Shown here: positions 1-64,000 of the stretch, piece after piece
How positions within the stretch are numbered: position 1 is the stretch's first letter
Layout: each line of letters begins with the position of its first letter
DNA from: Giardia intestinalis
Taxonomy: Eukaryota
Assembly: GCA_000002435.2 (NCBI GenBank)
Contig: CM018790.1
Length of the DNA: 64,000 nt
Strand: one strand, 5' to 3'
Made by a program: the position numbers and the translations under genes
Notes under the pieces: model-generated
Seen by the model: only the letters and a program-made list of their open reading frames with translations
Told to the model about the DNA's origin: nothing
The model's database searches: none

Positions 1-1834
1 GAAAGAGATAGCCGTCTTGCAGTGGCCCATCAACAAAATTACTAGTTATCCATCTGGTAAACCATATATGCAAGTCCTTCATCCGTCCTTTGAAAGTGCG
101 TCGTCCAACTATGCTAAGATCACCTTTCATCGCATCTGTTGTTGCGTACTGCAAAGAGAGAGCATTTCCATGCCGCCAAAACGTTGCGTTAAGGTGTCCA
201 AATGCCTCTTCGAGAGTAATCTCGTAGGGGGTGTACCGAGGAAATTCTGCATGTGCTCCCGAACAGAGAACTTTAGTAACTGTCTTGCGCAAAAATTCTT
301 TGCAAAGGCATAACTGCACGGTGTTAGTGCGGTCAAGGCTATCTAAACAGTTAATACGATATATAAAATCGCATACAGACTCAGAGGTATTCAGATCGCG
401 CTCAAAGAAACGAAGAAAGTAGTGCACAGTTCGCATGTCACCCTTGAAGGCGTGGGACACAACAGAGTGGAAGTCGAGATGTACGTATGAAAAACCAGGT
501 GTTTGTAAAACAATGTTGCTTTTCGGGTAGTGTAACGTCTCAGACGCAAGAGAATCAGACGTTGCCACCGGTTTCACTTCTTGCATTAGCTCTATGACCT
601 CTGGATCTGATGGATTCATGGCCTCAAGTATCTTGCGAGACTGCTTCATCTCCTGGCGTGCACCTCGAAGCATTTGAAAATCAAAGTTGCGAAACTCAAC
701 AAGAAAAGGAGATGATACTGGAATGGGTACTTTCGTTACTGATGTGTCCGGGGTAATCGGTGCAACCTGCTTAACAGTCAGATGATCACTTTCAGCAGTA
801 TCTTTTGCGATTTCAAAGACAAACATGGACTTCTCATAGGAGCGAGAACTGGCTAAAAGATTGCAGAGAGAAAGAAAGCGACGAGAGAGGGCGCCTTCGG
901 ATGATACGCCATCAAGCAAATTAAGATATACCTGTTTTGATCCAGGGTACCGTCGTTCAAACCTCTGCTGTTGAGTGGTGAACTCCTGAAGAGAAAGGTT
1001 GCTGGGAAAGTCTCTGGTGATCTTGATGGGTGGCTTCTGTGATAAATTAGGGACCTGTTGGAAGGAAACTGGGATCGAACCGCGAAGAGAAATGTTTGTG
1101 CAAGTAAATGCAGCACGAGATTGCTCATTGTAAAATGTAGCCAATACTTCTGTTTCTACGTAGTTAGATGTGTGCCCCTCTGCATCGATTCCACGTTGGA
1201 AGTAACGCTTACCCGCAGACTTCAAGGAGCGCCGGGAAATTAATAAGATAGTAAGGGTTGTTCCTGGTGCAACTACGAAGGGTTTAGTTTCCTCAATGTA
1301 CCCACATATTACAAAAGGTACACAACTGGTGATGTCGAGGTCCACAAGGCCTTCTCCACATCCGGGGAAAACATTTCGGTTCCAATGAAAGGCATGCCTG
1401 TTAGACTTATATTTGGATGTCTCAATGAGCCGTTTATCAAATGCACAATAAAGGCCCTTCTGGGAGAACTGCTTCATAAGTGCGGCCCTTATGTAGTTAT
1501 TTTTCTTTCCTGTGACAAAAACATCGACAGCATCAATGGAATAGACATCTATAGGCGTTGAGTCAAGAGATGAAACTGCTTCTCCATCACACGGCCTATA
1601 AGTGACGCAATATTCGAGCTTTGTTGCCACAATGATATAAGATGCACCATCGTAGTTTAGAATGCCTAGCAAGGCTGAGATGTGTTTTGTGGGCACCTCA
1701 CTCGCTATAGATTGGAGCTTCTCTTCACTGAAAGAAAGCAGTTGCCTCGTCACGCAATCTAGTGCATACACACCACTGTGATTATGCAGGATTAGATTGT
1801 CACCGTACTGATAGCAAAGTATATCGGGCACCAT
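1..1834 (-). CDS. SAC-domain phosphoinositide phosphatase (Sac1/Fig4-like), partial; C-terminus lies beyond the left edge of the window
   Basis: Manual translation of the minus strand from ATG at ~1834 (TAA 12 codons upstream) runs without a stop to position 1. It contains the SAC catalytic motif RINCLDSLDRTNTVQ (the CX5R(T/S) motif, CLDSLDRT). The ORF track missed it because it runs off the edge. Confidence 0.8.
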   Translation of the reverse strand, partial: MVPDILCYQYGDNLILHNHSGVYALDCVTRQLLSFSEEKLQSIASEVPTKHISALLGILNYDGASYIIVATKLEYCVTYRPCDGEAVSSLDSTPIDVYSIDAVDVFVTGKKNNYIRAALMKQFSQKGLYCAFDKRLIETSKYKSNRHAFHWNRNVFPGCGEGLVDLDITSCVPFVICGYIEETKPFVVAPGTTLTILLISRRSLKSAGKRYFQRGIDAEGHTSNYVETEVLATFYNEQSRAAFTCTNISLRGSIPVSFQQVPNLSQKPPIKITRDFPSNLSLQEFTTQQQRFERRYPGSKQVYLNLLDGVSSEGALSRRFLSLCNLLASSRSYEKSMFVFEIAKDTAESDHLTVKQVAPITPDTSVTKVPIPVSSPFLVEFRNFDFQMLRGARQEMKQSRKILEAMNPSDPEVIELMQEVKPVATSDSLASETLHYPKSNIVLQTPGFSYVHLDFHSVVSHAFKGDMRTVHYFLRFFERDLNTSESVCDFIYRINCLDSLDRTNTVQLCLCKEFLRKTVTKVLCSGAHAEFPRYTPYEITLEEAFGHLNATFWRHGNALSLQYATTDAMKGDLSIVGRRTFKGRMKDLHIWFTRWITSNFVDGPLQDGYLF

Positions 1835-1958
1835 AAGCGAGTAGTTTTTAATTCTTGGACATTGGAATTAAAATCTAAATTTAGCACGGTTTTCAAATAC
1901 ATTTTCTTTATACCTTAATCTATGATTTCATTTATTTACACTTGTTTTGCTAAGTAGC

Positions 1959-3398
1959 ATGGGAAAGCCTTCTTTGCACGCGGCCTCGCGGGCTCAACGT
2001 CCATCTCTAGGCCTCCACATTGATGGGATGAAGTCTCGCAAGCTGACAGCTAAGACTATTGTTCCAAGGGATATCCGTCATGCCGTGGGCTCAGATGACG
2101 ATCAAGATCCTTACGACACATATGATCCCACAGCACAGGAGCAGGATGAGGAGGAGATACTTGATGCCGCTCTCCTCAAGGCTCTCAATCTTAAGGTTTC
2201 AAGCACAGTGGGGGAGATCAAGATCAACCCGAAGGTTCTGCGGTCCGTGGTCCCAAAGAACACTTATAGCTCGTCGGCTGTTGATTTGAAGGACATGCAA
2301 AATAGTCTAGATATGCTAACCATGTTTGACCAAACTACCAGTACACTAATCTCCACAGAGCAATTTGAAGCAGCTATTGAAAAGGCAGTCGCAAAAGCTA
2401 CCGCACAGTCTACCAGTGATCACAGCTTTTCGTTGCGTGCCTACAATGAGCAGGAGGCGCAAAGGTCCAAAGCAGATGCACTGGATGACGAACGCTTTAA
2501 TCCATATGAGGGCTATGAGCGTAGAGGAGAAACAGAACCAAGCTATGCTAAGGCCGATTGCATGTCGATGGCAGCAAAGTCCATCTTGAGTGATCAGACT
2601 CTGGCAGATGTTCTGCGACATACGGGATTGCTTCTTTCCAAATACAAATCAGGGACGTTGCCAAAAATTCTGAAAAATATCCCTGCTTCTTCATCATGGG
2701 AGCCGATAGTTGAAGTGATGAATCCTCTGGCTTGGACGCCTCACGCAATACAGGTTGTCACCAAGCTTTTCATCTCCCAGCTCCCCGAGGACCAGGCCTA
2801 CCTGTACGATAAGAATGTCCTGCTAGAGCAGGTTAAGGAGAGTCTTAGGCATAACAAGAAACTGCCTGTTCACATCTTCGATGCGTTGGGTAAGGCAACA
2901 TACAAACCGCGTGCGTTTTACAAAGGGATTGTCTTTCCATTGGCAAATACAGATGCACACGTGGTTGTCGTGAAGGCTGTTGCATCTATACTGAAGAAGA
3001 GCTCCATCCCCATACAGATTTCTGCACCCGCCTTACTGAAGCTTTTAGAGATACCGTACAATGGTGCAGCATCTGCATTTATCGGTAGCCTGATTGAAAA
3101 GGGCTACGCACTGCCTGTCACAGTTATAGAAGAGCTGGTCAAGTACTATGAGCAAACAGCCAACGAATACAAGTCTCAGCAACTCCCCTTGGTCTTCCAC
3201 GCAGGGCTGCTTGCATTTGTTAGAAAGTATAACACAGCCATGACGGGAGAGCAGCAGCTCCGACTAATTTCGGCTGTAAAGATGTCCCCCCACAAAGGTG
3301 GCATCAGCAAAGAGATACTGCGATTATTCAATGAGAGCTCCGTTCTGTTTACTAGAAACATGGGCACCACGTTTTCTCCCCATCAGCTCATAATATAG
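1959..3398 (+). CDS. Bystin/Enp1-like ribosome (40S) biogenesis protein
   Basis: The track ORF 1947..3398 starts at TTG; the first ATG is at 1959. The C-terminal half matches the bystin family: SGTLPKILKNIPASSSWEPIVEVMNPLAWTPHA...AFYKGIVFPLANTDAHVVVVKAVASILKKSSIPIQISAPALLKLLEIPYNGAASAFIGSLIEKGYALPVTVIEELVKYY. Confidence 0.85.
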   Translation: MGKPSLHAASRAQRPSLGLHIDGMKSRKLTAKTIVPRDIRHAVGSDDDQDPYDTYDPTAQEQDEEEILDAALLKALNLKVSSTVGEIKINPKVLRSVVPKNTYSSSAVDLKDMQNSLDMLTMFDQTTSTLISTEQFEAAIEKAVAKATAQSTSDHSFSLRAYNEQEAQRSKADALDDERFNPYEGYERRGETEPSYAKADCMSMAAKSILSDQTLADVLRHTGLLLSKYKSGTLPKILKNIPASSSWEPIVEVMNPLAWTPHAIQVVTKLFISQLPEDQAYLYDKNVLLEQVKESLRHNKKLPVHIFDALGKATYKPRAFYKGIVFPLANTDAHVVVVKAVASILKKSSIPIQISAPALLKLLEIPYNGAASAFIGSLIEKGYALPVTVIEELVKYYEQTANEYKSQQLPLVFHAGLLAFVRKYNTAMTGEQQLRLISAVKMSPHKGGISKEILRLFNESSVLFTRNMGTTFSPHQLII

Positions 3399-3427
3399 AT
3401 AGATATTGTGGGGCTGAATTCACGATG

Positions 3428-5641
3428 CTAAATAAGCTCGTGCCACGGGGCTCCACTGCAGACATATGCCATGGCAAATATGTTATTATATCGTTGATTC
3501 TCAAACAGAGGCATGTACGATGCAGCCTCCTTAGTAGGAAATATGCGGGTGAACATCCCAGAGCGCTGCTCTTCATCAGAGATTTGCATACAGATTCTTC
3601 GCTCCATCTCTGTGAGATTTGCCATCGCGCCTTGAGGAAGACCGTATCGTACCCGACCCTGTTTATCCATACGCCGCAGCTGATCGGTTGTCATACTTTT
3701 GCCGTTAGCGCTCGGCCGCATTTCATTGAAAGGTAAGCGTGGTAGGTCGGTCTTAGACTGGCTAGAATCAGAAAGGCTATCTGATGTGCGACAAGATTTG
3801 TTGGATTTGCTCGATAGTGAACTCGGTGAGGCGTTTGCGTTGGTTTTGACATTAACAGGGGTGTCACCTTGTTTTTTCTGGGCAGAGATGCTACCACTTG
3901 CAGCTACGTCTGCATCTGGGCATGGATTGGCGTCTGCAAGCCTCATAGATTGAGTAGGGGGGAGGCTCCCTGCCGAGAGGTAGAGTGCACTATCCAACAT
4001 CGCTTTTCCATGCACTGAGGCTGACGTCTGCGGTCGTGGAAGAGGTACGTTGCTAGACCCTTGGCGGATTGCTTCTCCAGATGTCTGAGCGCGCGCAGTT
4101 AGTTGGGTATTCCGTTCTTTAATAGACTTTGCTCTCTTTTCATCCTCTGTCATGATCGTTGGGACCATAATGTCCAGCTCATTACGCTTTTCAACAGGAA
4201 TGCCAATTGTGTTCAAAGCTTCCGCTATCATAGGGTATTTAACATTAACATCTAGCTGCGTTGATGTAGCTGTGGCCGGAGAAGAGTTGACTTCTATCAA
4301 GATTGGCTTCCCGTTGCTTTGAAGCATGATATCGAATCCATAGATTCCAAACGAGATCCTCGGGTAGGTGCTAGCCGTTCGTGCTTTGTGACCAAGGATA
4401 TAGAAATTTGGCTCACAAGCAATCAGTGTTTTGATTACTAGATCACATATGCTGGAGTATAGCCTTTGCTGAACAACCCCGTTGCCTGGGACACCAGCGT
4501 TTTTCACAATTGAATCTGGGTCTTTGCTGTCAAAACAATCCCTATTCATGTCCAGATGTGCAAACAGGTCTGATGCTTTCCATTTGGAGGGGAACGCAGT
4601 ATTACCTTGACAACTGTCATCCTCATCTTCAGGGTTAGAGTACTCATAGCTACTCATGCTACTATCGCTGTCGTCGCTACCAGTAGAATTAGAGGCAGAA
4701 CCCGATCCCTTGTTTAAAGAGCTTCCCGTACTGGTCATGGTCATGATTCGTTCAACCTTCTCTTGAAGCTTCCCCTTTTTAGCCTTCACAGGGCAATGCT
4801 TTCCTGAATCTGGATTCACAAATGTGTCTGAAGATGCATTAATGCTGAAATTGGTTAAGTGCATCTTTTTGAGCTTTTTATTGCGTATAGTCGGCTTGTG
4901 GTATTTACGCGTGGCGAACCTGCCCAGGCCCTCATTATATATGTACATTATAAGAGGATCTACAGAGGTTATTAGCACGTAAATCCGCAAATCAAATTTG
5001 TACCCGTTGACAAGAAGGGGGTTGGAGATGTACTTTTGCAAGACAGCGGGCTTATCATCAAGGATGGCGTCACCATTTGATAGCAATCTGATGCCCTCGC
5101 CCCTTGCTCCTAGGGCCGGTTTGTAGATATAAAAGGCGTCTGGATTCATTGCCATATCACGCACAGCAATGGAAGCAGATTGCGGGAGTATGTACGTCTT
5201 TGGGATAAAGTCGTAGAGCTCCTTACCAGATCTATTCTGGGCAGCTACGATGCAGGAGGCTAGCTTGTCCTTCCTGCCGATAGCATTAGATCCCGGCACC
5301 TGATTGCAGATCTGCCCCGCCACCAGGGTTGAATAGAAACTCACGTTTTTGGGGGACCCCCAGCATATATTGAATTTTCGGCAATTTTTTGGTCCTGGAA
5401 CAAATCCAGCATCCGCAAAGGTGCGCCGGATTGCCTTTGTAGTTGGTCCGGCATACCGCACAATTGGCTTAGCTTTAGGAAGGATGGTTGTGTCAGCAAC
5501 ATTTCCCAGAAACCAGTAATAATACCCAAGTGAAGGGAACAGCGACTTGGCTATTCTTACGTCTCCGATATGCCCTGCTTTAAGTTGTGAGCGCCTCTTG
5601 ATCTCTGCATCGGTGAGAGCATCTTTTTTAATTGGAAGCAT
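3428..5641 (-). CDS. Tubulin tyrosine ligase-like (TTLL) family protein
   Basis: 737-aa ORF. The TTL ATP-grasp core is present: QKYISNPLLVNGYKFDLRIYVLITSVDPLIMYIYNEGLGRFAT...NFYILGHKARTASTYPRISFGIYGFDIMLQSNGKPILIEVNSSP. ATG start near 5640. Convergent with the bystin gene, with about 29 bp between stops. Confidence 0.85.
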   Translation of the reverse strand: MLPIKKDALTDAEIKRRSQLKAGHIGDVRIAKSLFPSLGYYYWFLGNVADTTILPKAKPIVRYAGPTTKAIRRTFADAGFVPGPKNCRKFNICWGSPKNVSFYSTLVAGQICNQVPGSNAIGRKDKLASCIVAAQNRSGKELYDFIPKTYILPQSASIAVRDMAMNPDAFYIYKPALGARGEGIRLLSNGDAILDDKPAVLQKYISNPLLVNGYKFDLRIYVLITSVDPLIMYIYNEGLGRFATRKYHKPTIRNKKLKKMHLTNFSINASSDTFVNPDSGKHCPVKAKKGKLQEKVERIMTMTSTGSSLNKGSGSASNSTGSDDSDSSMSSYEYSNPEDEDDSCQGNTAFPSKWKASDLFAHLDMNRDCFDSKDPDSIVKNAGVPGNGVVQQRLYSSICDLVIKTLIACEPNFYILGHKARTASTYPRISFGIYGFDIMLQSNGKPILIEVNSSPATATSTQLDVNVKYPMIAEALNTIGIPVEKRNELDIMVPTIMTEDEKRAKSIKERNTQLTARAQTSGEAIRQGSSNVPLPRPQTSASVHGKAMLDSALYLSAGSLPPTQSMRLADANPCPDADVAASGSISAQKKQGDTPVNVKTNANASPSSLSSKSNKSCRTSDSLSDSSQSKTDLPRLPFNEMRPSANGKSMTTDQLRRMDKQGRVRYGLPQGAMANLTEMERRICMQISDEEQRSGMFTRIFPTKEAASYMPLFENQRYNNIFAMAYVCSGAPWHELI

Positions 5642-6330
5642 TATACACAGTCACAATTGCAGCAAGTTCCTATAGCACAACCGTAAGCGATAGACACAAT
5701 GATAGTCCGCTTCTTTCAATTTTTAAGGTGTCAGTTTTTATGTTTTTGCTGAGATGATGATTCGCTCCACCCACTGGTTGCTTCTAGCGTTGTGCTGCTG
5801 GGCTTTTTGCCCACCATGAAGGAAGGCCAAAAAGTGAGGCACCACTAGTGGACTAGGGGTCTGAGAGAAGACCTGAATTCCAGGCGGACCAACGCACATA
5901 CTCAGACTGAGCACATCCCTGCGGAACAACTGAGGGACGCAGAAGACTCCTGGTATACAAATGAAGGGAGATCCCTATTATATCATCAGCGACCAGCCAT
6001 AGTCTCCAGGCGGCCGGGAAGTGAGCGCGGCTTACCCATGAGACCTCTGAGCGCACCTGCAGGCGGGCCCAGTGATACAGTGACAGCAATGTACAGGAGT
6101 ACACCCCAATCAATCACTCCACAAGAGAGGTGCGATCTGAGTCTGGTCCTCACTGGTCATGTTCCTATGGAAGTCAGGGGGAACTGCGCTATCAACTGGC
6201 CTCCGGTGGGTGTGCTCCTATCTTATCCTTCTCCAGTCCAACTGATCAAGGAGAGCAAGAGCGGCTGTCTCTCACTGCTCGCGGCAACACACAAGTCTGA
6301 CGGAAGAGCAGTGGCATACTAACCCGGCTA

Positions 6331-6714
6331 ATGTTGGTAGGATTTCTCCTAGTTTTTGTGGTAACACAGGCCAACTGCGCACCAGAGCTGACCAGAGCGG
6401 GCTGCAAGACGTGTAGCCCCGACGGCCAGACCTGCACGGCATGCACCAACGATTCTCACAACGTACAGGTCGACGGGAAGAGCTGCGATGCCAACTGCCC
6501 GGAGCACTCCGCGGCGAACGGCCAGAAGGTGTGCGAGTGCGAGGGAGGATACGGCCCGGTCACCGGAGAGAACAGGTGCGAGCCTTCTAATACCAACAAG
6601 AGTAGCGGTCTTTCTACCGGCGCTATTGCAGGCATCGCTGTTGCAGCCGTCATTGTCGTCGGAGGCCTCGTTGGCTTCCTCTGCTGGTGGTTCCTCTGCC
6701 GGGGCAAAGCGTAG
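6331..6714 (+). CDS. Mini variant-specific surface protein (VSP)-like gene: signal peptide, CXXC motifs, TM helix and CRGKA tail
   Basis: ATG at 6331. The N-terminus [16 protein letters not shown] is signal-peptide-like. CXXC motifs are present ([14 protein letters not shown]). The C-terminal [33 protein letters not shown] is near-identical to the tail of VSP 52618..54816. AGTAAAT lies 17 nt after the stop. Confidence 0.7.
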
Positions 6715-6728
6715 ATGTAGACTTAGGT

Positions 6729-6735
6729 AGTAAAT
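6729..6735 (+). promoter_or_regulatory. Giardia-type polyadenylation signal AGTRAAY (AGTAAAT) downstream of the mini-VSP stop
   Basis: The sequence gcgtagatgtagacttaggtAGTAAATgctg follows the CRGKA stop codon. The same arrangement is seen after both full-length VSPs. Confidence 0.55.
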
Positions 6736-7070
6736 GCTGTATGGACATGTGGGCGGTGCTCTGGCGTGATTGAGCAATGGGTGCCCGATCTCTGAGCTCT
6801 CGTGGTCCTCATTCATAGACTCCCGTGGCCTCTGCATGAGAGCATCCGTTTGCGGAATGCTGAAGAGGCGCGCCTGTGTGTCGCCATGGCAGGAGCGTTG
6901 TGTCTCCCATGCATGCCCTTGCAGTCGTGCGTCATCCCCGGGACCCCAGCTCGGATCCTCAGACTCCACGGCGCAGGGAGAGGAGTTGGCCCGCTCCTGC
7001 CATCGCCTCGTCTGCGCGGCGGTCGTGGCTGTGCGCACCCTTGTATGCACTGGGCAGTGGAAGGACAGCC

Positions 7071-8417
7071 CTACGCATCGCTGACCCGTGCCTTGTGCTT
7101 CCTCTGCCTCCCCTCCTGGTCCTTCTGCGACCTCCCCCCGACCCCAGCGCGACGGCCGGAACTCACCTGCGTGCTCGCCATGCAGAGGAACAGGCGCGCT
7201 CCATCCACGGCCGTGAAGACGCATCGCAAGGCCCCTTCTGTCTCGTACAGGGCGCAGAACATGTGTGTCGAAGGGGCCAGCTCGCATGTGCCGATAGAGC
7301 GGGGGCCGTCTGTGCCGCTCTCCACGGGCATCCTGTGGAAGTGGAGAAGGCTTCCCCTGCAGAAGGCCAGACAGAGGCTTCCCGGGGCAGCCGAGGATGG
7401 GGACAGAGAGCAGATGCGGAACGACTCAGACTCCGGGGGCAGGCTCTGGGCCCCGAAGTCATCGAGTTCTATCGTGGAGAACGAGAGATGCGACAGCAGG
7501 CCGGAGACGACCAGGAGGACCGGCAGATCGGAGCGCTCGCCGGTCTCGGAAATGGCTGACACGGCGACGACAGCCGAGGTGCCACACATGCAGACGGCCC
7601 CGACCTGCGCCTCTGCAAGCCCGGGACCCTCTTTGCAGCGGTACAAGAGATGCTCCTCGGGGCTCGAGACAACAACCCGGGACATGTAGAACTCCGTGCC
7701 GGTCTGAGTGAACCACTCGAATCCCCGTAGCGCTGGGTCCAGAGTTGCGGGCTCCTGGAAGCAGACGCAGCACAGAACGACTTCTGCATCAGTCGTGGAG
7801 GCCAGGACATAGAGGAGGGAGGAGGCCGGATCGTAGCGCAGAGAGGGGCAGGCAGTGTCAGCGACGGAGACGGGGAGGACAGTTGCCTGGGGACACCCGC
7901 CGCGCAGGCAGAGCAGTAGAAGGCCAGTGCCTTGCGGGTCCTGTGCTGGGAGCCCAAACACAGCGACGAGGACACTTGCGGCCCCGCACCTCTCAGCAGA
8001 GAGGTTTCGGATAGGCCAGGGGATGTCCCGTGCGGGGTAGAGCAGGACTAGGCGATGCGTTCGATGGGAGCCTGCTACGAGCTCGTAGATGGCCGACACA
8101 GAGGCGAGGAAGACCCGCTCATCCAGGGCGCAGACCGCGGTCAGGGGCTCTCCCGGGGCGGCGCGTCCGAGGCTGCAGACACTTCTGCTGCCGCTGATGC
8201 CCTTGGAGGTGATTGCATGGACGATGGGGGCCCAGCTCTGCGTGGTTAGCGCCACGACAGCGTCCCCGCCGCAGACTCGCGCAACCACCGCAGCAATGAC
8301 CGGGGCGTCAAGCTCGGCCCTCCACTCGCACAGGGGGGATCCGGGGGCGTGGGCAGCGATATCCCCAGAAGAGACACCCGCGCGCTCCAGGGCGCTCATT
8401 TTAAGACTGAGGTCCAT
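7071..8417 (-). CDS. Hypothetical protein encoded in a GC-rich island (448 aa)
   Basis: This is the longest ORF in the ~64% GC block 6715..8900, with ATG at 8417. At this GC a chance 448-codon ORF is very unlikely, at roughly 1e-5. The composition is A/V/S/L/G-rich and protein-like, whereas the overlapping plus-strand ORFs (6802..7689, 8089..8859) are R/P/S/C-rich and look like shadows. No recognisable domain. Strand choice is uncertain. Confidence 0.4.
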   Translation of the reverse strand: MDLSLKMSALERAGVSSGDIAAHAPGSPLCEWRAELDAPVIAAVVARVCGGDAVVALTTQSWAPIVHAITSKGISGSRSVCSLGRAAPGEPLTAVCALDERVFLASVSAIYELVAGSHRTHRLVLLYPARDIPWPIRNLSAERCGAASVLVAVFGLPAQDPQGTGLLLLCLRGGCPQATVLPVSVADTACPSLRYDPASSLLYVLASTTDAEVVLCCVCFQEPATLDPALRGFEWFTQTGTEFYMSRVVVSSPEEHLLYRCKEGPGLAEAQVGAVCMCGTSAVVAVSAISETGERSDLPVLLVVSGLLSHLSFSTIELDDFGAQSLPPESESFRICSLSPSSAAPGSLCLAFCRGSLLHFHRMPVESGTDGPRSIGTCELAPSTHMFCALYETEGALRCVFTAVDGARLFLCMASTQVSSGRRAGVGGRSQKDQEGRQRKHKARVSDA

Positions 8418-8982
8418 AGCTCTGCAACGCCATCTGCACGTCAGCCCCGGGCAAACAGTCGGACTGTTCTCTTGGCCATATGCTCGCTGCTGCGGGGACC
8501 CCGAGCTGTTCTCACCTCGAGTCTTCGCAACAGCCCGGGCAGATGGGTGCAGAGGCAGTCACAGCGCGGCTAAGCCGTTGCCTGCAGGGCATTCTTCCAG
8601 CCAGGGGCAAGGTTTTGCAGCGAGACATGGCCTGCTTCAGACCATCAGGGAGCTCGCGCACGCAGACTACCGACCAGGTGGCTGCCGCCGTGCAAGGCGT
8701 GCGCTAAGATTGGAGTGGAGCGTTTACTGCCTTCCAAGCGGATGTGTTTCCTCAGCATGGTGGTCCGTGTGGTGGGAACGGATGCACACCATGGTTTGCG
8801 AAGGGGGCTCTAGGCTTCAGAATCCCAGTGATCACTTTGTTGCACCTTGCTACACATAGCAGGGGCGACGGAAGGAATCCAAGGGGTGCAGTCTTTGTAT
8901 GATGCGCCATCTGGATGCGCTGCAAGAGGCCCAGGAATTGCAGGCGTACTGCCACACGCGTTCTATGTGACCTGCAGTAAAA

Positions 8983-9618
8983 ATGCCGTCTATGGATGAC
9001 TTAGATCAATTCCTTCAGGAGTGCGACTGCGCCTTACTCCTCATGTCTGAGAAGAACACGAGCGAAGAGAGCGCAGGAAACTCAACTGAGTCTTCACAAA
9101 CAGATGATGAAGGCAGCGTGGACGAGGACGGCGTCACCACGCTTATGGAGGCAGCCAAAAGAAACGACGTGAAGGCGGTGAAGCGCTATATCCCTTATCA
9201 GGCAAGGATGGTGGCGAAGCTTGTCAAGGCAGGGAGAGTAGAGATATACGATGGGACGGCCCTGATGGTCGCTGCGGTGCTTGGACACACCAGAGTGGTG
9301 AAGCTGCTGATGAGGCACGAGCGTTGCATGAGGAGCAGTAATGAATGGACGGCCCTCATGTGGGCGGCACTTTTTGGCCGCACCGAGGTCGTGAAACTAC
9401 TCCTGGATGTTGAGGGAGGCATGCAAATAAACGGAGGTGTTACCGCCCTCACAGCTGCAGCAGGCTTTGGCCGTCTGGACTGTGTCAAGTTACTGCTGGA
9501 GAGAGAGAAGGACGTAGGCGGCGAGTCTGCTCTTTGTATGGCTAGTACACGAGGTCACCCCGAGGTGGCGTCTTTTCTTGAAAATAAGGGCATTAGGCTA
9601 GTGGATCCTTACCTGTGA
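8983..9618 (+). CDS. Ankyrin-repeat protein (Giardia Protein 21.1-like)
   Basis: ATG in the A-rich context gtaaaaATG. At least four ankyrin repeats are present (TALMEAAKRNDVKAVKRYI..., TALMVAAVLGHTRVVKLLM..., TALMWAALFGRTEVVKLLL..., TALTAAAGFGRLDCVKLLL). AGTAAAC lies about 22 nt after the stop (9640..9646). Confidence 0.8.
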   Translation: MPSMDDLDQFLQECDCALLLMSEKNTSEESAGNSTESSQTDDEGSVDEDGVTTLMEAAKRNDVKAVKRYIPYQARMVAKLVKAGRVEIYDGTALMVAAVLGHTRVVKLLMRHERCMRSSNEWTALMWAALFGRTEVVKLLLDVEGGMQINGGVTALTAAAGFGRLDCVKLLLEREKDVGGESALCMASTRGHPEVASFLENKGIRLVDPYL

Positions 9619-9963
9619 ATACTATCCAGAAAGCCCGTGAGTAAACGCGCTTAACTGTTGGTTGCATCCGACGGGGACTAGAGTCTCCCTCCAGCTGTGC
9701 AGGGGGACGGCTAGCCAATAGGGTGAAGTGATGGCTGTCAGTGGGGCACACAGCCACCCGTTTCCGCAGAGGCCAGGGGGCTGGCCTTCTCACCCTCGGT
9801 CAGCACTGGGACACCGGTGGGTGAAACGGTCGCACAGGTGGCCTTCTCGCTGCTGATGCAGAAGCCCTCCGCAAGCATTGGACCACTACAGATCTGTAGA
9901 CACAAACCCCTGTGGAAACGGATCGTTTCCAAAACTGTAGATTACCAAAATAATAAAACCAGG

Positions 9964-10841
9964 ATGCACGCTGCTTCGTCTGGATCTGCAACAATAGCTT
10001 TCAGTGCCCCGCAGTTCACCCCCAAGGAGCTCCACGAGGGGCTGGATGACGTGCTGGCCAAAGACCCCACAAGCACAATCTACTCTCTCGAAGCTATCTG
10101 GGCCTCGCTGTAAAGGTCATTCCACTAGGTTACCTGGACAAGAACAGTGCAGACGCCATCAGGACAAGGTTGACCACCCTCCCCGACCTCTCCCATCCGG
10201 GGGTCCTCAGGTACCACCAGGTGATTGAAGACGAGGGCCTCATCTACGTCGTCACGGACTGCCAAGACAAGACCCTCGAGCGCCCCCTCGCCGAGCACAA
10301 ACGAAGGAAGATCCCCGTCCCTATCACTATGATCCTCTCTGTCATGAAACAGATCGCCGCCGCCCTCGCCTACCTCCACAGCGTCAATGGGGCAAACACG
10401 AGAGGCCTCGTCCACTGCGACCTCAGGCCTGCCAGCATTCTTATCAACGCAGACGGAGAGCGCTTCATCATCGCCGACTTCGGCCTCTGTAAGGACGCCC
10501 TGTGGAGTGGGAACATTCTCATAGGAATAATGGCATACGTTGCCCCCGAGGTGCTCCTCCACAACGAGCCCAGCCCCGCCTCCGACGTGTGGAGCCTCGG
10601 GGTCATCCTCTACGAGCTTACTACTCTGAGGAGACTGGACTTCCTGAAAGGCAAGGAGCCGGCAGAGGTCTTCGTCGATGGGTGGAGGCCGGACCTGAGC
10701 GGTGTCACTGATGGCTTCATGCAGAATGTTCTGGAGAGGATCTTTGTACTAGAGCCAGAGAGGAGACCGACAGCCAGGGAGCTGCACGAGACGCTCACCA
10801 CATTCGACATCCCAGTTGGTGAGCTGGGGGTCAGTGCGTGA
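9964..10841 (+). CDS. NEK-like protein kinase with degenerate motifs and an apparent -1 frameshift near 10050..10112 (possible pseudogene or sequence error)
   Basis: ATG at 9964 in the context aaaataataaaaccaggATG opens 49 codons (MHAASSG...IYSLEAIWASL*) in frame 1. The kinase body is in frame 0 from 10050 and includes the track ORF 10170..10841, which starts at TTG. Motifs seen: LAVKVI (beta3 Lys), HCDLRPASIL (catalytic loop with K>R and N>S), ADFGLC (DFG), VAPEV, DVWSLGVILYEL. Confidence 0.55.
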
Positions 10842-11165
10842 TGCTGAGGTACAAGTGCGGATCCTTGAAGATTGCTTTGAATGGCGCTAACGCCAGGATC
10901 GCGCTTCTGGAAGAGGATGTTAAGATTAAATCCACTAGATCGACGCACTTGAAGACCAAAGTAAGGAGCATCTGGCCATGATTAAGGCACTGGAGAATAG
11001 GCTTGCACAGCTCAACATCAGAATAGCTACGACTGAGTCTCTGACCAGCCTCTTTTTGCTGCCCAGGCTGATGCGTGCCGCGCATACGAATAGCACGGAA
11101 ACCGTCTGGATGCTGCTTGAAGAAAGACTCGGCATCGACTAGTGCGACGAGCAGGGGCACGTTGA

Positions 11166-12118
11166 TCCCGTCGAGTTGCTTGTTGGGGAGGAGAGGGGCC
11201 TCCAGGACAAGAATGGCTGGACTACCTGATGATCGCCACAGAGGAGGGCCACACAGAAGCTGCCTCCCTTCTGGTCCCATATGAGAAGGACCTAATCGAT
11301 GGCGAAGGCAAGACGGCCTTGGTGATTGCGGCAGAAGCAGAACATGGAACTGTGGTGGAGGCCATCGACCCAACCGATGAGAACGGCGTCACGGCGCTCA
11401 TGCGGGCTGTTAATAGAAACGACGTGGAGGCTGTAAAAGCACTCTTACCCATCCAGAGGGGGAGGAAAACATACAAAGAGGTCATAGCAAGCAGATGGTA
11501 CATGCGCAAAGGAATAGCTCTGATGATGGCTGCGGCAAGTGGACACGCAGAACTGGTAGAACTGCTAGCAGAGCACGAAAACGGAGAGAAAGTAGGCGGT
11601 TGGACCGCTCCCGTATTCGCGGCACGGTGCAATCGTTCCAATGACCCCCTGGTGGACTATCCCAGGCGCGTTGAGCTTTTGATGGAGTATGAGAGCAATA
11701 TCTCAGAGTAGACGGAGCTCATGTATGCAGCAGCACGAGGGCACGAAGGGAGTGTAGAGCTGCTCAAGCAAGAAACTTGTATGAAGAATAACGAGCATCA
11801 GACTGCCCTCACGTGGACGGTGTGCAATGATCATCCAGAGTGCGTCAGGATCCTACTGAAGGACGAAGGCGGCATGCAAGCGACCAAGGGGGGACCGCCC
11901 TTATGAACGCAGCGTATAGCAACACCGTGGAGTGTGCAAGACTTCTTAAGGAAAACGAGAAAGATCTGAAGACAACCTGCAGCTGCCATGGTTACTCGCC
12001 CGGTACCACTGCCCTCAGTATCGCTAAGAAGAAGGATCACAAAGAGATAGTAGACATCCTCCCAAACGAGATCTACTCTGCTTCATCAAGGTCGGCTTGC
12101 CAGCTCCTGTCCGAGTAA
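11166..12118 (+). pseudogene. Ankyrin-repeat (21.1-like) gene disrupted by an in-frame TAG and a +1 frameshift; further degenerate ankyrin-like frames extend upstream to ~10950
   Basis: ORF pieces 11229..11711 (TALMRAVNRNDVEAVKALL...; IALMMAAASGHAELVELL) and 11721..11906 are in the same frame and are separated only by TAG at 11709..11711 (...NISE*TELMYAAARGHEGSVELL). A +1 shift occurs at the G6 run 11888..11893, continuing into ORF 11840..12118 (GGTALMNAAYSNTVECARLL...). An additional stop- and shift-interrupted ankyrin-like frame lies at 11075..11165. Confidence 0.55.
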
Positions 12119-12960
12119 ACCCGTCCAGAGTCCGAAGCTCGGATGCCGCCCACTCTGGAGAAGAGCCTTGTGCATCCCGCCTGGGAGCCGTTGGGTGCTC
12201 CACTATGCGCTCCGGGGCGTCCCTTCCTCTGGCTGGCTTGGGTCAACCATCGTCTGGCATCTAGTGAGCACCTGCTGTCCCGGGCCTTGCGTCGGTCACA
12301 GCGATCTAGTCTCGAGAGCAATTGACTCTGGCCATGTACTCCGGAGTAGCTTTGTGGTGCTGATGCTCTACGACGGAGATTGCACGCCACGACCCCGGGT
12401 GCCTACCCCGTTCCTCGGGTGCCTCCTTGTCTCCTCGTGGATTGTGCCGTCGGTCCCGAGCATGATCAGAGGGTGCGCTCCCCGTACGCCTCTATCTTTG
12501 AGTCATAGTACGCGTTCGTGGATGCCGGCGGAGTACTCCCATGCGTTGTGTCGGGGAAGAGGCCCATCTCTCTGCTCACGGACCGCAGAAGTGCTCCGTC
12601 ACCCAGCACGAGACCGTGTCGACGCTCACCCTGTGCAGTGCGTCTGGCTCAGTGACGTGTGGGCTGGTCCATCCTCACACCGCACACTTGGGGGTGATGC
12701 TTCGGTCTGTCGAGGCGTCGTCCAAAGCATCACGAGCGATCAAGACCGGTTCACCGAGGCCGTCTCTCTACAACCAGCACCCGTCTATTCGAGGGTGTCA
12801 GGTACTGCCAGCTGCTGTGGCAGACACCCGGCAGGTGGTCCAAGTCACCACTCTCCGGTGCGGGCAGGATCAGTCCGCCTCTGTCAGCCAAGCACTCCAG
12901 GGGCCCCATCTCTTGTCGAGGAATTCATATGGGTCACGTGTGGGTCCATCTTGACAAGCG
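12082..12960 (+). repeat. Dispersed GC-rich repeat R, copy 1 (paralog of 23530..24290); apparently non-coding
   Basis: Direct alignment with copy 2 starts at cttcatc[a/g]aggtcggcttgccagctcctgtccgagtaaa. It is about 90-95% identical over ~700 bp, with a 213-bp 100%-identical core at 12316..12528. Only low-complexity P/S/R-rich ORFs are present (12168..12974). The right boundary is approximate. Confidence 0.7.
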
Positions 12961-13333
12961 GGGCGAGTGATTAGTGCCATCACTAGCTTCGGTCCTCCGT
13001 TGCCCCCTCTATCGCCTCGGGGGAGGAGGCATAAATCTTCCTCGTCAGAAGTAGACGGCATCCGACCTTCGGATTTCGGATTCTGGGTCTCAGCTGATGA
13101 ACAAGCGAGAGACTGCCAGCCTAGTGTGGCAGTGGATTGCACGAGGGGATTTACTCAGGGCTCATTTGAGACTATAGACTAAACAAAAGGCAGTACAGTT
13201 TCTTGAAGAAAACTATGGTTATAGGCCAAAAGGCAGACAGGCCAAGGCTACATTATATTAACATCTTGGGTCAGTACTGGGGGTTCTAGGATCCTAGAGG
13301 ATTAGAGGTCAGAATAAATACTTTAAAAAACAC

Positions 13334-16300
13334 ATGTCCAATACTAGTGCTGTTCTTTCTCAAATGTCCCCTCCTACTGGAGTATCTACGGCAGCACAAT
13401 TTTCCCTTGAGGGTCAGGAGTATCTGGCGGTGGTGCGTGTATCTGTGCTGCACATTTATAAGGTAAAAGATGATAGAATACAGTTCATTATCTCACAAAG
13501 CTTCGCAGAACGAATTTTGCAAGTGTTTCCCCGTATCTTCATTGACGAGCTTTCAGGAATGGAGAAACTCCAGCTTTTACTCTGCTTTGATTCCCACAAA
13601 GCTGTCCTGTACGCCCTAACTGGCCTTCGTCTGTCTCAGCTTATGATCTACGACTTTACTGTTACTGCAGAAGAAGCATTAGCCCATGAGCAGGCGTCTT
13701 ATGCGCTGTATGATAACTCTATTCTAGTCTGTATCTGTGGCACAATTCGTACTTATATTGGACTTGCCCAGCTTGATACAGGCTCCATCATCCTAATACC
13801 TTTCGTTGGTGAGAAGATTATTGATGTGCAGTGCCTTTCTCGCTCTTCTACTAACGGCCCTCAGCTGGGTATTCTAACTAGCTTTCCTGTCCCTGCACAA
13901 AGGTGGGCGCGTAACGCTCGTGGAGCGCATCTTCACGTCTATACCATAGAGTATAACGGTGCCGGATTGTCTTCTGAAAAGTCATCTCAGAGAGATGCGT
14001 TTACGCTGGCCCTGCAGCATAAGGTCTCCAACCTTCCCTCAGATAGCTATAGCCTTACGGCTCTTGAGGATCCGCTTAATCTATTTTTAGTCCATTCCAC
14101 ACGAGTTTTCGTATTAGTTAATCCAACTGAAAGGACTTTTCAACCGCTACACTTTCGTTTCTCCTTCCTTCCAGAGGAACAGACGTGCAGTAGTGCATAT
14201 ATAAAAAGCGCCATATCACAGTGTGCATCATTGTCAGGGTCTCATCTTTCTCCGTTTGCTGAGAAGTTTACTGCTTCTTCAGATTTGAAGCTTGTGAGCA
14301 ACAAGCTATTATCTCTACATAACGGCATACTTACAACAGAGAAAACACAATTTAATTCTGTTCACCGGGCTACTCTACCCATTGCACCCACACTCATGCC
14401 TGCTCACCCTATCAAAGGAGGTCTGGAGTACCCTTATTACGGATTCAGCATAGACCGACCAGATGAGCCTGTTTGTTTATCACAAATTAGCAACGTTTTG
14501 GGTGGGTTTCCTGCGTTAGATCTACACTTATATATGGAAGCATGCGGTTCTACGCATATCGATAATCTACTCCGATTTGAAAATCGAACTAGAAGTAGCA
14601 TTACTCCAGGAGAGTACATCAACATGTCAGCGTTCGGCAAGTATCCGTCGAATTTGGAGTACCTTGGCCCTCGGTCAGATGTGTTTAATTACCTACAGAT
14701 TCCCCCGTTAAATGGTACGCGTGTGTGTTATTTGAAAAGCTCTACTACCATGTTGAAAGGTTGGCACAACATCTTAGTGATGGATAGCAGGGGTTTATCA
14801 TTTATTATGCGATTTCATAGCGATAACGGGGCGATTACTAAGCAGAGCTTGGAGTTGTATCCTGTTTGTCTTTGTGATCGCAACGCAGCGATAACGACAG
14901 GTTCTCCTGCGATGCTGTTTCCGCCTTCCGTGATCTTGGCTCTTTCAGCAGCCTCTACAAAGAATACTCCACTGGGATACGAACTGGAACGCAGATATCG
15001 CGCAGTAGCGGAACTCCCAGCTGACGTTAGGCCTAGAGAAGATAAGGTACAATGCGACGTCCAACATCCATATCATGATCTTTTTTCTGTACGGGTATTC
15101 GTTGGCTCTCTTGTTGAGGACTCTCTCTTGTGTATGATAACGATGTCAACTGCAACACCAAAGCAAGGATACTACTATGATTACAGGCCGTGCCCTCTAC
15201 CAGGTGAGACGAACCATGCAAATATAACTAAGCTTGCACAAGCCTTGTATGCCTCGTCCTCCATAACTGAGAGCACCGCGCCGCATTTATCTTCTCTTTC
15301 ATCTCCGTTAGTTACTTCCGAGTCCAGTGCGGAGACAAGAAAAATCCAGATCTTTGGTCAGAGCTTCAATGTAGAAAACTATCATAGAATTAGGATCTTT
15401 GCTAATGCAAAACTGCTCAAGCCTTTTTCGGGAAGCATACTCCGTCTTATCGAGCGTCAAACTACTCATCTTCCAACATATGACACTGTGATGCACGGGC
15501 TTGTCTTTCCATACGCAATTCTCCCCTCCATGTCTTCTGTTAAGGATGCTTCCGCCAAGCCCGTCGGTTTGGGTGAGCAGAAGGATGCAAATGCTCGACC
15601 TCGCCTTCATCTGCTTCACGAGGCCGGTGCTATTTCCATGGTTAGCTCTTACGCGACATCTACGACTTCTTCGCAGTTTAAGTATGCTCAGAAGATGAAC
15701 AGACTAGACGACAGAGCAACATCTCTCTCAGATAGCTACGTCTGCGCTTTTTACCATATGAATCCAGATGCAAACAACCATCGCTCATTGAGATCTATGT
15801 TTTCTGGGGCTACGTCTTTCAATATTCTCGTCACATCGCGGGATGGAACAAACGTAATGTCCATTACCAAAGACACCGATCTTTTCAGCTCTACGTCGAC
15901 GAAGAAAGAACTGTCAATACACCCAGTGAGCACGCCAGCAGTACTTCATCAACCAACCATTCTAGCATTTACCCTCGCATGCGGCGTTTCTGTTCAAGTG
16001 TGCCCTCTAGAAATGGTGCTCTTTGCATACGATGGCCTGGAGAAAGTCTCGGTATCAATTGGCGAGCTAGCGTCGTCTTGTAAACCGCAGATGCTTCAGG
16101 ATTGCTCCGAACATTTGGCGATCTTACATGCCGAAAGCGACTATGTGAGATTTCTGTTTTTGACTACTTCTACTGCAATCTTCTGTGTACCCTTGCCTAC
16201 TTCTAAGGCAGATCTTGTGGGATATCGTACGCCTGTTAGCGAAACTGCGTTGTGCATTTATACCATGACCTCAATAGAGAACTTTTGCTCATCGGCCTTC

Positions 16301-19300
16301 TTGTCTGCAAAGAACTCTGAACCATTATTGGCATACTTGTCTTTGTCAAGAGTAGAGGTACTTGCTGCAGACTATCTCAGCTCTGAGGAAGCATCACGTG
16401 TTTCGAAGGATGTGTTTATGAAGAGAATTCACACCTTAGTTTCGACGATTAATGACGACCATACATCATTAGGTTGCTTATTTGCTGTGACTTCTAACGC
16501 AAGGATAATCTTTATTCTCCTACTAGAACACAAAACAACACAATCCCTCCTATATTTACCTCTCTGGGTTTGGCAGGTATATGAGCAGAACCTTCTCGAA
16601 AAGGATCACAAGAGCAAGATCTCTTTCCGCACTAACACACACATTCTCTCACTACTGCCGTACATATGCACTTATGGGGTTTTCGAATGCTGTACGTCAG
16701 CGGAATCAACAAAAGATATAACTGGAAACATACTGATGGGGCGCCAGGTTAGTCCTCAACCTTGTCAATCGTCAGACATGCTTCTCCCATACAACACAGC
16801 GTACATGACTGCTCTTTTCGAGACACAGCGAGACACTATAGCCTCTGAAATGACTCCAGATAGATCTCTCGCTAAGCATACAAACCACTTGAGCACTGAG
16901 ATTAACACTAGGCGCATTTCTAGCATTTATGTGTCATCAACACCCATCATTTCTCAAGTCTGTACCCCTGTCCCTTCACAATTTGATTCTACAGAGGAGA
17001 ACATGAAGAGTACTGAAATAAGCACAAACATTACGCTATTCATTGCGTACTTTGGTGGGCATACGTCTGTACATCGGATTGGGCCACAATTAGATGCCCA
17101 GCATAAATTGTGTGCTACGCTGGGAGACAGTATAGCTCTTACCACTCAACCGATATCAACCAAATCCGTGGCGACAAGATCCATTGATTCCTCTTGCAGC
17201 TATGAGTACTCAGACTTGTGGTCAGACGTTGTCTCCCTTTCTTTTCCTACTAAAGAAAAGGTAGTCACAAAGTCCGTGGCCCTTAGAATTGGTCGTCCGT
17301 TTCGGCCGATCTACCTTGTTGATGCTGGGCCTCAGCAAGAAAGCCTCTCCTTGCCATTAATATTCATTGGCACACCACGCCCCACAACGGGTGCGACACC
17401 TGTGTCTTGTATTGCAGTCCCCAATCTGTTCGGGTCATATAGCTTGCACATCCTGGGTCGTACACAGTCTTATCTTCTTTTGAACAAACGGTATTCAATA
17501 CCCATCCAACATCCAGTGAGGCAGATGCTTCCTATTTGCTACATTCCTGGTTGTTCTTTCCCAGCGTGTCTAAATCTCATTGATTCAAGTCTCCCCATAT
17601 CAATGATGACACAGGGAACATCTCCACATGTCATGAGCAACTTTACAAACATCCCACACGTCTATCTACACAGAAATGGAATAGAGCTAGGCAGCATAGA
17701 AAACATTTACTTTGGAACGCACTTGCTTTACAAGGATGTTTGTGAGAAAGAGTACAAGGACACGGCCAAGGGCTGCTGCTTCCTGAATCGCCGCCTGACG
17801 CACTCAAGAAAAAATATAATCTACAATCTGCTTTACTTAGCATCTTTTGGAAATAATACACAAATGCCCGTACGCACCATACTGAATCTTCCACCAAGCC
17901 TGAAGGGAAGTAAGATGTGTTACAACGTGGAGAGCGATGCATTTGCAGTGGTGTCACACATCGAGCGCTATGAGGTCCGAAATCCCCGATCGATCGCTAA
18001 GGATGAAGTTGCTGGGATAAAGGTTTCAGAAGAGATCAAGGCGCTAAGGGACTACCATCGCATAGGTGACATGACAGAGGAGGATGCCCTCCTGAGTGCA
18101 CAAAAGGATGGAGATCAGGCGCAGCTCGAAGCCTATACGCGCTTCAAAGAGGAAGGACTCGTAAGAGCAAAAGAGATCATGCTCGCCAGTCCGCCAACTT
18201 ATAACTCCTTCATGAAAGTCAAGTTCGAAGCCCTTCTACTTATTGTTAACGATCCATCAATGAGCAAGTATCGTGTATGCGACTATTACTTGTATGATTT
18301 AAAACGATACGAGACGTCTACAACACTTGTGTCTGACACAATAGATTCCCAGTTCCCTCGCCGCTTTGGTAGTGCCTGGAGGCACGAGGGTGGAATATCC
18401 CGTGATGACTTCGGCTGCATAAACAGGCGTAACTACCATAACTCACAAACTAGTGAGCAAACCAGTTCCAAGCCTCGTGAAATCCTTAGGTCAGGAACAA
18501 AAGAGCTTATTCTGCTGGGCACTGGATACCTACTTGGGCCAGATGAAAAGTGCTATGGAACATGCAAGATATTAGCGCTTGAAAAGACTGACAAAAACGA
18601 TGACATCAAGGCTAACAAGTGGAATTTGGGGGCATGGTCGTCTTTCTTTGCATTCAGGCTAATTACACAAGAGGAATTCCAAAATGTAATAACAACTGTG
18701 CGCTCATTCCCTGCAGCGCGAGTTATTCTTATCGGAGAAAACAAGCGCATATGCGCATATCATTTAGAGGATAGCTGCCGTCTCACCTGCTGCAGCGTTT
18801 TTGAGCGTTGCGGTTACATATCAAATATCTCACGGTTTAACGAGTTTATTTCTGTCTCTGATCTTATGTTGCGCAACGGTCTGTACGTGTTTAGAAGCCG
18901 CGGAAGCAGAAACAATCCTATCAGCTACTCATCCAACGATCTTCCTATATATGCGAGTGACTTCTTGGTCTCCGGGGTGACCAAGGAGATGAATGTTATT
19001 GGAGTTAGTTTGCATCGGATAGTCTGTCTCTTATCATATCCGTACACAAAAACCAGCCAGAGGCTTGTTTCTCAGTTAGCAGTGCAAAGCAGCTGTAAGA
19101 TACCATGGACTTGTGTGTCGATCCTCCAAGCTGCGGGATGGATCAACGCCCCTGAGGTAGAGAGTAATGACAGGCCGACTAAGAGCAGTCAACTGACTAG
19201 TAATGCCAACTGTATTCTTGCGTGTGCCGAGGGCGCCGTTTTGGTGGCAGTACCTGTGCCAGCAGAAGTAGATCAGTTCATAGAGATGATGGGGTGCTTT

Positions 19301-19507
19301 AATCTATTTGATATAGGTCCACACTGCATTGCAAGAAAAAGAAGAAGTTTTGATAGGAGGCTTGTATATGATTCTGCCAGGCTAATTATATTACAAACGC
19401 TTGACAATACTTCCAGAGATTACTCTGGCCTCGGCCCGAAAGCGGCCAACATAAGGGGCTTTAATAACCTGATTTGGAGACTCATGAGCGATGCTGTATG
19501 CTTGTGA
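13334..19507 (+). CDS. Large hypothetical protein (2057 aa)
   Basis: Uninterrupted 6.2-kb ORF with ATG in an A-rich initiator context (ctttaaaaaacacATG). No domain recognised with confidence. Convergent with the next gene, with 27 bp between stops. Confidence 0.75.
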   Translation: MSNTSAVLSQMSPPTGVSTAAQFSLEGQEYLAVVRVSVLHIYKVKDDRIQFIISQSFAERILQVFPRIFIDELSGMEKLQLLLCFDSHKAVLYALTGLRLSQLMIYDFTVTAEEALAHEQASYALYDNSILVCICGTIRTYIGLAQLDTGSIILIPFVGEKIIDVQCLSRSSTNGPQLGILTSFPVPAQRWARNARGAHLHVYTIEYNGAGLSSEKSSQRDAFTLALQHKVSNLPSDSYSLTALEDPLNLFLVHSTRVFVLVNPTERTFQPLHFRFSFLPEEQTCSSAYIKSAISQCASLSGSHLSPFAEKFTASSDLKLVSNKLLSLHNGILTTEKTQFNSVHRATLPIAPTLMPAHPIKGGLEYPYYGFSIDRPDEPVCLSQISNVLGGFPALDLHLYMEACGSTHIDNLLRFENRTRSSITPGEYINMSAFGKYPSNLEYLGPRSDVFNYLQIPPLNGTRVCYLKSSTTMLKGWHNILVMDSRGLSFIMRFHSDNGAITKQSLELYPVCLCDRNAAITTGSPAMLFPPSVILALSAASTKNTPLGYELERRYRAVAELPADVRPREDKVQCDVQHPYHDLFSVRVFVGSLVEDSLLCMITMSTATPKQGYYYDYRPCPLPGETNHANITKLAQALYASSSITESTAPHLSSLSSPLVTSESSAETRKIQIFGQSFNVENYHRIRIFANAKLLKPFSGSILRLIERQTTHLPTYDTVMHGLVFPYAILPSMSSVKDASAKPVGLGEQKDANARPRLHLLHEAGAISMVSSYATSTTSSQFKYAQKMNRLDDRATSLSDSYVCAFYHMNPDANNHRSLRSMFSGATSFNILVTSRDGTNVMSITKDTDLFSSTSTKKELSIHPVSTPAVLHQPTILAFTLACGVSVQVCPLEMVLFAYDGLEKVSVSIGELASSCKPQMLQDCSEHLAILHAESDYVRFLFLTTSTAIFCVPLPTSKADLVGYRTPVSETALCIYTMTSIENFCSSAFLSAKNSEPLLAYLSLSRVEVLAADYLSSEEASRVSKDVFMKRIHTLVSTINDDHTSLGCLFAVTSNARIIFILLLEHKTTQSLLYLPLWVWQVYEQNLLEKDHKSKISFRTNTHILSLLPYICTYGVFECCTSAESTKDITGNILMGRQVSPQPCQSSDMLLPYNTAYMTALFETQRDTIASEMTPDRSLAKHTNHLSTEINTRRISSIYVSSTPIISQVCTPVPSQFDSTEENMKSTEISTNITLFIAYFGGHTSVHRIGPQLDAQHKLCATLGDSIALTTQPISTKSVATRSIDSSCSYEYSDLWSDVVSLSFPTKEKVVTKSVALRIGRPFRPIYLVDAGPQQESLSLPLIFIGTPRPTTGATPVSCIAVPNLFGSYSLHILGRTQSYLLLNKRYSIPIQHPVRQMLPICYIPGCSFPACLNLIDSSLPISMMTQGTSPHVMSNFTNIPHVYLHRNGIELGSIENIYFGTHLLYKDVCEKEYKDTAKGCCFLNRRLTHSRKNIIYNLLYLASFGNNTQMPVRTILNLPPSLKGSKMCYNVESDAFAVVSHIERYEVRNPRSIAKDEVAGIKVSEEIKALRDYHRIGDMTEEDALLSAQKDGDQAQLEAYTRFKEEGLVRAKEIMLASPPTYNSFMKVKFEALLLIVNDPSMSKYRVCDYYLYDLKRYETSTTLVSDTIDSQFPRRFGSAWRHEGGISRDDFGCINRRNYHNSQTSEQTSSKPREILRSGTKELILLGTGYLLGPDEKCYGTCKILALEKTDKNDDIKANKWNLGAWSSFFAFRLITQEEFQNVITTVRSFPAARVILIGENKRICAYHLEDSCRLTCCSVFERCGYISNISRFNEFISVSDLMLRNGLYVFRSRGSRNNPISYSSNDLPIYASDFLVSGVTKEMNVIGVSLHRIVCLLSYPYTKTSQRLVSQLAVQSSCKIPWTCVSILQAAGWINAPEVESNDRPTKSSQLTSNANCILACAEGAVLVAVPVPAEVDQFIEMMGCFNLFDIGPHCIARKRRSFDRRLVYDSARLIILQTLDNTSRDYSGLGPKAANIRGFNNLIWRLMSDAVCL

Positions 19508-19534
19508 GGGTATTTAAGTGAACATACTGTGTTT

Positions 19535-21379
19535 CTAATTTTTCTTTAACGTTGGAGGCAAGGGAATGTCGCGCAAATCCTTTCTAGTACACTCTAGCGA
19601 GAAGTTGTACGGAGTAGTTGTACTGGCACCCGCAAGTTTCACTTGCTTACGAGTATCAATAAAGAGAGAGTCGTAGCTCTGATCAGAAATAACATCACTT
19701 AATCCCTTCTCGCTTGATGTTTCATTGCTGGATAGAGCATGATAATTCAAAGACTTAAATCCAGATCCAGAGTCATTGCGTGGCGTTGATGAGTGTATGG
19801 GCGTCACCAGAAAGCGTCTACCGTGTGTACTTGTGCTATTTTCCGGCAAAATGACCACTTTCGGTGTCGCAGCAAGAACACTATTCTTGAGGATTGGTGA
19901 TTGAATTGTTTCTCGATTAACTCGTACACTCCGGTAACCTATATCTCCAGGAACATTGAGCGCAAAAGGCACAAGTGGCGACATGAGGGAGGCCTTCAGA
20001 GGAGAAAGTGCATTAGTCTGGGAGAGATCCTGATCTTCCCACCCAGCTTGCATTCCGTCTTTGCAATAAAAAATGAATGCATCCTGAGGCATAAAATCAT
20101 CCGTCTGGGCACCAACTGGCAGGACCTGGTAGGCCTCGACAGAGCTTCCCGCCACGGAGGAGAATAGAGTGCCAGTACAATCATTTTCACCATCTCCAAT
20201 GATGGGTTGGTTACTAACTACTATCCTTATCATACGACGGCCATGGAATAATCGTTTTTTCAATTGAATCTCTGCTGGAACATTCATGGCTCGGCCTCTA
20301 AGATACTTTGGCATATATAGACTAGTTGGGGTCAGGGCAGTGAATGCACGGTGATGAGCCCAGCGATGACTTGTTGTAGGACTAACTAAGTATGGATCGT
20401 GTACGTGTCCAGCCTTTGGGGTGCATAAGTTTGTGGTGTTTAGTGTGGTAACGGGCTCTGCATGTCTCATAAGCTCTGAAAACTCATAAGCAGAATGAGC
20501 ATCAAGCAGGGTAGGATCCCCATAAGCTGAAAGCATAAGGGAGTCCAGAACAGGATCCTGAAACGCTGGGGTTGCAGTGCTGGTGGAAATTGCAACATCA
20601 ACGGATGGTGAAGTCACTTGAAAAAGCGTAACACCATCGTGCTCTGAAAACTGTTGGTCCGTAACCGGGCCCGAGTTATCTGTGGCCGAGGTTCCATCCG
20701 CAGAAACATCCAAGAGAAGTTCGTCATAGTTTGAAATATGCATTGCGTCGCTAATTGGCCTAAATATATAGGTCTTAGCTGGAAACTGCTGAATTGTATG
20801 AGAAGAATTAGTCCCGGAAAGCACAGCAAAGGAGGCTGACGTGCCGCTGATATCTATAAACCGTTGAGCAATCGCATACGTGTACTCGTGAACGGTTCCA
20901 GTTAGTGGACCGCGACCCAACGAGTCGACGGGGTTTAATGTCGATCCGGTGGAGAGTCGCCAGGGCACCTCCTGGGTGTTGACATGTAAAGCAGATTCAT
21001 TGTATGGGGCGATAGACATAAAGTGCCGTAGAATAGATCCTTGATAACTATCGATAACGAGTGTACTAAGACTAGAAGCAACACTACTAATAGAGTGTGT
21101 GGAAGCGAGCTGGATGGATCCAGCCTGTTGTGAGGATGGATGGGTGGAAGCAGAAGACTCTGCAAGACATACTGATGAGGGTGATGCCGATGCATTGTTA
21201 TTACAATTTGCATCAGTGCTGCAGACAATTCCATGCTCGATACGCGTTTCATTACCAGGCCTAGTTGGTGTGGGAATTAGATACCTTACTGGAGCGTTCA
21301 GCCTCTGTGCATCCCACTGCATGATCTGCTCTTTGTTGAGTAGAAAGAAATCGAGCCTTGTGCAGGGGGTCTGGTGCAT
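19535..21379 (-). CDS. Hypothetical Ser/Thr-rich protein (~614 aa)
   Basis: The track ORF 19535..21409 starts at TTG. The first ATG is 10 codons in, at 21379, in the context gtcaaaaaaATG (MHQTPCTRLDFF...). No recognisable domain. Confidence 0.65.
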   Translation of the reverse strand: MHQTPCTRLDFFLLNKEQIMQWDAQRLNAPVRYLIPTPTRPGNETRIEHGIVCSTDANCNNNASASPSSVCLAESSASTHPSSQQAGSIQLASTHSISSVASSLSTLVIDSYQGSILRHFMSIAPYNESALHVNTQEVPWRLSTGSTLNPVDSLGRGPLTGTVHEYTYAIAQRFIDISGTSASFAVLSGTNSSHTIQQFPAKTYIFRPISDAMHISNYDELLLDVSADGTSATDNSGPVTDQQFSEHDGVTLFQVTSPSVDVAISTSTATPAFQDPVLDSLMLSAYGDPTLLDAHSAYEFSELMRHAEPVTTLNTTNLCTPKAGHVHDPYLVSPTTSHRWAHHRAFTALTPTSLYMPKYLRGRAMNVPAEIQLKKRLFHGRRMIRIVVSNQPIIGDGENDCTGTLFSSVAGSSVEAYQVLPVGAQTDDFMPQDAFIFYCKDGMQAGWEDQDLSQTNALSPLKASLMSPLVPFALNVPGDIGYRSVRVNRETIQSPILKNSVLAATPKVVILPENSTSTHGRRFLVTPIHSSTPRNDSGSGFKSLNYHALSSNETSSEKGLSDVISDQSYDSLFIDTRKQVKLAGASTTTPYNFSLECTRKDLRDIPLPPTLKKN

Positions 21380-21509
21380 TTTTTTGACTTCGATTGGTTC
21401 GCCATACAAAATGGTTTGTAACCAGTTTGGTTAGTCATATTAGTATCTTCTACTCCTGTAGCTTACATGTTGTTCAAAAGCTGTCAATTCTCGTATTCAT
21501 GGCCAAAAA

Positions 21510-22508
21510 ATGAACCGAAAACGCTCCAGCGTAAGCGACCTTGTTGTCGCTATTGCTAAAATGCTCAGTGGCCGCACAGAGCAGGCATCCTTCAAGGAGG
21601 CGGATGCAGAAGCCCTTAAAGTGAGCATATCTCAACTTAAGTCCCAGGTAACATCACCCAATCCACAGCTCCAACGTGCTCATTACAACGAGTTTACCCG
21701 GGTTATAATGACTGATAACACGTTAGTAGATATTGTTGGCGGCCTTGCTTGGCTAGATTTTGATTCTCGCAAGTCCCTTATTTCATTGGTTGCTGGTCTT
21801 GCCCACCGTGCATCCAGTGGGGATCCTGCAGATGATGCTGACCCCGCTCTTCTCGTGAATTATATTCTTAGCCATCAAGACCTCCTTGACGTCCTTCTAG
21901 ATGGCTATAAACTTCCACAGCCCTTTCACGTGACCACAATCCTGTGTGAGTATATTAAAGTTTACTCCATAGCCGAGACCATCCTACTATTCTGTGCTAA
22001 AGAACAGTTCCAGCGAATCTTCTCTGCAATGAGTAGCCCGAATTTTGATGTTTCTTCTGACGCTTCTGTGGTGCTGAAGGATTTATTAACAAAGCATGAA
22101 CAGCTTACGGCTACATTTCTTGACCAAAATCCTCAGTTCTTTACTTGGTTCTGTACCCTGCTGCATTCCTCTAATTACGCCACGCGCCGCTTCAGTTTAA
22201 ATTTGCTGAGCACATTGCTTCTTAACCGCGCAAACTTCAATGCGATGTCACGCTTTGTGGAATCTGATGAGAATTTGAAGTTGATCATGAGACTTCTCAA
22301 GGATGACAGCGCTGTAATTAGGTTTGAAGCATTTCACGTGTTTAAGGTATTTGTGGCCAATCCAAAGAAAACAGAGCCCGTTCACAAGATCCTGAAGCGG
22401 AATAAGGACAAGCTTATAGAGCACCTTCTGAGCTTCACTACTGAGACTAATTCAAGTGACTTTGAGGAAGAAAAGGGCTTCATAGTTGATAGCATCTCAG
22501 AGCTGTGA
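21510..22508 (+). CDS. Mo25/CAB39 family protein (calcium-binding protein 39-like scaffold)
   Basis: ATG in the context ggccaaaaaaATG. The C-terminus closely matches Mo25: FDVSSDASVVLKDLLTKHEQL...ENLKLIMRLLKDDSAVIRFEAFHVFKVFVANPKKTEPVHKILKRNKDKLIEHLLSF...EEEKGFIVDSISEL. Confidence 0.9.
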   Translation: MNRKRSSVSDLVVAIAKMLSGRTEQASFKEADAEALKVSISQLKSQVTSPNPQLQRAHYNEFTRVIMTDNTLVDIVGGLAWLDFDSRKSLISLVAGLAHRASSGDPADDADPALLVNYILSHQDLLDVLLDGYKLPQPFHVTTILCEYIKVYSIAETILLFCAKEQFQRIFSAMSSPNFDVSSDASVVLKDLLTKHEQLTATFLDQNPQFFTWFCTLLHSSNYATRRFSLNLLSTLLLNRANFNAMSRFVESDENLKLIMRLLKDDSAVIRFEAFHVFKVFVANPKKTEPVHKILKRNKDKLIEHLLSFTTETNSSDFEEEKGFIVDSISEL

Positions 22509-22538
22509 CTGATACTTTATAAAGCGAAGGTTATACTC

Positions 22539-23546
22539 TCAAATTACTTTACTGCTCATTGACACCCCACTCTGCTTTCCTACTTCGTTGCTATCTGAGT
22601 CGCATTCGTCTGTACGGTCTCCAATATCCGGGTTCTGAACCATGAGCTCCTTATCTTCGCTGTTATCGTTCTTACTCTTCTTTCTCCTGTCCCTAAACGT
22701 GTATATAATTAATGCAACCGTCAAGACAAATAGCTGTACAGTCGAAGAAGTCATTGTTAAGTAGGTCATCCAATTAGCCTTAGATATGATAGCAAAAACG
22801 AACATACATAAGACGACAATGAACTGGATACTTGAAAGTAAGACAGACATGCTTCCTGGTGATTTGACTTTACATGTGTGGTAAATTTGGGGACTGAACT
22901 GTGCCAGGTTAAAGAAAAGGGATGTGATGGACAGTGCCAAAGTAAATCCACGGACCCATGGGGTACACATACCATAGAAGATCACAATTACAGTAGCTGC
23001 TGCGATGATGGATAGCATAACACCTAAAAATAGGAAGAAAGCAAGTACATGACACTTAGCTCTTTGAACATCTCCTTGATCACTGGTAGGCTCGGCTTCA
23101 GATGAGGTTGCATGATTGGTCTTGACCTTTGACACATATAATAAACGGATAGTGAGTGCATACCACCATATGAACCCCAATAGGAAGGCAGAGCTCTGCA
23201 GAAAGGGGATCATGTTTGAATAGCATAAGCCTGGGTTTTGAGGACAGGCGAAAATTTGAGGAAGGGTGGTGATATAGAATACACTAGTGGAAAATAAGAG
23301 AGAGTATGAAGCAACGTGTAAAAAGATGAACGAAATACTGTAAACGGATCTTGTTCGGTACATCTTCACCAGCTGAGGAATATATGAGATAACGATTAAA
23401 GCTAGGAGAATGCTGTTGAATATCGTAACAGGAAGGCTTATATTAGCTAGATAAGGTGTGTAGTCGTATGGATCTATAAACGTGCCGTCTTCAATATAGC
23501 AAGGGTTACGTATCATTTTAATAAAGCTCAATTTGCTCTTCTTCAT
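22539..23546 (-). CDS. PQ-loop repeat multipass membrane protein (cystinosin/LCT-family-like)
   Basis: 335 aa with about 7 predicted TM helices and two PQ motifs in the expected positions (VISYIPQLVKMYRTRSV and AQFSPQIYHTCKVKS). The ATG (MKKSK) at 23546 overlaps the left end of repeat R copy 2. Confidence 0.6.
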   Translation of the reverse strand: MKKSKLSFIKMIRNPCYIEDGTFIDPYDYTPYLANISLPVTIFNSILLALIVISYIPQLVKMYRTRSVYSISFIFLHVASYSLLFSTSVFYITTLPQIFACPQNPGLCYSNMIPFLQSSAFLLGFIWWYALTIRLLYVSKVKTNHATSSEAEPTSDQGDVQRAKCHVLAFFLFLGVMLSIIAAATVIVIFYGMCTPWVRGFTLALSITSLFFNLAQFSPQIYHTCKVKSPGSMSVLLSSIQFIVVLCMFVFAIISKANWMTYLTMTSSTVQLFVLTVALIIYTFRDRRKKSKNDNSEDKELMVQNPDIGDRTDECDSDSNEVGKQSGVSMSSKVI

Positions 23547-24290
23547 CGAGGTCGGCTTGCCAGCTCCTGTCCGAGTAAATCCGTCCAGGATCCGAAGCTC
23601 GGATGCCGTCCACTCTGGAGAAGAGCCTTGTGCCTCCTCGCCCGGGAGCCGTTGGGTGCCCCACTATGCGCTCCGGGACGTCCCTCCTCTCTGGCCCGTC
23701 GGGGTCAACCATCGTCTGGCATCTAGTGAGCACCCGTTGTCCCGGACCTGCCGTCGGTCACAGCAGTCTGGCCTCAGAGCAATTGACTCTGGCCATGTAC
23801 TCCGGAGTAGCTTTGTGGTGCTGATGCTCTACGACGGAGATTGCACGCCACGACCCCGGGTGCCTACCCCGTTCCTCGGGTGCCTCCTTGTCTCCTCGTG
23901 GATTGTGCCGTCGGTCCCGAGCATGATCAGAGGGTGCGCTCCCCGTACGCCTCTATCTTTGAGTCATAGTACGCGTTCGTGGATGCCGGGGGACAGCTCC
24001 TATGCGCTGGTATTGGGGGAGAAGTATGGTCCTCTGCTCATGGATCGCAGAGGTGCTCTTGCAGGCGGTCCGTCACCCAGCACGAGATCATGTCGGCGCA
24101 TCATTCTATGCAGTGCGTCTGGCTCAGCGACGTGTGGGCTGGTCCATCCTCACACCGCACACTTGGGGGTGATGCTTCGGTCTGTCGAGGCGTCGGTCCA
24201 GGGTCATCGACTGCTGGGACCCTCCACCATCAGGGTGGTAGACCAAGGAGAGGCGCCACTGATAGACGACGCAGATGGGTAAGTAAGCTA
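23530..24290 (+). repeat. Dispersed GC-rich repeat R, copy 2 (paralog of 12082..12960)
   Basis: Same orientation as copy 1. The 100%-identical core is at 23777..23989. It lies between the PQ-loop gene start and the 3' end of VSP 24541..26724. ORF 23533..24282 is low-complexity and is judged spurious. Confidence 0.7.
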
Positions 24291-24521
24291 AATCCTGGGC
24301 TGAGCGACGCACGTACACAGTCTGAGCACACGCCCATGAAACGGTAGAGAAATGTACCGAGCCCTGGATATATCACTGGAGAGGACTCTCTCATCATGTT
24401 ATCCATGATCAACAGTTGTCTCCGGACGGCCAGGACTTGAACGAGAATTTACTCGTGAGACTTCTGGACGCACTGCAGGTGGACCTATCAACATATCTAC
24501 GCAAGCTACGCACAGTAACGC

Positions 24522-24528
24522 GTTTACT
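24522..24528 (-). promoter_or_regulatory. AGTRAAY polyadenylation signal (AGTAAAC) of VSP 24541..26724
   Basis: Minus-strand sequence after the CRGKA stop: tagatgtacttagatAGTAAACgcg. Confidence 0.55.
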
Positions 24529-24540
24529 ATCTAAGTACAT

Positions 24541-26724
24541 CTACGCCTTCCCCCTGCAGATGAACCACCAGCAGAGGAACCCTACGAGACCAGCCACAAC
24601 GACGATGACAGCCACGGAGATCCCCGCGATAGCGCCCGCGCTGAGACCGCTCTTGTTGGTGTTCTGTATGAGGTAGCAGAGGACGGAGCCAGTACTAGAC
24701 GATGGAGGAGCGCAGTTTAGGCAACCCTTAATACCAGTGACCCCATTGCTATCACTTTCGCAGGATGTGCACGCACCTTCTCCTGATGCGGTCTTGTAGT
24801 ATCCTGTAGCACACGCCTTACATGTTGTAGCTGCTCCATTACATGTTTCGCAGCTGGAATCACACTTTGTGCATGCACTTGCACTCTTTACATATCCGTC
24901 CAGACACGTAGTACAGTCGGTACTGCTGGTACATTCCTTACACCCTTCAGAACAAACTGTAAGGGTACCTGAATCCAACTTGTAACCATCTGCAGCTTTT
25001 TGACACGTACCACCATTTGGTGCACTAATGCAAACCGTCTTACCGGGATACTTGACTGTTTCATAGCACCCTCCGTTCATCTTAAAGTAGTTATCGGCAC
25101 ACGTTCCACAAACACCATTCTGAATAGGCGAGTCGTTGCACGTAGGTGTGGCGCGGCTAGCCTTTGGTGCACAGACGCCATTTTGAGGATACTCTGTCGT
25201 TGTGGCGCACTCAGAGCAGTAGCTAGCACCATCGATAGTGAGCCCACACGTTTTGCAGGCGCCGCTGCCTTGGCCCGTTGTGCAGCCTTCTCCGCACGTG
25301 CCCTTAGTACCGTCGTCCCCGTACCTAAGTGCTTTTCCAGTGGGACACTCGGTGCAGTCGCTGGCAGTGCCTGCGCTGCATGTCTTGCAGCTTTCGTGGC
25401 ACGGAGAGCATGCGTCGCCGTTTTTATAGAATCCGTCGCTGCATGCTTGGCACTGCCCTTGCCCATCGCAAGTCTTGCAGTTAGCCGCAGTGCACTCTTT
25501 ACAGATTTTCTTTGCTCCTTCGGTAGCTCCATAGTAGTTTCCAATCTTAGCGCAGCTGTCTATGCACTGGCTTGTCGGCGTGAGATATGTGCTACTATCA
25601 CAGTCTGTGCAGACCTCGTTCTCCTTTCCTTCGTTGCTGCACGCCTTGCATCCGGGGGTCTTGCAGTTGCTTACCGCCTCGCACGTAGTTTTGTCGGCAC
25701 TAGGCTTGTATCCATTCGTGCAAGCGATGCACGTAATAGTGGGCGCTATCCTTCCTTGGTCTGTCGGAGTACACGCCGCGCACTTATCGACGCCCCCATT
25801 CGCAGCGTCACCGCATAAAACACACCTGTTTCCGCTCTGGGAATTTTCTACCGGAAAAGAGTCGGGTGAGCATGCGCTTTGCTCTACACATGTCGTTGTG
25901 CCATCAGCGGCCGTTTTGAGATAGTTATTGCCACCGCACTTCGTGCAAGCAGGCTTGGCTTGATCGGGACTTGGCGGCGTGCACTTTTCGCAACTCGCCA
26001 CCCCAGTGGTTACATCTCCGCATGCAAAGCATCTCTTGCCATTGTCAGAGTCCTCCTTCGAAAACTCAGTGTCAGGCGTGCAGCCCTCCCCACAAGTACC
26101 AGTCGTTGCAAGGTACTTATCCTGGCCGCACCTGGTGCACTTGGCGTCTCCGCCGGCAGCGTCTGTCAGCGCCGCCCCGTCGCATCTCTCGCAGTGCTGC
26201 ACCCCCCTGTACGTTTTGCCGCTGTCGGTGAACCCGGTCGTGTCCGAGCACGATACCACAGAGTCCTTGGTATTCGCCCTCAGCGGGTTGAGGAAGTACC
26301 CCGGGGCCGCCTCGGTGCACTTTCCCTCAGAGGCTTGCGTGCACATGCTCTGTCCTGGTGCAGTGTCCTTTGAATAACAGCCGTCCTTGTACATGAAGGA
26401 GGCGCCTCCGCACTGCGTGCACTTCCCCTGGCCCTTTGCCGGGCAGAGCGTTTTGCTTTGCCCCTCAGCGTTGACGTCTGCACACTGGCCGTTCACGGGG
26501 GCGTAGTTTGCTCCGTTGCACTCGGAGCAGTATTGTTCTTGGCCGATGGTGACGCCACACGTTTTACAGCTCCCATCGCTGCCTGATCCGTCTGCCTGAC
26601 ACGCAGCCCGTGCCAGCTGAAGGATGACGATCGCGAGCAAAAATCTGCCGAACATTGGGCCGCCGACCTGCTGGGTGGCGCCGGCCTTCCCCGGGAGAGG
26701 CGGGGTCGTCTGATGTGCCGACAT
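24541..26724 (-). CDS. Variant-specific surface protein (VSP), full length
   Basis: 727 aa, rich in CXXC motifs. It ends with a TM helix and ...FICRGKA. AGTAAAC lies 13 nt after the stop. The signal peptide MFGRFLLAIVILQLARA begins at the second Met (alternative start 26655). A 23-codon in-frame extension (MSAHQTTPPLPGKAGATQQVGGP) is conserved with the other VSP. Confidence 0.9.
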   Translation of the reverse strand: MSAHQTTPPLPGKAGATQQVGGPMFGRFLLAIVILQLARAACQADGSGSDGSCKTCGVTIGQEQYCSECNGANYAPVNGQCADVNAEGQSKTLCPAKGQGKCTQCGGASFMYKDGCYSKDTAPGQSMCTQASEGKCTEAAPGYFLNPLRANTKDSVVSCSDTTGFTDSGKTYRGVQHCERCDGAALTDAAGGDAKCTRCGQDKYLATTGTCGEGCTPDTEFSKEDSDNGKRCFACGDVTTGVASCEKCTPPSPDQAKPACTKCGGNNYLKTAADGTTTCVEQSACSPDSFPVENSQSGNRCVLCGDAANGGVDKCAACTPTDQGRIAPTITCIACTNGYKPSADKTTCEAVSNCKTPGCKACSNEGKENEVCTDCDSSTYLTPTSQCIDSCAKIGNYYGATEGAKKICKECTAANCKTCDGQGQCQACSDGFYKNGDACSPCHESCKTCSAGTASDCTECPTGKALRYGDDGTKGTCGEGCTTGQGSGACKTCGLTIDGASYCSECATTTEYPQNGVCAPKASRATPTCNDSPIQNGVCGTCADNYFKMNGGCYETVKYPGKTVCISAPNGGTCQKAADGYKLDSGTLTVCSEGCKECTSSTDCTTCLDGYVKSASACTKCDSSCETCNGAATTCKACATGYYKTASGEGACTSCESDSNGVTGIKGCLNCAPPSSSTGSVLCYLIQNTNKSGLSAGAIAGISVAVIVVVAGLVGFLCWWFICRGKA

Positions 26725-26870
26725 GCACGACTAGCGGCTAATAACCTACTGAGGCAATCGGTGGACACATCCACTATCAGTTATAAGTAGCTATGAATAC
26801 ATCATTTGGCATTGGTCTCCACGTTTATAATAGCAGCACATGTCTAACTAGATCACTGCCTTAATCTGGT

Positions 26871-29800
26871 TTACTTAAGTACCTCAGAAGCAAACTGGCA
26901 AATATCAACCCACACAACTCTCAACATTGTATAGAGTACCCCCATGGCTTCAATCTGCCGCATATAATTGCGAACCTCTGCTATACGTGATTGATTGACT
27001 GTTCCATTAGAGCTTTTGATGCCGTGAATCTCTTGCAGTTCACAACAGACCCACGAAATCCACGATTCAATGGCCTCGGGTGCTAATAACGTTGCGATAC
27101 TCGATGATAGACGGCTTTCCACAACATTTCCCATGGCCAGTTGTGTCAAAGAAAAGGATGCCCAGGCTTGACCTAGATGAGGATATTTTAGTATCAAGTT
27201 CTTCAGTGCAGAGGAAGCAAGAATAAGAGCACGAGAAACGTCTTTCTGCGTCCTCTCTGGCGTTAGCGTACGGTTAGTAATTGTAGCACTAGCCAATGCC
27301 GCTATAGTGTTATCGAAATCCACAGCCGTTGTGTCCTGTATCTTCTGTTGCATCATACTTGCAATGTTGGCCGACGAAGCCACCACTCCATGGCCAGGAC
27401 TGTTATTCCTGCTATCACTAGTCAGCAATTCAGTGTCTCCCCCCGCATCCACGACTATTTCCTTCGCTCGTGCCTTCAGCTCCTTCAGCAAGTCAACAGA
27501 CATCTTAACGGGCTCCTTACTGTCCTTGAGCTGCTGCACTTTAATTAGTTTATTTGCATTGTACTGCTCTCTCATGTACATCATTTGGGTAGACGTGGCA
27601 TCAGATGTAATATCGTAGGGCTGTCTTGAATAAGTCGGCTTTGGAAGAGGTAACAATGATGTGAAGTCATTTAAGGTGTCCATGTTTCTATCATCTTCAT
27701 CGACGGCATTAGAACGAGTGTCCTGATATTTGGGTACTTCAGTAAACATAAGGTCTACCTTTTGCTTGACTTCTTCTGAAGACGCCTCCTTTGACTTTAC
27801 AGAGGTTGAGGCAAAAATAGAGCGTATAACGCCAACTATATTTATGGACGAAAAGAGAATGAGCGCAATGGTGTACAGAAATTCTACAGGCAAGTACGAA
27901 TCATAGGTGCTTGTGCTGCCACGGAAGAAATCGTCTCGTCCTCCCTGCTTTGACCTACTCGCTAGCTGATACGCCTGAATAGCCATTCTGGAGGTTTCAT
28001 TCAAAAGGGCGCGAGTGGAGTCATTCGATAACATGGTACTGAGGCCATATTGACTGGATTGCTCAAGTTGACCAGATGCTTGGATAGTTGTCGGATCATA
28101 AGCTTTCATAAGAAGCGAAATGTTCATATTGGTAATTATGCGGGCGCGTAGATACAAAAAGGCCGGACACGCCTTAACTTTCGGGATGAGAGCGGGACCT
28201 AGGCTTCCTCGAAGCACAGAGTCCGCAAACTCTAATGCAGGTGCATATCTCCGCTCATATAACATGTTCCTCATGGAGATAATTATCCCACGAAGCTGTT
28301 GATGCAAGAAGAAGGGCGAGTCTGATGCGGCAGTCCCAGAAGTTATCATTATCTTCAAGATGTGATCTGCCAAAGAAGTCGCATACGTGGAAATAACCGT
28401 TTCTCCTCTGAGACTGAGCCATTCTGCAAGGGACAGAAAAGCACACAGGCGCATAATATTTTTGGAGGCGGGGTCGTTAGGATTAGCAAATTTATCGTTT
28501 TCAGGTAATGTGGAGTCTAGGACATACTCCATAAACTCAGCATTAGACTTGAAGCGATAAGGAAGAGGAGCAAACATCCCACCATCAAGGGTGTCGCTCT
28601 TAAGATATTCCTGGATGGCAGAGTAATGATTTATGGAGACCTGCTTGGCATAGTTGCTCTTTTGCATCTTTAGTGACTTGTAATTCTTCAGGTCTTCAAA
28701 GGAAAGACGTGAGAGCGACGGTGAGGGGTGGACATCGTTTGTCCCATGGATGTTCATAGAGGTAGTGTTGCAAGATAGGTTGTTACCTGACGGACTCACA
28801 CCGGCAACAAGGTCTGCGTCCACAGAGATGGTGGTATCGCAGGACTTCCCGCTATCGACGTCGCTTCCAATGCTGTCATCAGCAAAATCTTTCATGGTTT
28901 TTCTGCGCTTCCCATGTTCCTGGAAATAAACGTCATCCTTGTATTGTTCTTGTTTGAGTTCAATATACCTACGAAAGCTCGTCTGCAATGCACGGGCGAT
29001 GTGTCGGGCATCCATCAGCTTCATGCTCCATAGAACAAAGATATAGGCACCCATCGCCCAAAATGGAGGGTATGCATACACTCCATCTCCGGGCACATTG
29101 TAGAACGGCATGGCGTCAAGCTCGGCCTGCAGTTCCGGAGATATAGCCTTGGCCTTCTTTTCACTCGCAAGACCAGATAACCCGGACATGACGCTTGTAG
29201 TAGCACTCATGCCAGCTGCGTTTCGACGCAGTGTTGATCCAACCTCTGATACGTCATCTCCAATCCGTTTGGGTTGGCGGTCATATAAACTAATAGCCAC
29301 GCTTCCAGCAATGCTTCCAGCGATACTCTCATTGCTGGGAAATGCAGTTATCTTTGTAGCATCTTTGGGCAGCTTGACAACATGTGTATTTGCCTCTCCC
29401 TCCAGCAGGTCATTAAACTGCTTAGAGTAGTAGTTGCGGATGGGTGTGATCTTCAAGATCTCCATCATAGAATCCACATCCTCCTTGTTGTACTTCCTCT
29501 CACGTAACTTGGTAGCAACGGTGGACTGGGTGTCATTCTTGGTCCAGACGTGGACCTCCTCCACGTTGTAGCCTGCAACCTTACTGATTAGGTACTTCAT
29601 GAAATTATCGTAGGCAAGAAGGGCGCTGACAAGGAGTTGCTCTGAGTAATCGTAACCGAGAGGTACGACAATCTTGCCCCGCTTCCCCTGTCTCTTCTGC
29701 GACGTATCTGATGTTCCTATGGCGCTTTTAAAGAGTGTTTTGGTGATAGCAAGGGCCAAAAGACACGAGTCTGTACCGAGAAGCTGCATACTCTGCTCGC

Positions 29801-32800
29801 TGTCCAGACACGCACAGATCACTCCCACTGGGCCACGCATGTAGGTGGCTAAGCGCTCAAAGTCTGTAGACGTCCTCACAACATGTGGTGACGACAATCG
29901 CGTGCCAGCAATGAGCATTGTACTCACCATGATCTGAAAATTGGAGCGGCTCACAAGCTTGGAAATGCGAGCTATGTTGGTAGTATCAAATATATCAATT
30001 TTTCTGTCATTGGAAAGAAGCTGACCCTGCCTTGCAAGCGTTGCAGATGCAAGCTTGAAGCTTAGTTCCAAGCAGTCATCCATTCCTAAGATTGATAAGA
30101 ATTTAGCCTTAAACAAATAATTATTGATGTCTTTAAGGGATACATGCTGCGGAATCATCAAACTATTCATCCCGTCTAAGTATGACGTATCTTGGCTGAT
30201 GTTGCTCTGATTCGTTATCGCAGTACTGAGGCGCCCTCTTTCCTCTTCATCAACGTCTGGGAAAAGCACACTAATACTATCTCCTACGACGCGGACCCTG
30301 TCGTTGGTCAAGACGCTAGAATCTTGACAGTTGGTTTCAGACTTTCTTTGCGGCTGGGTTAATGAAAGACTGATCTTACGGTCAGTATTTTGAAGACGTG
30401 GTCCGCTGCTGATAAGTGCCGATAACCCGTCGTCATCATCCTTGTCGATTCGACGCTGAATTTTGTACCCTTTGACCCTAGGCTTCTCCAGATCCCTATC
30501 TGCATCCAGAGGCTCGCCGTCAACAATATTAATTAGGAGATACTCCATCATGTCGTCGATATTATTGAAACCTTTGTGCGCAAGAGACTCCAGCTGCAGA
30601 AGAATTCGTCTGCTGAGGATTTCTACGAAGCCCTCGTTTTGAATTAACAGTTTAAAGTTCTTAATGGAGTAGTCATTTGCCACCTCCGACTTTTCCTCTG
30701 TCAGAAGAGCTGAGATTTGCGGTAGAATAGCAGGAGTCACCAGGGCATTCTGCGTCAGGATCTGGCCCTGGAGACCGCGTAAAGCCAACTGACGTCCGGC
30801 CTGAATGATGGCCTTCATCTTTGCATTTTCCTCCGGGATGTCAGAATAGGATATCGTGGTCCGGCCTTGCTGCGTGGCCTCTGTCTTCAAAGGCTTGCAG
30901 ACCTGTTTGTAGCGAGCCGTAATGTCATCTCTCCAGCTGTCCACAAGCCTTCTGATATTAACCATCGTTTTCTGCCGCTCCTTCGCCATAGAATATGTAT
31001 CCATGTACGAAAGAATGTGCTGCCTGTCCCGCTTGCTCAGATTCGTCCGGCTCTGGTGTGCATCATCGCTACCTTCTAGCCCAGCATCACTGCTGTTTAG
31101 ACGAGTTGATGGGTCGGTCTCATGCCTAGCATGCCTGTGCCTAACAAGCCTGAGAGAAGCAGGCCAGATAGAACCACCGCTTTCAGAAACAGCACCCGAG
31201 GTCAGGACCCGTGCTGATTGAGTAATCTGAACATTCGCTAAAAGAGGGTATTGGAACCCAATGGAAGCTCCAATTAAAGGAAAACTAAGAGTCGATTGAA
31301 GAGAGTCGTTAAACACCATCGGCATCGTAATTATTTTCTGTAAATCGGCCAAAGTGTCCAAGACAACAGTCATGTTGAGCATATCGTTGCAGTACTTGTT
31401 TATCAAATTAACAATATACAAAGATTCGAGTGAGGGGCTCTGAACTGGTACAGGAGAGAGAGGCGCACTCGAAAGCGTCTCCAATAAACTATAGACCCCG
31501 CACAGAATGTTCCCAAATATATAATTTGGATTTCCATTGCTATACCGAGCAGCTTTCCCGATAAATTCGGCTAATAGTGGGTTCTGTACCGGCTGCTTAG
31601 CATTCTTGTCCGAAGCGCCTGCTGCCTTCATACTGGTATTTGCAGATGTAGCACCCATAACGGTTGATCCCTGGTTCTGCCTGTTAGCCTTTCCACGTAG
31701 TTGTATGGGGGCTTCCATACCTGCAGAAGTGGGCCTGGATCGACCCACAGAAGCAGCATCGGATCCGTCTTCGCTACAAACACCGTTATTATATAGAGTT
31801 TCAAACTCATCCTCTTCTATGCCAGCCTGGCCGGCAACACCAGTCCAGCTAGACACAACCGGTGGGAAGAAGGCGGAAAAGATTGCCTCATCATATGGCA
31901 GTAATGGGTAGACACTATCGCAGGATGCATACTGGCAGACAGGGCTGAGTATGGAGCTAGCGTTGATCCGGGTATAACAGTACGCTGCAAGCGGTTCAGC
32001 AAAGGCCTGTCTTGTCTGCTGAAGTTGTGGGCGGGGACAGGGGAACCTATTGTACGGCTGGTCTGGGGCTTGTGTGTAATAAATAATTGACCTATTGAAG
32101 CCGTAGGATAGATTTGTCTGGGCACAGAAAGCCGTCATCCCTTGAGCATTACCTGCAAAGATAGAGTGTGTATTTGCTATTGGGACTAGGGGAGCAGTTG
32201 GCGGCTTCTTTTCAGATAAAATTGCCTTACTGGCAAGGAGATACTTTGCCTGCAAGGAGTAAGAAGGACGCAAGAGGATTTGGAGCATAAATTCGTTGGA
32301 TTTTTTTCCAGAATGGCTCTGCTTTAGTAGAGAACGTGTCCTGTTGTTCATGCAGATCAAGACAGTTCTACTCATTAGAAGATTTCGAGCTCCTAACAAG
32401 AAGGGTTCGAAGATCTCTGCCACAAACCGGACGGATGCTCCCTGAGAACGAGTACTACTACCTGCTGCATCTCTACTGGAGCTTGCACCCTTACTTTGAG
32501 GCCGAGGGGCTCTAGTATCGTCTATACTTATGGTGCTTGAATGAGAAGCCACATATTCCTCTATTCTTCTTGAGATGGATGCTGAGTAATTGTTCAGAAT
32601 TTCCTCCACATAGAGCGCATACTCTACCAAGCTTTCGTGCTGCCTCATAGCCGTGTGATCTGGGAAGGTCAACTGTGCAGCCGTGTCAGTTGAGCCAGCG
32701 ACATCGCGAACTAAAAGGTACTCTTGCAGGTCCATAGTGAGGCGATAAGCAAGGCCCTTTCCCCGATCCCTGAGTACACCGTGTGAGGACGCTGTGTGTC

Positions 32801-33908
32801 TGCTTGCTATGTCTGTACGGCCAGTGGAAAAGGCTCCAGAAAAGTTCGATTTTGACAGCGATAAATCAGTACTAACAGGCATGTAGGCCGTAACACCAGC
32901 AGCAAGCCTTTCAAATTTCTCAAGTGCTTGTTCTGACGTGAGGTCTGATTGGTCTTTCTTTGTGGCCTGGGCTGCTGGTTGAGCCAAGGAGGCTAGAGGA
33001 GCTTGCTTAACTCTACCTCCTCCACAAGTGCAATAGATCGCCGACCGCACTGTTCCGTCATCATCAGTTTCAACTGGTATGGTAAATTCCATGGTCCAAT
33101 TTGCACCGGGAATATTGTAAAGACCGTGAAAGTTAATAGCGTGGAACTGGAAGGTACCTATGGTGACATCTCTGGATTTGGTGTCCACAACACCCGTGGA
33201 TGCTGTGTTACTTAACATCTTTCTCAGAATAAAATCAGACATGGTTACAGTTACCGAAATACATGCATCTATCATGAAGTCTCCAGCTGTATCAGAGTCT
33301 CCAATGAGCACATCTCCAAACAATCCCAAAAGGCTATTTTTCAGGACAAATGTGGTCGAGTGAAGGAAAGAAAGCCCACCCGCAGTTGACAATGCTTTGA
33401 TAATGTGCTCTGACGTATCAATGCGCGCATGGGAAATCGGAATGCATAGAAGATCTACCTCTTCTGCTGGTTGGCCTTTGCTGCTAGGGGCGGCCTTTTT
33501 GGGGGCTAATAACGAGACACTTGATGCTGGAACAAGCACCAGCAGGTCAAGTCCGAGATGCATGTTAATCAGCCTAGTACAAATAGTGTCAATTGTGGCA
33601 GGATGGATGTTCATAGGAGACTTGATGGAGTCTATCTTTGCATGGAGCCCCATTCCATCCAAGATTTCCTCCGGAGAAAACGACATGCGAACGCTCGAAT
33701 CATTGGAAAAGGAAAGACAGGGGCATTCATTGTCGTGAGCATCTACATCCCTCTTTGGTATGGGCTTAAGTGTTGAGGGAGCCAAGATCGAGGGCAAGAG
33801 CAGGGAATCTTTACCACCGTAGTGAGTAGCAAGAAGATACTTTGGAGTTCCGCCAATCCTCAGATCTGGCAGCTGTGAGATGGAATGCAACTGAACGCAT
33901 ATCTCCAT
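26871..33908 (-). CDS. Very large hypothetical protein (2345 aa), probably helical-repeat rich
   Basis: Uninterrupted 7-kb ORF. ATG in the context ttaaaaaATGgag. No catalytic motif recognised. Confidence 0.75.
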   Translation of the reverse strand: MEICVQLHSISQLPDLRIGGTPKYLLATHYGGKDSLLLPSILAPSTLKPIPKRDVDAHDNECPCLSFSNDSSVRMSFSPEEILDGMGLHAKIDSIKSPMNIHPATIDTICTRLINMHLGLDLLVLVPASSVSLLAPKKAAPSSKGQPAEEVDLLCIPISHARIDTSEHIIKALSTAGGLSFLHSTTFVLKNSLLGLFGDVLIGDSDTAGDFMIDACISVTVTMSDFILRKMLSNTASTGVVDTKSRDVTIGTFQFHAINFHGLYNIPGANWTMEFTIPVETDDDGTVRSAIYCTCGGGRVKQAPLASLAQPAAQATKKDQSDLTSEQALEKFERLAAGVTAYMPVSTDLSLSKSNFSGAFSTGRTDIASRHTASSHGVLRDRGKGLAYRLTMDLQEYLLVRDVAGSTDTAAQLTFPDHTAMRQHESLVEYALYVEEILNNYSASISRRIEEYVASHSSTISIDDTRAPRPQSKGASSSRDAAGSSTRSQGASVRFVAEIFEPFLLGARNLLMSRTVLICMNNRTRSLLKQSHSGKKSNEFMLQILLRPSYSLQAKYLLASKAILSEKKPPTAPLVPIANTHSIFAGNAQGMTAFCAQTNLSYGFNRSIIYYTQAPDQPYNRFPCPRPQLQQTRQAFAEPLAAYCYTRINASSILSPVCQYASCDSVYPLLPYDEAIFSAFFPPVVSSWTGVAGQAGIEEDEFETLYNNGVCSEDGSDAASVGRSRPTSAGMEAPIQLRGKANRQNQGSTVMGATSANTSMKAAGASDKNAKQPVQNPLLAEFIGKAARYSNGNPNYIFGNILCGVYSLLETLSSAPLSPVPVQSPSLESLYIVNLINKYCNDMLNMTVVLDTLADLQKIITMPMVFNDSLQSTLSFPLIGASIGFQYPLLANVQITQSARVLTSGAVSESGGSIWPASLRLVRHRHARHETDPSTRLNSSDAGLEGSDDAHQSRTNLSKRDRQHILSYMDTYSMAKERQKTMVNIRRLVDSWRDDITARYKQVCKPLKTEATQQGRTTISYSDIPEENAKMKAIIQAGRQLALRGLQGQILTQNALVTPAILPQISALLTEEKSEVANDYSIKNFKLLIQNEGFVEILSRRILLQLESLAHKGFNNIDDMMEYLLINIVDGEPLDADRDLEKPRVKGYKIQRRIDKDDDDGLSALISSGPRLQNTDRKISLSLTQPQRKSETNCQDSSVLTNDRVRVVGDSISVLFPDVDEEERGRLSTAITNQSNISQDTSYLDGMNSLMIPQHVSLKDINNYLFKAKFLSILGMDDCLELSFKLASATLARQGQLLSNDRKIDIFDTTNIARISKLVSRSNFQIMVSTMLIAGTRLSSPHVVRTSTDFERLATYMRGPVGVICACLDSEQSMQLLGTDSCLLALAITKTLFKSAIGTSDTSQKRQGKRGKIVVPLGYDYSEQLLVSALLAYDNFMKYLISKVAGYNVEEVHVWTKNDTQSTVATKLRERKYNKEDVDSMMEILKITPIRNYYSKQFNDLLEGEANTHVVKLPKDATKITAFPSNESIAGSIAGSVAISLYDRQPKRIGDDVSEVGSTLRRNAAGMSATTSVMSGLSGLASEKKAKAISPELQAELDAMPFYNVPGDGVYAYPPFWAMGAYIFVLWSMKLMDARHIARALQTSFRRYIELKQEQYKDDVYFQEHGKRRKTMKDFADDSIGSDVDSGKSCDTTISVDADLVAGVSPSGNNLSCNTTSMNIHGTNDVHPSPSLSRLSFEDLKNYKSLKMQKSNYAKQVSINHYSAIQEYLKSDTLDGGMFAPLPYRFKSNAEFMEYVLDSTLPENDKFANPNDPASKNIMRLCAFLSLAEWLSLRGETVISTYATSLADHILKIMITSGTAASDSPFFLHQQLRGIIISMRNMLYERRYAPALEFADSVLRGSLGPALIPKVKACPAFLYLRARIITNMNISLLMKAYDPTTIQASGQLEQSSQYGLSTMLSNDSTRALLNETSRMAIQAYQLASRSKQGGRDDFFRGSTSTYDSYLPVEFLYTIALILFSSINIVGVIRSIFASTSVKSKEASSEEVKQKVDLMFTEVPKYQDTRSNAVDEDDRNMDTLNDFTSLLPLPKPTYSRQPYDITSDATSTQMMYMREQYNANKLIKVQQLKDSKEPVKMSVDLLKELKARAKEIVVDAGGDTELLTSDSRNNSPGHGVVASSANIASMMQQKIQDTTAVDFDNTIAALASATITNRTLTPERTQKDVSRALILASSALKNLILKYPHLGQAWASFSLTQLAMGNVVESRLSSSIATLLAPEAIESWISWVCCELQEIHGIKSSNGTVNQSRIAEVRNYMRQIEAMGVLYTMLRVVWVDICQFASEVLK

Positions 33909-33998
33909 TTTTTAAAGAGATTCTAGATTTCTGGGAATGCTTGCCAGCCGCCCTTGTCTGCTTGATATGATCGTAATCTAACGCTACTACATGATGGC

Positions 33999-35300
33999 TT
34001 AGTCTATCTTGAGCATAACAACCTTAAAAGAGAAGTATTTTCGCAGAAATTCGAGGTAGTCTTTGATCTGGTATTCCACAGATTTCATGGGCATAATTAG
34101 ATCAGCAGCTCTCTTAGCATCATTACGTATCTCCTCGGGAACATCTGGTACAGATTCACATATGAAGTAGAAGAGGGTGTCCCTTATCAATGCTAGCTTA
34201 ATACCTACTTGGGGGTCTCTTAGGGCCAAAGCAGACGCTATGGCAGCATAAGCATCCTCTCGTGTAGTGTTTAAGGAGATGGAGTGCCTCTGCGCATAGA
34301 GAAGGACACCTTCCACCACACAAAACACCGCGATAACTTCTGGTTCACAGAGGAGATAACTGTCTGTTAATCTAGTAGCTGTTAGCACAAACTCCAGCTC
34401 CGTTTCAATCAGATTATACGTAATCACTGTCTCAGGATCGTGTCCCAGCTTAATCCTAGCACTTTGAAGGGTGGAAGAAATGAATTCATCGTCTATGTAA
34501 TCATCCGCAAGAACACAATAGACTGAAAAATCTAGCTTTTGGAGCAGATATAGTTCATGCTTTTTCATGGTGCGATAAATTTCGCTGAACAGTTCTCCAG
34601 TCTTTTTGTTGAGATCCCTGAGCTTGATGTCCTTCACCGGGTCATCTGCACGGATGCCGCAGGCTTCCTCTAAGTACGGACTGTCTGTGATGTACCGTGA
34701 GTCATAGAGCCTTGGGACATACGTCTCCCGGCGCTGAAAGCAGTCACAAGAACCTATCTTGAAGCTGAGAAGAATGCTTATCAAAAGCGGAGACAGTGGG
34801 TGGATCAGGGAGACGACAAGAAAACACGTCATTCGCCGGGCTAGAACCTCCGCTGTCTTCACCTGGTAATAGAGAAAAGACTTGTGCAGAATGTCCGAGT
34901 TGAAGGCCGAGAACCGCTGAGTCATGCGGTTATAGGCCGTCTGTATCTCTGGGTACTTTCTAACGCCTTGCGTGATAAACTGTCGAGCGAATACAGATAG
35001 AGCTATAACTTCGTTAAAGTCACAAGCCACCACAAACCGGCCCAAATTCTTTGCTTTCTCGTTATTCAGATCGCAAAGGGCGAGAGCAATGGTCTGATAG
35101 GGATTAATGATTTGACTGGAGATCATATAGTTCGCAAAGCTTAACGGAGCGTTCTTCAGAGGGTACTCACTCTGCCGGTAGCGCAGAGAATTGGTCAGGA
35201 CAGGGCCTGATGTGTATGCAGCTCTCCTTGCCGCCTGCAGCACTTCAGGTGAAGAAAACAGCCACCGCTGACATTGGGATGTATCGCTGAATTGAGGCAT
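33999..35300 (-). CDS. Hypothetical protein (433 aa)
   Basis: Clean ORF with ATG in the context cgaaaATG. No confident homology. Confidence 0.65.
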   Translation of the reverse strand: MPQFSDTSQCQRWLFSSPEVLQAARRAAYTSGPVLTNSLRYRQSEYPLKNAPLSFANYMISSQIINPYQTIALALCDLNNEKAKNLGRFVVACDFNEVIALSVFARQFITQGVRKYPEIQTAYNRMTQRFSAFNSDILHKSFLYYQVKTAEVLARRMTCFLVVSLIHPLSPLLISILLSFKIGSCDCFQRRETYVPRLYDSRYITDSPYLEEACGIRADDPVKDIKLRDLNKKTGELFSEIYRTMKKHELYLLQKLDFSVYCVLADDYIDDEFISSTLQSARIKLGHDPETVITYNLIETELEFVLTATRLTDSYLLCEPEVIAVFCVVEGVLLYAQRHSISLNTTREDAYAAIASALALRDPQVGIKLALIRDTLFYFICESVPDVPEEIRNDAKRAADLIMPMKSVEYQIKDYLEFLRKYFSFKVVMLKID

Positions 35301-35519
35301 TTTCGATTTGGGCGGCTATTGCGACAACGCGGTAATCTGAAGAGTCCAGCAAGCATGGTAGTCACTGCAAGACACCACGGACCTAGTAGTTGGATTGGTG
35401 AGCCAGATTACAAGTCCAACTATCATGTTTACACCTACTATAGTCTAGTGCAACAAAGCATGAAATCCAAAGTATTTGGCAACTATAATCTTCATAAATG
35501 TGTACGTGCGTAAGAGACT

Positions 35520-36359
35520 TTAGCGTTTGAACTTCCCTCCCCCAGTAACCTTTTCTTTCGACGTTGCCGAGGCCTTATACTTATTTATTCTCCCTGCGCC
35601 GCTGTCATCCTTGCGAAGATGACTGAATTGCCTATAGACAAAAGTATCCTTATCAAGGGTTATAGGATCGTTCTTCTTACGCTCGGAGTACTTCCTGTTG
35701 AAGTCTTTGCGCCCGCTATACTTTATGTTCTTTCCAATCCGCCTTCGCCGTCGTTCGCTGACATATTTCTTCTCCACATCCTCTAGGCTTGGCAGATTAT
35801 CCTCTGCGATACCTTGCTTCTTAAGCTGAATGCGCTCCTCCTTCCACCTTCTAATTACTTCCTTCTGTGCCTTTTCAGATTGAATCTTCGATCGGTTCTT
35901 CTCGTGCTTAAGTTGTTTGCTCAGCTTCCGCTGGAGACGCAGGTTCCTGGCCCTTTCCTTCTCCAGTTTGGCGTCTTCAATGGCTTTCCGTTGGCCCTCT
36001 ACGCGCTTCATAATCTCTTCTGGTCGATACATTTCTGACACAAAACCCGGAGGAGGGAAAAATGGAACGTCGAGCTTACGGAACGCAGCTCGTGCTTGAC
36101 CGACAGCTGCAAACGCTTGGTCGTGAATAGCTGCCTCGCGAGCCTCATATAGATCGTCCTCCGAGTCGGCCTCCTGCCTATCAGTCTCGGACAGACGCTG
36201 CGCCAAGGCATCTATTCCCTTAGCTGTCACAGCCATATAATCCAGGAAGTACTCATTCCGGGGTAAGATTGCATGCAAGGCGACCTTTAGGTCCTCGGAG
36301 GATTTCACGACGCCAGGGTCTCGGGCATCCCCGGCCAGGTCGTCCTTCTCCGACTGCAT
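35520..36359 (-). CDS. Hypothetical basic K/R/E-rich coiled-coil protein (possibly nucleolar or ribosome-biogenesis)
   Basis: 279 aa. ATG in the context acaataaATG. Highly charged C-terminal half (KLEKERARNLRLQRKLSKQLKHEKNRSKIQSEKAQKEVIRRWKEERIQLKK). Confidence 0.6.
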   Translation of the reverse strand: MQSEKDDLAGDARDPGVVKSSEDLKVALHAILPRNEYFLDYMAVTAKGIDALAQRLSETDRQEADSEDDLYEAREAAIHDQAFAAVGQARAAFRKLDVPFFPPPGFVSEMYRPEEIMKRVEGQRKAIEDAKLEKERARNLRLQRKLSKQLKHEKNRSKIQSEKAQKEVIRRWKEERIQLKKQGIAEDNLPSLEDVEKKYVSERRRRRIGKNIKYSGRKDFNRKYSERKKNDPITLDKDTFVYRQFSHLRKDDSGAGRINKYKASATSKEKVTGGGKFKR

Positions 36360-36498
36360 TTATTGTTCGGTGCTCGTTTTTTTGCAATGTTGAACTGAAA
36401 GGTTAAAAGTTGTGTTTTCAGTTAAAAATTTCAAAAATGAAAAAGCGGTCGCGGACTCTGCAATTCAAGTGGCGCAAATAGTTTCTTGACAATAAAAA

Positions 36499-37185
36499 AT
36501 GAGCATGCGCATACCCCCGACGCTCAGCAAGGATCATCTCACGGGAACGATGGACGTGATTCGCAAGAATGGATCGGTCTTCGTTAGGCCGAATTCTGTC
36601 TGCGGCACCCCGTGCGGGACGCAGGGAGTCGACGATCTTCGCGCAACATGTAAGCCTACAACGTGCTTCTATCGGACGCCTCTTTCCACTTACACAGATG
36701 ACTTCAGGCCTTACCCCAGAGACGATGCATATCAGAGATTCTACGACAGCCTGCGCTGCCCCACACTCAGTACACTCACCCACAAGCAGAGGATGATTGG
36801 AGATAACACAACGACATATGAGGCTGCGTACCAGCCGATGGACGGAACAAGCGGCTCCTTGCCTTCCCTGCGCTTCGGAGTGAAGTGCGGCACGATGACA
36901 TGTCCGCCCGGCACAAAACCGATGACCGTAGGGGGCTGCAGGAACGGTTGCCCGAATCCTCAGAGCCAAAGCTCGATAGATCTTGATAGAAAGTGCATTG
37001 CAGATGGTAATCTGTGCTCTAGCAGTAGATGGAAATCCACTTATACCAAAGATTATTGTGAGGGCATGACTTCGTATCCTGTCGGCTTCAATCACCAGGG
37101 AATCAGTCAGCATTTCACTCAGTTCCTGAACAGCGGCAAATGGGGCACCGGAAAGATTGAGCGGGCGGTCGAAACACTTCACTAG
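36499..37185 (+). CDS. Hypothetical protein (228 aa)
   Basis: ATG in the strongly A-rich initiator aataaaaaATG. It overlaps the antisense ORF 36418..37182, which lacks such a context and is judged a shadow. Confidence 0.5.
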   Translation: MSMRIPPTLSKDHLTGTMDVIRKNGSVFVRPNSVCGTPCGTQGVDDLRATCKPTTCFYRTPLSTYTDDFRPYPRDDAYQRFYDSLRCPTLSTLTHKQRMIGDNTTTYEAAYQPMDGTSGSLPSLRFGVKCGTMTCPPGTKPMTVGGCRNGCPNPQSQSSIDLDRKCIADGNLCSSSRWKSTYTKDYCEGMTSYPVGFNHQGISQHFTQFLNSGKWGTGKIERAVETLH

Positions 37186-37314
37186 CCTGTTTAGTCGTTC
37201 CCGGTCGGAAAGATAGTTAGTTTGGGCAAACTAACTTGATTTAAAGTAAATCTGCGAAATCTGTGAAACAGATCGAGGATAGATTTCTAGGTATGTCGCC
37301 CTGGGTGGGTTTGT

Positions 37315-39147
37315 TCACTTGTAGGCAAGGAGAAGGCGTGAGACTTCGTTGCTTGTGGCGTCGTCCAGGAGATCGCGGCACTGTAGCTCGGCCAAGTCCT
37401 CCGTAACAAGCTCAAATTTCTCGACATAGATGCTGGGGTCGTAGGCCAAAATGGTGGCAAAAATAAATATACAATGGGGCAAAATATAATTGCGATGACT
37501 CCATTTCATGTTCATAGATCGCTTGACAACAGATGCGCAAGCATTCCAAAGGTTGTCTTCATGACGGTCAAGAAATTCGGACTGGTCTTGTAGACTTAGA
37601 TGGTAGAGAATGTTGTGAATGGCCAGAAAGGAGTTTCTGCAGAACAGCAGGATGGATGACTGGAGCCCAAGAATAAAGTAGGAAACCAGATCTGAACAAA
37701 TGAAGACGTGTGCATGCGTTGTGGCTAGATTGCTGCAAATCCAGAAAATCCCTGCTACCACATGCATTGCAGATGAATTAGACGCCTCCATGTCTCCGTC
37801 CAGGAGGGTGGTAACAACGTTGAGGAACGCATGCAATAAGTTCCTAGACAAAATGACATCCAAATCCTCGTTGGAGAGTGCATTCAGGATGCTCCCGAGG
37901 CTCTTGATAAGAATATGCACTACACCGGCAGCATACGTTATCGGAAGGTCGTAGATTGCATTGAGAAGAACGTCCATGATGTGGGTGTGGGCGTACACAT
38001 TTCGACAGATATACTCCCGCGCCCTGACATTCTCTGCGTCGCAAAAAAAAGTCATGGCCCAGGCCAGGTAGATGAGTTGCTTGTTTAAATAGAAGAGCTC
38101 GAGATTGGGCTCCAGGCCCTTCAGCGCATTCTTGTGATCGATCCACGATTCGTGTGTACCCTCTACTAACCCACGAATCTGAACTTCGTCAAACCAGAGG
38201 GGGGTGGAAATGTTAAATAGATATAACAGTATCTCGACCACCAGGGGAAGAAGTTGCAAACAGGTCTGGTAGGTTGGATTGTCTAGCTCTGTGTCCTTCT
38301 TGGTGTAGACCAATGCTGCATTAGATAGAAACCAAAAGGAATTTGTTCTATAAATAAATGTCGCTGGTATCGATCCGGTGGGAATATTTTTGCACATTTC
38401 AAAAATAATTGGGCAAAATCCATTCAAAATTTGCTGGACAAGCTTGTGAGAGATATCTTTAGTCGAGATGCTGTTGGCAATCAATTGAATGATGGTTTCG
38501 TACACTAGTACATTGAGTGCCTTGTACTTGTCCTCCACCTGGACCACCTGATTGAGGACTAGAAGGAAGAGATCCACATCTGGCGCTCGAACGAAATAGA
38601 GCTCGAGCTCCATGAGATAATATATGTTGATGATTGCTAGGTAGAGCAGATTGAGATCTGCCTCCGTCTGTTGCCTATAAACCTCGCAGGATTGGGTCTG
38701 CTTAGATTGAGAGACAGAGCTTATTATTCCAAACAAGGATTCTATGAGTTTTTCTATCCGTGGCCTAGAAAAGCATCGCAATCTAGTGGGTGCGGTAGTA
38801 GACCGGGAGAGATCACTCACTATGGTGTACAGTATGTCTCTAATTTGCGACAACGCCTCCAGGCACTGACTGGCAGATTCTTGGCCAAAATACAGTGGAA
38901 TAGGTGGAAATAAGATTTCTTCGTCGCTTGGTTTCGGACAAGCGTCGTTGCCAGCGCTCCTGTTGCTCTTGTGCGAGTAATTGTTAACCTTGTTAGCCTT
39001 GTCGACTGCATCACTAACTTTAATTGAGAGGTCCAGGCCCGAGAGAAGCCTGCGCTGCGATTGATACTCCAAGTCTCTTCTATCTTTTAAGAAGATGGTT
39101 CTAGCACTGGAGCCAGCCACTTCTCTAGTTTGAGGGGCGCTGATCAT
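37315..39147 (-). CDS. Hypothetical protein (610 aa), helical-repeat-like
   Basis: Clean ORF with ATG start. No recognised domain. Confidence 0.65.
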   Translation of the reverse strand: MISAPQTREVAGSSARTIFLKDRRDLEYQSQRRLLSGLDLSIKVSDAVDKANKVNNYSHKSNRSAGNDACPKPSDEEILFPPIPLYFGQESASQCLEALSQIRDILYTIVSDLSRSTTAPTRLRCFSRPRIEKLIESLFGIISSVSQSKQTQSCEVYRQQTEADLNLLYLAIINIYYLMELELYFVRAPDVDLFLLVLNQVVQVEDKYKALNVLVYETIIQLIANSISTKDISHKLVQQILNGFCPIIFEMCKNIPTGSIPATFIYRTNSFWFLSNAALVYTKKDTELDNPTYQTCLQLLPLVVEILLYLFNISTPLWFDEVQIRGLVEGTHESWIDHKNALKGLEPNLELFYLNKQLIYLAWAMTFFCDAENVRAREYICRNVYAHTHIMDVLLNAIYDLPITYAAGVVHILIKSLGSILNALSNEDLDVILSRNLLHAFLNVVTTLLDGDMEASNSSAMHVVAGIFWICSNLATTHAHVFICSDLVSYFILGLQSSILLFCRNSFLAIHNILYHLSLQDQSEFLDRHEDNLWNACASVVKRSMNMKWSHRNYILPHCIFIFATILAYDPSIYVEKFELVTEDLAELQCRDLLDDATSNEVSRLLLAYK

Positions 39148-39283
39148 CGGCTCTTGACTCTGCTGCTTTGGCGCGTTAAAAGATTAAAAGATAGATTTCC
39201 AGAATAAATTTCCAAAAGACAACCATCAACAGCTTCCGTGCGCATTTACAGTTACAGATAAAGGAGGCTGGTGTGCCGGAAAA

Positions 39284-40585
39284 TTATCTAAAGACGATTT
39301 TGACTTCGTTAGACTTACGAGAATAGTGAGTCATCGCCTGCCAGAGAAGAGTCATCCCCAAGGCAGAGAAACTAAAGGTGAAAGATGGCTTAAGAGTGTG
39401 CGTGTTGTAGGAGGCGTCGTCTAAGAACTTAAGCTTCGTGACTAGCGCCCACCAAACAACAAACTCAAAGTAGGCCAGATAGCCAATGGCAAAGACGAAG
39501 ATCAGGAGAATCCAGATGACAAAGCGGCAGAAGACATAGCCTGCAGAGCCCTTTGGATTATAGTGGGGAAGAAGGCGGTGCCACAGCTGACAAATTGCCA
39601 ACAACACATAAGTAAGCACCATCCAGGTTCCGTGGGTTCGCACTGCGTGACCGGTACCGTCGCCGTCATCGAAATCCGGCGCGATTACCTTGCCTTCTAT
39701 ATGTAGTATGATCTCCGTGATGGCGTAGCATATAGCGTACTGGAAAAGCGAGAAGAAAACATAGTAAGGAGAGAGGACCCCGGCCCGATTCCCGGGTGTG
39801 ATATTAGGGCCAAGGTACCGCTTTAGGACCGGAGCTATGAGCGTATATGTCAAGAAGAAGGAGTTGATGAAAGCCTGGAGAATTGCGCCCCACTGATTGT
39901 AGTAGCTCCCGTTGCTTATCACCAGTCCGTGACCTCCCTGAGTGTCGGTCGCAAACACAATCCAGATGATCCACGAGAGCAAGTATCGGAGCGTTGCTTT
40001 ATGTGCAGGATCAGTCGTAACACCAAACAGGTTTCCAGAAAACACAGATCCGTCCATGGTAATGGTTAGAAAGTAGGCCACTTCATGCCACGACACAAGA
40101 CCATGGGACACCTTATACTGTCCGGTGAAAAAGTAAATGAGATAGAACTCCAGGTACGTCCCCACGACAGCCATGAGCATGATAACAGGAGTAAACACTG
40201 CTATGAGGGCCGGCGTGCCCCACTTGAGCCTAATGAGCGCGTTCTTGAACTTCGCATTGTCCATGTAGTGGTGAAGTAAAACGTACGCTACAGCCATCCA
40301 CCCGGTCATCAGGGTACCGATGTCTGCAAAACGATGACTGTCCAGTCCCGACATGAGGTAGCAAAACGGCAGCAGGATAAAGGGGGAAATAAGAATCATC
40401 ACGGTGTCAAAGAGGAACCACAGCACAGTCTTCCAAACAGGCGGTGGAAGCCACGGAAGATCCTCCTCAGGTTTCACGGAATAGCTCACGTGTCTCGTGT
40501 GACGGTCTGTTGTTTCCTCCCCAATTTGCGACATTTCATGTAGATATGAACTGTCGGCAAGGCTTCTCGGTGTATCCGTTGGCAT
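39284..40585 (-). CDS. Hypothetical multipass membrane protein (~433 aa)
   Basis: The track ORF starts at GTG (40600); the first ATG is at 40585 (MPTDTPRS...). About 10 hydrophobic segments are present. Confidence 0.6.
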   Translation of the reverse strand: MPTDTPRSLADSSYLHEMSQIGEETTDRHTRHVSYSVKPEEDLPWLPPPVWKTVLWFLFDTVMILISPFILLPFCYLMSGLDSHRFADIGTLMTGWMAVAYVLLHHYMDNAKFKNALIRLKWGTPALIAVFTPVIMLMAVVGTYLEFYLIYFFTGQYKVSHGLVSWHEVAYFLTITMDGSVFSGNLFGVTTDPAHKATLRYLLSWIIWIVFATDTQGGHGLVISNGSYYNQWGAILQAFINSFFLTYTLIAPVLKRYLGPNITPGNRAGVLSPYYVFFSLFQYAICYAITEIILHIEGKVIAPDFDDGDGTGHAVRTHGTWMVLTYVLLAICQLWHRLLPHYNPKGSAGYVFCRFVIWILLIFVFAIGYLAYFEFVVWWALVTKLKFLDDASYNTHTLKPSFTFSFSALGMTLLWQAMTHYSRKSNEVKIVFR

Positions 40586-40716
40586 TGCAAACTTTAGCAC
40601 GTGGCTATTTTTTGATGTGTCAGCACGTGACTTATATTTTTAAATGCTACACTTATATCTTGCCTCCTAGGGTTTGCGCAACAAGAAACGTGAAGAGCCT
40701 GAAACAGTTCGGCCAT

Positions 40717-41628
40717 TTAAAATACATTCTCATTACTTTGGGAGCCTTCAAGGAGCTCGTTGACCTCTTCCGCATTGGCGTCTTTTTCCTCCGACTTCTT
40801 GAGGTTGGGACGCCTACTCTGGCACGTTAGCCTGCATCCCTCTTGGTTTGTCACAGTAAATACGTATAGTAAGGTATGCGCGACTAAAATAGTTGGCACA
40901 TGGACATAGCAGATTGACAGAAGGTCGGAATAAGGAACGTTGATGCGGATCCCGTCGATGATAATGAGCGCGAACAGGACTGACCCAGCAATGGCTGCGC
41001 TGAGTATGTAAAGGATCGCTATTAGGCTCGGCCTTCCAGAGTAAAGGATTGGGGGCCCTATTATCATGACAAAGGCGGCAGTCAGCCCGAGCACAAGAGC
41101 GTGAATTCCCATATAGCACCCCACGCCCCACAACACATTCCTAAGGGATCCTGGAGAAAGGAGGAAGCTCACTGTCCATACATGCATCAGATATGCAGGG
41201 ATATAAACGGGGAGGCCCAGGCCCAAAAGGATCCTGTACGCCACCTCGAAACGCTGAGAACGCAGATGCTTGTTATTCGCAGCGCACTTGCAGGCCAAGG
41301 CGCACTTGATGATGCTTATAAGTATAAGGGCAAAAAGAAATAGAAGGAACACGCCCAGCATCGAAGCTATTCCGAGAATCGCTGGCAAATTGACATCGTA
41401 CCTATCCTCAATGTCCTCAATGATATCCTGGAGAGAACCTAAGGGGGCAGAGGCAGACCACTGCTTGCCATGGCGCGTCTGATCTGGCACAGCCTTTTCC
41501 TTCGCTATCTCAAAGTCCTTGTAGGGGATAAAACCTATGCATAGCGCGACACCAAGCACTGCCCCAAACGAAGAGTAAAGAAGAATAGCTGCCTTGTGCT
41601 TCCAGCGTGAACCTTGCGAAGCAGACAT
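40717..41628 (-). CDS. Hypothetical membrane protein (303 aa)
   Basis: ATG start. Several TM segments (LGVALCIGFIPY..., ILGIASMLGVFLLFLFALILISII..., VLGLTAAFVMIIGPPILY..., AIAGSVLFALIIIDGI...). Confidence 0.6.
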   Translation of the reverse strand: MSASQGSRWKHKAAILLYSSFGAVLGVALCIGFIPYKDFEIAKEKAVPDQTRHGKQWSASAPLGSLQDIIEDIEDRYDVNLPAILGIASMLGVFLLFLFALILISIIKCALACKCAANNKHLRSQRFEVAYRILLGLGLPVYIPAYLMHVWTVSFLLSPGSLRNVLWGVGCYMGIHALVLGLTAAFVMIIGPPILYSGRPSLIAILYILSAAIAGSVLFALIIIDGIRINVPYSDLLSICYVHVPTILVAHTLLYVFTVTNQEGCRLTCQSRRPNLKKSEEKDANAEEVNELLEGSQSNENVF

Positions 41629-41751
41629 AGCAAAAACCCTTTATTATATTTCCTTCATTAGGCCAACACATTAATAGCAAGGTTAATAGAAACACAAAGA
41701 TTGAGCTATCTCGGCCCTATGAACCAGGTATAAAATTATCTTTGGATTCGT

Positions 41752-42558
41752 ATGGAGTTCACGTGCCTGTTTGGTGACCTCCTAAGACATGAGGAGCAAG
41801 CTTCGCTTCCGTCCGTTCATCCTGTGCCTGACGGTATTGTTTTTTCTTCCCGTATGGACAATTCCCTGCGCAGGGGTGCAGTTTTGGACACCCACGAGCA
41901 GGCAAAGAAGGCATCAAATTTGGTCATTAAACTTGAGGCCCGATGCGGTGGCACCCGTGCAGGGAAACAGTTTAACAGTGCTGTAACCGAGCAGCTCATT
42001 GCAGAGGCAAAGAAGGAGATTTCACAAATTAATCTATCGCGACTCAAAGATGCTCCCCAGCACTACTACTCAGGGGTATTGAGTCTACTTAATCAGCGTC
42101 TTCAGACAGCAGTAGCCAAATACATGATGCGAACTGCTGAGCGGTCCACATCAGCACTGCCCCCAGCGGCTCGTATGACCCTGACTAACGTTAGCGGTTC
42201 TCCCTCCTCGATCAATGTGTCACGAGCACACCCTGAGGGGCTAATGATGGAACAAACTCTTTATCCCAGCCTCACCTTAATCGACCATTCACAGCAGGCA
42301 AGCGCTCAAAGCGTCACTCAAACACTTCATGAGGTTCAACAAATTTACAAGCACATTGCTGCAACAGTTCAACACGATGGGGAGCGCATCTTTGGTCTTC
42401 ATGAAACGATTGATAATTCGGCGGGGTTTATGGATAGGGCGAATGGGTACGTGCAGAAGACATATGCCTTGTCCCGACGTTACCACAATTGCATAGTGTT
42501 GGTTTTGCTAATCATCCTTGCGTGGATTATCATCCGCGGGGCAATAAGGCGGATCTAG
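41752..42558 (+). CDS. Syntaxin-like Qa-SNARE with C-terminal membrane anchor
   Basis: The SNARE heptad region with a zero-layer Gln (LHEVQQIYKHIAATVQHDGERIFGLHETIDNSAGFMDRANGYVQKT) is followed by the TM helix CIVLVLLIILAWIIIRG at the C-terminus. Confidence 0.7.
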   Translation: MEFTCLFGDLLRHEEQASLPSVHPVPDGIVFSSRMDNSLRRGAVLDTHEQAKKASNLVIKLEARCGGTRAGKQFNSAVTEQLIAEAKKEISQINLSRLKDAPQHYYSGVLSLLNQRLQTAVAKYMMRTAERSTSALPPAARMTLTNVSGSPSSINVSRAHPEGLMMEQTLYPSLTLIDHSQQASAQSVTQTLHEVQQIYKHIAATVQHDGERIFGLHETIDNSAGFMDRANGYVQKTYALSRRYHNCIVLVLLIILAWIIIRGAIRRI

Positions 42559-42618
42559 TGTGCTCCATCGCGGCTGTACTCTTTACTTGGCTCAACGCTT
42601 TCAATTCGTAAAAAAAGA

Positions 42619-45600
42619 ATGGAGCATGCACAATCAAATCCCACTGCATCGGCGCCTTTGCTGGATGTCAGTTATGAGTTTACACACGCAGATGTGCTAA
42701 GCTGCTTAGAAGACACAAACTCCCCCGTTCCAGAGTTTTCAACCAAGACCCAGTACACATCGTTCCGTGATGCGTTGGCAGGTATTTTTAGCAACTTTAG
42801 CATAGAAATTTATACAGAGGTATCTAATCACTTTGGATTTGAGGGCGTCTCTGATTACGATCTGACGTCTGTGGCAAACTCTGAATGTCATCTCTCCGTC
42901 ATTCAGCCACAGGCTCCATCGCCCTCTTTCCTGAAAGACGCCACACAGTCGGGAAACTTTCCCGGTGTGGTGGAGCTTTTGAAAATGAGCCTCCGAGTCT
43001 ACGTCGATGAAATAGAAGGAGTCATCAAGGGAGCCTGCATGATCTCTGATAGCGACCCTTTACTCATCAGTCAATCGTTTGCAGTCCTGCTGGCAGTGTG
43101 GAACGATCTGCGCACTAAACTGGCTAACACAAGCACGCTTTTCGCCGGATACGGGCTCCCCCTTAACACGGTGAGGGATACCTTTATCGATGCACTTACT
43201 ACTGACCTCATTAATGAAGAGCGTGCAAAGAAGATCATCTCCCTGATCATCAATGGGATATCTACATATCTGCTAGGGAGTGAGCAGCCTCACATTCTTT
43301 CTCTGCGGGCTATGATCAGCTTTGTTGGTGCTGTTCACTCTCAGTATATTGACGAATTGGTGGATAAGCTTATACCATCAGTAGTGGCGATTTTGCGAGG
43401 CAAGTTGAACGGACTTCTCACCAACAAACAGGGCAGCCAAAAGGCATCCTTGGAACTATTGCATAGCATCCAGGCTAGGATTAAACCGGCACTGAGCAGG
43501 GGATTATTGCACAACCTTAGTCTGTCCACGTCTGATTGTTCTTACGATTCAGAAGAAGAGACAGATAGTGAAGGCGGAGATGACCTCCAGGAGGACGACA
43601 CATGCAAGGCACAGCCAGGTGTGCCTTCAGATGGATCTGCTAATGTGACGAATACAGAAATCAGTGTCCCTATTGGTTCAACTGATAACGCGGATGATGC
43701 AAATGACTCTTTGTTGATACGGCATCATGCTCCCGTGATGAATAGTGATATTTGTGTTGCAATCCTCTCTGTAATATCTTCCCTCAACGAGTTCACAGAG
43801 GTATTAGCATACCTGCTTCAAGTGACTTATGTGGAATTGCCAACAAAAGTCACTACGGCCATGCGCTGTATGCAGAGAAATAGCGGACTGTTTATGCCAT
43901 CGCAGGAGTGCCTAAACATTTTAGAGGTACAGTCCAATCTCTCGCACCTCCGCACAAGCCTCCTTTCTGCTGTTTTGAACGATCTGGAGCCGTTGCTGAC
44001 ATCGCCTATCCTATCCTACACTGTAATATTTAACTACTTCAATGGTGGCAAGGGGCTAATCTATCACCTTTACGTTCTAGCGTATGAGGCAGAAGAGCGC
44101 TGCGGGGCTGCTGAGGACAGTCCCCTGTCGCTAATAGATAACTTTATTACGCGATCCCTCGATCTTTCTCTTAAATATGCATACAGAAACCCTGGCACAT
44201 ATTCTTTGTGTATAGATAAATTTCTAGCCAATCCATTTGTAGTAGACCAGTCTTACCTAAAGGGCAATCCTCCAACCTTTCCCGTAGCACAGGTTTTGGC
44301 TGTCAATCTCATTTATCTCAACTCTGTTTCTGAGGACATTCAAGAAACACTCAGGTATCTCCTCTCAAACTCTCTTCTGGTGACTTTACGTAAAATGCAG
44401 AGCAACTTATCGAGTGGGAAGGTGTATGAACTTGAAAACCCCAGTCTAAAAGCCCACGTCTACACTGCCGCGTACGTCGACACCCTTTGCTGCAACTCAA
44501 ATAGCTCTGTTGCATTTGTCTCTGCCGAAGCCATTCTCGTCCTTGTGGATAGCATAATTCGGTTTATCTGCCTGTTAGAGCTAAAGCTGAAGGAGCTAGA
44601 TGAGCTTTTTTGCAACCCAGAGCCTCATGAGCAGATACGGGAATACCTGTCTCTACTGTCTTGTCCCTCTGTTCCTGGCCAACCGCTGGAGGCGCTTTTG
44701 CGGCAGATCTTTTGTCCGAGTAGCAGTTTGCGGCTTCCGCAGCTTCTTCTTTGCGCGCTACTTGCATACTGTGGTCACTCATGTAACTCCTTACTCGCTT
44801 CTAAAAACTCCGAGCCCCAGGGGCCCGTGACAACGGTCGCTGCAGCCCCCATAGGCACCTCTAATGGGATTACCTTTCGAAGTAGCACCAAGATTGCATG
44901 GGAGAAGATGCTTATTCACAAAGCTCCACCGCGGAAGCAACCTCTGTTCCATAACCTCCTTGATATTGCTGAGATGATGGGTAGGTTTTCGTGGCCTATT
45001 CTGAGCAGCTGTATGGGCTTTCTTCGGAAGAATGATGGAAGCTTGGCAGCTATAGTTTCGCGAATGATCAATCTGTCTCTGAATAGGTTCCTCTGCTTTT
45101 CTACGTCTCATGCCCTTCTTATTCTGGAGCAAGAATCATATCTAGAGTTTCGATCGTCTATACCTTCAGATGATATCTCAGACATTTGCCACAAATATCT
45201 CAATAATATTACCAGCGCATCGAGTGTTGCGCATGCTGCGAAAAACATGACAATGAGCGACACCAACTACATATTGATCAACGCTGCCTTTCAGTCTTTT
45301 CTGGATGAAACATTTATACACGTTAGCGCCGCCAGGAAAACGCCTATGCTGACAACTGATATCCAAAAGATGCTTATGGCGTTTGTGTCCGGCCACGTCA
45401 GGGTTATTTCTCCCTTGCTGAAGAGCACCCTTGAAGCAAGCGACGTGCCCCCTCTTCATGTTCTGTCCTTGTCTGGCAGCATAATCATATGCACGCGCGA
45501 AGTGGCTGACACTCTTGATTTTGTTCTTCAGAGAACACGTGTTTTCCCCGCAGACTTGGCTACCGTCCTTGGAGAAGTGTTCTCCTCTGTCTACCCACAG

Positions 45601-46164
45601 ATGATTCGCGACGGTCTTCTGGCGATGGACTCCAAGGGGTACTTGACAGTTCACTCCAGTCTGGCTAAGACGAAAAGTGCGAAGGAGCAGCTTAAAGACC
45701 TTACCAGGCAGGACCCCATTGCATCCTTTTTTAACAGAGAGCGCTGTGACTACTTCTGCTTCTCCTACGCCAATGAAGGGCCACATTACAAGCACCTCGA
45801 TTGCTACACATGGTATCACTCGTTAGATTCTGTAAGGTGCTTGCCGAGCAAGCAGGAGGTGTCTGCTGCTGACGGACAATCTGACGCGATCACAGATGCG
45901 GCGCCAACAGTCATTGTGCCACAGTCGGCTCCTCAGGCCATGGGTAAGGACATCAACACTGTCATCGCTCTTGCCAACGCGTTCATTGTTCGATTGGTCA
46001 AGACATGCGGGCCACTTAGCAGGCGGGAAATTATCGATCGCTGTGTCGAAGAGGTCAGCGGGACGTCCAACGAAACAGCCAAGTCTTCGCTGGATAATTT
46101 AATTGACATGGACTACCTCAGCTACGTGGACGGTGACTCGTCGCTCCTTGCGTATGTGATGTAG
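42619..46164 (+). CDS. Large hypothetical protein (1181 aa)
   Basis: ATG in the A-rich context gtaaaaaaagaATG. Uninterrupted 3.5-kb ORF. Convergent with the TTLL gene, with 20 bp between stops. Confidence 0.7.
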   Translation: MEHAQSNPTASAPLLDVSYEFTHADVLSCLEDTNSPVPEFSTKTQYTSFRDALAGIFSNFSIEIYTEVSNHFGFEGVSDYDLTSVANSECHLSVIQPQAPSPSFLKDATQSGNFPGVVELLKMSLRVYVDEIEGVIKGACMISDSDPLLISQSFAVLLAVWNDLRTKLANTSTLFAGYGLPLNTVRDTFIDALTTDLINEERAKKIISLIINGISTYLLGSEQPHILSLRAMISFVGAVHSQYIDELVDKLIPSVVAILRGKLNGLLTNKQGSQKASLELLHSIQARIKPALSRGLLHNLSLSTSDCSYDSEEETDSEGGDDLQEDDTCKAQPGVPSDGSANVTNTEISVPIGSTDNADDANDSLLIRHHAPVMNSDICVAILSVISSLNEFTEVLAYLLQVTYVELPTKVTTAMRCMQRNSGLFMPSQECLNILEVQSNLSHLRTSLLSAVLNDLEPLLTSPILSYTVIFNYFNGGKGLIYHLYVLAYEAEERCGAAEDSPLSLIDNFITRSLDLSLKYAYRNPGTYSLCIDKFLANPFVVDQSYLKGNPPTFPVAQVLAVNLIYLNSVSEDIQETLRYLLSNSLLVTLRKMQSNLSSGKVYELENPSLKAHVYTAAYVDTLCCNSNSSVAFVSAEAILVLVDSIIRFICLLELKLKELDELFCNPEPHEQIREYLSLLSCPSVPGQPLEALLRQIFCPSSSLRLPQLLLCALLAYCGHSCNSLLASKNSEPQGPVTTVAAAPIGTSNGITFRSSTKIAWEKMLIHKAPPRKQPLFHNLLDIAEMMGRFSWPILSSCMGFLRKNDGSLAAIVSRMINLSLNRFLCFSTSHALLILEQESYLEFRSSIPSDDISDICHKYLNNITSASSVAHAAKNMTMSDTNYILINAAFQSFLDETFIHVSAARKTPMLTTDIQKMLMAFVSGHVRVISPLLKSTLEASDVPPLHVLSLSGSIIICTREVADTLDFVLQRTRVFPADLATVLGEVFSSVYPQMIRDGLLAMDSKGYLTVHSSLAKTKSAKEQLKDLTRQDPIASFFNRERCDYFCFSYANEGPHYKHLDCYTWYHSLDSVRCLPSKQEVSAADGQSDAITDAAPTVIVPQSAPQAMGKDINTVIALANAFIVRLVKTCGPLSRREIIDRCVEEVSGTSNETAKSSLDNLIDMDYLSYVDGDSSLLAYVM

Positions 46165-46184
46165 ATCGTGACATCGGTACAAGC

Positions 46185-49100
46185 TCATTGCGCCTCTCCC
46201 TTATCTTGCGGAGGATCGCGCACAATGACTCCTGGAATGGATATCTCCTTCCCAAATGCTGTGATATCTGCAGAGTACTGACTAAGCTTCTGCTTTTCAC
46301 AATAGATGAGTTTCCAGTCTTCGAGAGCAGATGCGCCATTGCCAGAGCCGAAGACAGCACTTGCGTTGCTGATCTTTGGCATGACAATCTTCTTCTTTGT
46401 CTTTATCTTTGTTCCAAGACAACTATCAACAATTATATTAACAAGCCCACGAGACATCTTATCGATAAGCTTTGTTACCACCTCTGTACTGTGTTCTAGG
46501 GTTGGCGATGCATTAATTTCTACCAGCCATACCTGCAGGGCGCTGTCAATGATGAAGTCATACCCAAGCAGTTCAAAGTTGTTATCCGCTGAGGTGAGCT
46601 CGAATCGTGCCGCCTGCACGGTGGTTATTATTATTCGCGCCATGTCGTAGAGAATGCGGTCAGCTATTGTGTTGAACACGGCCTTGTCAGTGTACTGCGA
46701 GTGCTTGTAATCCTCCGCTTTGATGCGCGATTGGTTGCCGTAGAGGTCAGGTCCGTAGAGCTTGGCGTGCTCGCTGGTCTCATACTTCTGCTTATATGGA
46801 CGTGATTTAGCTTTTCTTTTGTCCGTCTCCACAGTCTCTGCATCCTCATCGTTATTTTTATTTTTATTTTCTGTTACTATTAATTTGGATTGGGATTTAG
46901 ATTGGTATCTGGATTTAGATTGATTTTGCGCACGCAAAATATCTACCATTTCGGTACCCTCTGTGCTTGTTGGTGGTGCTCTTATCTTAAAGTCTTCTGT
47001 TTGATGGTAACAGAAATACTGAGGATCCCTTTCTAGGAGGAGGTCCAACCATGGCTTGTCACCAATCATTTTATCCAGATAGTCGGAAAAACTCGTCCAG
47101 TCCCACATGTTTCCCTTACCGAGGAACTCGTCGTCCTTACCAAACTGCTCCGAGCACTTTTGAACGCTGTTGTTGCTGAGGTGGATATACGGGTTCTTCA
47201 AATCGTGTTCATCTAAGCTGTACTTTGACGAGCAAAACCTTAAGTACGGGCTCGTCCACTGAAATATTATCAGCGGGTTGATAGAGCTGACGAACACCCA
47301 CTGACGGATGTCAAACTTGTACCCGCCCAGTAGAAGGGGTGTTTCCAAGTACCGCTGTATTATGTAACGATCAGAGCTGTTGACAGCCGCTTCGTCTGGA
47401 AGCTCAAACTCACTGTCTGTTCCGCCGTGCTCGTCCAGGACTAAGAGCTTGAGGATGTCGTTAGAGCAGAAGATACCGCGACCCCTTGACTTTGCCCCAG
47501 GCTTTCCGATAAAGATATTCTGCATGGAGCTTCTGATCGACACTTGAGGTGCGTGCTGCAGATACACTCCAAGCGCGCGCACCATGTGGTGGTATTCCTG
47601 GGCAGTTGCCGCATTAGCATGTATTTCGTCAGTAGCTGCAGAATATGGATGGCTGAACTGTTCCTTTCTCCGCGAACTGAAGGAATCTGGAGCAGGAGCA
47701 GCGATGGATTCTGAGCCATTAGCAACAGGACCTGCAGTGGTAGCGGGAAACAGTGTTCCCGGTCTGGGTCTACCTTTGGGCCCAGACCCTGCTTCTCCAT
47801 CGGAGGAAAACAAGCTCTGAGGAGATATGGCGCCATAGAAGTCCGGAAGCTTGTACTGACGCGGCAGCCTGGGGAGTATAATGCCCATTTCATACTGCGT
47901 TACGGGAGGCACAACAAAGCGCGTCTTCTTATCCAACTCTAAGTCATGGTGAAGAATGGTAGACGTCAGATACAAGAGGTGTCTATAGGAGATCTGTAGC
48001 TGGTGTATACTGTACTTAAAGCAACTAGAAGGGGTTAGTTCTGTTCGCTCGTTTGTTTCGGCAGTGGAGCTCTCCCAGTCGATCATGGAATCACAGATCT
48101 TGGGGTCGCGCACCCAGTTGAAGCAAATCTTTACTACCTCAGTATTCAGAAAGTCCTCGAGGAAGTCTAGCGTCTCATCATTGGCGCTCATTAATTGCAA
48201 TTGCGCTTGGCTATTGGCGTCGGATGCATTGACTACCCGATACGATTGTGGGAAGAACCTGGTTATGTCTATATCAAAGTTGTTAGGGGACAGGGTCTTG
48301 GTCAGGCCGCTCTTCGTGGTTAGCACTTGTGAGTTAGTGAAATGGTTTGTGTACTGCCACGGATGCAACCTTGTGCGATCAATATCTGCTACTTTAATGG
48401 CAAACTTGATATTAAAGTCTGTTGGGGTGTCCTTGTCGGGGTTAACTACCCAGCCTTTGTCTAGAAAGTATTTTTTGAAGTCCACGTATCCTCCCTTGAA
48501 GATAACGATGTTCCGGGGGTGACTGGGGCCTGACGAATCGCTCGCCAGGCGGACCGTAATGTATGATAGCCTCTTTTCAAACTGCTTGAGAGTGGAGATG
48601 ACAAGGGATCCATACCGGGCCATAATAGCATTATCAGTGCTAGGCACCATAAACATGCTGAAAGAATGCTGTGCCCGTACTGTTTTGTCGGCCTTGCTCC
48701 CTGTTTCTTGTGAATTTGAGGACTTCGATGGTTTTGAGGACTTCAGTGGGTTTTTAAGCAATGGAAGATCGGGAATCTCGGCAGTGCTGCTTGTTAAGGA
48801 GGTTGGAGGGTCTTCATCAGACGTATCGTCGTATCCGTCCTCCAAGGAAATAGAAACCTTCTGAGTACAACGAATTCGCTTAACAATCGATGCATTTATC
48901 AGTCTAGCTTTTATTAGGGGATCAGTGGCCTTTGGAGCTGGATCCAGAGCCATAAAGTTTCTGGTGTAGTGTACAACAGAGCTCAATCCATAGACATACT
49001 CTCCAAAGAAAGGAACGGTACTTTCTAAGACAGGAAGAAGCTTCTGAAGCTTTGGAGAAGGTGCTTGTTTAAGCTCCTGCCCTACAGGCTTCACAATCAT

Positions 49101-49412
49101 AGGTGATCGAGAGATTGACGGTATTTCCCTGTTGGCCGCAGCCTGAGTCATGTGTGCTGCTCCATCAGCTCTTGGCCTGGAAGGCTGCAAGCGCACACTG
49201 CTCACTATCATGGAACCTGGTAGGGACGGCGAGGCCCGCAATTTGGTGCCAGACGTTGCTCGCCGCTTCTTTTTCTGCTTGTGTGGCTTGCCATGTGTTC
49301 TTGCTGTCGTATTACTGCGTCCAGGAGGAGAAGACGACCTACTACTCATCAAAACCGGAAATAATGTGATAAAGGCAGGAAGAAATTTATCACAAACGCC
49401 ATCAGCTCCCAT
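46185..49412 (-). CDS. Tubulin tyrosine ligase-like (TTLL) family protein, second copy in the window
   Basis: 1075 aa. TTL-domain motifs are present: YIIQRYLETPLLLGGYKFDIRQWVFVSSINPLIIFQWTSPYLRFCSSKYSL...NFELLGYDFIIDSALQVWLVEINASPTLEHSTEVVTKLIDKM. ATG confirmed at 49410..49412. Confidence 0.85.
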   Translation of the reverse strand: MGADGVCDKFLPAFITLFPVLMSSRSSSPPGRSNTTARTHGKPHKQKKKRRATSGTKLRASPSLPGSMIVSSVRLQPSRPRADGAAHMTQAAANREIPSISRSPMIVKPVGQELKQAPSPKLQKLLPVLESTVPFFGEYVYGLSSVVHYTRNFMALDPAPKATDPLIKARLINASIVKRIRCTQKVSISLEDGYDDTSDEDPPTSLTSSTAEIPDLPLLKNPLKSSKPSKSSNSQETGSKADKTVRAQHSFSMFMVPSTDNAIMARYGSLVISTLKQFEKRLSYITVRLASDSSGPSHPRNIVIFKGGYVDFKKYFLDKGWVVNPDKDTPTDFNIKFAIKVADIDRTRLHPWQYTNHFTNSQVLTTKSGLTKTLSPNNFDIDITRFFPQSYRVVNASDANSQAQLQLMSANDETLDFLEDFLNTEVVKICFNWVRDPKICDSMIDWESSTAETNERTELTPSSCFKYSIHQLQISYRHLLYLTSTILHHDLELDKKTRFVVPPVTQYEMGIILPRLPRQYKLPDFYGAISPQSLFSSDGEAGSGPKGRPRPGTLFPATTAGPVANGSESIAAPAPDSFSSRRKEQFSHPYSAATDEIHANAATAQEYHHMVRALGVYLQHAPQVSIRSSMQNIFIGKPGAKSRGRGIFCSNDILKLLVLDEHGGTDSEFELPDEAAVNSSDRYIIQRYLETPLLLGGYKFDIRQWVFVSSINPLIIFQWTSPYLRFCSSKYSLDEHDLKNPYIHLSNNSVQKCSEQFGKDDEFLGKGNMWDWTSFSDYLDKMIGDKPWLDLLLERDPQYFCYHQTEDFKIRAPPTSTEGTEMVDILRAQNQSKSRYQSKSQSKLIVTENKNKNNDEDAETVETDKRKAKSRPYKQKYETSEHAKLYGPDLYGNQSRIKAEDYKHSQYTDKAVFNTIADRILYDMARIIITTVQAARFELTSADNNFELLGYDFIIDSALQVWLVEINASPTLEHSTEVVTKLIDKMSRGLVNIIVDSCLGTKIKTKKKIVMPKISNASAVFGSGNGASALEDWKLIYCEKQKLSQYSADITAFGKEISIPGVIVRDPPQDKGEAQ

Positions 49413-49548
49413 GGTGGGATCGGCGTATGCACGCTAGTGGGACCATTATGGACCACTATGCACATAGATAACGATTCCAGTTAACGACTCGCATCCCTTT
49501 CTCTTTCCAATAACAATTCTCCGGCATCTCAAAGGTTAAAAAGGCACT

Positions 49549-51171
49549 ATGGTGGTTTCCCCCCATCATCTGAAGCGCCAGCGAATACCGCGCTTTCAAC
49601 GTATAGAGCCTGTTTCAAACCGCATGGTTGTGGACTCTCTCTCCAAAACGCGCAGGTCTCGATCATACCAACGCGGCTCTATTGCGATGCCTCACCTTTA
49701 CAATAACAGGGTGTATGCTCCTCCCCGGCCAAAAGTGGAGATGATGGGGGTAGAGCCCACAACCTGTGAGATAGCTCTCATATTCATCAACAGCATATTC
49801 GCTGCATTTTCCTCCATGTATGTTAATGACTCCATAGCGCCTTTGAGTGTTTACTTGACAAAGTACTACGAAAACATAAATGATGAGCTTATTGGCTGGC
49901 TCTCATCGGTGATATTCTGCCCGTCTCTCTTCATGGCCCTTGTCATTGCGCCCTTCATAAACCGCTATGGGCCCATGAATGTCGGCATTTTTTGCCATAT
50001 CTGGTTCATAGTAACAACTATCATAATGCCCTTCATTCAACACAACTATGTGGCTCTGCTGATCATGCGTATTGTCTTTGGTTTGCTATCCGAGCCTTCA
50101 TGGCTCGTACAATCTGCGCTCATTGCAAAGTATATGCCTTCTAGATTGGAATCTCTGGGCTTTGGGGTCTGTATGAGCATCTCAACCTCAGCGAATCTAT
50201 TGGGATTTGGGTTTATCCCGCCCCTATTTTCAAAGATTGACATCCACAAAATTCAGCATCCCATAAATAGACAAGATCCATTATTTCTCGAGTTTGAAAA
50301 TAAAATCAAATTGGCCTACTGGCTCAATGTTGTCGTGTGTGTAATCTCCTTCGGTATTTATCTTGCATGCGGACTACCTCTGTTGCGCATTGACAAAGCC
50401 ATCAAAAAGATCAACCAAGAGCGCGAAGACCAGTCGCTGGCGTTTAGACCGGAGCTTCCTGTCTATATGGATAAAAAGATTTTGCCCACACTCCCCAGCA
50501 AGAGCAATCGCATACCCTTCCTATACAAATTGAAGCATGCATTTATGCTTCCTATGGACTACTGGCCGCCAAATTTAGCTTTTTCACTTCTCCTGGGGTG
50601 TGCATACGGTTGCCAGACGCTGATACTGAGTTATCTCTCTGCAAACAAGAATGGCATTTCAGAGGAAACCGTGGAATATTTTGGCATAGTCCGATCAGTC
50701 ATGAGCGTTGTCGGAGGGCCGGTTAGCGGTTTGCTGGTTGGAGCTATCGGACAGAGGCCACTTCTAACCCTCCTAGGGTATATCATGGCCATTGCAGGCT
50801 TTGTACTAACTATCTTCCTCCCTGACTGGTACAATATGATTCCAATGGCAATGATAGGGTTTGTGGACGGTGGGAGTGCAGCGTTCACCAAGAGTTTGCT
50901 CAGCAGCGTGGTGCCGTATGACCAGCTCAGCATCGCATACGCCATCGACGAGAGCCTGCTCAATCTCTGGCAGTTTGCTCTCCCGCCGATTGCCGGCCGG
51001 ATAAGTGACGTGATGAAGGAGACAGACAGCGCTGGAAAGCCAACCGAGCGGTCCTTTGGTACCCCGCTGTTTTATTCAATTGCAACAGGAATAGGCCTAA
51101 TACCCGCTGTGACTCTCGTCATCAGAGACCGGACCCGCTTTCGTGGGAAGCTGAGCCTCAGACCCGAGTAA
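49549..51171 (+). CDS. Major facilitator superfamily-like transporter (12 predicted TM)
   Basis: 540 aa with about 12 hydrophobic helices in a 6+6 arrangement around a central loop. The basic N-terminal 64 aa precede the first TM, so the alternative start at MMGVEPTT is possible. Confidence 0.6.
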   Translation: MVVSPHHLKRQRIPRFQRIEPVSNRMVVDSLSKTRRSRSYQRGSIAMPHLYNNRVYAPPRPKVEMMGVEPTTCEIALIFINSIFAAFSSMYVNDSIAPLSVYLTKYYENINDELIGWLSSVIFCPSLFMALVIAPFINRYGPMNVGIFCHIWFIVTTIIMPFIQHNYVALLIMRIVFGLLSEPSWLVQSALIAKYMPSRLESLGFGVCMSISTSANLLGFGFIPPLFSKIDIHKIQHPINRQDPLFLEFENKIKLAYWLNVVVCVISFGIYLACGLPLLRIDKAIKKINQEREDQSLAFRPELPVYMDKKILPTLPSKSNRIPFLYKLKHAFMLPMDYWPPNLAFSLLLGCAYGCQTLILSYLSANKNGISEETVEYFGIVRSVMSVVGGPVSGLLVGAIGQRPLLTLLGYIMAIAGFVLTIFLPDWYNMIPMAMIGFVDGGSAAFTKSLLSSVVPYDQLSIAYAIDESLLNLWQFALPPIAGRISDVMKETDSAGKPTERSFGTPLFYSIATGIGLIPAVTLVIRDRTRFRGKLSLRPE

Positions 51172-51563
51172 ATGGCTGGAGCCACATAAAGACTTCATGA
51201 TATCCGGAGGAAAGTTCCGGTTTTAGCAGTAGCCAGACGTGAGTTATGGATGCGCATTGACGATGCAGGACGCTAAACCCCGTTGATTACTTCTAAACAA
51301 TACACCCTACGAAAGCTCGTGCATGCGATGATGTACTCTATCTCGCAGCGATAACTCATCGATATGGCCCAGGTGCTTTCCACTGTTGCGCAAATACTTA
51401 TATGTACACTGCCAAACTGAGGGGCAAAGATGGCTTAACAGAACATAGTAGCAATTGATGGCTGCAGAAGGCTGCTTGTAGCGTCACCAGTGTAGGTTGA
51501 TACAGGTCCATAAAGACACTGTCCCGGAGAATGCTTCAGCAATTTTACAGTGAGACAGGCATT

Positions 51564-52471
51564 TCACCGAATGTGCTGTTTACTAGGGTGTAGAATATCT
51601 ACAATAATAGCTTCAGTGGTGCTAGTGAGGCGGTTCTCAGGATGATCGACTGCGGGGTTGGTACTGTGCAGAGTGCAGCCCAGTGACTTGTGTCCTTCAT
51701 TCAACACCGTTCCAGTACTACGTTCGTTAGGAGAGGTGATGGGTGCCTGGAGTAGTCTGACGAGCTCCCTGGCTGTTGATCTTTGAGTGTGGTCTAGAAC
51801 AAGCACTTTCTTGAGGATACTCCTTATGAGGTCATCTTCAACTGCACTCAGGCTGAGCCTTCACCCGTCGACGAAGACATTCCTCAGGTGCTGCTCCCAG
51901 GAGATCAGGCATTTGAAAGCGGAGAGCTCGTAGGCAATAGCACCGAAGACCCGACGTCGGACGCAGGACCGGTCTCGCCCCTGAGGTGGGTCTTGGGGGC
52001 CATGTATGCTTGGTTCCCAAAATGGCACTCCCATTGTGCAGGACATCCTTCAGAGCCCGAAGTCCGCAAGAGCTGAGCCTGCCATCTCTGCTGGCATCGA
52101 CCTTGTCGGGGTCGTGAAGGTAGGCGAGGATGATGGCAATCTGCTCCATGATGGAGAGCATTGCATCGATAGGGTTGTCGGTTCTTGCACAATCGGTAAT
52201 CGCATCTTGAGGCACCGATCCCAGCGGTCCATGACGATGAAGACAGATCAGGCGTCTCTGAGCACCTGGTAGTGCCTAATGGCATCTAGGTGTGAGCGTC
52301 TGGAAATGGTGGCCAGCACGACCCAGTGGCCTCCGTGAGCTTCCCACTCTGAGCCTTGGATAACTACCTATCACATGGACAGTACCAAAACTGCCCACAT
52401 CAAGCACCCCTCCTCGCATCGATGCAGCTCGTCGGCGGGCACAGGATATCGAGTGCACCGTCCCCGGCCAT
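51564..52471 (-). pseudogene. Degraded paralog of the NEK-like kinase gene 9964..10841, lying immediately 3' of the VSP
   Basis: Minus-strand nucleotide and peptide similarity to the intact kinase extends from the ATG (MAGDGALDILCPP ~ MHAASSGSATIAFSAP) through ...HYQVLRDA, DCARTDNPIDAMLSIMEQIAIILAYLHDP, ADFGL/KDVLHNGSAILG and TARELVRLLQAPITSP. It is split over 3 frames with in-frame stops, and the catalytic-loop segment is deleted. Confidence 0.65.
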
Positions 52472-52603
52472 GACGGTATCAACGGCACTGTGCAGAGCAC
52501 GCTCGGGGGCAGGGGAGCGGCCACCCCTGCTCCCGGTTGCAGGCTGGCTGGCGAAGTATACGAGGCGCACCCGCTTGTCAGGCAGCTGCACCACTAGTGA
52601 CGC

Positions 52604-52610
52604 ATTTACT
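52604..52610 (-). promoter_or_regulatory. AGTRAAY polyadenylation signal (AGTAAAT) of VSP 52618..54816
   Basis: Minus-strand sequence after the CRGKA stop: tgacttaggtAGTAAATgcg. Confidence 0.55.
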
Positions 52611-52617
52611 ACCTAAG

Positions 52618-54816
52618 TCACGCCTTCCCCCTGCAGAGGAACCACCAGCAGAGGAAGCCCACGAGGCCCCCCACGACAGCGACCACAGCGACGGAGATCC
52701 CCGCGATGGCCCCCGTGGAGAGCCCGCTCCTGTTGGTGTTCTGTATGAGGTAGCAGAGGACAGGCCCTTTATTGTTGGTTGGGGGAGCGCAGTTGGCGCA
52801 GTTGGCGACGCCGGTGATGGATCCGCCGTCGCTCTTGTCGCATGCTATGCACTTTTCTTTGGACAGGTAGTACCCTGCAGCGCACACCGTGCACTTGGTG
52901 GCGTCGTCCGCATTGCACTCGGAGCACCCAGTGGCGCAGGGAACGCACTTCTTAGTGTTACCGCCAGTCTTAGCATATCCAGCCTTGCACGTGTCGCACT
53001 GGTCCTGGCTGGTGCACGTCTTACATCCGGCCGAGCAAGTGATGAGCGCGCCGTTATTCAGTTTGTACCCGTCGGCCGGAGTCTGACAGGTATCGCCGGC
53101 CGGTGCTGCCTCCTCACAGACGTTCTTTCCAGGGAACTTAGTCGTCTCGTAGCAGCCCCCGTTCATACGAAGAAATCCGTTGGTGCATGAATTACACATA
53201 CCCTTGGCAACGCTTCCAGCCTTACAAGTGGCTGCAGCACGGACAGTTGTTGAGCTACAGACGCCATTTTGAGGATACTCTGTCGCTGTGGCGCACTCAG
53301 AGCAGTAGCTAGCACCATCGATAGTGAGCCCACACGTCTTGCATGCTCCTGCTCCTGTGCCCGTTGCGCATCCAGCTCCGCACGTGCCCTTAGTACCGTC
53401 GTCCCCGTACCTGAGTGCTTTTCCGGTGGGACACTCGGTGCAGTCGCTGGCAGTGCCTGCGCTGCATGTCTTGCAGCTTTCGTGGCACGGAGAGCATGCG
53501 TCGCCGTTTTTATAGAATCCGTCGCTGCATGCTTGGCACTGCCCTTGCCCATCGCAAGTCTTGCAGTTAGCCGCAGTGCACTCTTTACAGATTTTCTTTG
53601 CTCCTTCGGTAGCTCCATAGTAGTTTCCAATCTTAGCGCAGCTGTCTATGCACTGGCTTGTCGGCGTGAGATATGTGCTACTATCACAGTCTGTGCAGAC
53701 CTCGTTCTCCTTTCCTTCGTTGCTGCACGCCTTGCATCCGGGGGTCTTGCAGTTGCTTACCGCCTCGCACGTAGTTTTGTCGGCACTAGGCTTGTATCCA
53801 TCCGTGCAGGCGGAGCATGTAACGAGGGCAGCCCCTGATCGGCCACTAACCAGAGCACACGTGGCGCAATTGGCAATTCCGTCGGTGCTGTCATTACAAG
53901 GGAGGCATTTATTTCCTGCACTGCTGTCATCCTTGGGGAAGAAGCCGTCTTTGCATTGGTCTTTTTGTACGCACGACGTGCCTTCGCTTGTGGTTTTCAG
54001 GTAGTTGTTATCGGTGCATTTTGTACACTTGATCTTCTTAGATTGCTCATCGTAGCTGCAGGTGTCGCAATTGGCAACGCCACCATTGAGGTTATCGCTG
54101 CAAGAAACACATTTGTTGCCATTCTCAGAATCATCAACTGCAACGAACTTATTAGTGCTACCAGAATCGCACTGGGCTTTATCCACACACGTATTATCCT
54201 TGAGGTACTTATCCTGGCCGCACCTGGTGCACTTGGCGTCTCCGCCGGCAGCGTCTGTCAGCGCCGCCCCGTCGCATCTCTCGCAGTACTGCACCCCCCT
54301 GTACGTTTTGCCGCTGTCGGTGAACCCGGTCGTGTCCGAGCACGATACCACAGAGTCCTTGGTATTCGCCCTCAGCGGGTTGAGGAAGTACCCCGGGGCC
54401 GCCTCGGTGCATACGCCATCTCCGTCGGAACTTAAGCACAGGCTGTGTCCAGGAAGGCCTTCTCCGCTGGAATAACAGCCGTCCTTGTACATGAATGAGT
54501 TGCCTCCGCACGTCGTACAAGCCCCGCTGGCGTGTGCTTTGCAAAGAGCTTTTTTATCCGCCTGCGTCTCCACGTCCTCACAAGCACCGTTCACGGGGGC
54601 GTAGTTTGCTCCGTTGCACTCGGAGCAGTATTGTTCTTGGCCGATGGTGACGCCACACGTTTTACACTTTCCATCGTCAGCTTCTTGGGTGCAGGCTGTC
54701 CGTGCCAGCTGAAGGATGACGATCGCGAGCAAAAATCTGCCGAACATTGGGCCGCCGACCTGCTGGGCGGCGCCGGCCTTCCCTGGGAGAGGCGGGGTCG
54801 TCTGATGTGCCGACAT
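52618..54816 (-). CDS. Variant-specific surface protein (VSP), full length; mosaic paralog of 24541..26724
   Basis: 732 aa, rich in CXXC motifs, ending in a TM helix and ...FLCRGKA. AGTAAAT follows the stop (52604..52610). The first 40 codons are identical to the other VSP, and the ~140-aa block YKPSADKTTCEAVSNCKTPGCKACSNEGKENEVCTDC...GKALRYGDDGTKGTCG is also identical. The alternative signal-peptide start is at 54747. Confidence 0.9.
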   Translation of the reverse strand: MSAHQTTPPLPGKAGAAQQVGGPMFGRFLLAIVILQLARTACTQEADDGKCKTCGVTIGQEQYCSECNGANYAPVNGACEDVETQADKKALCKAHASGACTTCGGNSFMYKDGCYSSGEGLPGHSLCLSSDGDGVCTEAAPGYFLNPLRANTKDSVVSCSDTTGFTDSGKTYRGVQYCERCDGAALTDAAGGDAKCTRCGQDKYLKDNTCVDKAQCDSGSTNKFVAVDDSENGNKCVSCSDNLNGGVANCDTCSYDEQSKKIKCTKCTDNNYLKTTSEGTSCVQKDQCKDGFFPKDDSSAGNKCLPCNDSTDGIANCATCALVSGRSGAALVTCSACTDGYKPSADKTTCEAVSNCKTPGCKACSNEGKENEVCTDCDSSTYLTPTSQCIDSCAKIGNYYGATEGAKKICKECTAANCKTCDGQGQCQACSDGFYKNGDACSPCHESCKTCSAGTASDCTECPTGKALRYGDDGTKGTCGAGCATGTGAGACKTCGLTIDGASYCSECATATEYPQNGVCSSTTVRAAATCKAGSVAKGMCNSCTNGFLRMNGGCYETTKFPGKNVCEEAAPAGDTCQTPADGYKLNNGALITCSAGCKTCTSQDQCDTCKAGYAKTGGNTKKCVPCATGCSECNADDATKCTVCAAGYYLSKEKCIACDKSDGGSITGVANCANCAPPTNNKGPVLCYLIQNTNRSGLSTGAIAGISVAVVAVVGGLVGFLCWWFLCRGKA

Positions 54817-55252
54817 GCACTAACAACGGCTACTGAACGTTAAAGTAACCAGCATTCACACTGGTATTTCGTTACTGACAGAGTAAAGTATGATTATGCG
54901 CTAGAGATAAGGTCCCAAGTCTGGATTTGCATTAGGATGAGCGAGTACACCACCAATTAATTAAGACAGCGTAAACACACTACAATTATATAACCAATAT
55001 CAAATGAAGCTGATTAGATGCGTACCTTTATAGGCTCCATGGCCATATGTACTCCTGACTTGGAATTTAAATGAATTTTAACAGCTCAGTGTGCACCTAG
55101 TTCACATGTCAAGTTGCCAATTGTCAAGTCGACCAGATGAGTGACAGCTTAACGGCAGGTGTAATCAGCATACTAAGAGATGACTAGGTGATGGGGGCTC
55201 ATATTAAATTAAAAAGCTTGCCCATCAACCACAAACAAATTTTTTGCCAAAA

Positions 55253-56464
55253 ATGTCTCTCTCCTCGGACTTCATCCGTACACCCATTTTCGATAAGATT
55301 CTGTCCACGATAACAGCCAGCATAACAGACTTTAGCACTCGGCAAGCGCCTCTTTTAGCCTATTCGACCATCGAGCCCTCTATGCAGAACGTTAAGAGCG
55401 CATCTGCCGCTGCTGCTCCTGCTGCTCTTTCTCCGTACGTCATAAACCTCATAGACGACACCATATCTAGATTCAAAAAGCATCCTTTTAGACTTAGTTT
55501 TGATATCAATCATCATCAACCTGAGAAGTTAGAGGCCCTTAACGCCAGTATTGTGTTCCAGTATCCATATAAACTGAGTCCAGTTGACCGAAAGAAGCTC
55601 TCTCCTACAGATCCTATTCTGGGAAGTTGGGCCAAAGGGGTCATCTGCGCGCACGTTCAGGGTTGGAAGGGAAGACGGATGGCCAGGTCCTTGATAACTC
55701 CACGAGATGTGCTTCCATTGACAGAGATGCACCTGTATCGTTGCCAGCAGGCGGTTCTTCGCGCCCGCAAGGAGCAGAATGTTATCCCAGTCAACGTGCA
55801 GACGGGGCAACCTGCGGTTTCCGACAAGAAGAAGGTTCTGTCGTCAATACTCACTACTCCTGGATCCACTCCCGTGGCCAGTACACCCTCTGGATCAGGG
55901 CTCAATCTCCAACTTATCCGAGACAATCGCGCAATTCTCAAATCTGTTCTGAAAGAATTCAATGTCCAGTTTGAGAAGCGGTTTAATAGAGAGCCCAGTA
56001 GGACAGAGAAGGAGGCCCTCCGTCCCCTCTATGTTGAATACAAAACTCTTAAGGTGTTTCTTCCGGATGACGACGACGATGATAAGCCGAGCAAGTCCAC
56101 AGGACGTGAGAAGCGTAATCCTACGACTGCAGGATCTGGAAAGTTGGGTTCGGCTGAATCCGAAGCCCTTATTCTTTCTAAGGTTGCACAGGTTCGTGCA
56201 ACTGTTGAAGAAGCGAATAAGTTCTTGCAACGGCCAGTGCCTACGGATCAGGCGCGTCTAAAGCAGTTCAAACGAGAGGTACAGAAGTGTCTCTTTGAAC
56301 TGAAGGAGCAATACGAGACCGTACACGCTGATGTTAATGCTTACAAAGTCAAAACAGGCAAATACCCCGGGGATCTGACATCTAAATGGGCACAGAATTG
56401 TGTTGATACGTATCATATGCTTTATAGCGCATATGAAAAGATCAAGCGGAAGCTGGACGCGTAG
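55253..56464 (+). CDS. Hypothetical protein (~403 aa)
   Basis: The track ORF starts at TTG (55244). The first ATG is at 55253 in the context tttttgccaaaaATG (MSLSSDFIRTP...). The C-terminus looks like a charged coiled coil. Confidence 0.65.
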   Translation: MSLSSDFIRTPIFDKILSTITASITDFSTRQAPLLAYSTIEPSMQNVKSASAAAAPAALSPYVINLIDDTISRFKKHPFRLSFDINHHQPEKLEALNASIVFQYPYKLSPVDRKKLSPTDPILGSWAKGVICAHVQGWKGRRMARSLITPRDVLPLTEMHLYRCQQAVLRARKEQNVIPVNVQTGQPAVSDKKKVLSSILTTPGSTPVASTPSGSGLNLQLIRDNRAILKSVLKEFNVQFEKRFNREPSRTEKEALRPLYVEYKTLKVFLPDDDDDDKPSKSTGREKRNPTTAGSGKLGSAESEALILSKVAQVRATVEEANKFLQRPVPTDQARLKQFKREVQKCLFELKEQYETVHADVNAYKVKTGKYPGDLTSKWAQNCVDTYHMLYSAYEKIKRKLDA

Positions 56465-56592
56465 CTGACCTCTTGCATCACATAAACTCTCAGTTTTGTC
56501 TTTCACAGCGTCCCCGCTACACTTGCAACACTGCCCAATTGTCCTCTTATGTACGACCCAGGCATTTACTTTGTGCTCGGCACGTCCTCGGG

Positions 56593-57084
56593 TTAGCAAA
56601 GCGGCCCAAGTATGTTGAGTGCACACTTATCCACGCCATCTACTACGTACGTGTTCATTCTAAATCGCACCAATGTCCCCGGGCGTAGCCTGAAGGAGAC
56701 AAGAAGGCCCATGGAGGGACGACCAGGGGTCCGAACCCACTCCCTTAGGTCCTCAATAGAGCAGTAGCTTGCTCCAGTATCTAGATCCTTCACTGAGACA
56801 TAGTCATCAACGTTGACGTCTATCTGGCGTGCCGGGATGCGATCAAGAGGTATGGTCTTTACCTGAGAAAGAGGTTGGCTGAAAGAGAATTTCAGACGGA
56901 ATCTGTCCGCTCCTCTGTATGTACCAATTATCTCTGAGGATATCCAATTGGATATGACGCCTTTTTCGTCGTGAAGAACCACATCAGACTGTCGTGCCGC
57001 CGTACTAAAGTAGACGTTTTCCTTAGTGTAGATGCATGCTGCTCTGGCGATCGTGGGCATACGAATCTTCTCTGGCGCTTGCAT
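56593..57084 (-). CDS. Small hypothetical protein (163 aa)
   Basis: The only substantial ORF in the 820-bp gap between flanking genes. ATG start, but no A-rich context and no homology. Confidence 0.35.
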   Translation of the reverse strand: MQAPEKIRMPTIARAACIYTKENVYFSTAARQSDVVLHDEKGVISNWISSEIIGTYRGADRFRLKFSFSQPLSQVKTIPLDRIPARQIDVNVDDYVSVKDLDTGASYCSIEDLREWVRTPGRPSMGLLVSFRLRPGTLVRFRMNTYVVDGVDKCALNILGPLC

Positions 57085-57287
57085 GGGTGCTCTCTGTCAA
57101 GATGATCAGACTCTTGAGCCCTTGGAGATTTGAAAAACAAATGTTAAGCGATCTGGGCTGCTATAGCCGGTGTACATCCCCACACATTTTTGCACACAGT
57201 TTAAAGCGTCTCGTGCTTTCCGACTTAACGAGTCTTCTTTTACATTACCAAAAATAAGAAACCTGTTTCTGATCTGTTTTAGCGACA

Positions 57288-60200
57288 ATGTGGGATAATC
57301 AAGCAGCTACCACTCCACGGCAGACGCCATTTAGTGACGACGCACATCACCGTGATGAGGTAGGGCTTGTTGGTACAGGACTTGTTAGAAAAAAGGGACT
57401 TGGGCTTATGACTACGATCCTCGTAGTTCCTCTTCATCAGCATCCGCCAGAGGTACAGATAAAGATTGCGCATGCTATGCGTGACTGCTTGAATATCACC
57501 AATCCCTATTTGGCCAGTTATGTAGACGTTACTCACAGCATGCGAGAAGCTAAACTTACCATTGAGACGGAGTTCTTTGGCCGTGGTTCTCTTCGGAAAA
57601 AGATCGACTCTCACTTTAAGCATGGTCTAATTTTTCCTGAAGCAGAGATTTGGAACGTGGTAGCACACATTGCTGCTGGGCTTGCCTATCTTCATAGCCC
57701 TCTTCCACTGCCAGGAAAGAAGGCTGGCTTTCTTCTTCATCTTGGTCTGTCCCCGGACTCATTAATGGTTTATAGTGACGCAGAGTACAAGCTCACAGCG
57801 TATTCTATCAGACAACTTCTGTTTCGGCCCATCCCGCCCGCGGAGTATGCACGGATAATCGGTATCGAATCGGAAAATGCACGTTGGTATATGGCCCCAG
57901 AGCTGCGTCGGGCCTTTTCCAGGTATGGTAGTTTGTGTCAATTGAGTACTAAGTGTGACATTTGGTCTCTGGGCATATTGTTACTGGATATGGTGTCTCT
58001 AGCGCTTTACAGAGACAACACCTCCGATCCTTCGACGGAGCTGGTGAAGAACGACAGCACAATTCCTGCTGTTATTATACTGCCCAATGATGACCGGCCA
58101 CTCAGAGTCAAGATGGACGATCTGAGTGAAGAGCATAATAATAGTACGGATGACGAAGATGCCAAGAGGGTTTCTACGACTTCCTTGTCTTCTTCCGTCG
58201 ACTACCATGGGTTCTGTCATCCTCCACGGTCTCTTCTTAAAACACTCTTGGACGACGGCTTGGACACACCTTATTCAAAGGAGCTTATCACCCTGATCAA
58301 GCAGTGTGTCTCAGAAGATCCCTCGGAGAGGCCTTCTGCCACAATCATATGCAAGCTCCCGTCCGTTCAGGAGGCTTTTTTGCGCTTAGAGGCACATAGG
58401 CTTGAAGATCACAAGTTATTACTGCAGGCGTTGCGGTTGAACGATGTGGCAGCTATACGAACATATATTAGAAGCTTTGATGCCAGTCCTTCGGATATTC
58501 TAAAAGACATCCTCAGTCCATGCTATACTCCGTACATTCAGATTTTCAGCGAGCGCATTCTCCTAAAGAATCTCTTTGTTACACTACCGAGCAGATCCGG
58601 AACCCCGACCTATATTTACACAGACCTCATGCAGGCAGCCGAGTGTGGTGATATACCTGCAATAGAAGCGTCCATCAATCGGGACTTTGGCTATATGTAC
58701 ATGGGATTTTCCAGTGGAACAGCTCTAATGATGGCTGCAAGGGAAGGAAACACAGAGTGTATAAAGCTCTTATTGGCAGAAGTCGGGATAGTAACGGCCA
58801 AAGGAGAGACAGCGCTAATGTATGCGGCTCAGAACGGGTGTCTAGCGGCTACGCAACTCTTACTTTGTGAGGCAAGAAAGCAGAATTATTATGGTGAAAC
58901 TGCTCTTATGTATGCTGTGCAGAACGGATTCGTTCACATAGTCAACCTACTAGCTGCTCGAGAGGCCCAACTTCAGCGAAAGGATGGGCTGACGGCCCTA
59001 ATGCTTGCTGCCAAGCTCGGTCGTGGAAGATGCGTGGCGATCCTAATGCATCACGAGGCGCAAATGCGTTCTTCTTTGGGAGAAACTGCTTTGGAGCTCG
59101 CTCTGAAGTATAGACATGGGCACTGTGCCGACCTGCTTCTGGATTATGAATCTGGCCTGATTTGTAGCAACGGAGCGTCTCCCCTGAGGTTTGCAGTAGA
59201 TAATGGAGCTATCAAAGTTGTCCCGCGTCTATTATATCTTTGCAGATCAATGGAATCGTCCTACTTCATTAATATGATCTATGTGCTGGTTTCAGGGCAA
59301 ACTGCGGAATGCTATGCCAGTCTTCTCATTGCTTACAATCAGCTACTCGACAAGAAACTCTCGCTAACTGTCACTGAGCCAGAGGCAAAGCGTGCCCATC
59401 AAGACAACTGCATCAATGCGTTTTGCTGGGCCCTTAATATGATGAGACCAGATTGTGCATGGAAGGTTCCCATTTTAGTCGACCTCACGGTGCCCCCTGC
59501 TGCAACGTCTGAGGAGCTCTGGGCCTCTGTTCTTGTGCCATATATGGAGAAAAGAGGCATTAGCTGTCAGCTCATTGAGGCCCTTCTTAATTATTCGATT
59601 ATGAAGAAGGATCACGAAATGGTGTGGCATTTGACGCAGTATATTGCAGAGCACACAGATACCATAATCGTCAGCACATGGAAGAGGCACGGAGATCGGG
59701 TTAACTTTAAAACTCGATTAATGGAAAATGCTGAGAACGGGGATCTTTCCGGTGTGCTTGCCAACATGGACCAGTTAGGCTACGTGTATGGAAATGACAC
59801 GGCTCTCTTGCTTGCGGCCAAAAATCATCACTTTGACTGCATTAAGCTTCTCTTGTGTGAGCAAGGCATTACTGGGCCAGACTGTGTCACAGCCCTTATG
59901 GTTACTGCCTGCAAGGGCGATGTCGAATCGCTAAAGCTCCTGTTAACAGAATCGTCCCGTTGTGATGAAGATGGAAACTCTGCTCTGATGCTTGCAGCAG
60001 AAGCAGGACATGACGCATGTGTGCAGTTGCTTATTAAGAGGTGCAAGGTTTACCAAGATCGTGCGGGGCGAACGGCGCTGATTCGCGCCGCGGAGGCCTG
60101 CAATCTAAGCACTGTTAATCTTCTCAGGAACGAAATTGGAGTTGGAGGAATGACAAGGCTTATGGTGTCTGCTGTTCTGGGAGAGGTGAATGGCGTCAAG

Positions 60201-60836
60201 GAGCACATGGAGGAGGCGGGAATGCAAACATGTTGTGGCTGGACGGCTCTTATGTTTGCAGCCAAGGCGGGGCATGTAAAGTGCGTCGAGCTTTTACTAC
60301 AGGAAGCAGGCATCCACAATGGAGACGAGCGCACGGCCATCTTCATGGCAGCCAAGCAGGGTCACAAGGAATGCATAGAGCTCCTATTTGATAAGGAAGG
60401 GGCCCATAGGGACCCGGACGGCTGGACTATCCTGATGGCCACGGCCTACGGAGGACATGCGGAGTGTGTTGGGGCCATTCTGTGTCTCGATGCATTAAGT
60501 GGTGACAGGGAGGCTGCCGGCTTTCAGTCTATTGTTGGAATGAAGGCATATGATGGCAGGACAGCTCTGATGTTGGCTGCTGACCAGGGGCACGCTCAAT
60601 GTGTGAAGCTGCTTCTTGAAAAAGAAGCACAACAGACTGATGTGCTCGGGGAGAGTGCACTCTTCAAGGCCGTCCGGTGGGAGCATCCTGACTGTGTTAC
60701 ATTGCTGGCTCCATACGAAGCCCAGCTCACAAATAAGAACAATCAAACAGCCCTAGATCTCGCCACAGTCATTCTAGGGCGAACCGTAGAAACCAGTGCC
60801 TTACAAACCTGCATTAGTATCCTTACCGAGGAGTAA
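57288..60836 (+). CDS. NEK-family pseudokinase with long C-terminal ankyrin-repeat array (Giardia NEK/21.1-type)
   Basis: 1182 aa. The N-terminal kinase-like fold retains MAPEL and DIWSLGILLLDM (APE and subdomain IX). It lacks GxGxxG, the VAIK Lys, HRD and DFG (LHSPLPLPGKKAGFLLHLGLSPDSL). The C-terminus has at least 15 ankyrin repeats (TALMMAAREGNTECIKLLL, TALMYAAQNGCLAATQLLL, ...). Confidence 0.85.
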   Translation: MWDNQAATTPRQTPFSDDAHHRDEVGLVGTGLVRKKGLGLMTTILVVPLHQHPPEVQIKIAHAMRDCLNITNPYLASYVDVTHSMREAKLTIETEFFGRGSLRKKIDSHFKHGLIFPEAEIWNVVAHIAAGLAYLHSPLPLPGKKAGFLLHLGLSPDSLMVYSDAEYKLTAYSIRQLLFRPIPPAEYARIIGIESENARWYMAPELRRAFSRYGSLCQLSTKCDIWSLGILLLDMVSLALYRDNTSDPSTELVKNDSTIPAVIILPNDDRPLRVKMDDLSEEHNNSTDDEDAKRVSTTSLSSSVDYHGFCHPPRSLLKTLLDDGLDTPYSKELITLIKQCVSEDPSERPSATIICKLPSVQEAFLRLEAHRLEDHKLLLQALRLNDVAAIRTYIRSFDASPSDILKDILSPCYTPYIQIFSERILLKNLFVTLPSRSGTPTYIYTDLMQAAECGDIPAIEASINRDFGYMYMGFSSGTALMMAAREGNTECIKLLLAEVGIVTAKGETALMYAAQNGCLAATQLLLCEARKQNYYGETALMYAVQNGFVHIVNLLAAREAQLQRKDGLTALMLAAKLGRGRCVAILMHHEAQMRSSLGETALELALKYRHGHCADLLLDYESGLICSNGASPLRFAVDNGAIKVVPRLLYLCRSMESSYFINMIYVLVSGQTAECYASLLIAYNQLLDKKLSLTVTEPEAKRAHQDNCINAFCWALNMMRPDCAWKVPILVDLTVPPAATSEELWASVLVPYMEKRGISCQLIEALLNYSIMKKDHEMVWHLTQYIAEHTDTIIVSTWKRHGDRVNFKTRLMENAENGDLSGVLANMDQLGYVYGNDTALLLAAKNHHFDCIKLLLCEQGITGPDCVTALMVTACKGDVESLKLLLTESSRCDEDGNSALMLAAEAGHDACVQLLIKRCKVYQDRAGRTALIRAAEACNLSTVNLLRNEIGVGGMTRLMVSAVLGEVNGVKEHMEEAGMQTCCGWTALMFAAKAGHVKCVELLLQEAGIHNGDERTAIFMAAKQGHKECIELLFDKEGAHRDPDGWTILMATAYGGHAECVGAILCLDALSGDREAAGFQSIVGMKAYDGRTALMLAADQGHAQCVKLLLEKEAQQTDVLGESALFKAVRWEHPDCVTLLAPYEAQLTNKNNQTALDLATVILGRTVETSALQTCISILTEE

Positions 60837-60875
60837 AGTCATTGTCAGAATGACTAGAAGTTTACTGCGCTATAA

Positions 60876-63800
60876 CTAGAGCACTTTAGCTACAAAGCAC
60901 GGATGTCTAGACTTCCACTCCTCGCTGGGTATCTCTGTTTTGTTTGGAATGTAAACTATGGGTGCACAGTAACCACCTATCTTGAGAGGAACCGGAACAA
61001 TGTTCTTTGGAAGGCGCATGTGACGCTTGTTCAGAGACGGCTCCTTCTTTCCCATTGCGTCGTCTATGATGGTGCAGCACGCGTACAGATCAAAGCAGTT
61101 GCTAAATCCTTGCCCCTTTTCCGGTGATATATCGCAGATTGTGTCCAGAACCGGATCGTACGAGACCCCTAAGAGCTCCATGTTGCGGATGAGAATGTAG
61201 AATACCGGGCGTGGGTTTGTGGTGTTCTTGTCGATAAAGATACTGCCATCCTCTAATATACGTGGCATGGTTGTTGGCTTTTTCAGGAGTACAATAACCT
61301 TTTGGCGCACCAATGGAGATGTTGTCATGATGGAGGAGATGACGCGAAGATAGTTCAGTATATCGCCCAGAACTTTATAGTACACAGCCCCTGATACTAT
61401 CCAGTGATCCATAAAGGAGCCGAAACCGTATTGACCTGTGATCATTTTAAGAGCGCTGGTGCTGAACGTGGAAGGCAAAAGGCCGTTCAGAAGAACGTCA
61501 CCGCTAAGGAGCACTCCCGGGTACCCGAACTTGATTGCAGAGTAATTGTTGAGATTAATCAAATATGTCTTGAATATTTGGGGCATAGCCTTCATATCAC
61601 TGATTTGGTAGACCATTTTGCTTTTTCTTTCGATACTGAGGAAGCGACAGATAGTATCCGTAAGAAAGTGCGATGAGAATATGAGCCGATATGCCGTGTT
61701 AAGGTTCTGCTGGCCTAGAGAGGCCAGTAAGCACTCTTTGTCTTTCTGTGTCACACCCTGTTCATCGAAGAAGACGTGCCGCATGGTATCATACTGAACA
61801 AGCTGTGCATAGATAGACATTAAGTCAGGCATCTTAGCAACGTGTGTTGGGATCACTAGGTAGTGCTTTATGTTCTCCTTCTTTGGTGCCTCTCCGTTCC
61901 GCGTTGCAAGCTCCAACAATAGTGATAGTGAGTCGTCCTTAATTACATGGCCATCGGTACCAATCTTTTGGGAGCTAGAAGTCTCCTCTGCAGAGCCTCC
62001 TCTCTCAATGTTCCTGGCCACTGCGCCGTCGGCAGATGACACTGCAAGGTGTTTTTCGTAACGCTCGAGCTTTTTGTGTATCATGTTTGGGGCGTCAACG
62101 GTAACAACGGTCCTTCGACGCGGCTGCATTATGCCCAGCACGGACTTTTCAATAGAGTCAACGTACACCGGCTTTGATGGATCTAGGTTGTTGCTCGTCA
62201 TTTGGACACCCATTAGGAAGAAGTTATAGATGTTGTCTTCTTCTGGCATGAACGTTACTCCTCCATCTGCCATTCTAAAAAGAGTTGTGCTTTGTACCGA
62301 GGTTCCAGACATCTTTGAAACCGAGCTGGGTGTCTGGCTGACTGAGTCGTCAAAGTCATCCAGGGCCTCAGAAATCCCGCTAACAGAGCTCCGAGAGGAC
62401 GAGTACCTATTCGACTTTGAGGAGCGGAAGGAGCGGCTTTCGGAAAGGTGTTCTGATAGTGAGTCCCCATCAAACATGCTAGACTTCGCTGAGTTTGCCA
62501 TAGAGTTCATGTCGCTCGTCTCATCGCCATCGGAACTATAAGAGGAGCTTTCTTCCTGCTCTTTTTCGATTTTCTCATCGTTCTTTTTGGCTTTCATTTT
62601 CTCCTTGAGCTGCCGCATCAAGGTTTTGTCATAGAGCTCGATTTCTGTTGTCACCAGCCTAGTGAGGAGCACCTTCTGTATCGCGTCATGTCGTGCAAAC
62701 AACAGCTGACTCATGTACTCATTAAGTTTAGACAGATATTGAGAATCGAAGACAGACTTTGTTAAATCAAGATTGTACGTGAAATACGCAGAGTCTAACA
62801 TTGCAACCTGTCCAAAGTTGCGTGTATCGATTTGCTGATGCTTGGCAGTTGACAGGGCCTTCAGAATACACGACCCAATCACATTGACTACTTCGTAATC
62901 CGACGCCGCGATGGTGTCTCTCGTAAACAGAAACGCCTGCTTTAGGCACAAAAGTGACAGGCCGCGAAGAGAAATAGAGAAGTGAATACTCTTATTGAGA
63001 CTGCGTATTGTTTTCCCACCAAGGACCTTTAGCATAATATTGCCTACAACTGCAATAGACAGACAGATCGTGTGCGTAAACCCACCGACTAGGGTACTGG
63101 GGGATCGCAGATAGAAGAAGTTGGGCTTGGCGACAGCAATGAGCTTCGATATGGACATTGCAGTCTCATACTGGAGACTAGGGTCACCGTCCAGACCACC
63201 CACCTTTCCGGGTACAAAGATATTATGAGGCGTTAGACTAGATGGTATCAAGACAAATAGGGGATATGTAATGTCTGATCGATACAGTGTCTCTTTTTGG
63301 GCTAACATGCGAGTAAGGCTGTCGATCATGGTATAGCCGAGCAGCGCTGTTTCAACTGATACAACTATGATAGAGTTCTTTAGATCGTTTAGTGTTGGGT
63401 CACGAACAAAACGTATTGGAGCAGGCACAGACGGCAATCCGATCTGGGCGAGATTGAGTGCATACTCTAGCAGTATTTCAATGGCAACGCACGAATCATA
63501 GAAGATAATATCTACTATGAGCGGCGCTCTACTTGTGAGCTCTATGTTTTGGGACGCCATCTCTTTGAAGTATGCAAGTTGTTTAATAGAAACCTCGCAA
63601 AGCTCTGAGAGAGAATAAATTCCGTCACTTAGTAACTTTTCTGAAAACACGAAGAACTCTGGATTTTCTGAGCACAATGCGACCAGGTCTGCAAACCCTT
63701 CTGCTATCTTCGCAGATAATGCTTGCTTTTTGAGCTTAGATGTTGACGCAATTGAGAGAGGACCCATAGACGAGTCCTTCGAGCCTGCCCGGGCTACAAA

Positions 63801-64000
63801 GGCCGCAGTCTCTTGGCTGTACACGATTCCCGTGGCTCCAAAGTATGCGTTTGACGTTGAATTTTGATATAAGTAAGCCGATGAGTTCCCTACAAGAGAG
63901 TTCATGAAGCAGATGCAAGCGTTGGATGCATACGCAATGGTATGCGGTCGAAGTGCTACTGAGATACAATACACTGCAAAGATAACACTGCCCGAGGGTT
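60876..64000 (-). CDS. Large hypothetical protein (more than 1040 aa), probably partial: the frame is open to the right edge of the window
   Basis: The track start at 63974 is GTG and there is no stop between it and position 64000. The first in-window ATG is at 63905, with no A-rich context. No recognised domain. Convergent with the NEK-ankyrin gene, with 40 bp between stops. Confidence 0.65.
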   Translation of the reverse strand, partial: PSGSVIFAVYCISVALRPHTIAYASNACICFMNSLVGNSSAYLYQNSTSNAYFGATGIVYSQETAAFVARAGSKDSSMGPLSIASTSKLKKQALSAKIAEGFADLVALCSENPEFFVFSEKLLSDGIYSLSELCEVSIKQLAYFKEMASQNIELTSRAPLIVDIIFYDSCVAIEILLEYALNLAQIGLPSVPAPIRFVRDPTLNDLKNSIIVVSVETALLGYTMIDSLTRMLAQKETLYRSDITYPLFVLIPSSLTPHNIFVPGKVGGLDGDPSLQYETAMSISKLIAVAKPNFFYLRSPSTLVGGFTHTICLSIAVVGNIMLKVLGGKTIRSLNKSIHFSISLRGLSLLCLKQAFLFTRDTIAASDYEVVNVIGSCILKALSTAKHQQIDTRNFGQVAMLDSAYFTYNLDLTKSVFDSQYLSKLNEYMSQLLFARHDAIQKVLLTRLVTTEIELYDKTLMRQLKEKMKAKKNDEKIEKEQEESSSYSSDGDETSDMNSMANSAKSSMFDGDSLSEHLSESRSFRSSKSNRYSSSRSSVSGISEALDDFDDSVSQTPSSVSKMSGTSVQSTTLFRMADGGVTFMPEEDNIYNFFLMGVQMTSNNLDPSKPVYVDSIEKSVLGIMQPRRRTVVTVDAPNMIHKKLERYEKHLAVSSADGAVARNIERGGSAEETSSSQKIGTDGHVIKDDSLSLLLELATRNGEAPKKENIKHYLVIPTHVAKMPDLMSIYAQLVQYDTMRHVFFDEQGVTQKDKECLLASLGQQNLNTAYRLIFSSHFLTDTICRFLSIERKSKMVYQISDMKAMPQIFKTYLINLNNYSAIKFGYPGVLLSGDVLLNGLLPSTFSTSALKMITGQYGFGSFMDHWIVSGAVYYKVLGDILNYLRVISSIMTTSPLVRQKVIVLLKKPTTMPRILEDGSIFIDKNTTNPRPVFYILIRNMELLGVSYDPVLDTICDISPEKGQGFSNCFDLYACCTIIDDAMGKKEPSLNKRHMRLPKNIVPVPLKIGGYCAPIVYIPNKTEIPSEEWKSRHPCFVAKVL

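What the first reader, a model, noticed from the sequence alone, without database searches (positions are those of the whole stretch)
51564..52618. Degraded paralogous copy of the same kinase gene, butted against the 3' end of a VSP
On the minus strand, starting about 146 nt downstream of the VSP2 stop, the sequence is homologous to kinase 9964..10841. The homology runs from the start codon region (atggccggggacggtgcactcgatatcctgtgcc against atgcacgctgcttcgtctggatctgc...tttcagtgcc) through ctctccatcatggagcagattgccatcatcctcgcctaccttcacgaccc, which is about 80% identical to ctctctgtcatgaaacagatcgccgccgccctcgcctacctccacagcgt. The copy has lost the catalytic-loop segment and is split over three frames with stops. 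Both kinase copies lie on the same strand as, and downstream of, a CRGKA-tailed gene. This suggests a VSP-linked duplicated segment, or VSP insertion next to kinase paralogs.
Basis: seen in the sequence. Interest (0 to 1): 0.6.

Follow-up and report, generated by a model that had tools for sequence, protein, structure and literature searches.

The report
Dead Nek kinase gene behind VSP
The stretch is a decayed, non-functional copy of a Giardia Nek kinase gene sitting directly behind a surface-antigen (VSP) gene. It was already catalogued as a pseudogene in the 2011 Giardia kinome paper, so it is real but ordinary.

Summary
The window is Giardia intestinalis WB, on the 1.54-Mb chromosome. Minus-strand 51564..52585 is a real kinase relic. 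Against the closest intact relative, a P15 NEK, it aligns over residues 1-366 at 58% identity. It carries about eight frameshifts, two in-frame TGA stops, and a clean 60-nt deletion that removes the catalytic loop. It lies directly downstream of a VSP gene and its polyadenylation signal.

It is already known. Manning et al. 2011, Additional file 1, lists this exact sequence as GL50803_113450 / GK430, Nek-GL4, "Pseudogene".

The two share only 40% amino-acid identity, so B is not a copy of A. B groups with WB pseudogenes GK427, GK428, GK431 and GK450, and with three P15 NEK genes.

All of these that can be checked also sit directly 3' of a VSP tail. A "VSP tail + Nek" unit has therefore been duplicated. 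In assemblage A the Nek was already dead, because the deletion is shared by WB paralogs and by the syntenic copy in isolate DH.

Novelty: already known. Interest is low.

The parts
52618..54816 (-). Intact VSP gene (732-aa ORF ending ...CRGKA). It is 'VSP with INR', XP_001708164.1; the current annotation, KAE8302112.1, is 709 aa.
   Evidence: ORF list. Pfam PF03302 VSP, E=6.5e-195. Exact protein match to WB records. CRGKA at 52635..52621.
52602..52618 (-). VSP-specific extended polyadenylation signal ACTTAGGTAGTAAATGC, overlapping the stop codon. It marks the end of the VSP transcript just before the kinase relic.
   Evidence: Pattern search found three exact matches in the window, all at CRGKA tails; 0.12 matches are expected by chance. 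The motif is described in PMC3091692 and in bioRxiv 2022.03.07.483299.
51564..52585 (-). Nek-GL4 kinase pseudogene (GL50803_113450 / GK430). It aligns to P15 NEK P0001 residues 1-366 over 52585..51615. The last surviving ORF runs to the stop at 51564.
   Evidence: Frame-aware alignment: 180/311 identical, about eight frameshifts, two stops. phmmer E=2.3e-60 to P0001. Exact match to Manning et al. 2011 Additional file 1, row G114. The stitched translation gives no Pfam hit.
52093..52094 (-). Junction of the 60-nt (20-codon) deletion that removed 'NGRPLPGVVHRNLEPANVLI', the catalytic loop. It is followed by a 2-nt deletion (52074|52073) and a WB-specific 1-nt deletion (52051|52050).
   Evidence: MAFFT alignment with three P15 genes, kinase A and contig L008. 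The DH copy shares the 60-nt and 2-nt lesions but not the 1-nt one.
52248..52250 (-). In-frame TGA stop in the relic. It is WB-specific: the DH and L008 copies read through here.
51861..51863 (-). Second in-frame TGA stop in the relic ('VFVDG*'). It is WB-specific: DH and L008 have CAA here.
9964..12118 (+). It is also a Nek-GL4 pseudogene (GL50803_42698 / GK104), made of a kinase domain, a coiled coil and broken ankyrin repeats.
   Evidence: ORFs lie in different frames and there is a stop at 10111-10113. Pfam Pkinase E=1.2e-29 on 10113..10841. Manning row G088, 'Pseudogene', 8 ankyrin repeats. WB-specific 1-nt deletions at 10093, 10830 and 11226 relative to DH, which keeps a 353-aa kinase ORF.

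Best explanation
51564..52585 (minus strand) is a dead member of the fast-turnover Nek-GL4 kinase subfamily of Giardia intestinalis WB. It is the pseudogene catalogued as GL50803_113450 / GK430.

It belongs to a GL4 clade whose members lie immediately 3' of VSP genes on the same strand. The clade spreads as part of a unit made of the conserved last ~135 nt of a VSP plus the Nek gene.

In the assemblage A lineage this Nek was inactivated by a 60-nt deletion of the catalytic loop and an adjacent 2-nt frameshift. That happened before the A1/A2 split and before the unit was copied to other WB loci. Each copy has since collected private frameshifts and stops.

The relic most likely has no protein function. 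It persists as passenger DNA in the gene-poor, recombination-prone flank of a VSP.

Shown: its identity, its lesions, the VSP adjacency, the orthologous copy in DH, and the cassette structure in P15.
Inferred: the order of events, and the lack of function.
For: Organism and locus:
- Nine window ORFs were looked up; eight are exact matches to G. intestinalis WB proteins, several on a 1,539,535-bp contig.

Identity:
- The conceptual translation is verbatim row G114 (GK430, Nek-GL4, Pseudogene) of Manning et al. 2011, Additional file 1.
- That paper reports 30 kinase pseudogenes in WB, 29 of them GL4, and 'rampant gene duplication and pseudogenization'.

Lesions:
- Frame-aware alignment to P0001 and the DNA alignment showing the 60-nt gap.
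- The stitched product no longer hits Pfam Pkinase.

Real sequence, not error:
- 100% identity in an independent assembly.
- The DH copy at the syntenic site is 91% identical and shares the 60-nt and 2-nt deletions, but lacks both WB stops and two WB 1-nt deletions.

Clade and cassette:
- B is 60% identical to P15 P0001 and 74% to WB GK450, against 40% to kinase A.
- All three P15 relatives lie directly after a VSP on the same strand.
- They share 94-97.6% DNA identity from about 135 nt inside the VSP tail through the Nek, while the VSP bodies are about 64% identical.
- The Manning translations of GK427, GK428 and GK431 begin with the VSP tail read out of frame ('SSAGGSSAG').
- GK428, GK431 and GK450 share the loop-deleted 'DPDKVD(A/V)SR(D/N)GRLSSCGLRAL'.
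Against: - I could not read the DNA of the WB paralogous loci (GK427, GK428, GK431, GK450). Their VSP adjacency rests on the published conceptual translations.
- Expression was not examined, so an RNA-level or recombination role is not excluded.
- WB and DH differ more in the relic (6-11%) than in the neighbouring intergenic DNA (4-5.5%) or the core genes (about 1%). This could mean conversion from paralogs rather than simple neutral drift.
- The P15 copies carry HRN in place of HRD. Even the 'intact' ancestor may therefore have been a catalytically inert pseudokinase.
Confidence: 0.9

Rival explanations
1. One reading: B is a degraded duplicate of the kinase gene at 9964..10841, produced by duplication of a VSP-linked segment within this chromosome region.
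For: - Both are Nek-GL4 sequences with collinear kinase-core similarity.
- Both have a CRGKA-tailed ORF somewhere upstream on the same strand.
- In P15, an A-like ARP+Nek relic also lies downstream of a VSP.
- The 3' flank of A (12076..12724) recurs at 89.5% identity next to the 3' end of the other VSP (23536..24200).
Against: - A and B share only 40% amino-acid identity, no more than B shares with other GL4 members. B is much closer to the P15 trio and to GK450, and A is closer to GK434 at 77%.
- P15 cassette DNA is 72-77% identical to B but 64-65% to A.
- There is no significant similarity in the N-terminal or start regions, and no flank homology between the two loci.
- A is 3.25 kb from its VSP, with other ORFs between.
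Confidence: 0.04
2. B is a functional gene whose apparent breaks are sequencing errors, introns or programmed frameshifts.
For: - Some ORF pieces of 80-126 aa survive.
- The 2007 protein numbering leaves three accession numbers unaccounted for between the MFS gene and the VSP. Manning's table flags this row 'N - multiple GiardiaDB'.
Against: - The sequence is identical in an independent assembly.
- About eight frameshifts, two stops and a 20-codon loss of the catalytic loop.
- Lesions are shared with DH, with further private lesions in each lineage.
- The protein accession numbers of the current WB annotation run consecutively from the MFS gene (KAE8302111) to the VSP (KAE8302112), so no protein is annotated there.
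- Giardia has only 8 cis-spliced and 5 trans-spliced introns.
- No Pfam hit.
Confidence: 0.02
3. The relic is kept because it works as DNA or RNA: a conserved 3' homology arm for VSP recombination or gene conversion, or a template for regulatory transcripts of the adjacent VSP.
For: - The VSP tail + Nek is the conserved part of the cassette, while VSP bodies diverge: 94-97.6% against about 64% in P15.
- The WB and DH VSPs at this site are mosaics, with 51-98% identity in blocks, and the DH VSP resembles WB's other VSP at 93%.
- The literature links Nek and ARP genes to rearrangement points.
Against: - The relic diverges 6-11% between WB and DH, more than nearby intergenic DNA. It accumulates indels and stops freely, which looks unconstrained.
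- No recombination breakpoints were mapped inside it.
- No expression data were examined.
Confidence: 0.04

Closest known systems
Giardia WB Nek-GL4 pseudogenes (Manning et al. 2011, Genome Biol 12:R66; 30 kinase pseudogenes, 29 of them GL4)
   Same: This is one of them. Row G114 (GL50803_113450 / GK430) is the same sequence, and kinase A is row G088 (GL50803_42698 / GK104).
   Different: Nothing about the object itself differs. Neither the paper's main-text passages mentioning VSPs nor the parts of its tables I read comment on the position directly 3' of a VSP or on the shared 60-nt loop deletion.
P15 (assemblage E) NEK genes P0001, P0003 and P0004 (the last is GLP15_3047)
   Same: They are the closest ORF-bearing relatives, at 49-52% identity to the raw stitched query and 60% over the kinase domain. 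They have the same position directly 3' of a VSP on the same strand, and the same non-ankyrin C-terminal tail ('...GHESLGCTPYSTSP...').
   Different: They keep a continuous frame and the catalytic-loop segment, which reads HRN rather than HRD. The window copy has lost the loop and the frame.
WB pseudogenes GK427, GK428, GK431 and GK450
   Same: Same clade. GK428, GK431 and GK450 share the same loop deletion. GK427, GK428 and GK431 share the same upstream out-of-frame VSP tail.
   Different: They lie at other loci. GK431 continues into a coiled coil and ankyrin repeats, and GK427 is truncated. Each has its own private lesions.
Pseudogenes between or beside VSP genes (Xu et al. 2020 for WB; G. 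muris genome paper; bioRxiv 2022.03.07.483299)
   Same: The general pattern is the same: VSP flanks are gene-poor and hold NEK/ARP pseudogenes and retrotransposon relics.
   Different: Those reports describe inverted VSP pairs. This is a single VSP followed by a Nek relic in head-to-tail order.
Catalytically dead Giardia Neks (pseudokinases, about 70% of Neks)
   Same: Loss of catalytic residues is typical of the family.
   Different: Pseudokinases retain an open reading frame and a kinase fold. This locus has neither.

Membership tests
Protein kinase domain (Pfam PF00069) | The sequence scores above the Pkinase gathering threshold. | tested here: not met
   The stitched 275-aa translation of B gives no family at E<=0.01. 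P0001 (E=4.4e-27) and kinase A (E=1.2e-29) pass. B is recognisable only through close relatives (E=2.3e-60 to P0001).
Protein kinase domain (Pfam PF00069) | A catalytic loop (HRDLKxxN) is present. | tested here: not met
   A 60-nt deletion removes the whole loop.
Giardia Nek-GL4 subfamily (Manning et al. 2011) | Placed in GL4 by kinase-domain similarity in the published catalogue. | tested here: met
   Exact sequence match to row G114/GK430, 'Nek-GL4', and to GK430_WB_GL4 in the published alignment. The closest relatives are Giardia NEKs only.
Processed or unprocessed pseudogene (general definition) | The reading frame is disrupted relative to an intact homolog. | tested here: met
   About eight frameshifts and two stops against P0001.
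Processed or unprocessed pseudogene (general definition) | The lesions are real, not assembly artefacts. | tested here: met
   100% identity in an independent Logan assembly over 51564..52028. The orthologous DH copy shares the main lesions.
Processed or unprocessed pseudogene (general definition) | No protein product is made. | not testable with these tools
   No proteomic or ribosome-profiling data are available here. The protein accession numbers of the current WB annotation run consecutively from KAE8302111 (MFS gene) to KAE8302112 (VSP), so no protein is annotated between them.
VSP-3'-linked Nek cassette (proposed here) | The Nek lies directly downstream of a CRGKA-tailed VSP and its extended polyadenylation signal, on the same strand. 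| tested here: met
   Window. DH. Three P15 loci. For WB paralogs GK427, GK428 and GK431 the evidence is only the published translations.
Direct duplicate of kinase 9964..10841 | The two are nearest paralogs of each other, and homology extends into the flanks and the start region. | tested here: not met
   40% amino-acid identity against 60-77% to other relatives. The start region is not significant. No flank homology.

The most novel reading that the evidence does not exclude
A specific Nek-GL4 clade is physically coupled to VSP genes as a two-part cassette: the conserved VSP 3' tail and polyadenylation signal, followed by the Nek. The cassette is shared by assemblages A and E. The Nek part is open in E and was already dead in the common ancestor of A1 and A2. 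Its conserved sequence serves as the 3' homology tract along which VSP bodies are exchanged or duplicated. Alternatively, in E, the Nek has a VSP-related function. This coupling is not stated in the passages I read of the papers consulted.
Probability: 0.15. Interest if true: 0.45.

Novelty: already known. Interest (0 to 1): 0.15.

Why it matters
For the object itself, very little. It is one of 30 published WB kinase pseudogenes and fits the known picture of GL4 Nek birth and death next to variable gene families.

The modest added value is descriptive:
- The inactivating lesion is mapped exactly, as a 60-nt loss of the catalytic loop.
- It is dated to before the A1/A2 split and before intragenomic copying.
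- This GL4 clade is seen to travel with the 3' end of VSP genes in both assemblages A and E.

If that coupling holds genome-wide, it would give a handle on how VSP loci are duplicated and reshuffled.

Tried and rejected
- Direct nucleotide comparison of A and B. Only three kinase-core patches at 66-74% were found.
- Self-comparison of the window. It shows no A-B flank homology. It did reveal VSP-VSP mosaic similarity and an unrelated 660-nt repeat.
- Pfam on the stitched relic gave no hit.
- Searching the protein collection for ORF fragments of the WB paralogs. Only one related fragment appeared, P0002 on contig L008. That contig is 98.6% identical to the DH copy of this same locus. I therefore could not fetch the DNA of the GK427, GK428, GK431 or GK450 loci.
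- The syntenic site in P15. Synteny ends 80 nt after the MFS gene, so P0001 could not be shown to be the positional ortholog.
- Replacement of the cassette by a paralog between WB and DH. The divergence profile is a gradient rising toward the VSP, not a sharp block, so this is left open rather than claimed.
- Adam et al. 2010, the vsp repertoire paper, does not mention kinases or NEK at all.
Full report
**Where the window comes from.** I looked up nine ORFs of the window by exact sequence. Eight are in the collection as Giardia intestinalis WB (ATCC 50803) proteins, several on a 1,539,535-bp contig. Examples are MFS transporter KAE8302111.1, 'VSP with INR' XP_001708164.1, TTLL6, and NEK KAE8302115.1. 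In the current annotation the protein accessions run directly from the MFS gene (KAE8302111, 49549..51171) to the VSP (KAE8302112). No protein is therefore annotated in 51171..52618.

**Checking the observation.**
- The minus strand below the VSP stop (TGA at 52620..52618) reads as pieces of a kinase domain spread over three frames: 'VLDVGSFGTVHVIGSYPRL', 'HYQVLRDA*SVFIVMDRWDRCLK', 'LSIMEQIAIILAYLHDPDKVDASRDG', 'LADFGL*', 'AYMAPKTHLRGETGPASDV', 'FGAIAYELSAFK', 'VFVDG*RLSLSAVEDDLIRSILKKVLVLDHTQRSTARELVRLLQ'.
- Against kinase A (10170..10841), tblastn gives E=5.5e-10.
- blastn gives three collinear patches: 45/61, 79/117 and 99/149 identical.
- The kinase-core local score is about 17 sd above codon shuffles.
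- The claimed start-region similarity is not above chance; 29 of 500 shuffles reach its score.

**What it is.**
- A stitched translation finds Giardia P15 'Kinase, NEK' proteins as its best intact relatives: P0001 at E=2.3e-60, then P0003 and P0004.
- A frame-aware alignment to P0001 covers 52585..51615 and protein residues 1-366. It has 180/311 identical codons, about eight frameshifts, and in-frame TGA stops at 52250-52248 and 51863-51861.
- A DNA alignment shows an exact 60-nt gap (junction 52094|52093) relative to the three P15 genes and kinase A. It removes 'NGRPLPGVVHRNLEPANVLI', the catalytic loop. A 2-nt deletion (52074|52073) and a 1-nt deletion (52051|52050) follow.
- The stitched product no longer matches Pfam Pkinase, whereas P0001 and kinase A do.
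- An independent Logan assembly is 100% identical over 46313..52028, so these are not assembly errors.

**It is already catalogued.**
- Manning et al. 2011 (PMC3218828) report 30 kinase pseudogenes in WB, 29 of them in the fast-evolving Nek-GL4 subfamily.
- Their Additional file 1 contains this exact conceptual translation as row G114: GL50803_113450, GK430, Nek-GL4, 'Pseudogene'.
- In the window, kinase A is indeed broken. The frame starting at the 9964 ATG stops at 10111-10113. The kinase core runs in another frame. The coiled-coil and ankyrin part, up to about 12118, is split over several ORFs.
- Relative to isolate DH, WB has 1-nt deletions at 10093, 10830 and 11226. DH still has a 353-aa kinase ORF at this site.

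**Is B a copy of A? No.**
- Kinase-domain identity is 40% for A against B.
- B is 60% identical to P15 P0001 and 74% to WB GK450.
- A is 77% identical to WB GK434.
- Pairs from different GL4 groups are 36-49% identical.
- P15 cassette DNA is 72-77% identical to B but 64-65% to A.
- Self-comparison of the window shows no A-B homology outside the generic VSP tails.

**The VSP linkage is real, but with other partners.**
- In the window, the VSP ends with CRGKA.
- It is followed by the VSP-specific extended polyadenylation signal ACTTAGGTAGTAAATGC at 52602..52618 (the motif is described).
- Similarity to the P15 protein is clear from about 52530 and can be traced weakly to 52585, 33 nt below the VSP stop codon.
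- In P15, all three closest NEKs lie directly after a VSP on the same strand.
- The three P15 loci share 94-97.6% DNA identity over about 1,400 nt, starting about 135 nt inside the VSP tail. Their VSP bodies are only about 64% alike over a short stretch.
- Manning's translations of WB pseudogenes GK427, GK428 and GK431 start with the VSP tail read out of frame ('SSAGGSSAG...'), as GK430 does.
- GK428, GK431 and GK450 carry the same loop-deleted 'DPDKVD(A/V)SR(D/N)GRLSSCGLRAL'.
- The duplicated unit is therefore 'VSP 3' tail + Nek'. In assemblage A the Nek was already dead when it was copied.

**Synteny in isolate DH (assemblage A2).**
- DH (GCA_000498715.1) has the same order at the same site: TTL, MFS, relic, VSP.
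- Its relic is 91% identical to the WB relic. It shares the 60-nt and 2-nt deletions but lacks both WB stops and two WB 1-nt deletions.
- ENA contig L008 is 98.6% identical to the DH copy.
- WB-DH identity is 98-99.5% in the flanking genes, 94.5-96% in the MFS-relic spacer, and 89-94.5% in the relic, falling toward the VSP. Inside the VSP it is mosaic, 51-98%.
- The DH VSP is 93% like the window's other VSP, at 24541..26724.

**Synteny in P15.**
- Synteny ends at window 51251, 80 nt after the MFS gene.
- Further along in P15, an A-like ARP+Nek relic lies downstream of another VSP.
- This fits published statements that synteny breaks coincide with VSP, NEK and Protein 21.1 genes.

**Mechanism.** The best-supported reading is a non-functional passenger.
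- A GL4 Nek sat immediately 3' of a VSP.
- In the assemblage A lineage it lost its catalytic loop and reading frame.
- It was then carried along when VSP-containing segments were duplicated.
- It now decays independently at each locus.

The identity, the lesions, the adjacency and the orthology are shown. The order of events and the lack of function are inferred. A role as a homology tract for VSP recombination is not excluded, but the free accumulation of indels and stops argues against constraint.

**Verdict.** The feature is already known from the literature, and interest is low.

Noticed in passing
It has WB-specific 1-nt deletions at 10093, 10830 and 11226. Isolate DH keeps a 353-aa kinase ORF at the same site. 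WB-DH identity here is only 86.9%, against about 99% in core genes.
   Followed up: yes
L012 (DH contig AHGT01000003.1) 12050..15189, inserted at the point matching window ~51586-51597: DH carries a 3,140-bp, 60% GC insertion exactly at the 3' end of the Nek relic. It encodes a reverse transcriptase (Pfam RVT_1). Its ends are inverted repeats of roughly 100 nt, judged by eye. It is flanked by a 15-bp direct duplication, GGTGTAGAATACTTA. It looks like a mobile-element insertion that WB lacks. A 38-nt piece of its terminal repeat also occurs at window 5765..5802.
   Followed up: partly
window 12076..12724 and 23536..24200 (both +): A ~660-nt repeat at 89.5% identity with no recognisable coding. 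One copy starts at the 3' end of the kinase A/ankyrin pseudogene. The other lies between a PQ-loop gene and the 3' end of the VSP at 24541..26724. It suggests a former tail-to-tail Nek-ankyrin / VSP arrangement.
   Followed up: partly
window 52618..54816 vs 24541..26724 (both -): The two VSP genes of the window are mosaics of each other: 96.6% identity over 53257..53822, 85% over the 5' ends, and 80% over the tails. The rest is divergent. This is consistent with gene conversion between VSPs.
   Followed up: partly
window 6331..6714 (+): A very short VSP-like ORF of 127 aa, with a CRGKA tail, Pfam VSP E=2e-22, and an exact extended polyadenylation signal at 6721..6737. DH has a 238-aa version at the same site. 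It is possibly a truncated VSP or pseudo-VSP.
   Followed up: partly
window 8983..9618 (+): Ankyrin repeat protein 1 (211 aa) shares its 90%-identity cluster with a second WB protein, GL50803_112696. This hints that the ARP + Nek-GL4 (A-type) segment is also duplicated elsewhere in WB. In P15, an ARP + A-like Nek relic lies downstream of a VSP (L016 18037..20075).
   Followed up: partly
window 6349..8859 and 52537..53838: Long ORFs overlap on both strands in GC-rich VSP-associated DNA, for example 52537..53190 (+) antisense to the VSP. They are most likely compositional artefacts, not genes. The 448-aa ORF 7071..8417 (-) has no Pfam hit, and no gene was called at the matching place in DH.
   Followed up: no
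L009, L010, L011 (P15): The VSP-adjacent P15 NEKs read HRNL(E/K)PAN instead of HRDLKPxN. Two of the three read DPG or GLG in place of DFG. Even the open copies are probably catalytically inert. P0003 and P0004 are annotated from an internal Met, although tblastn shows the full-length frame is continuous.
   Followed up: partly
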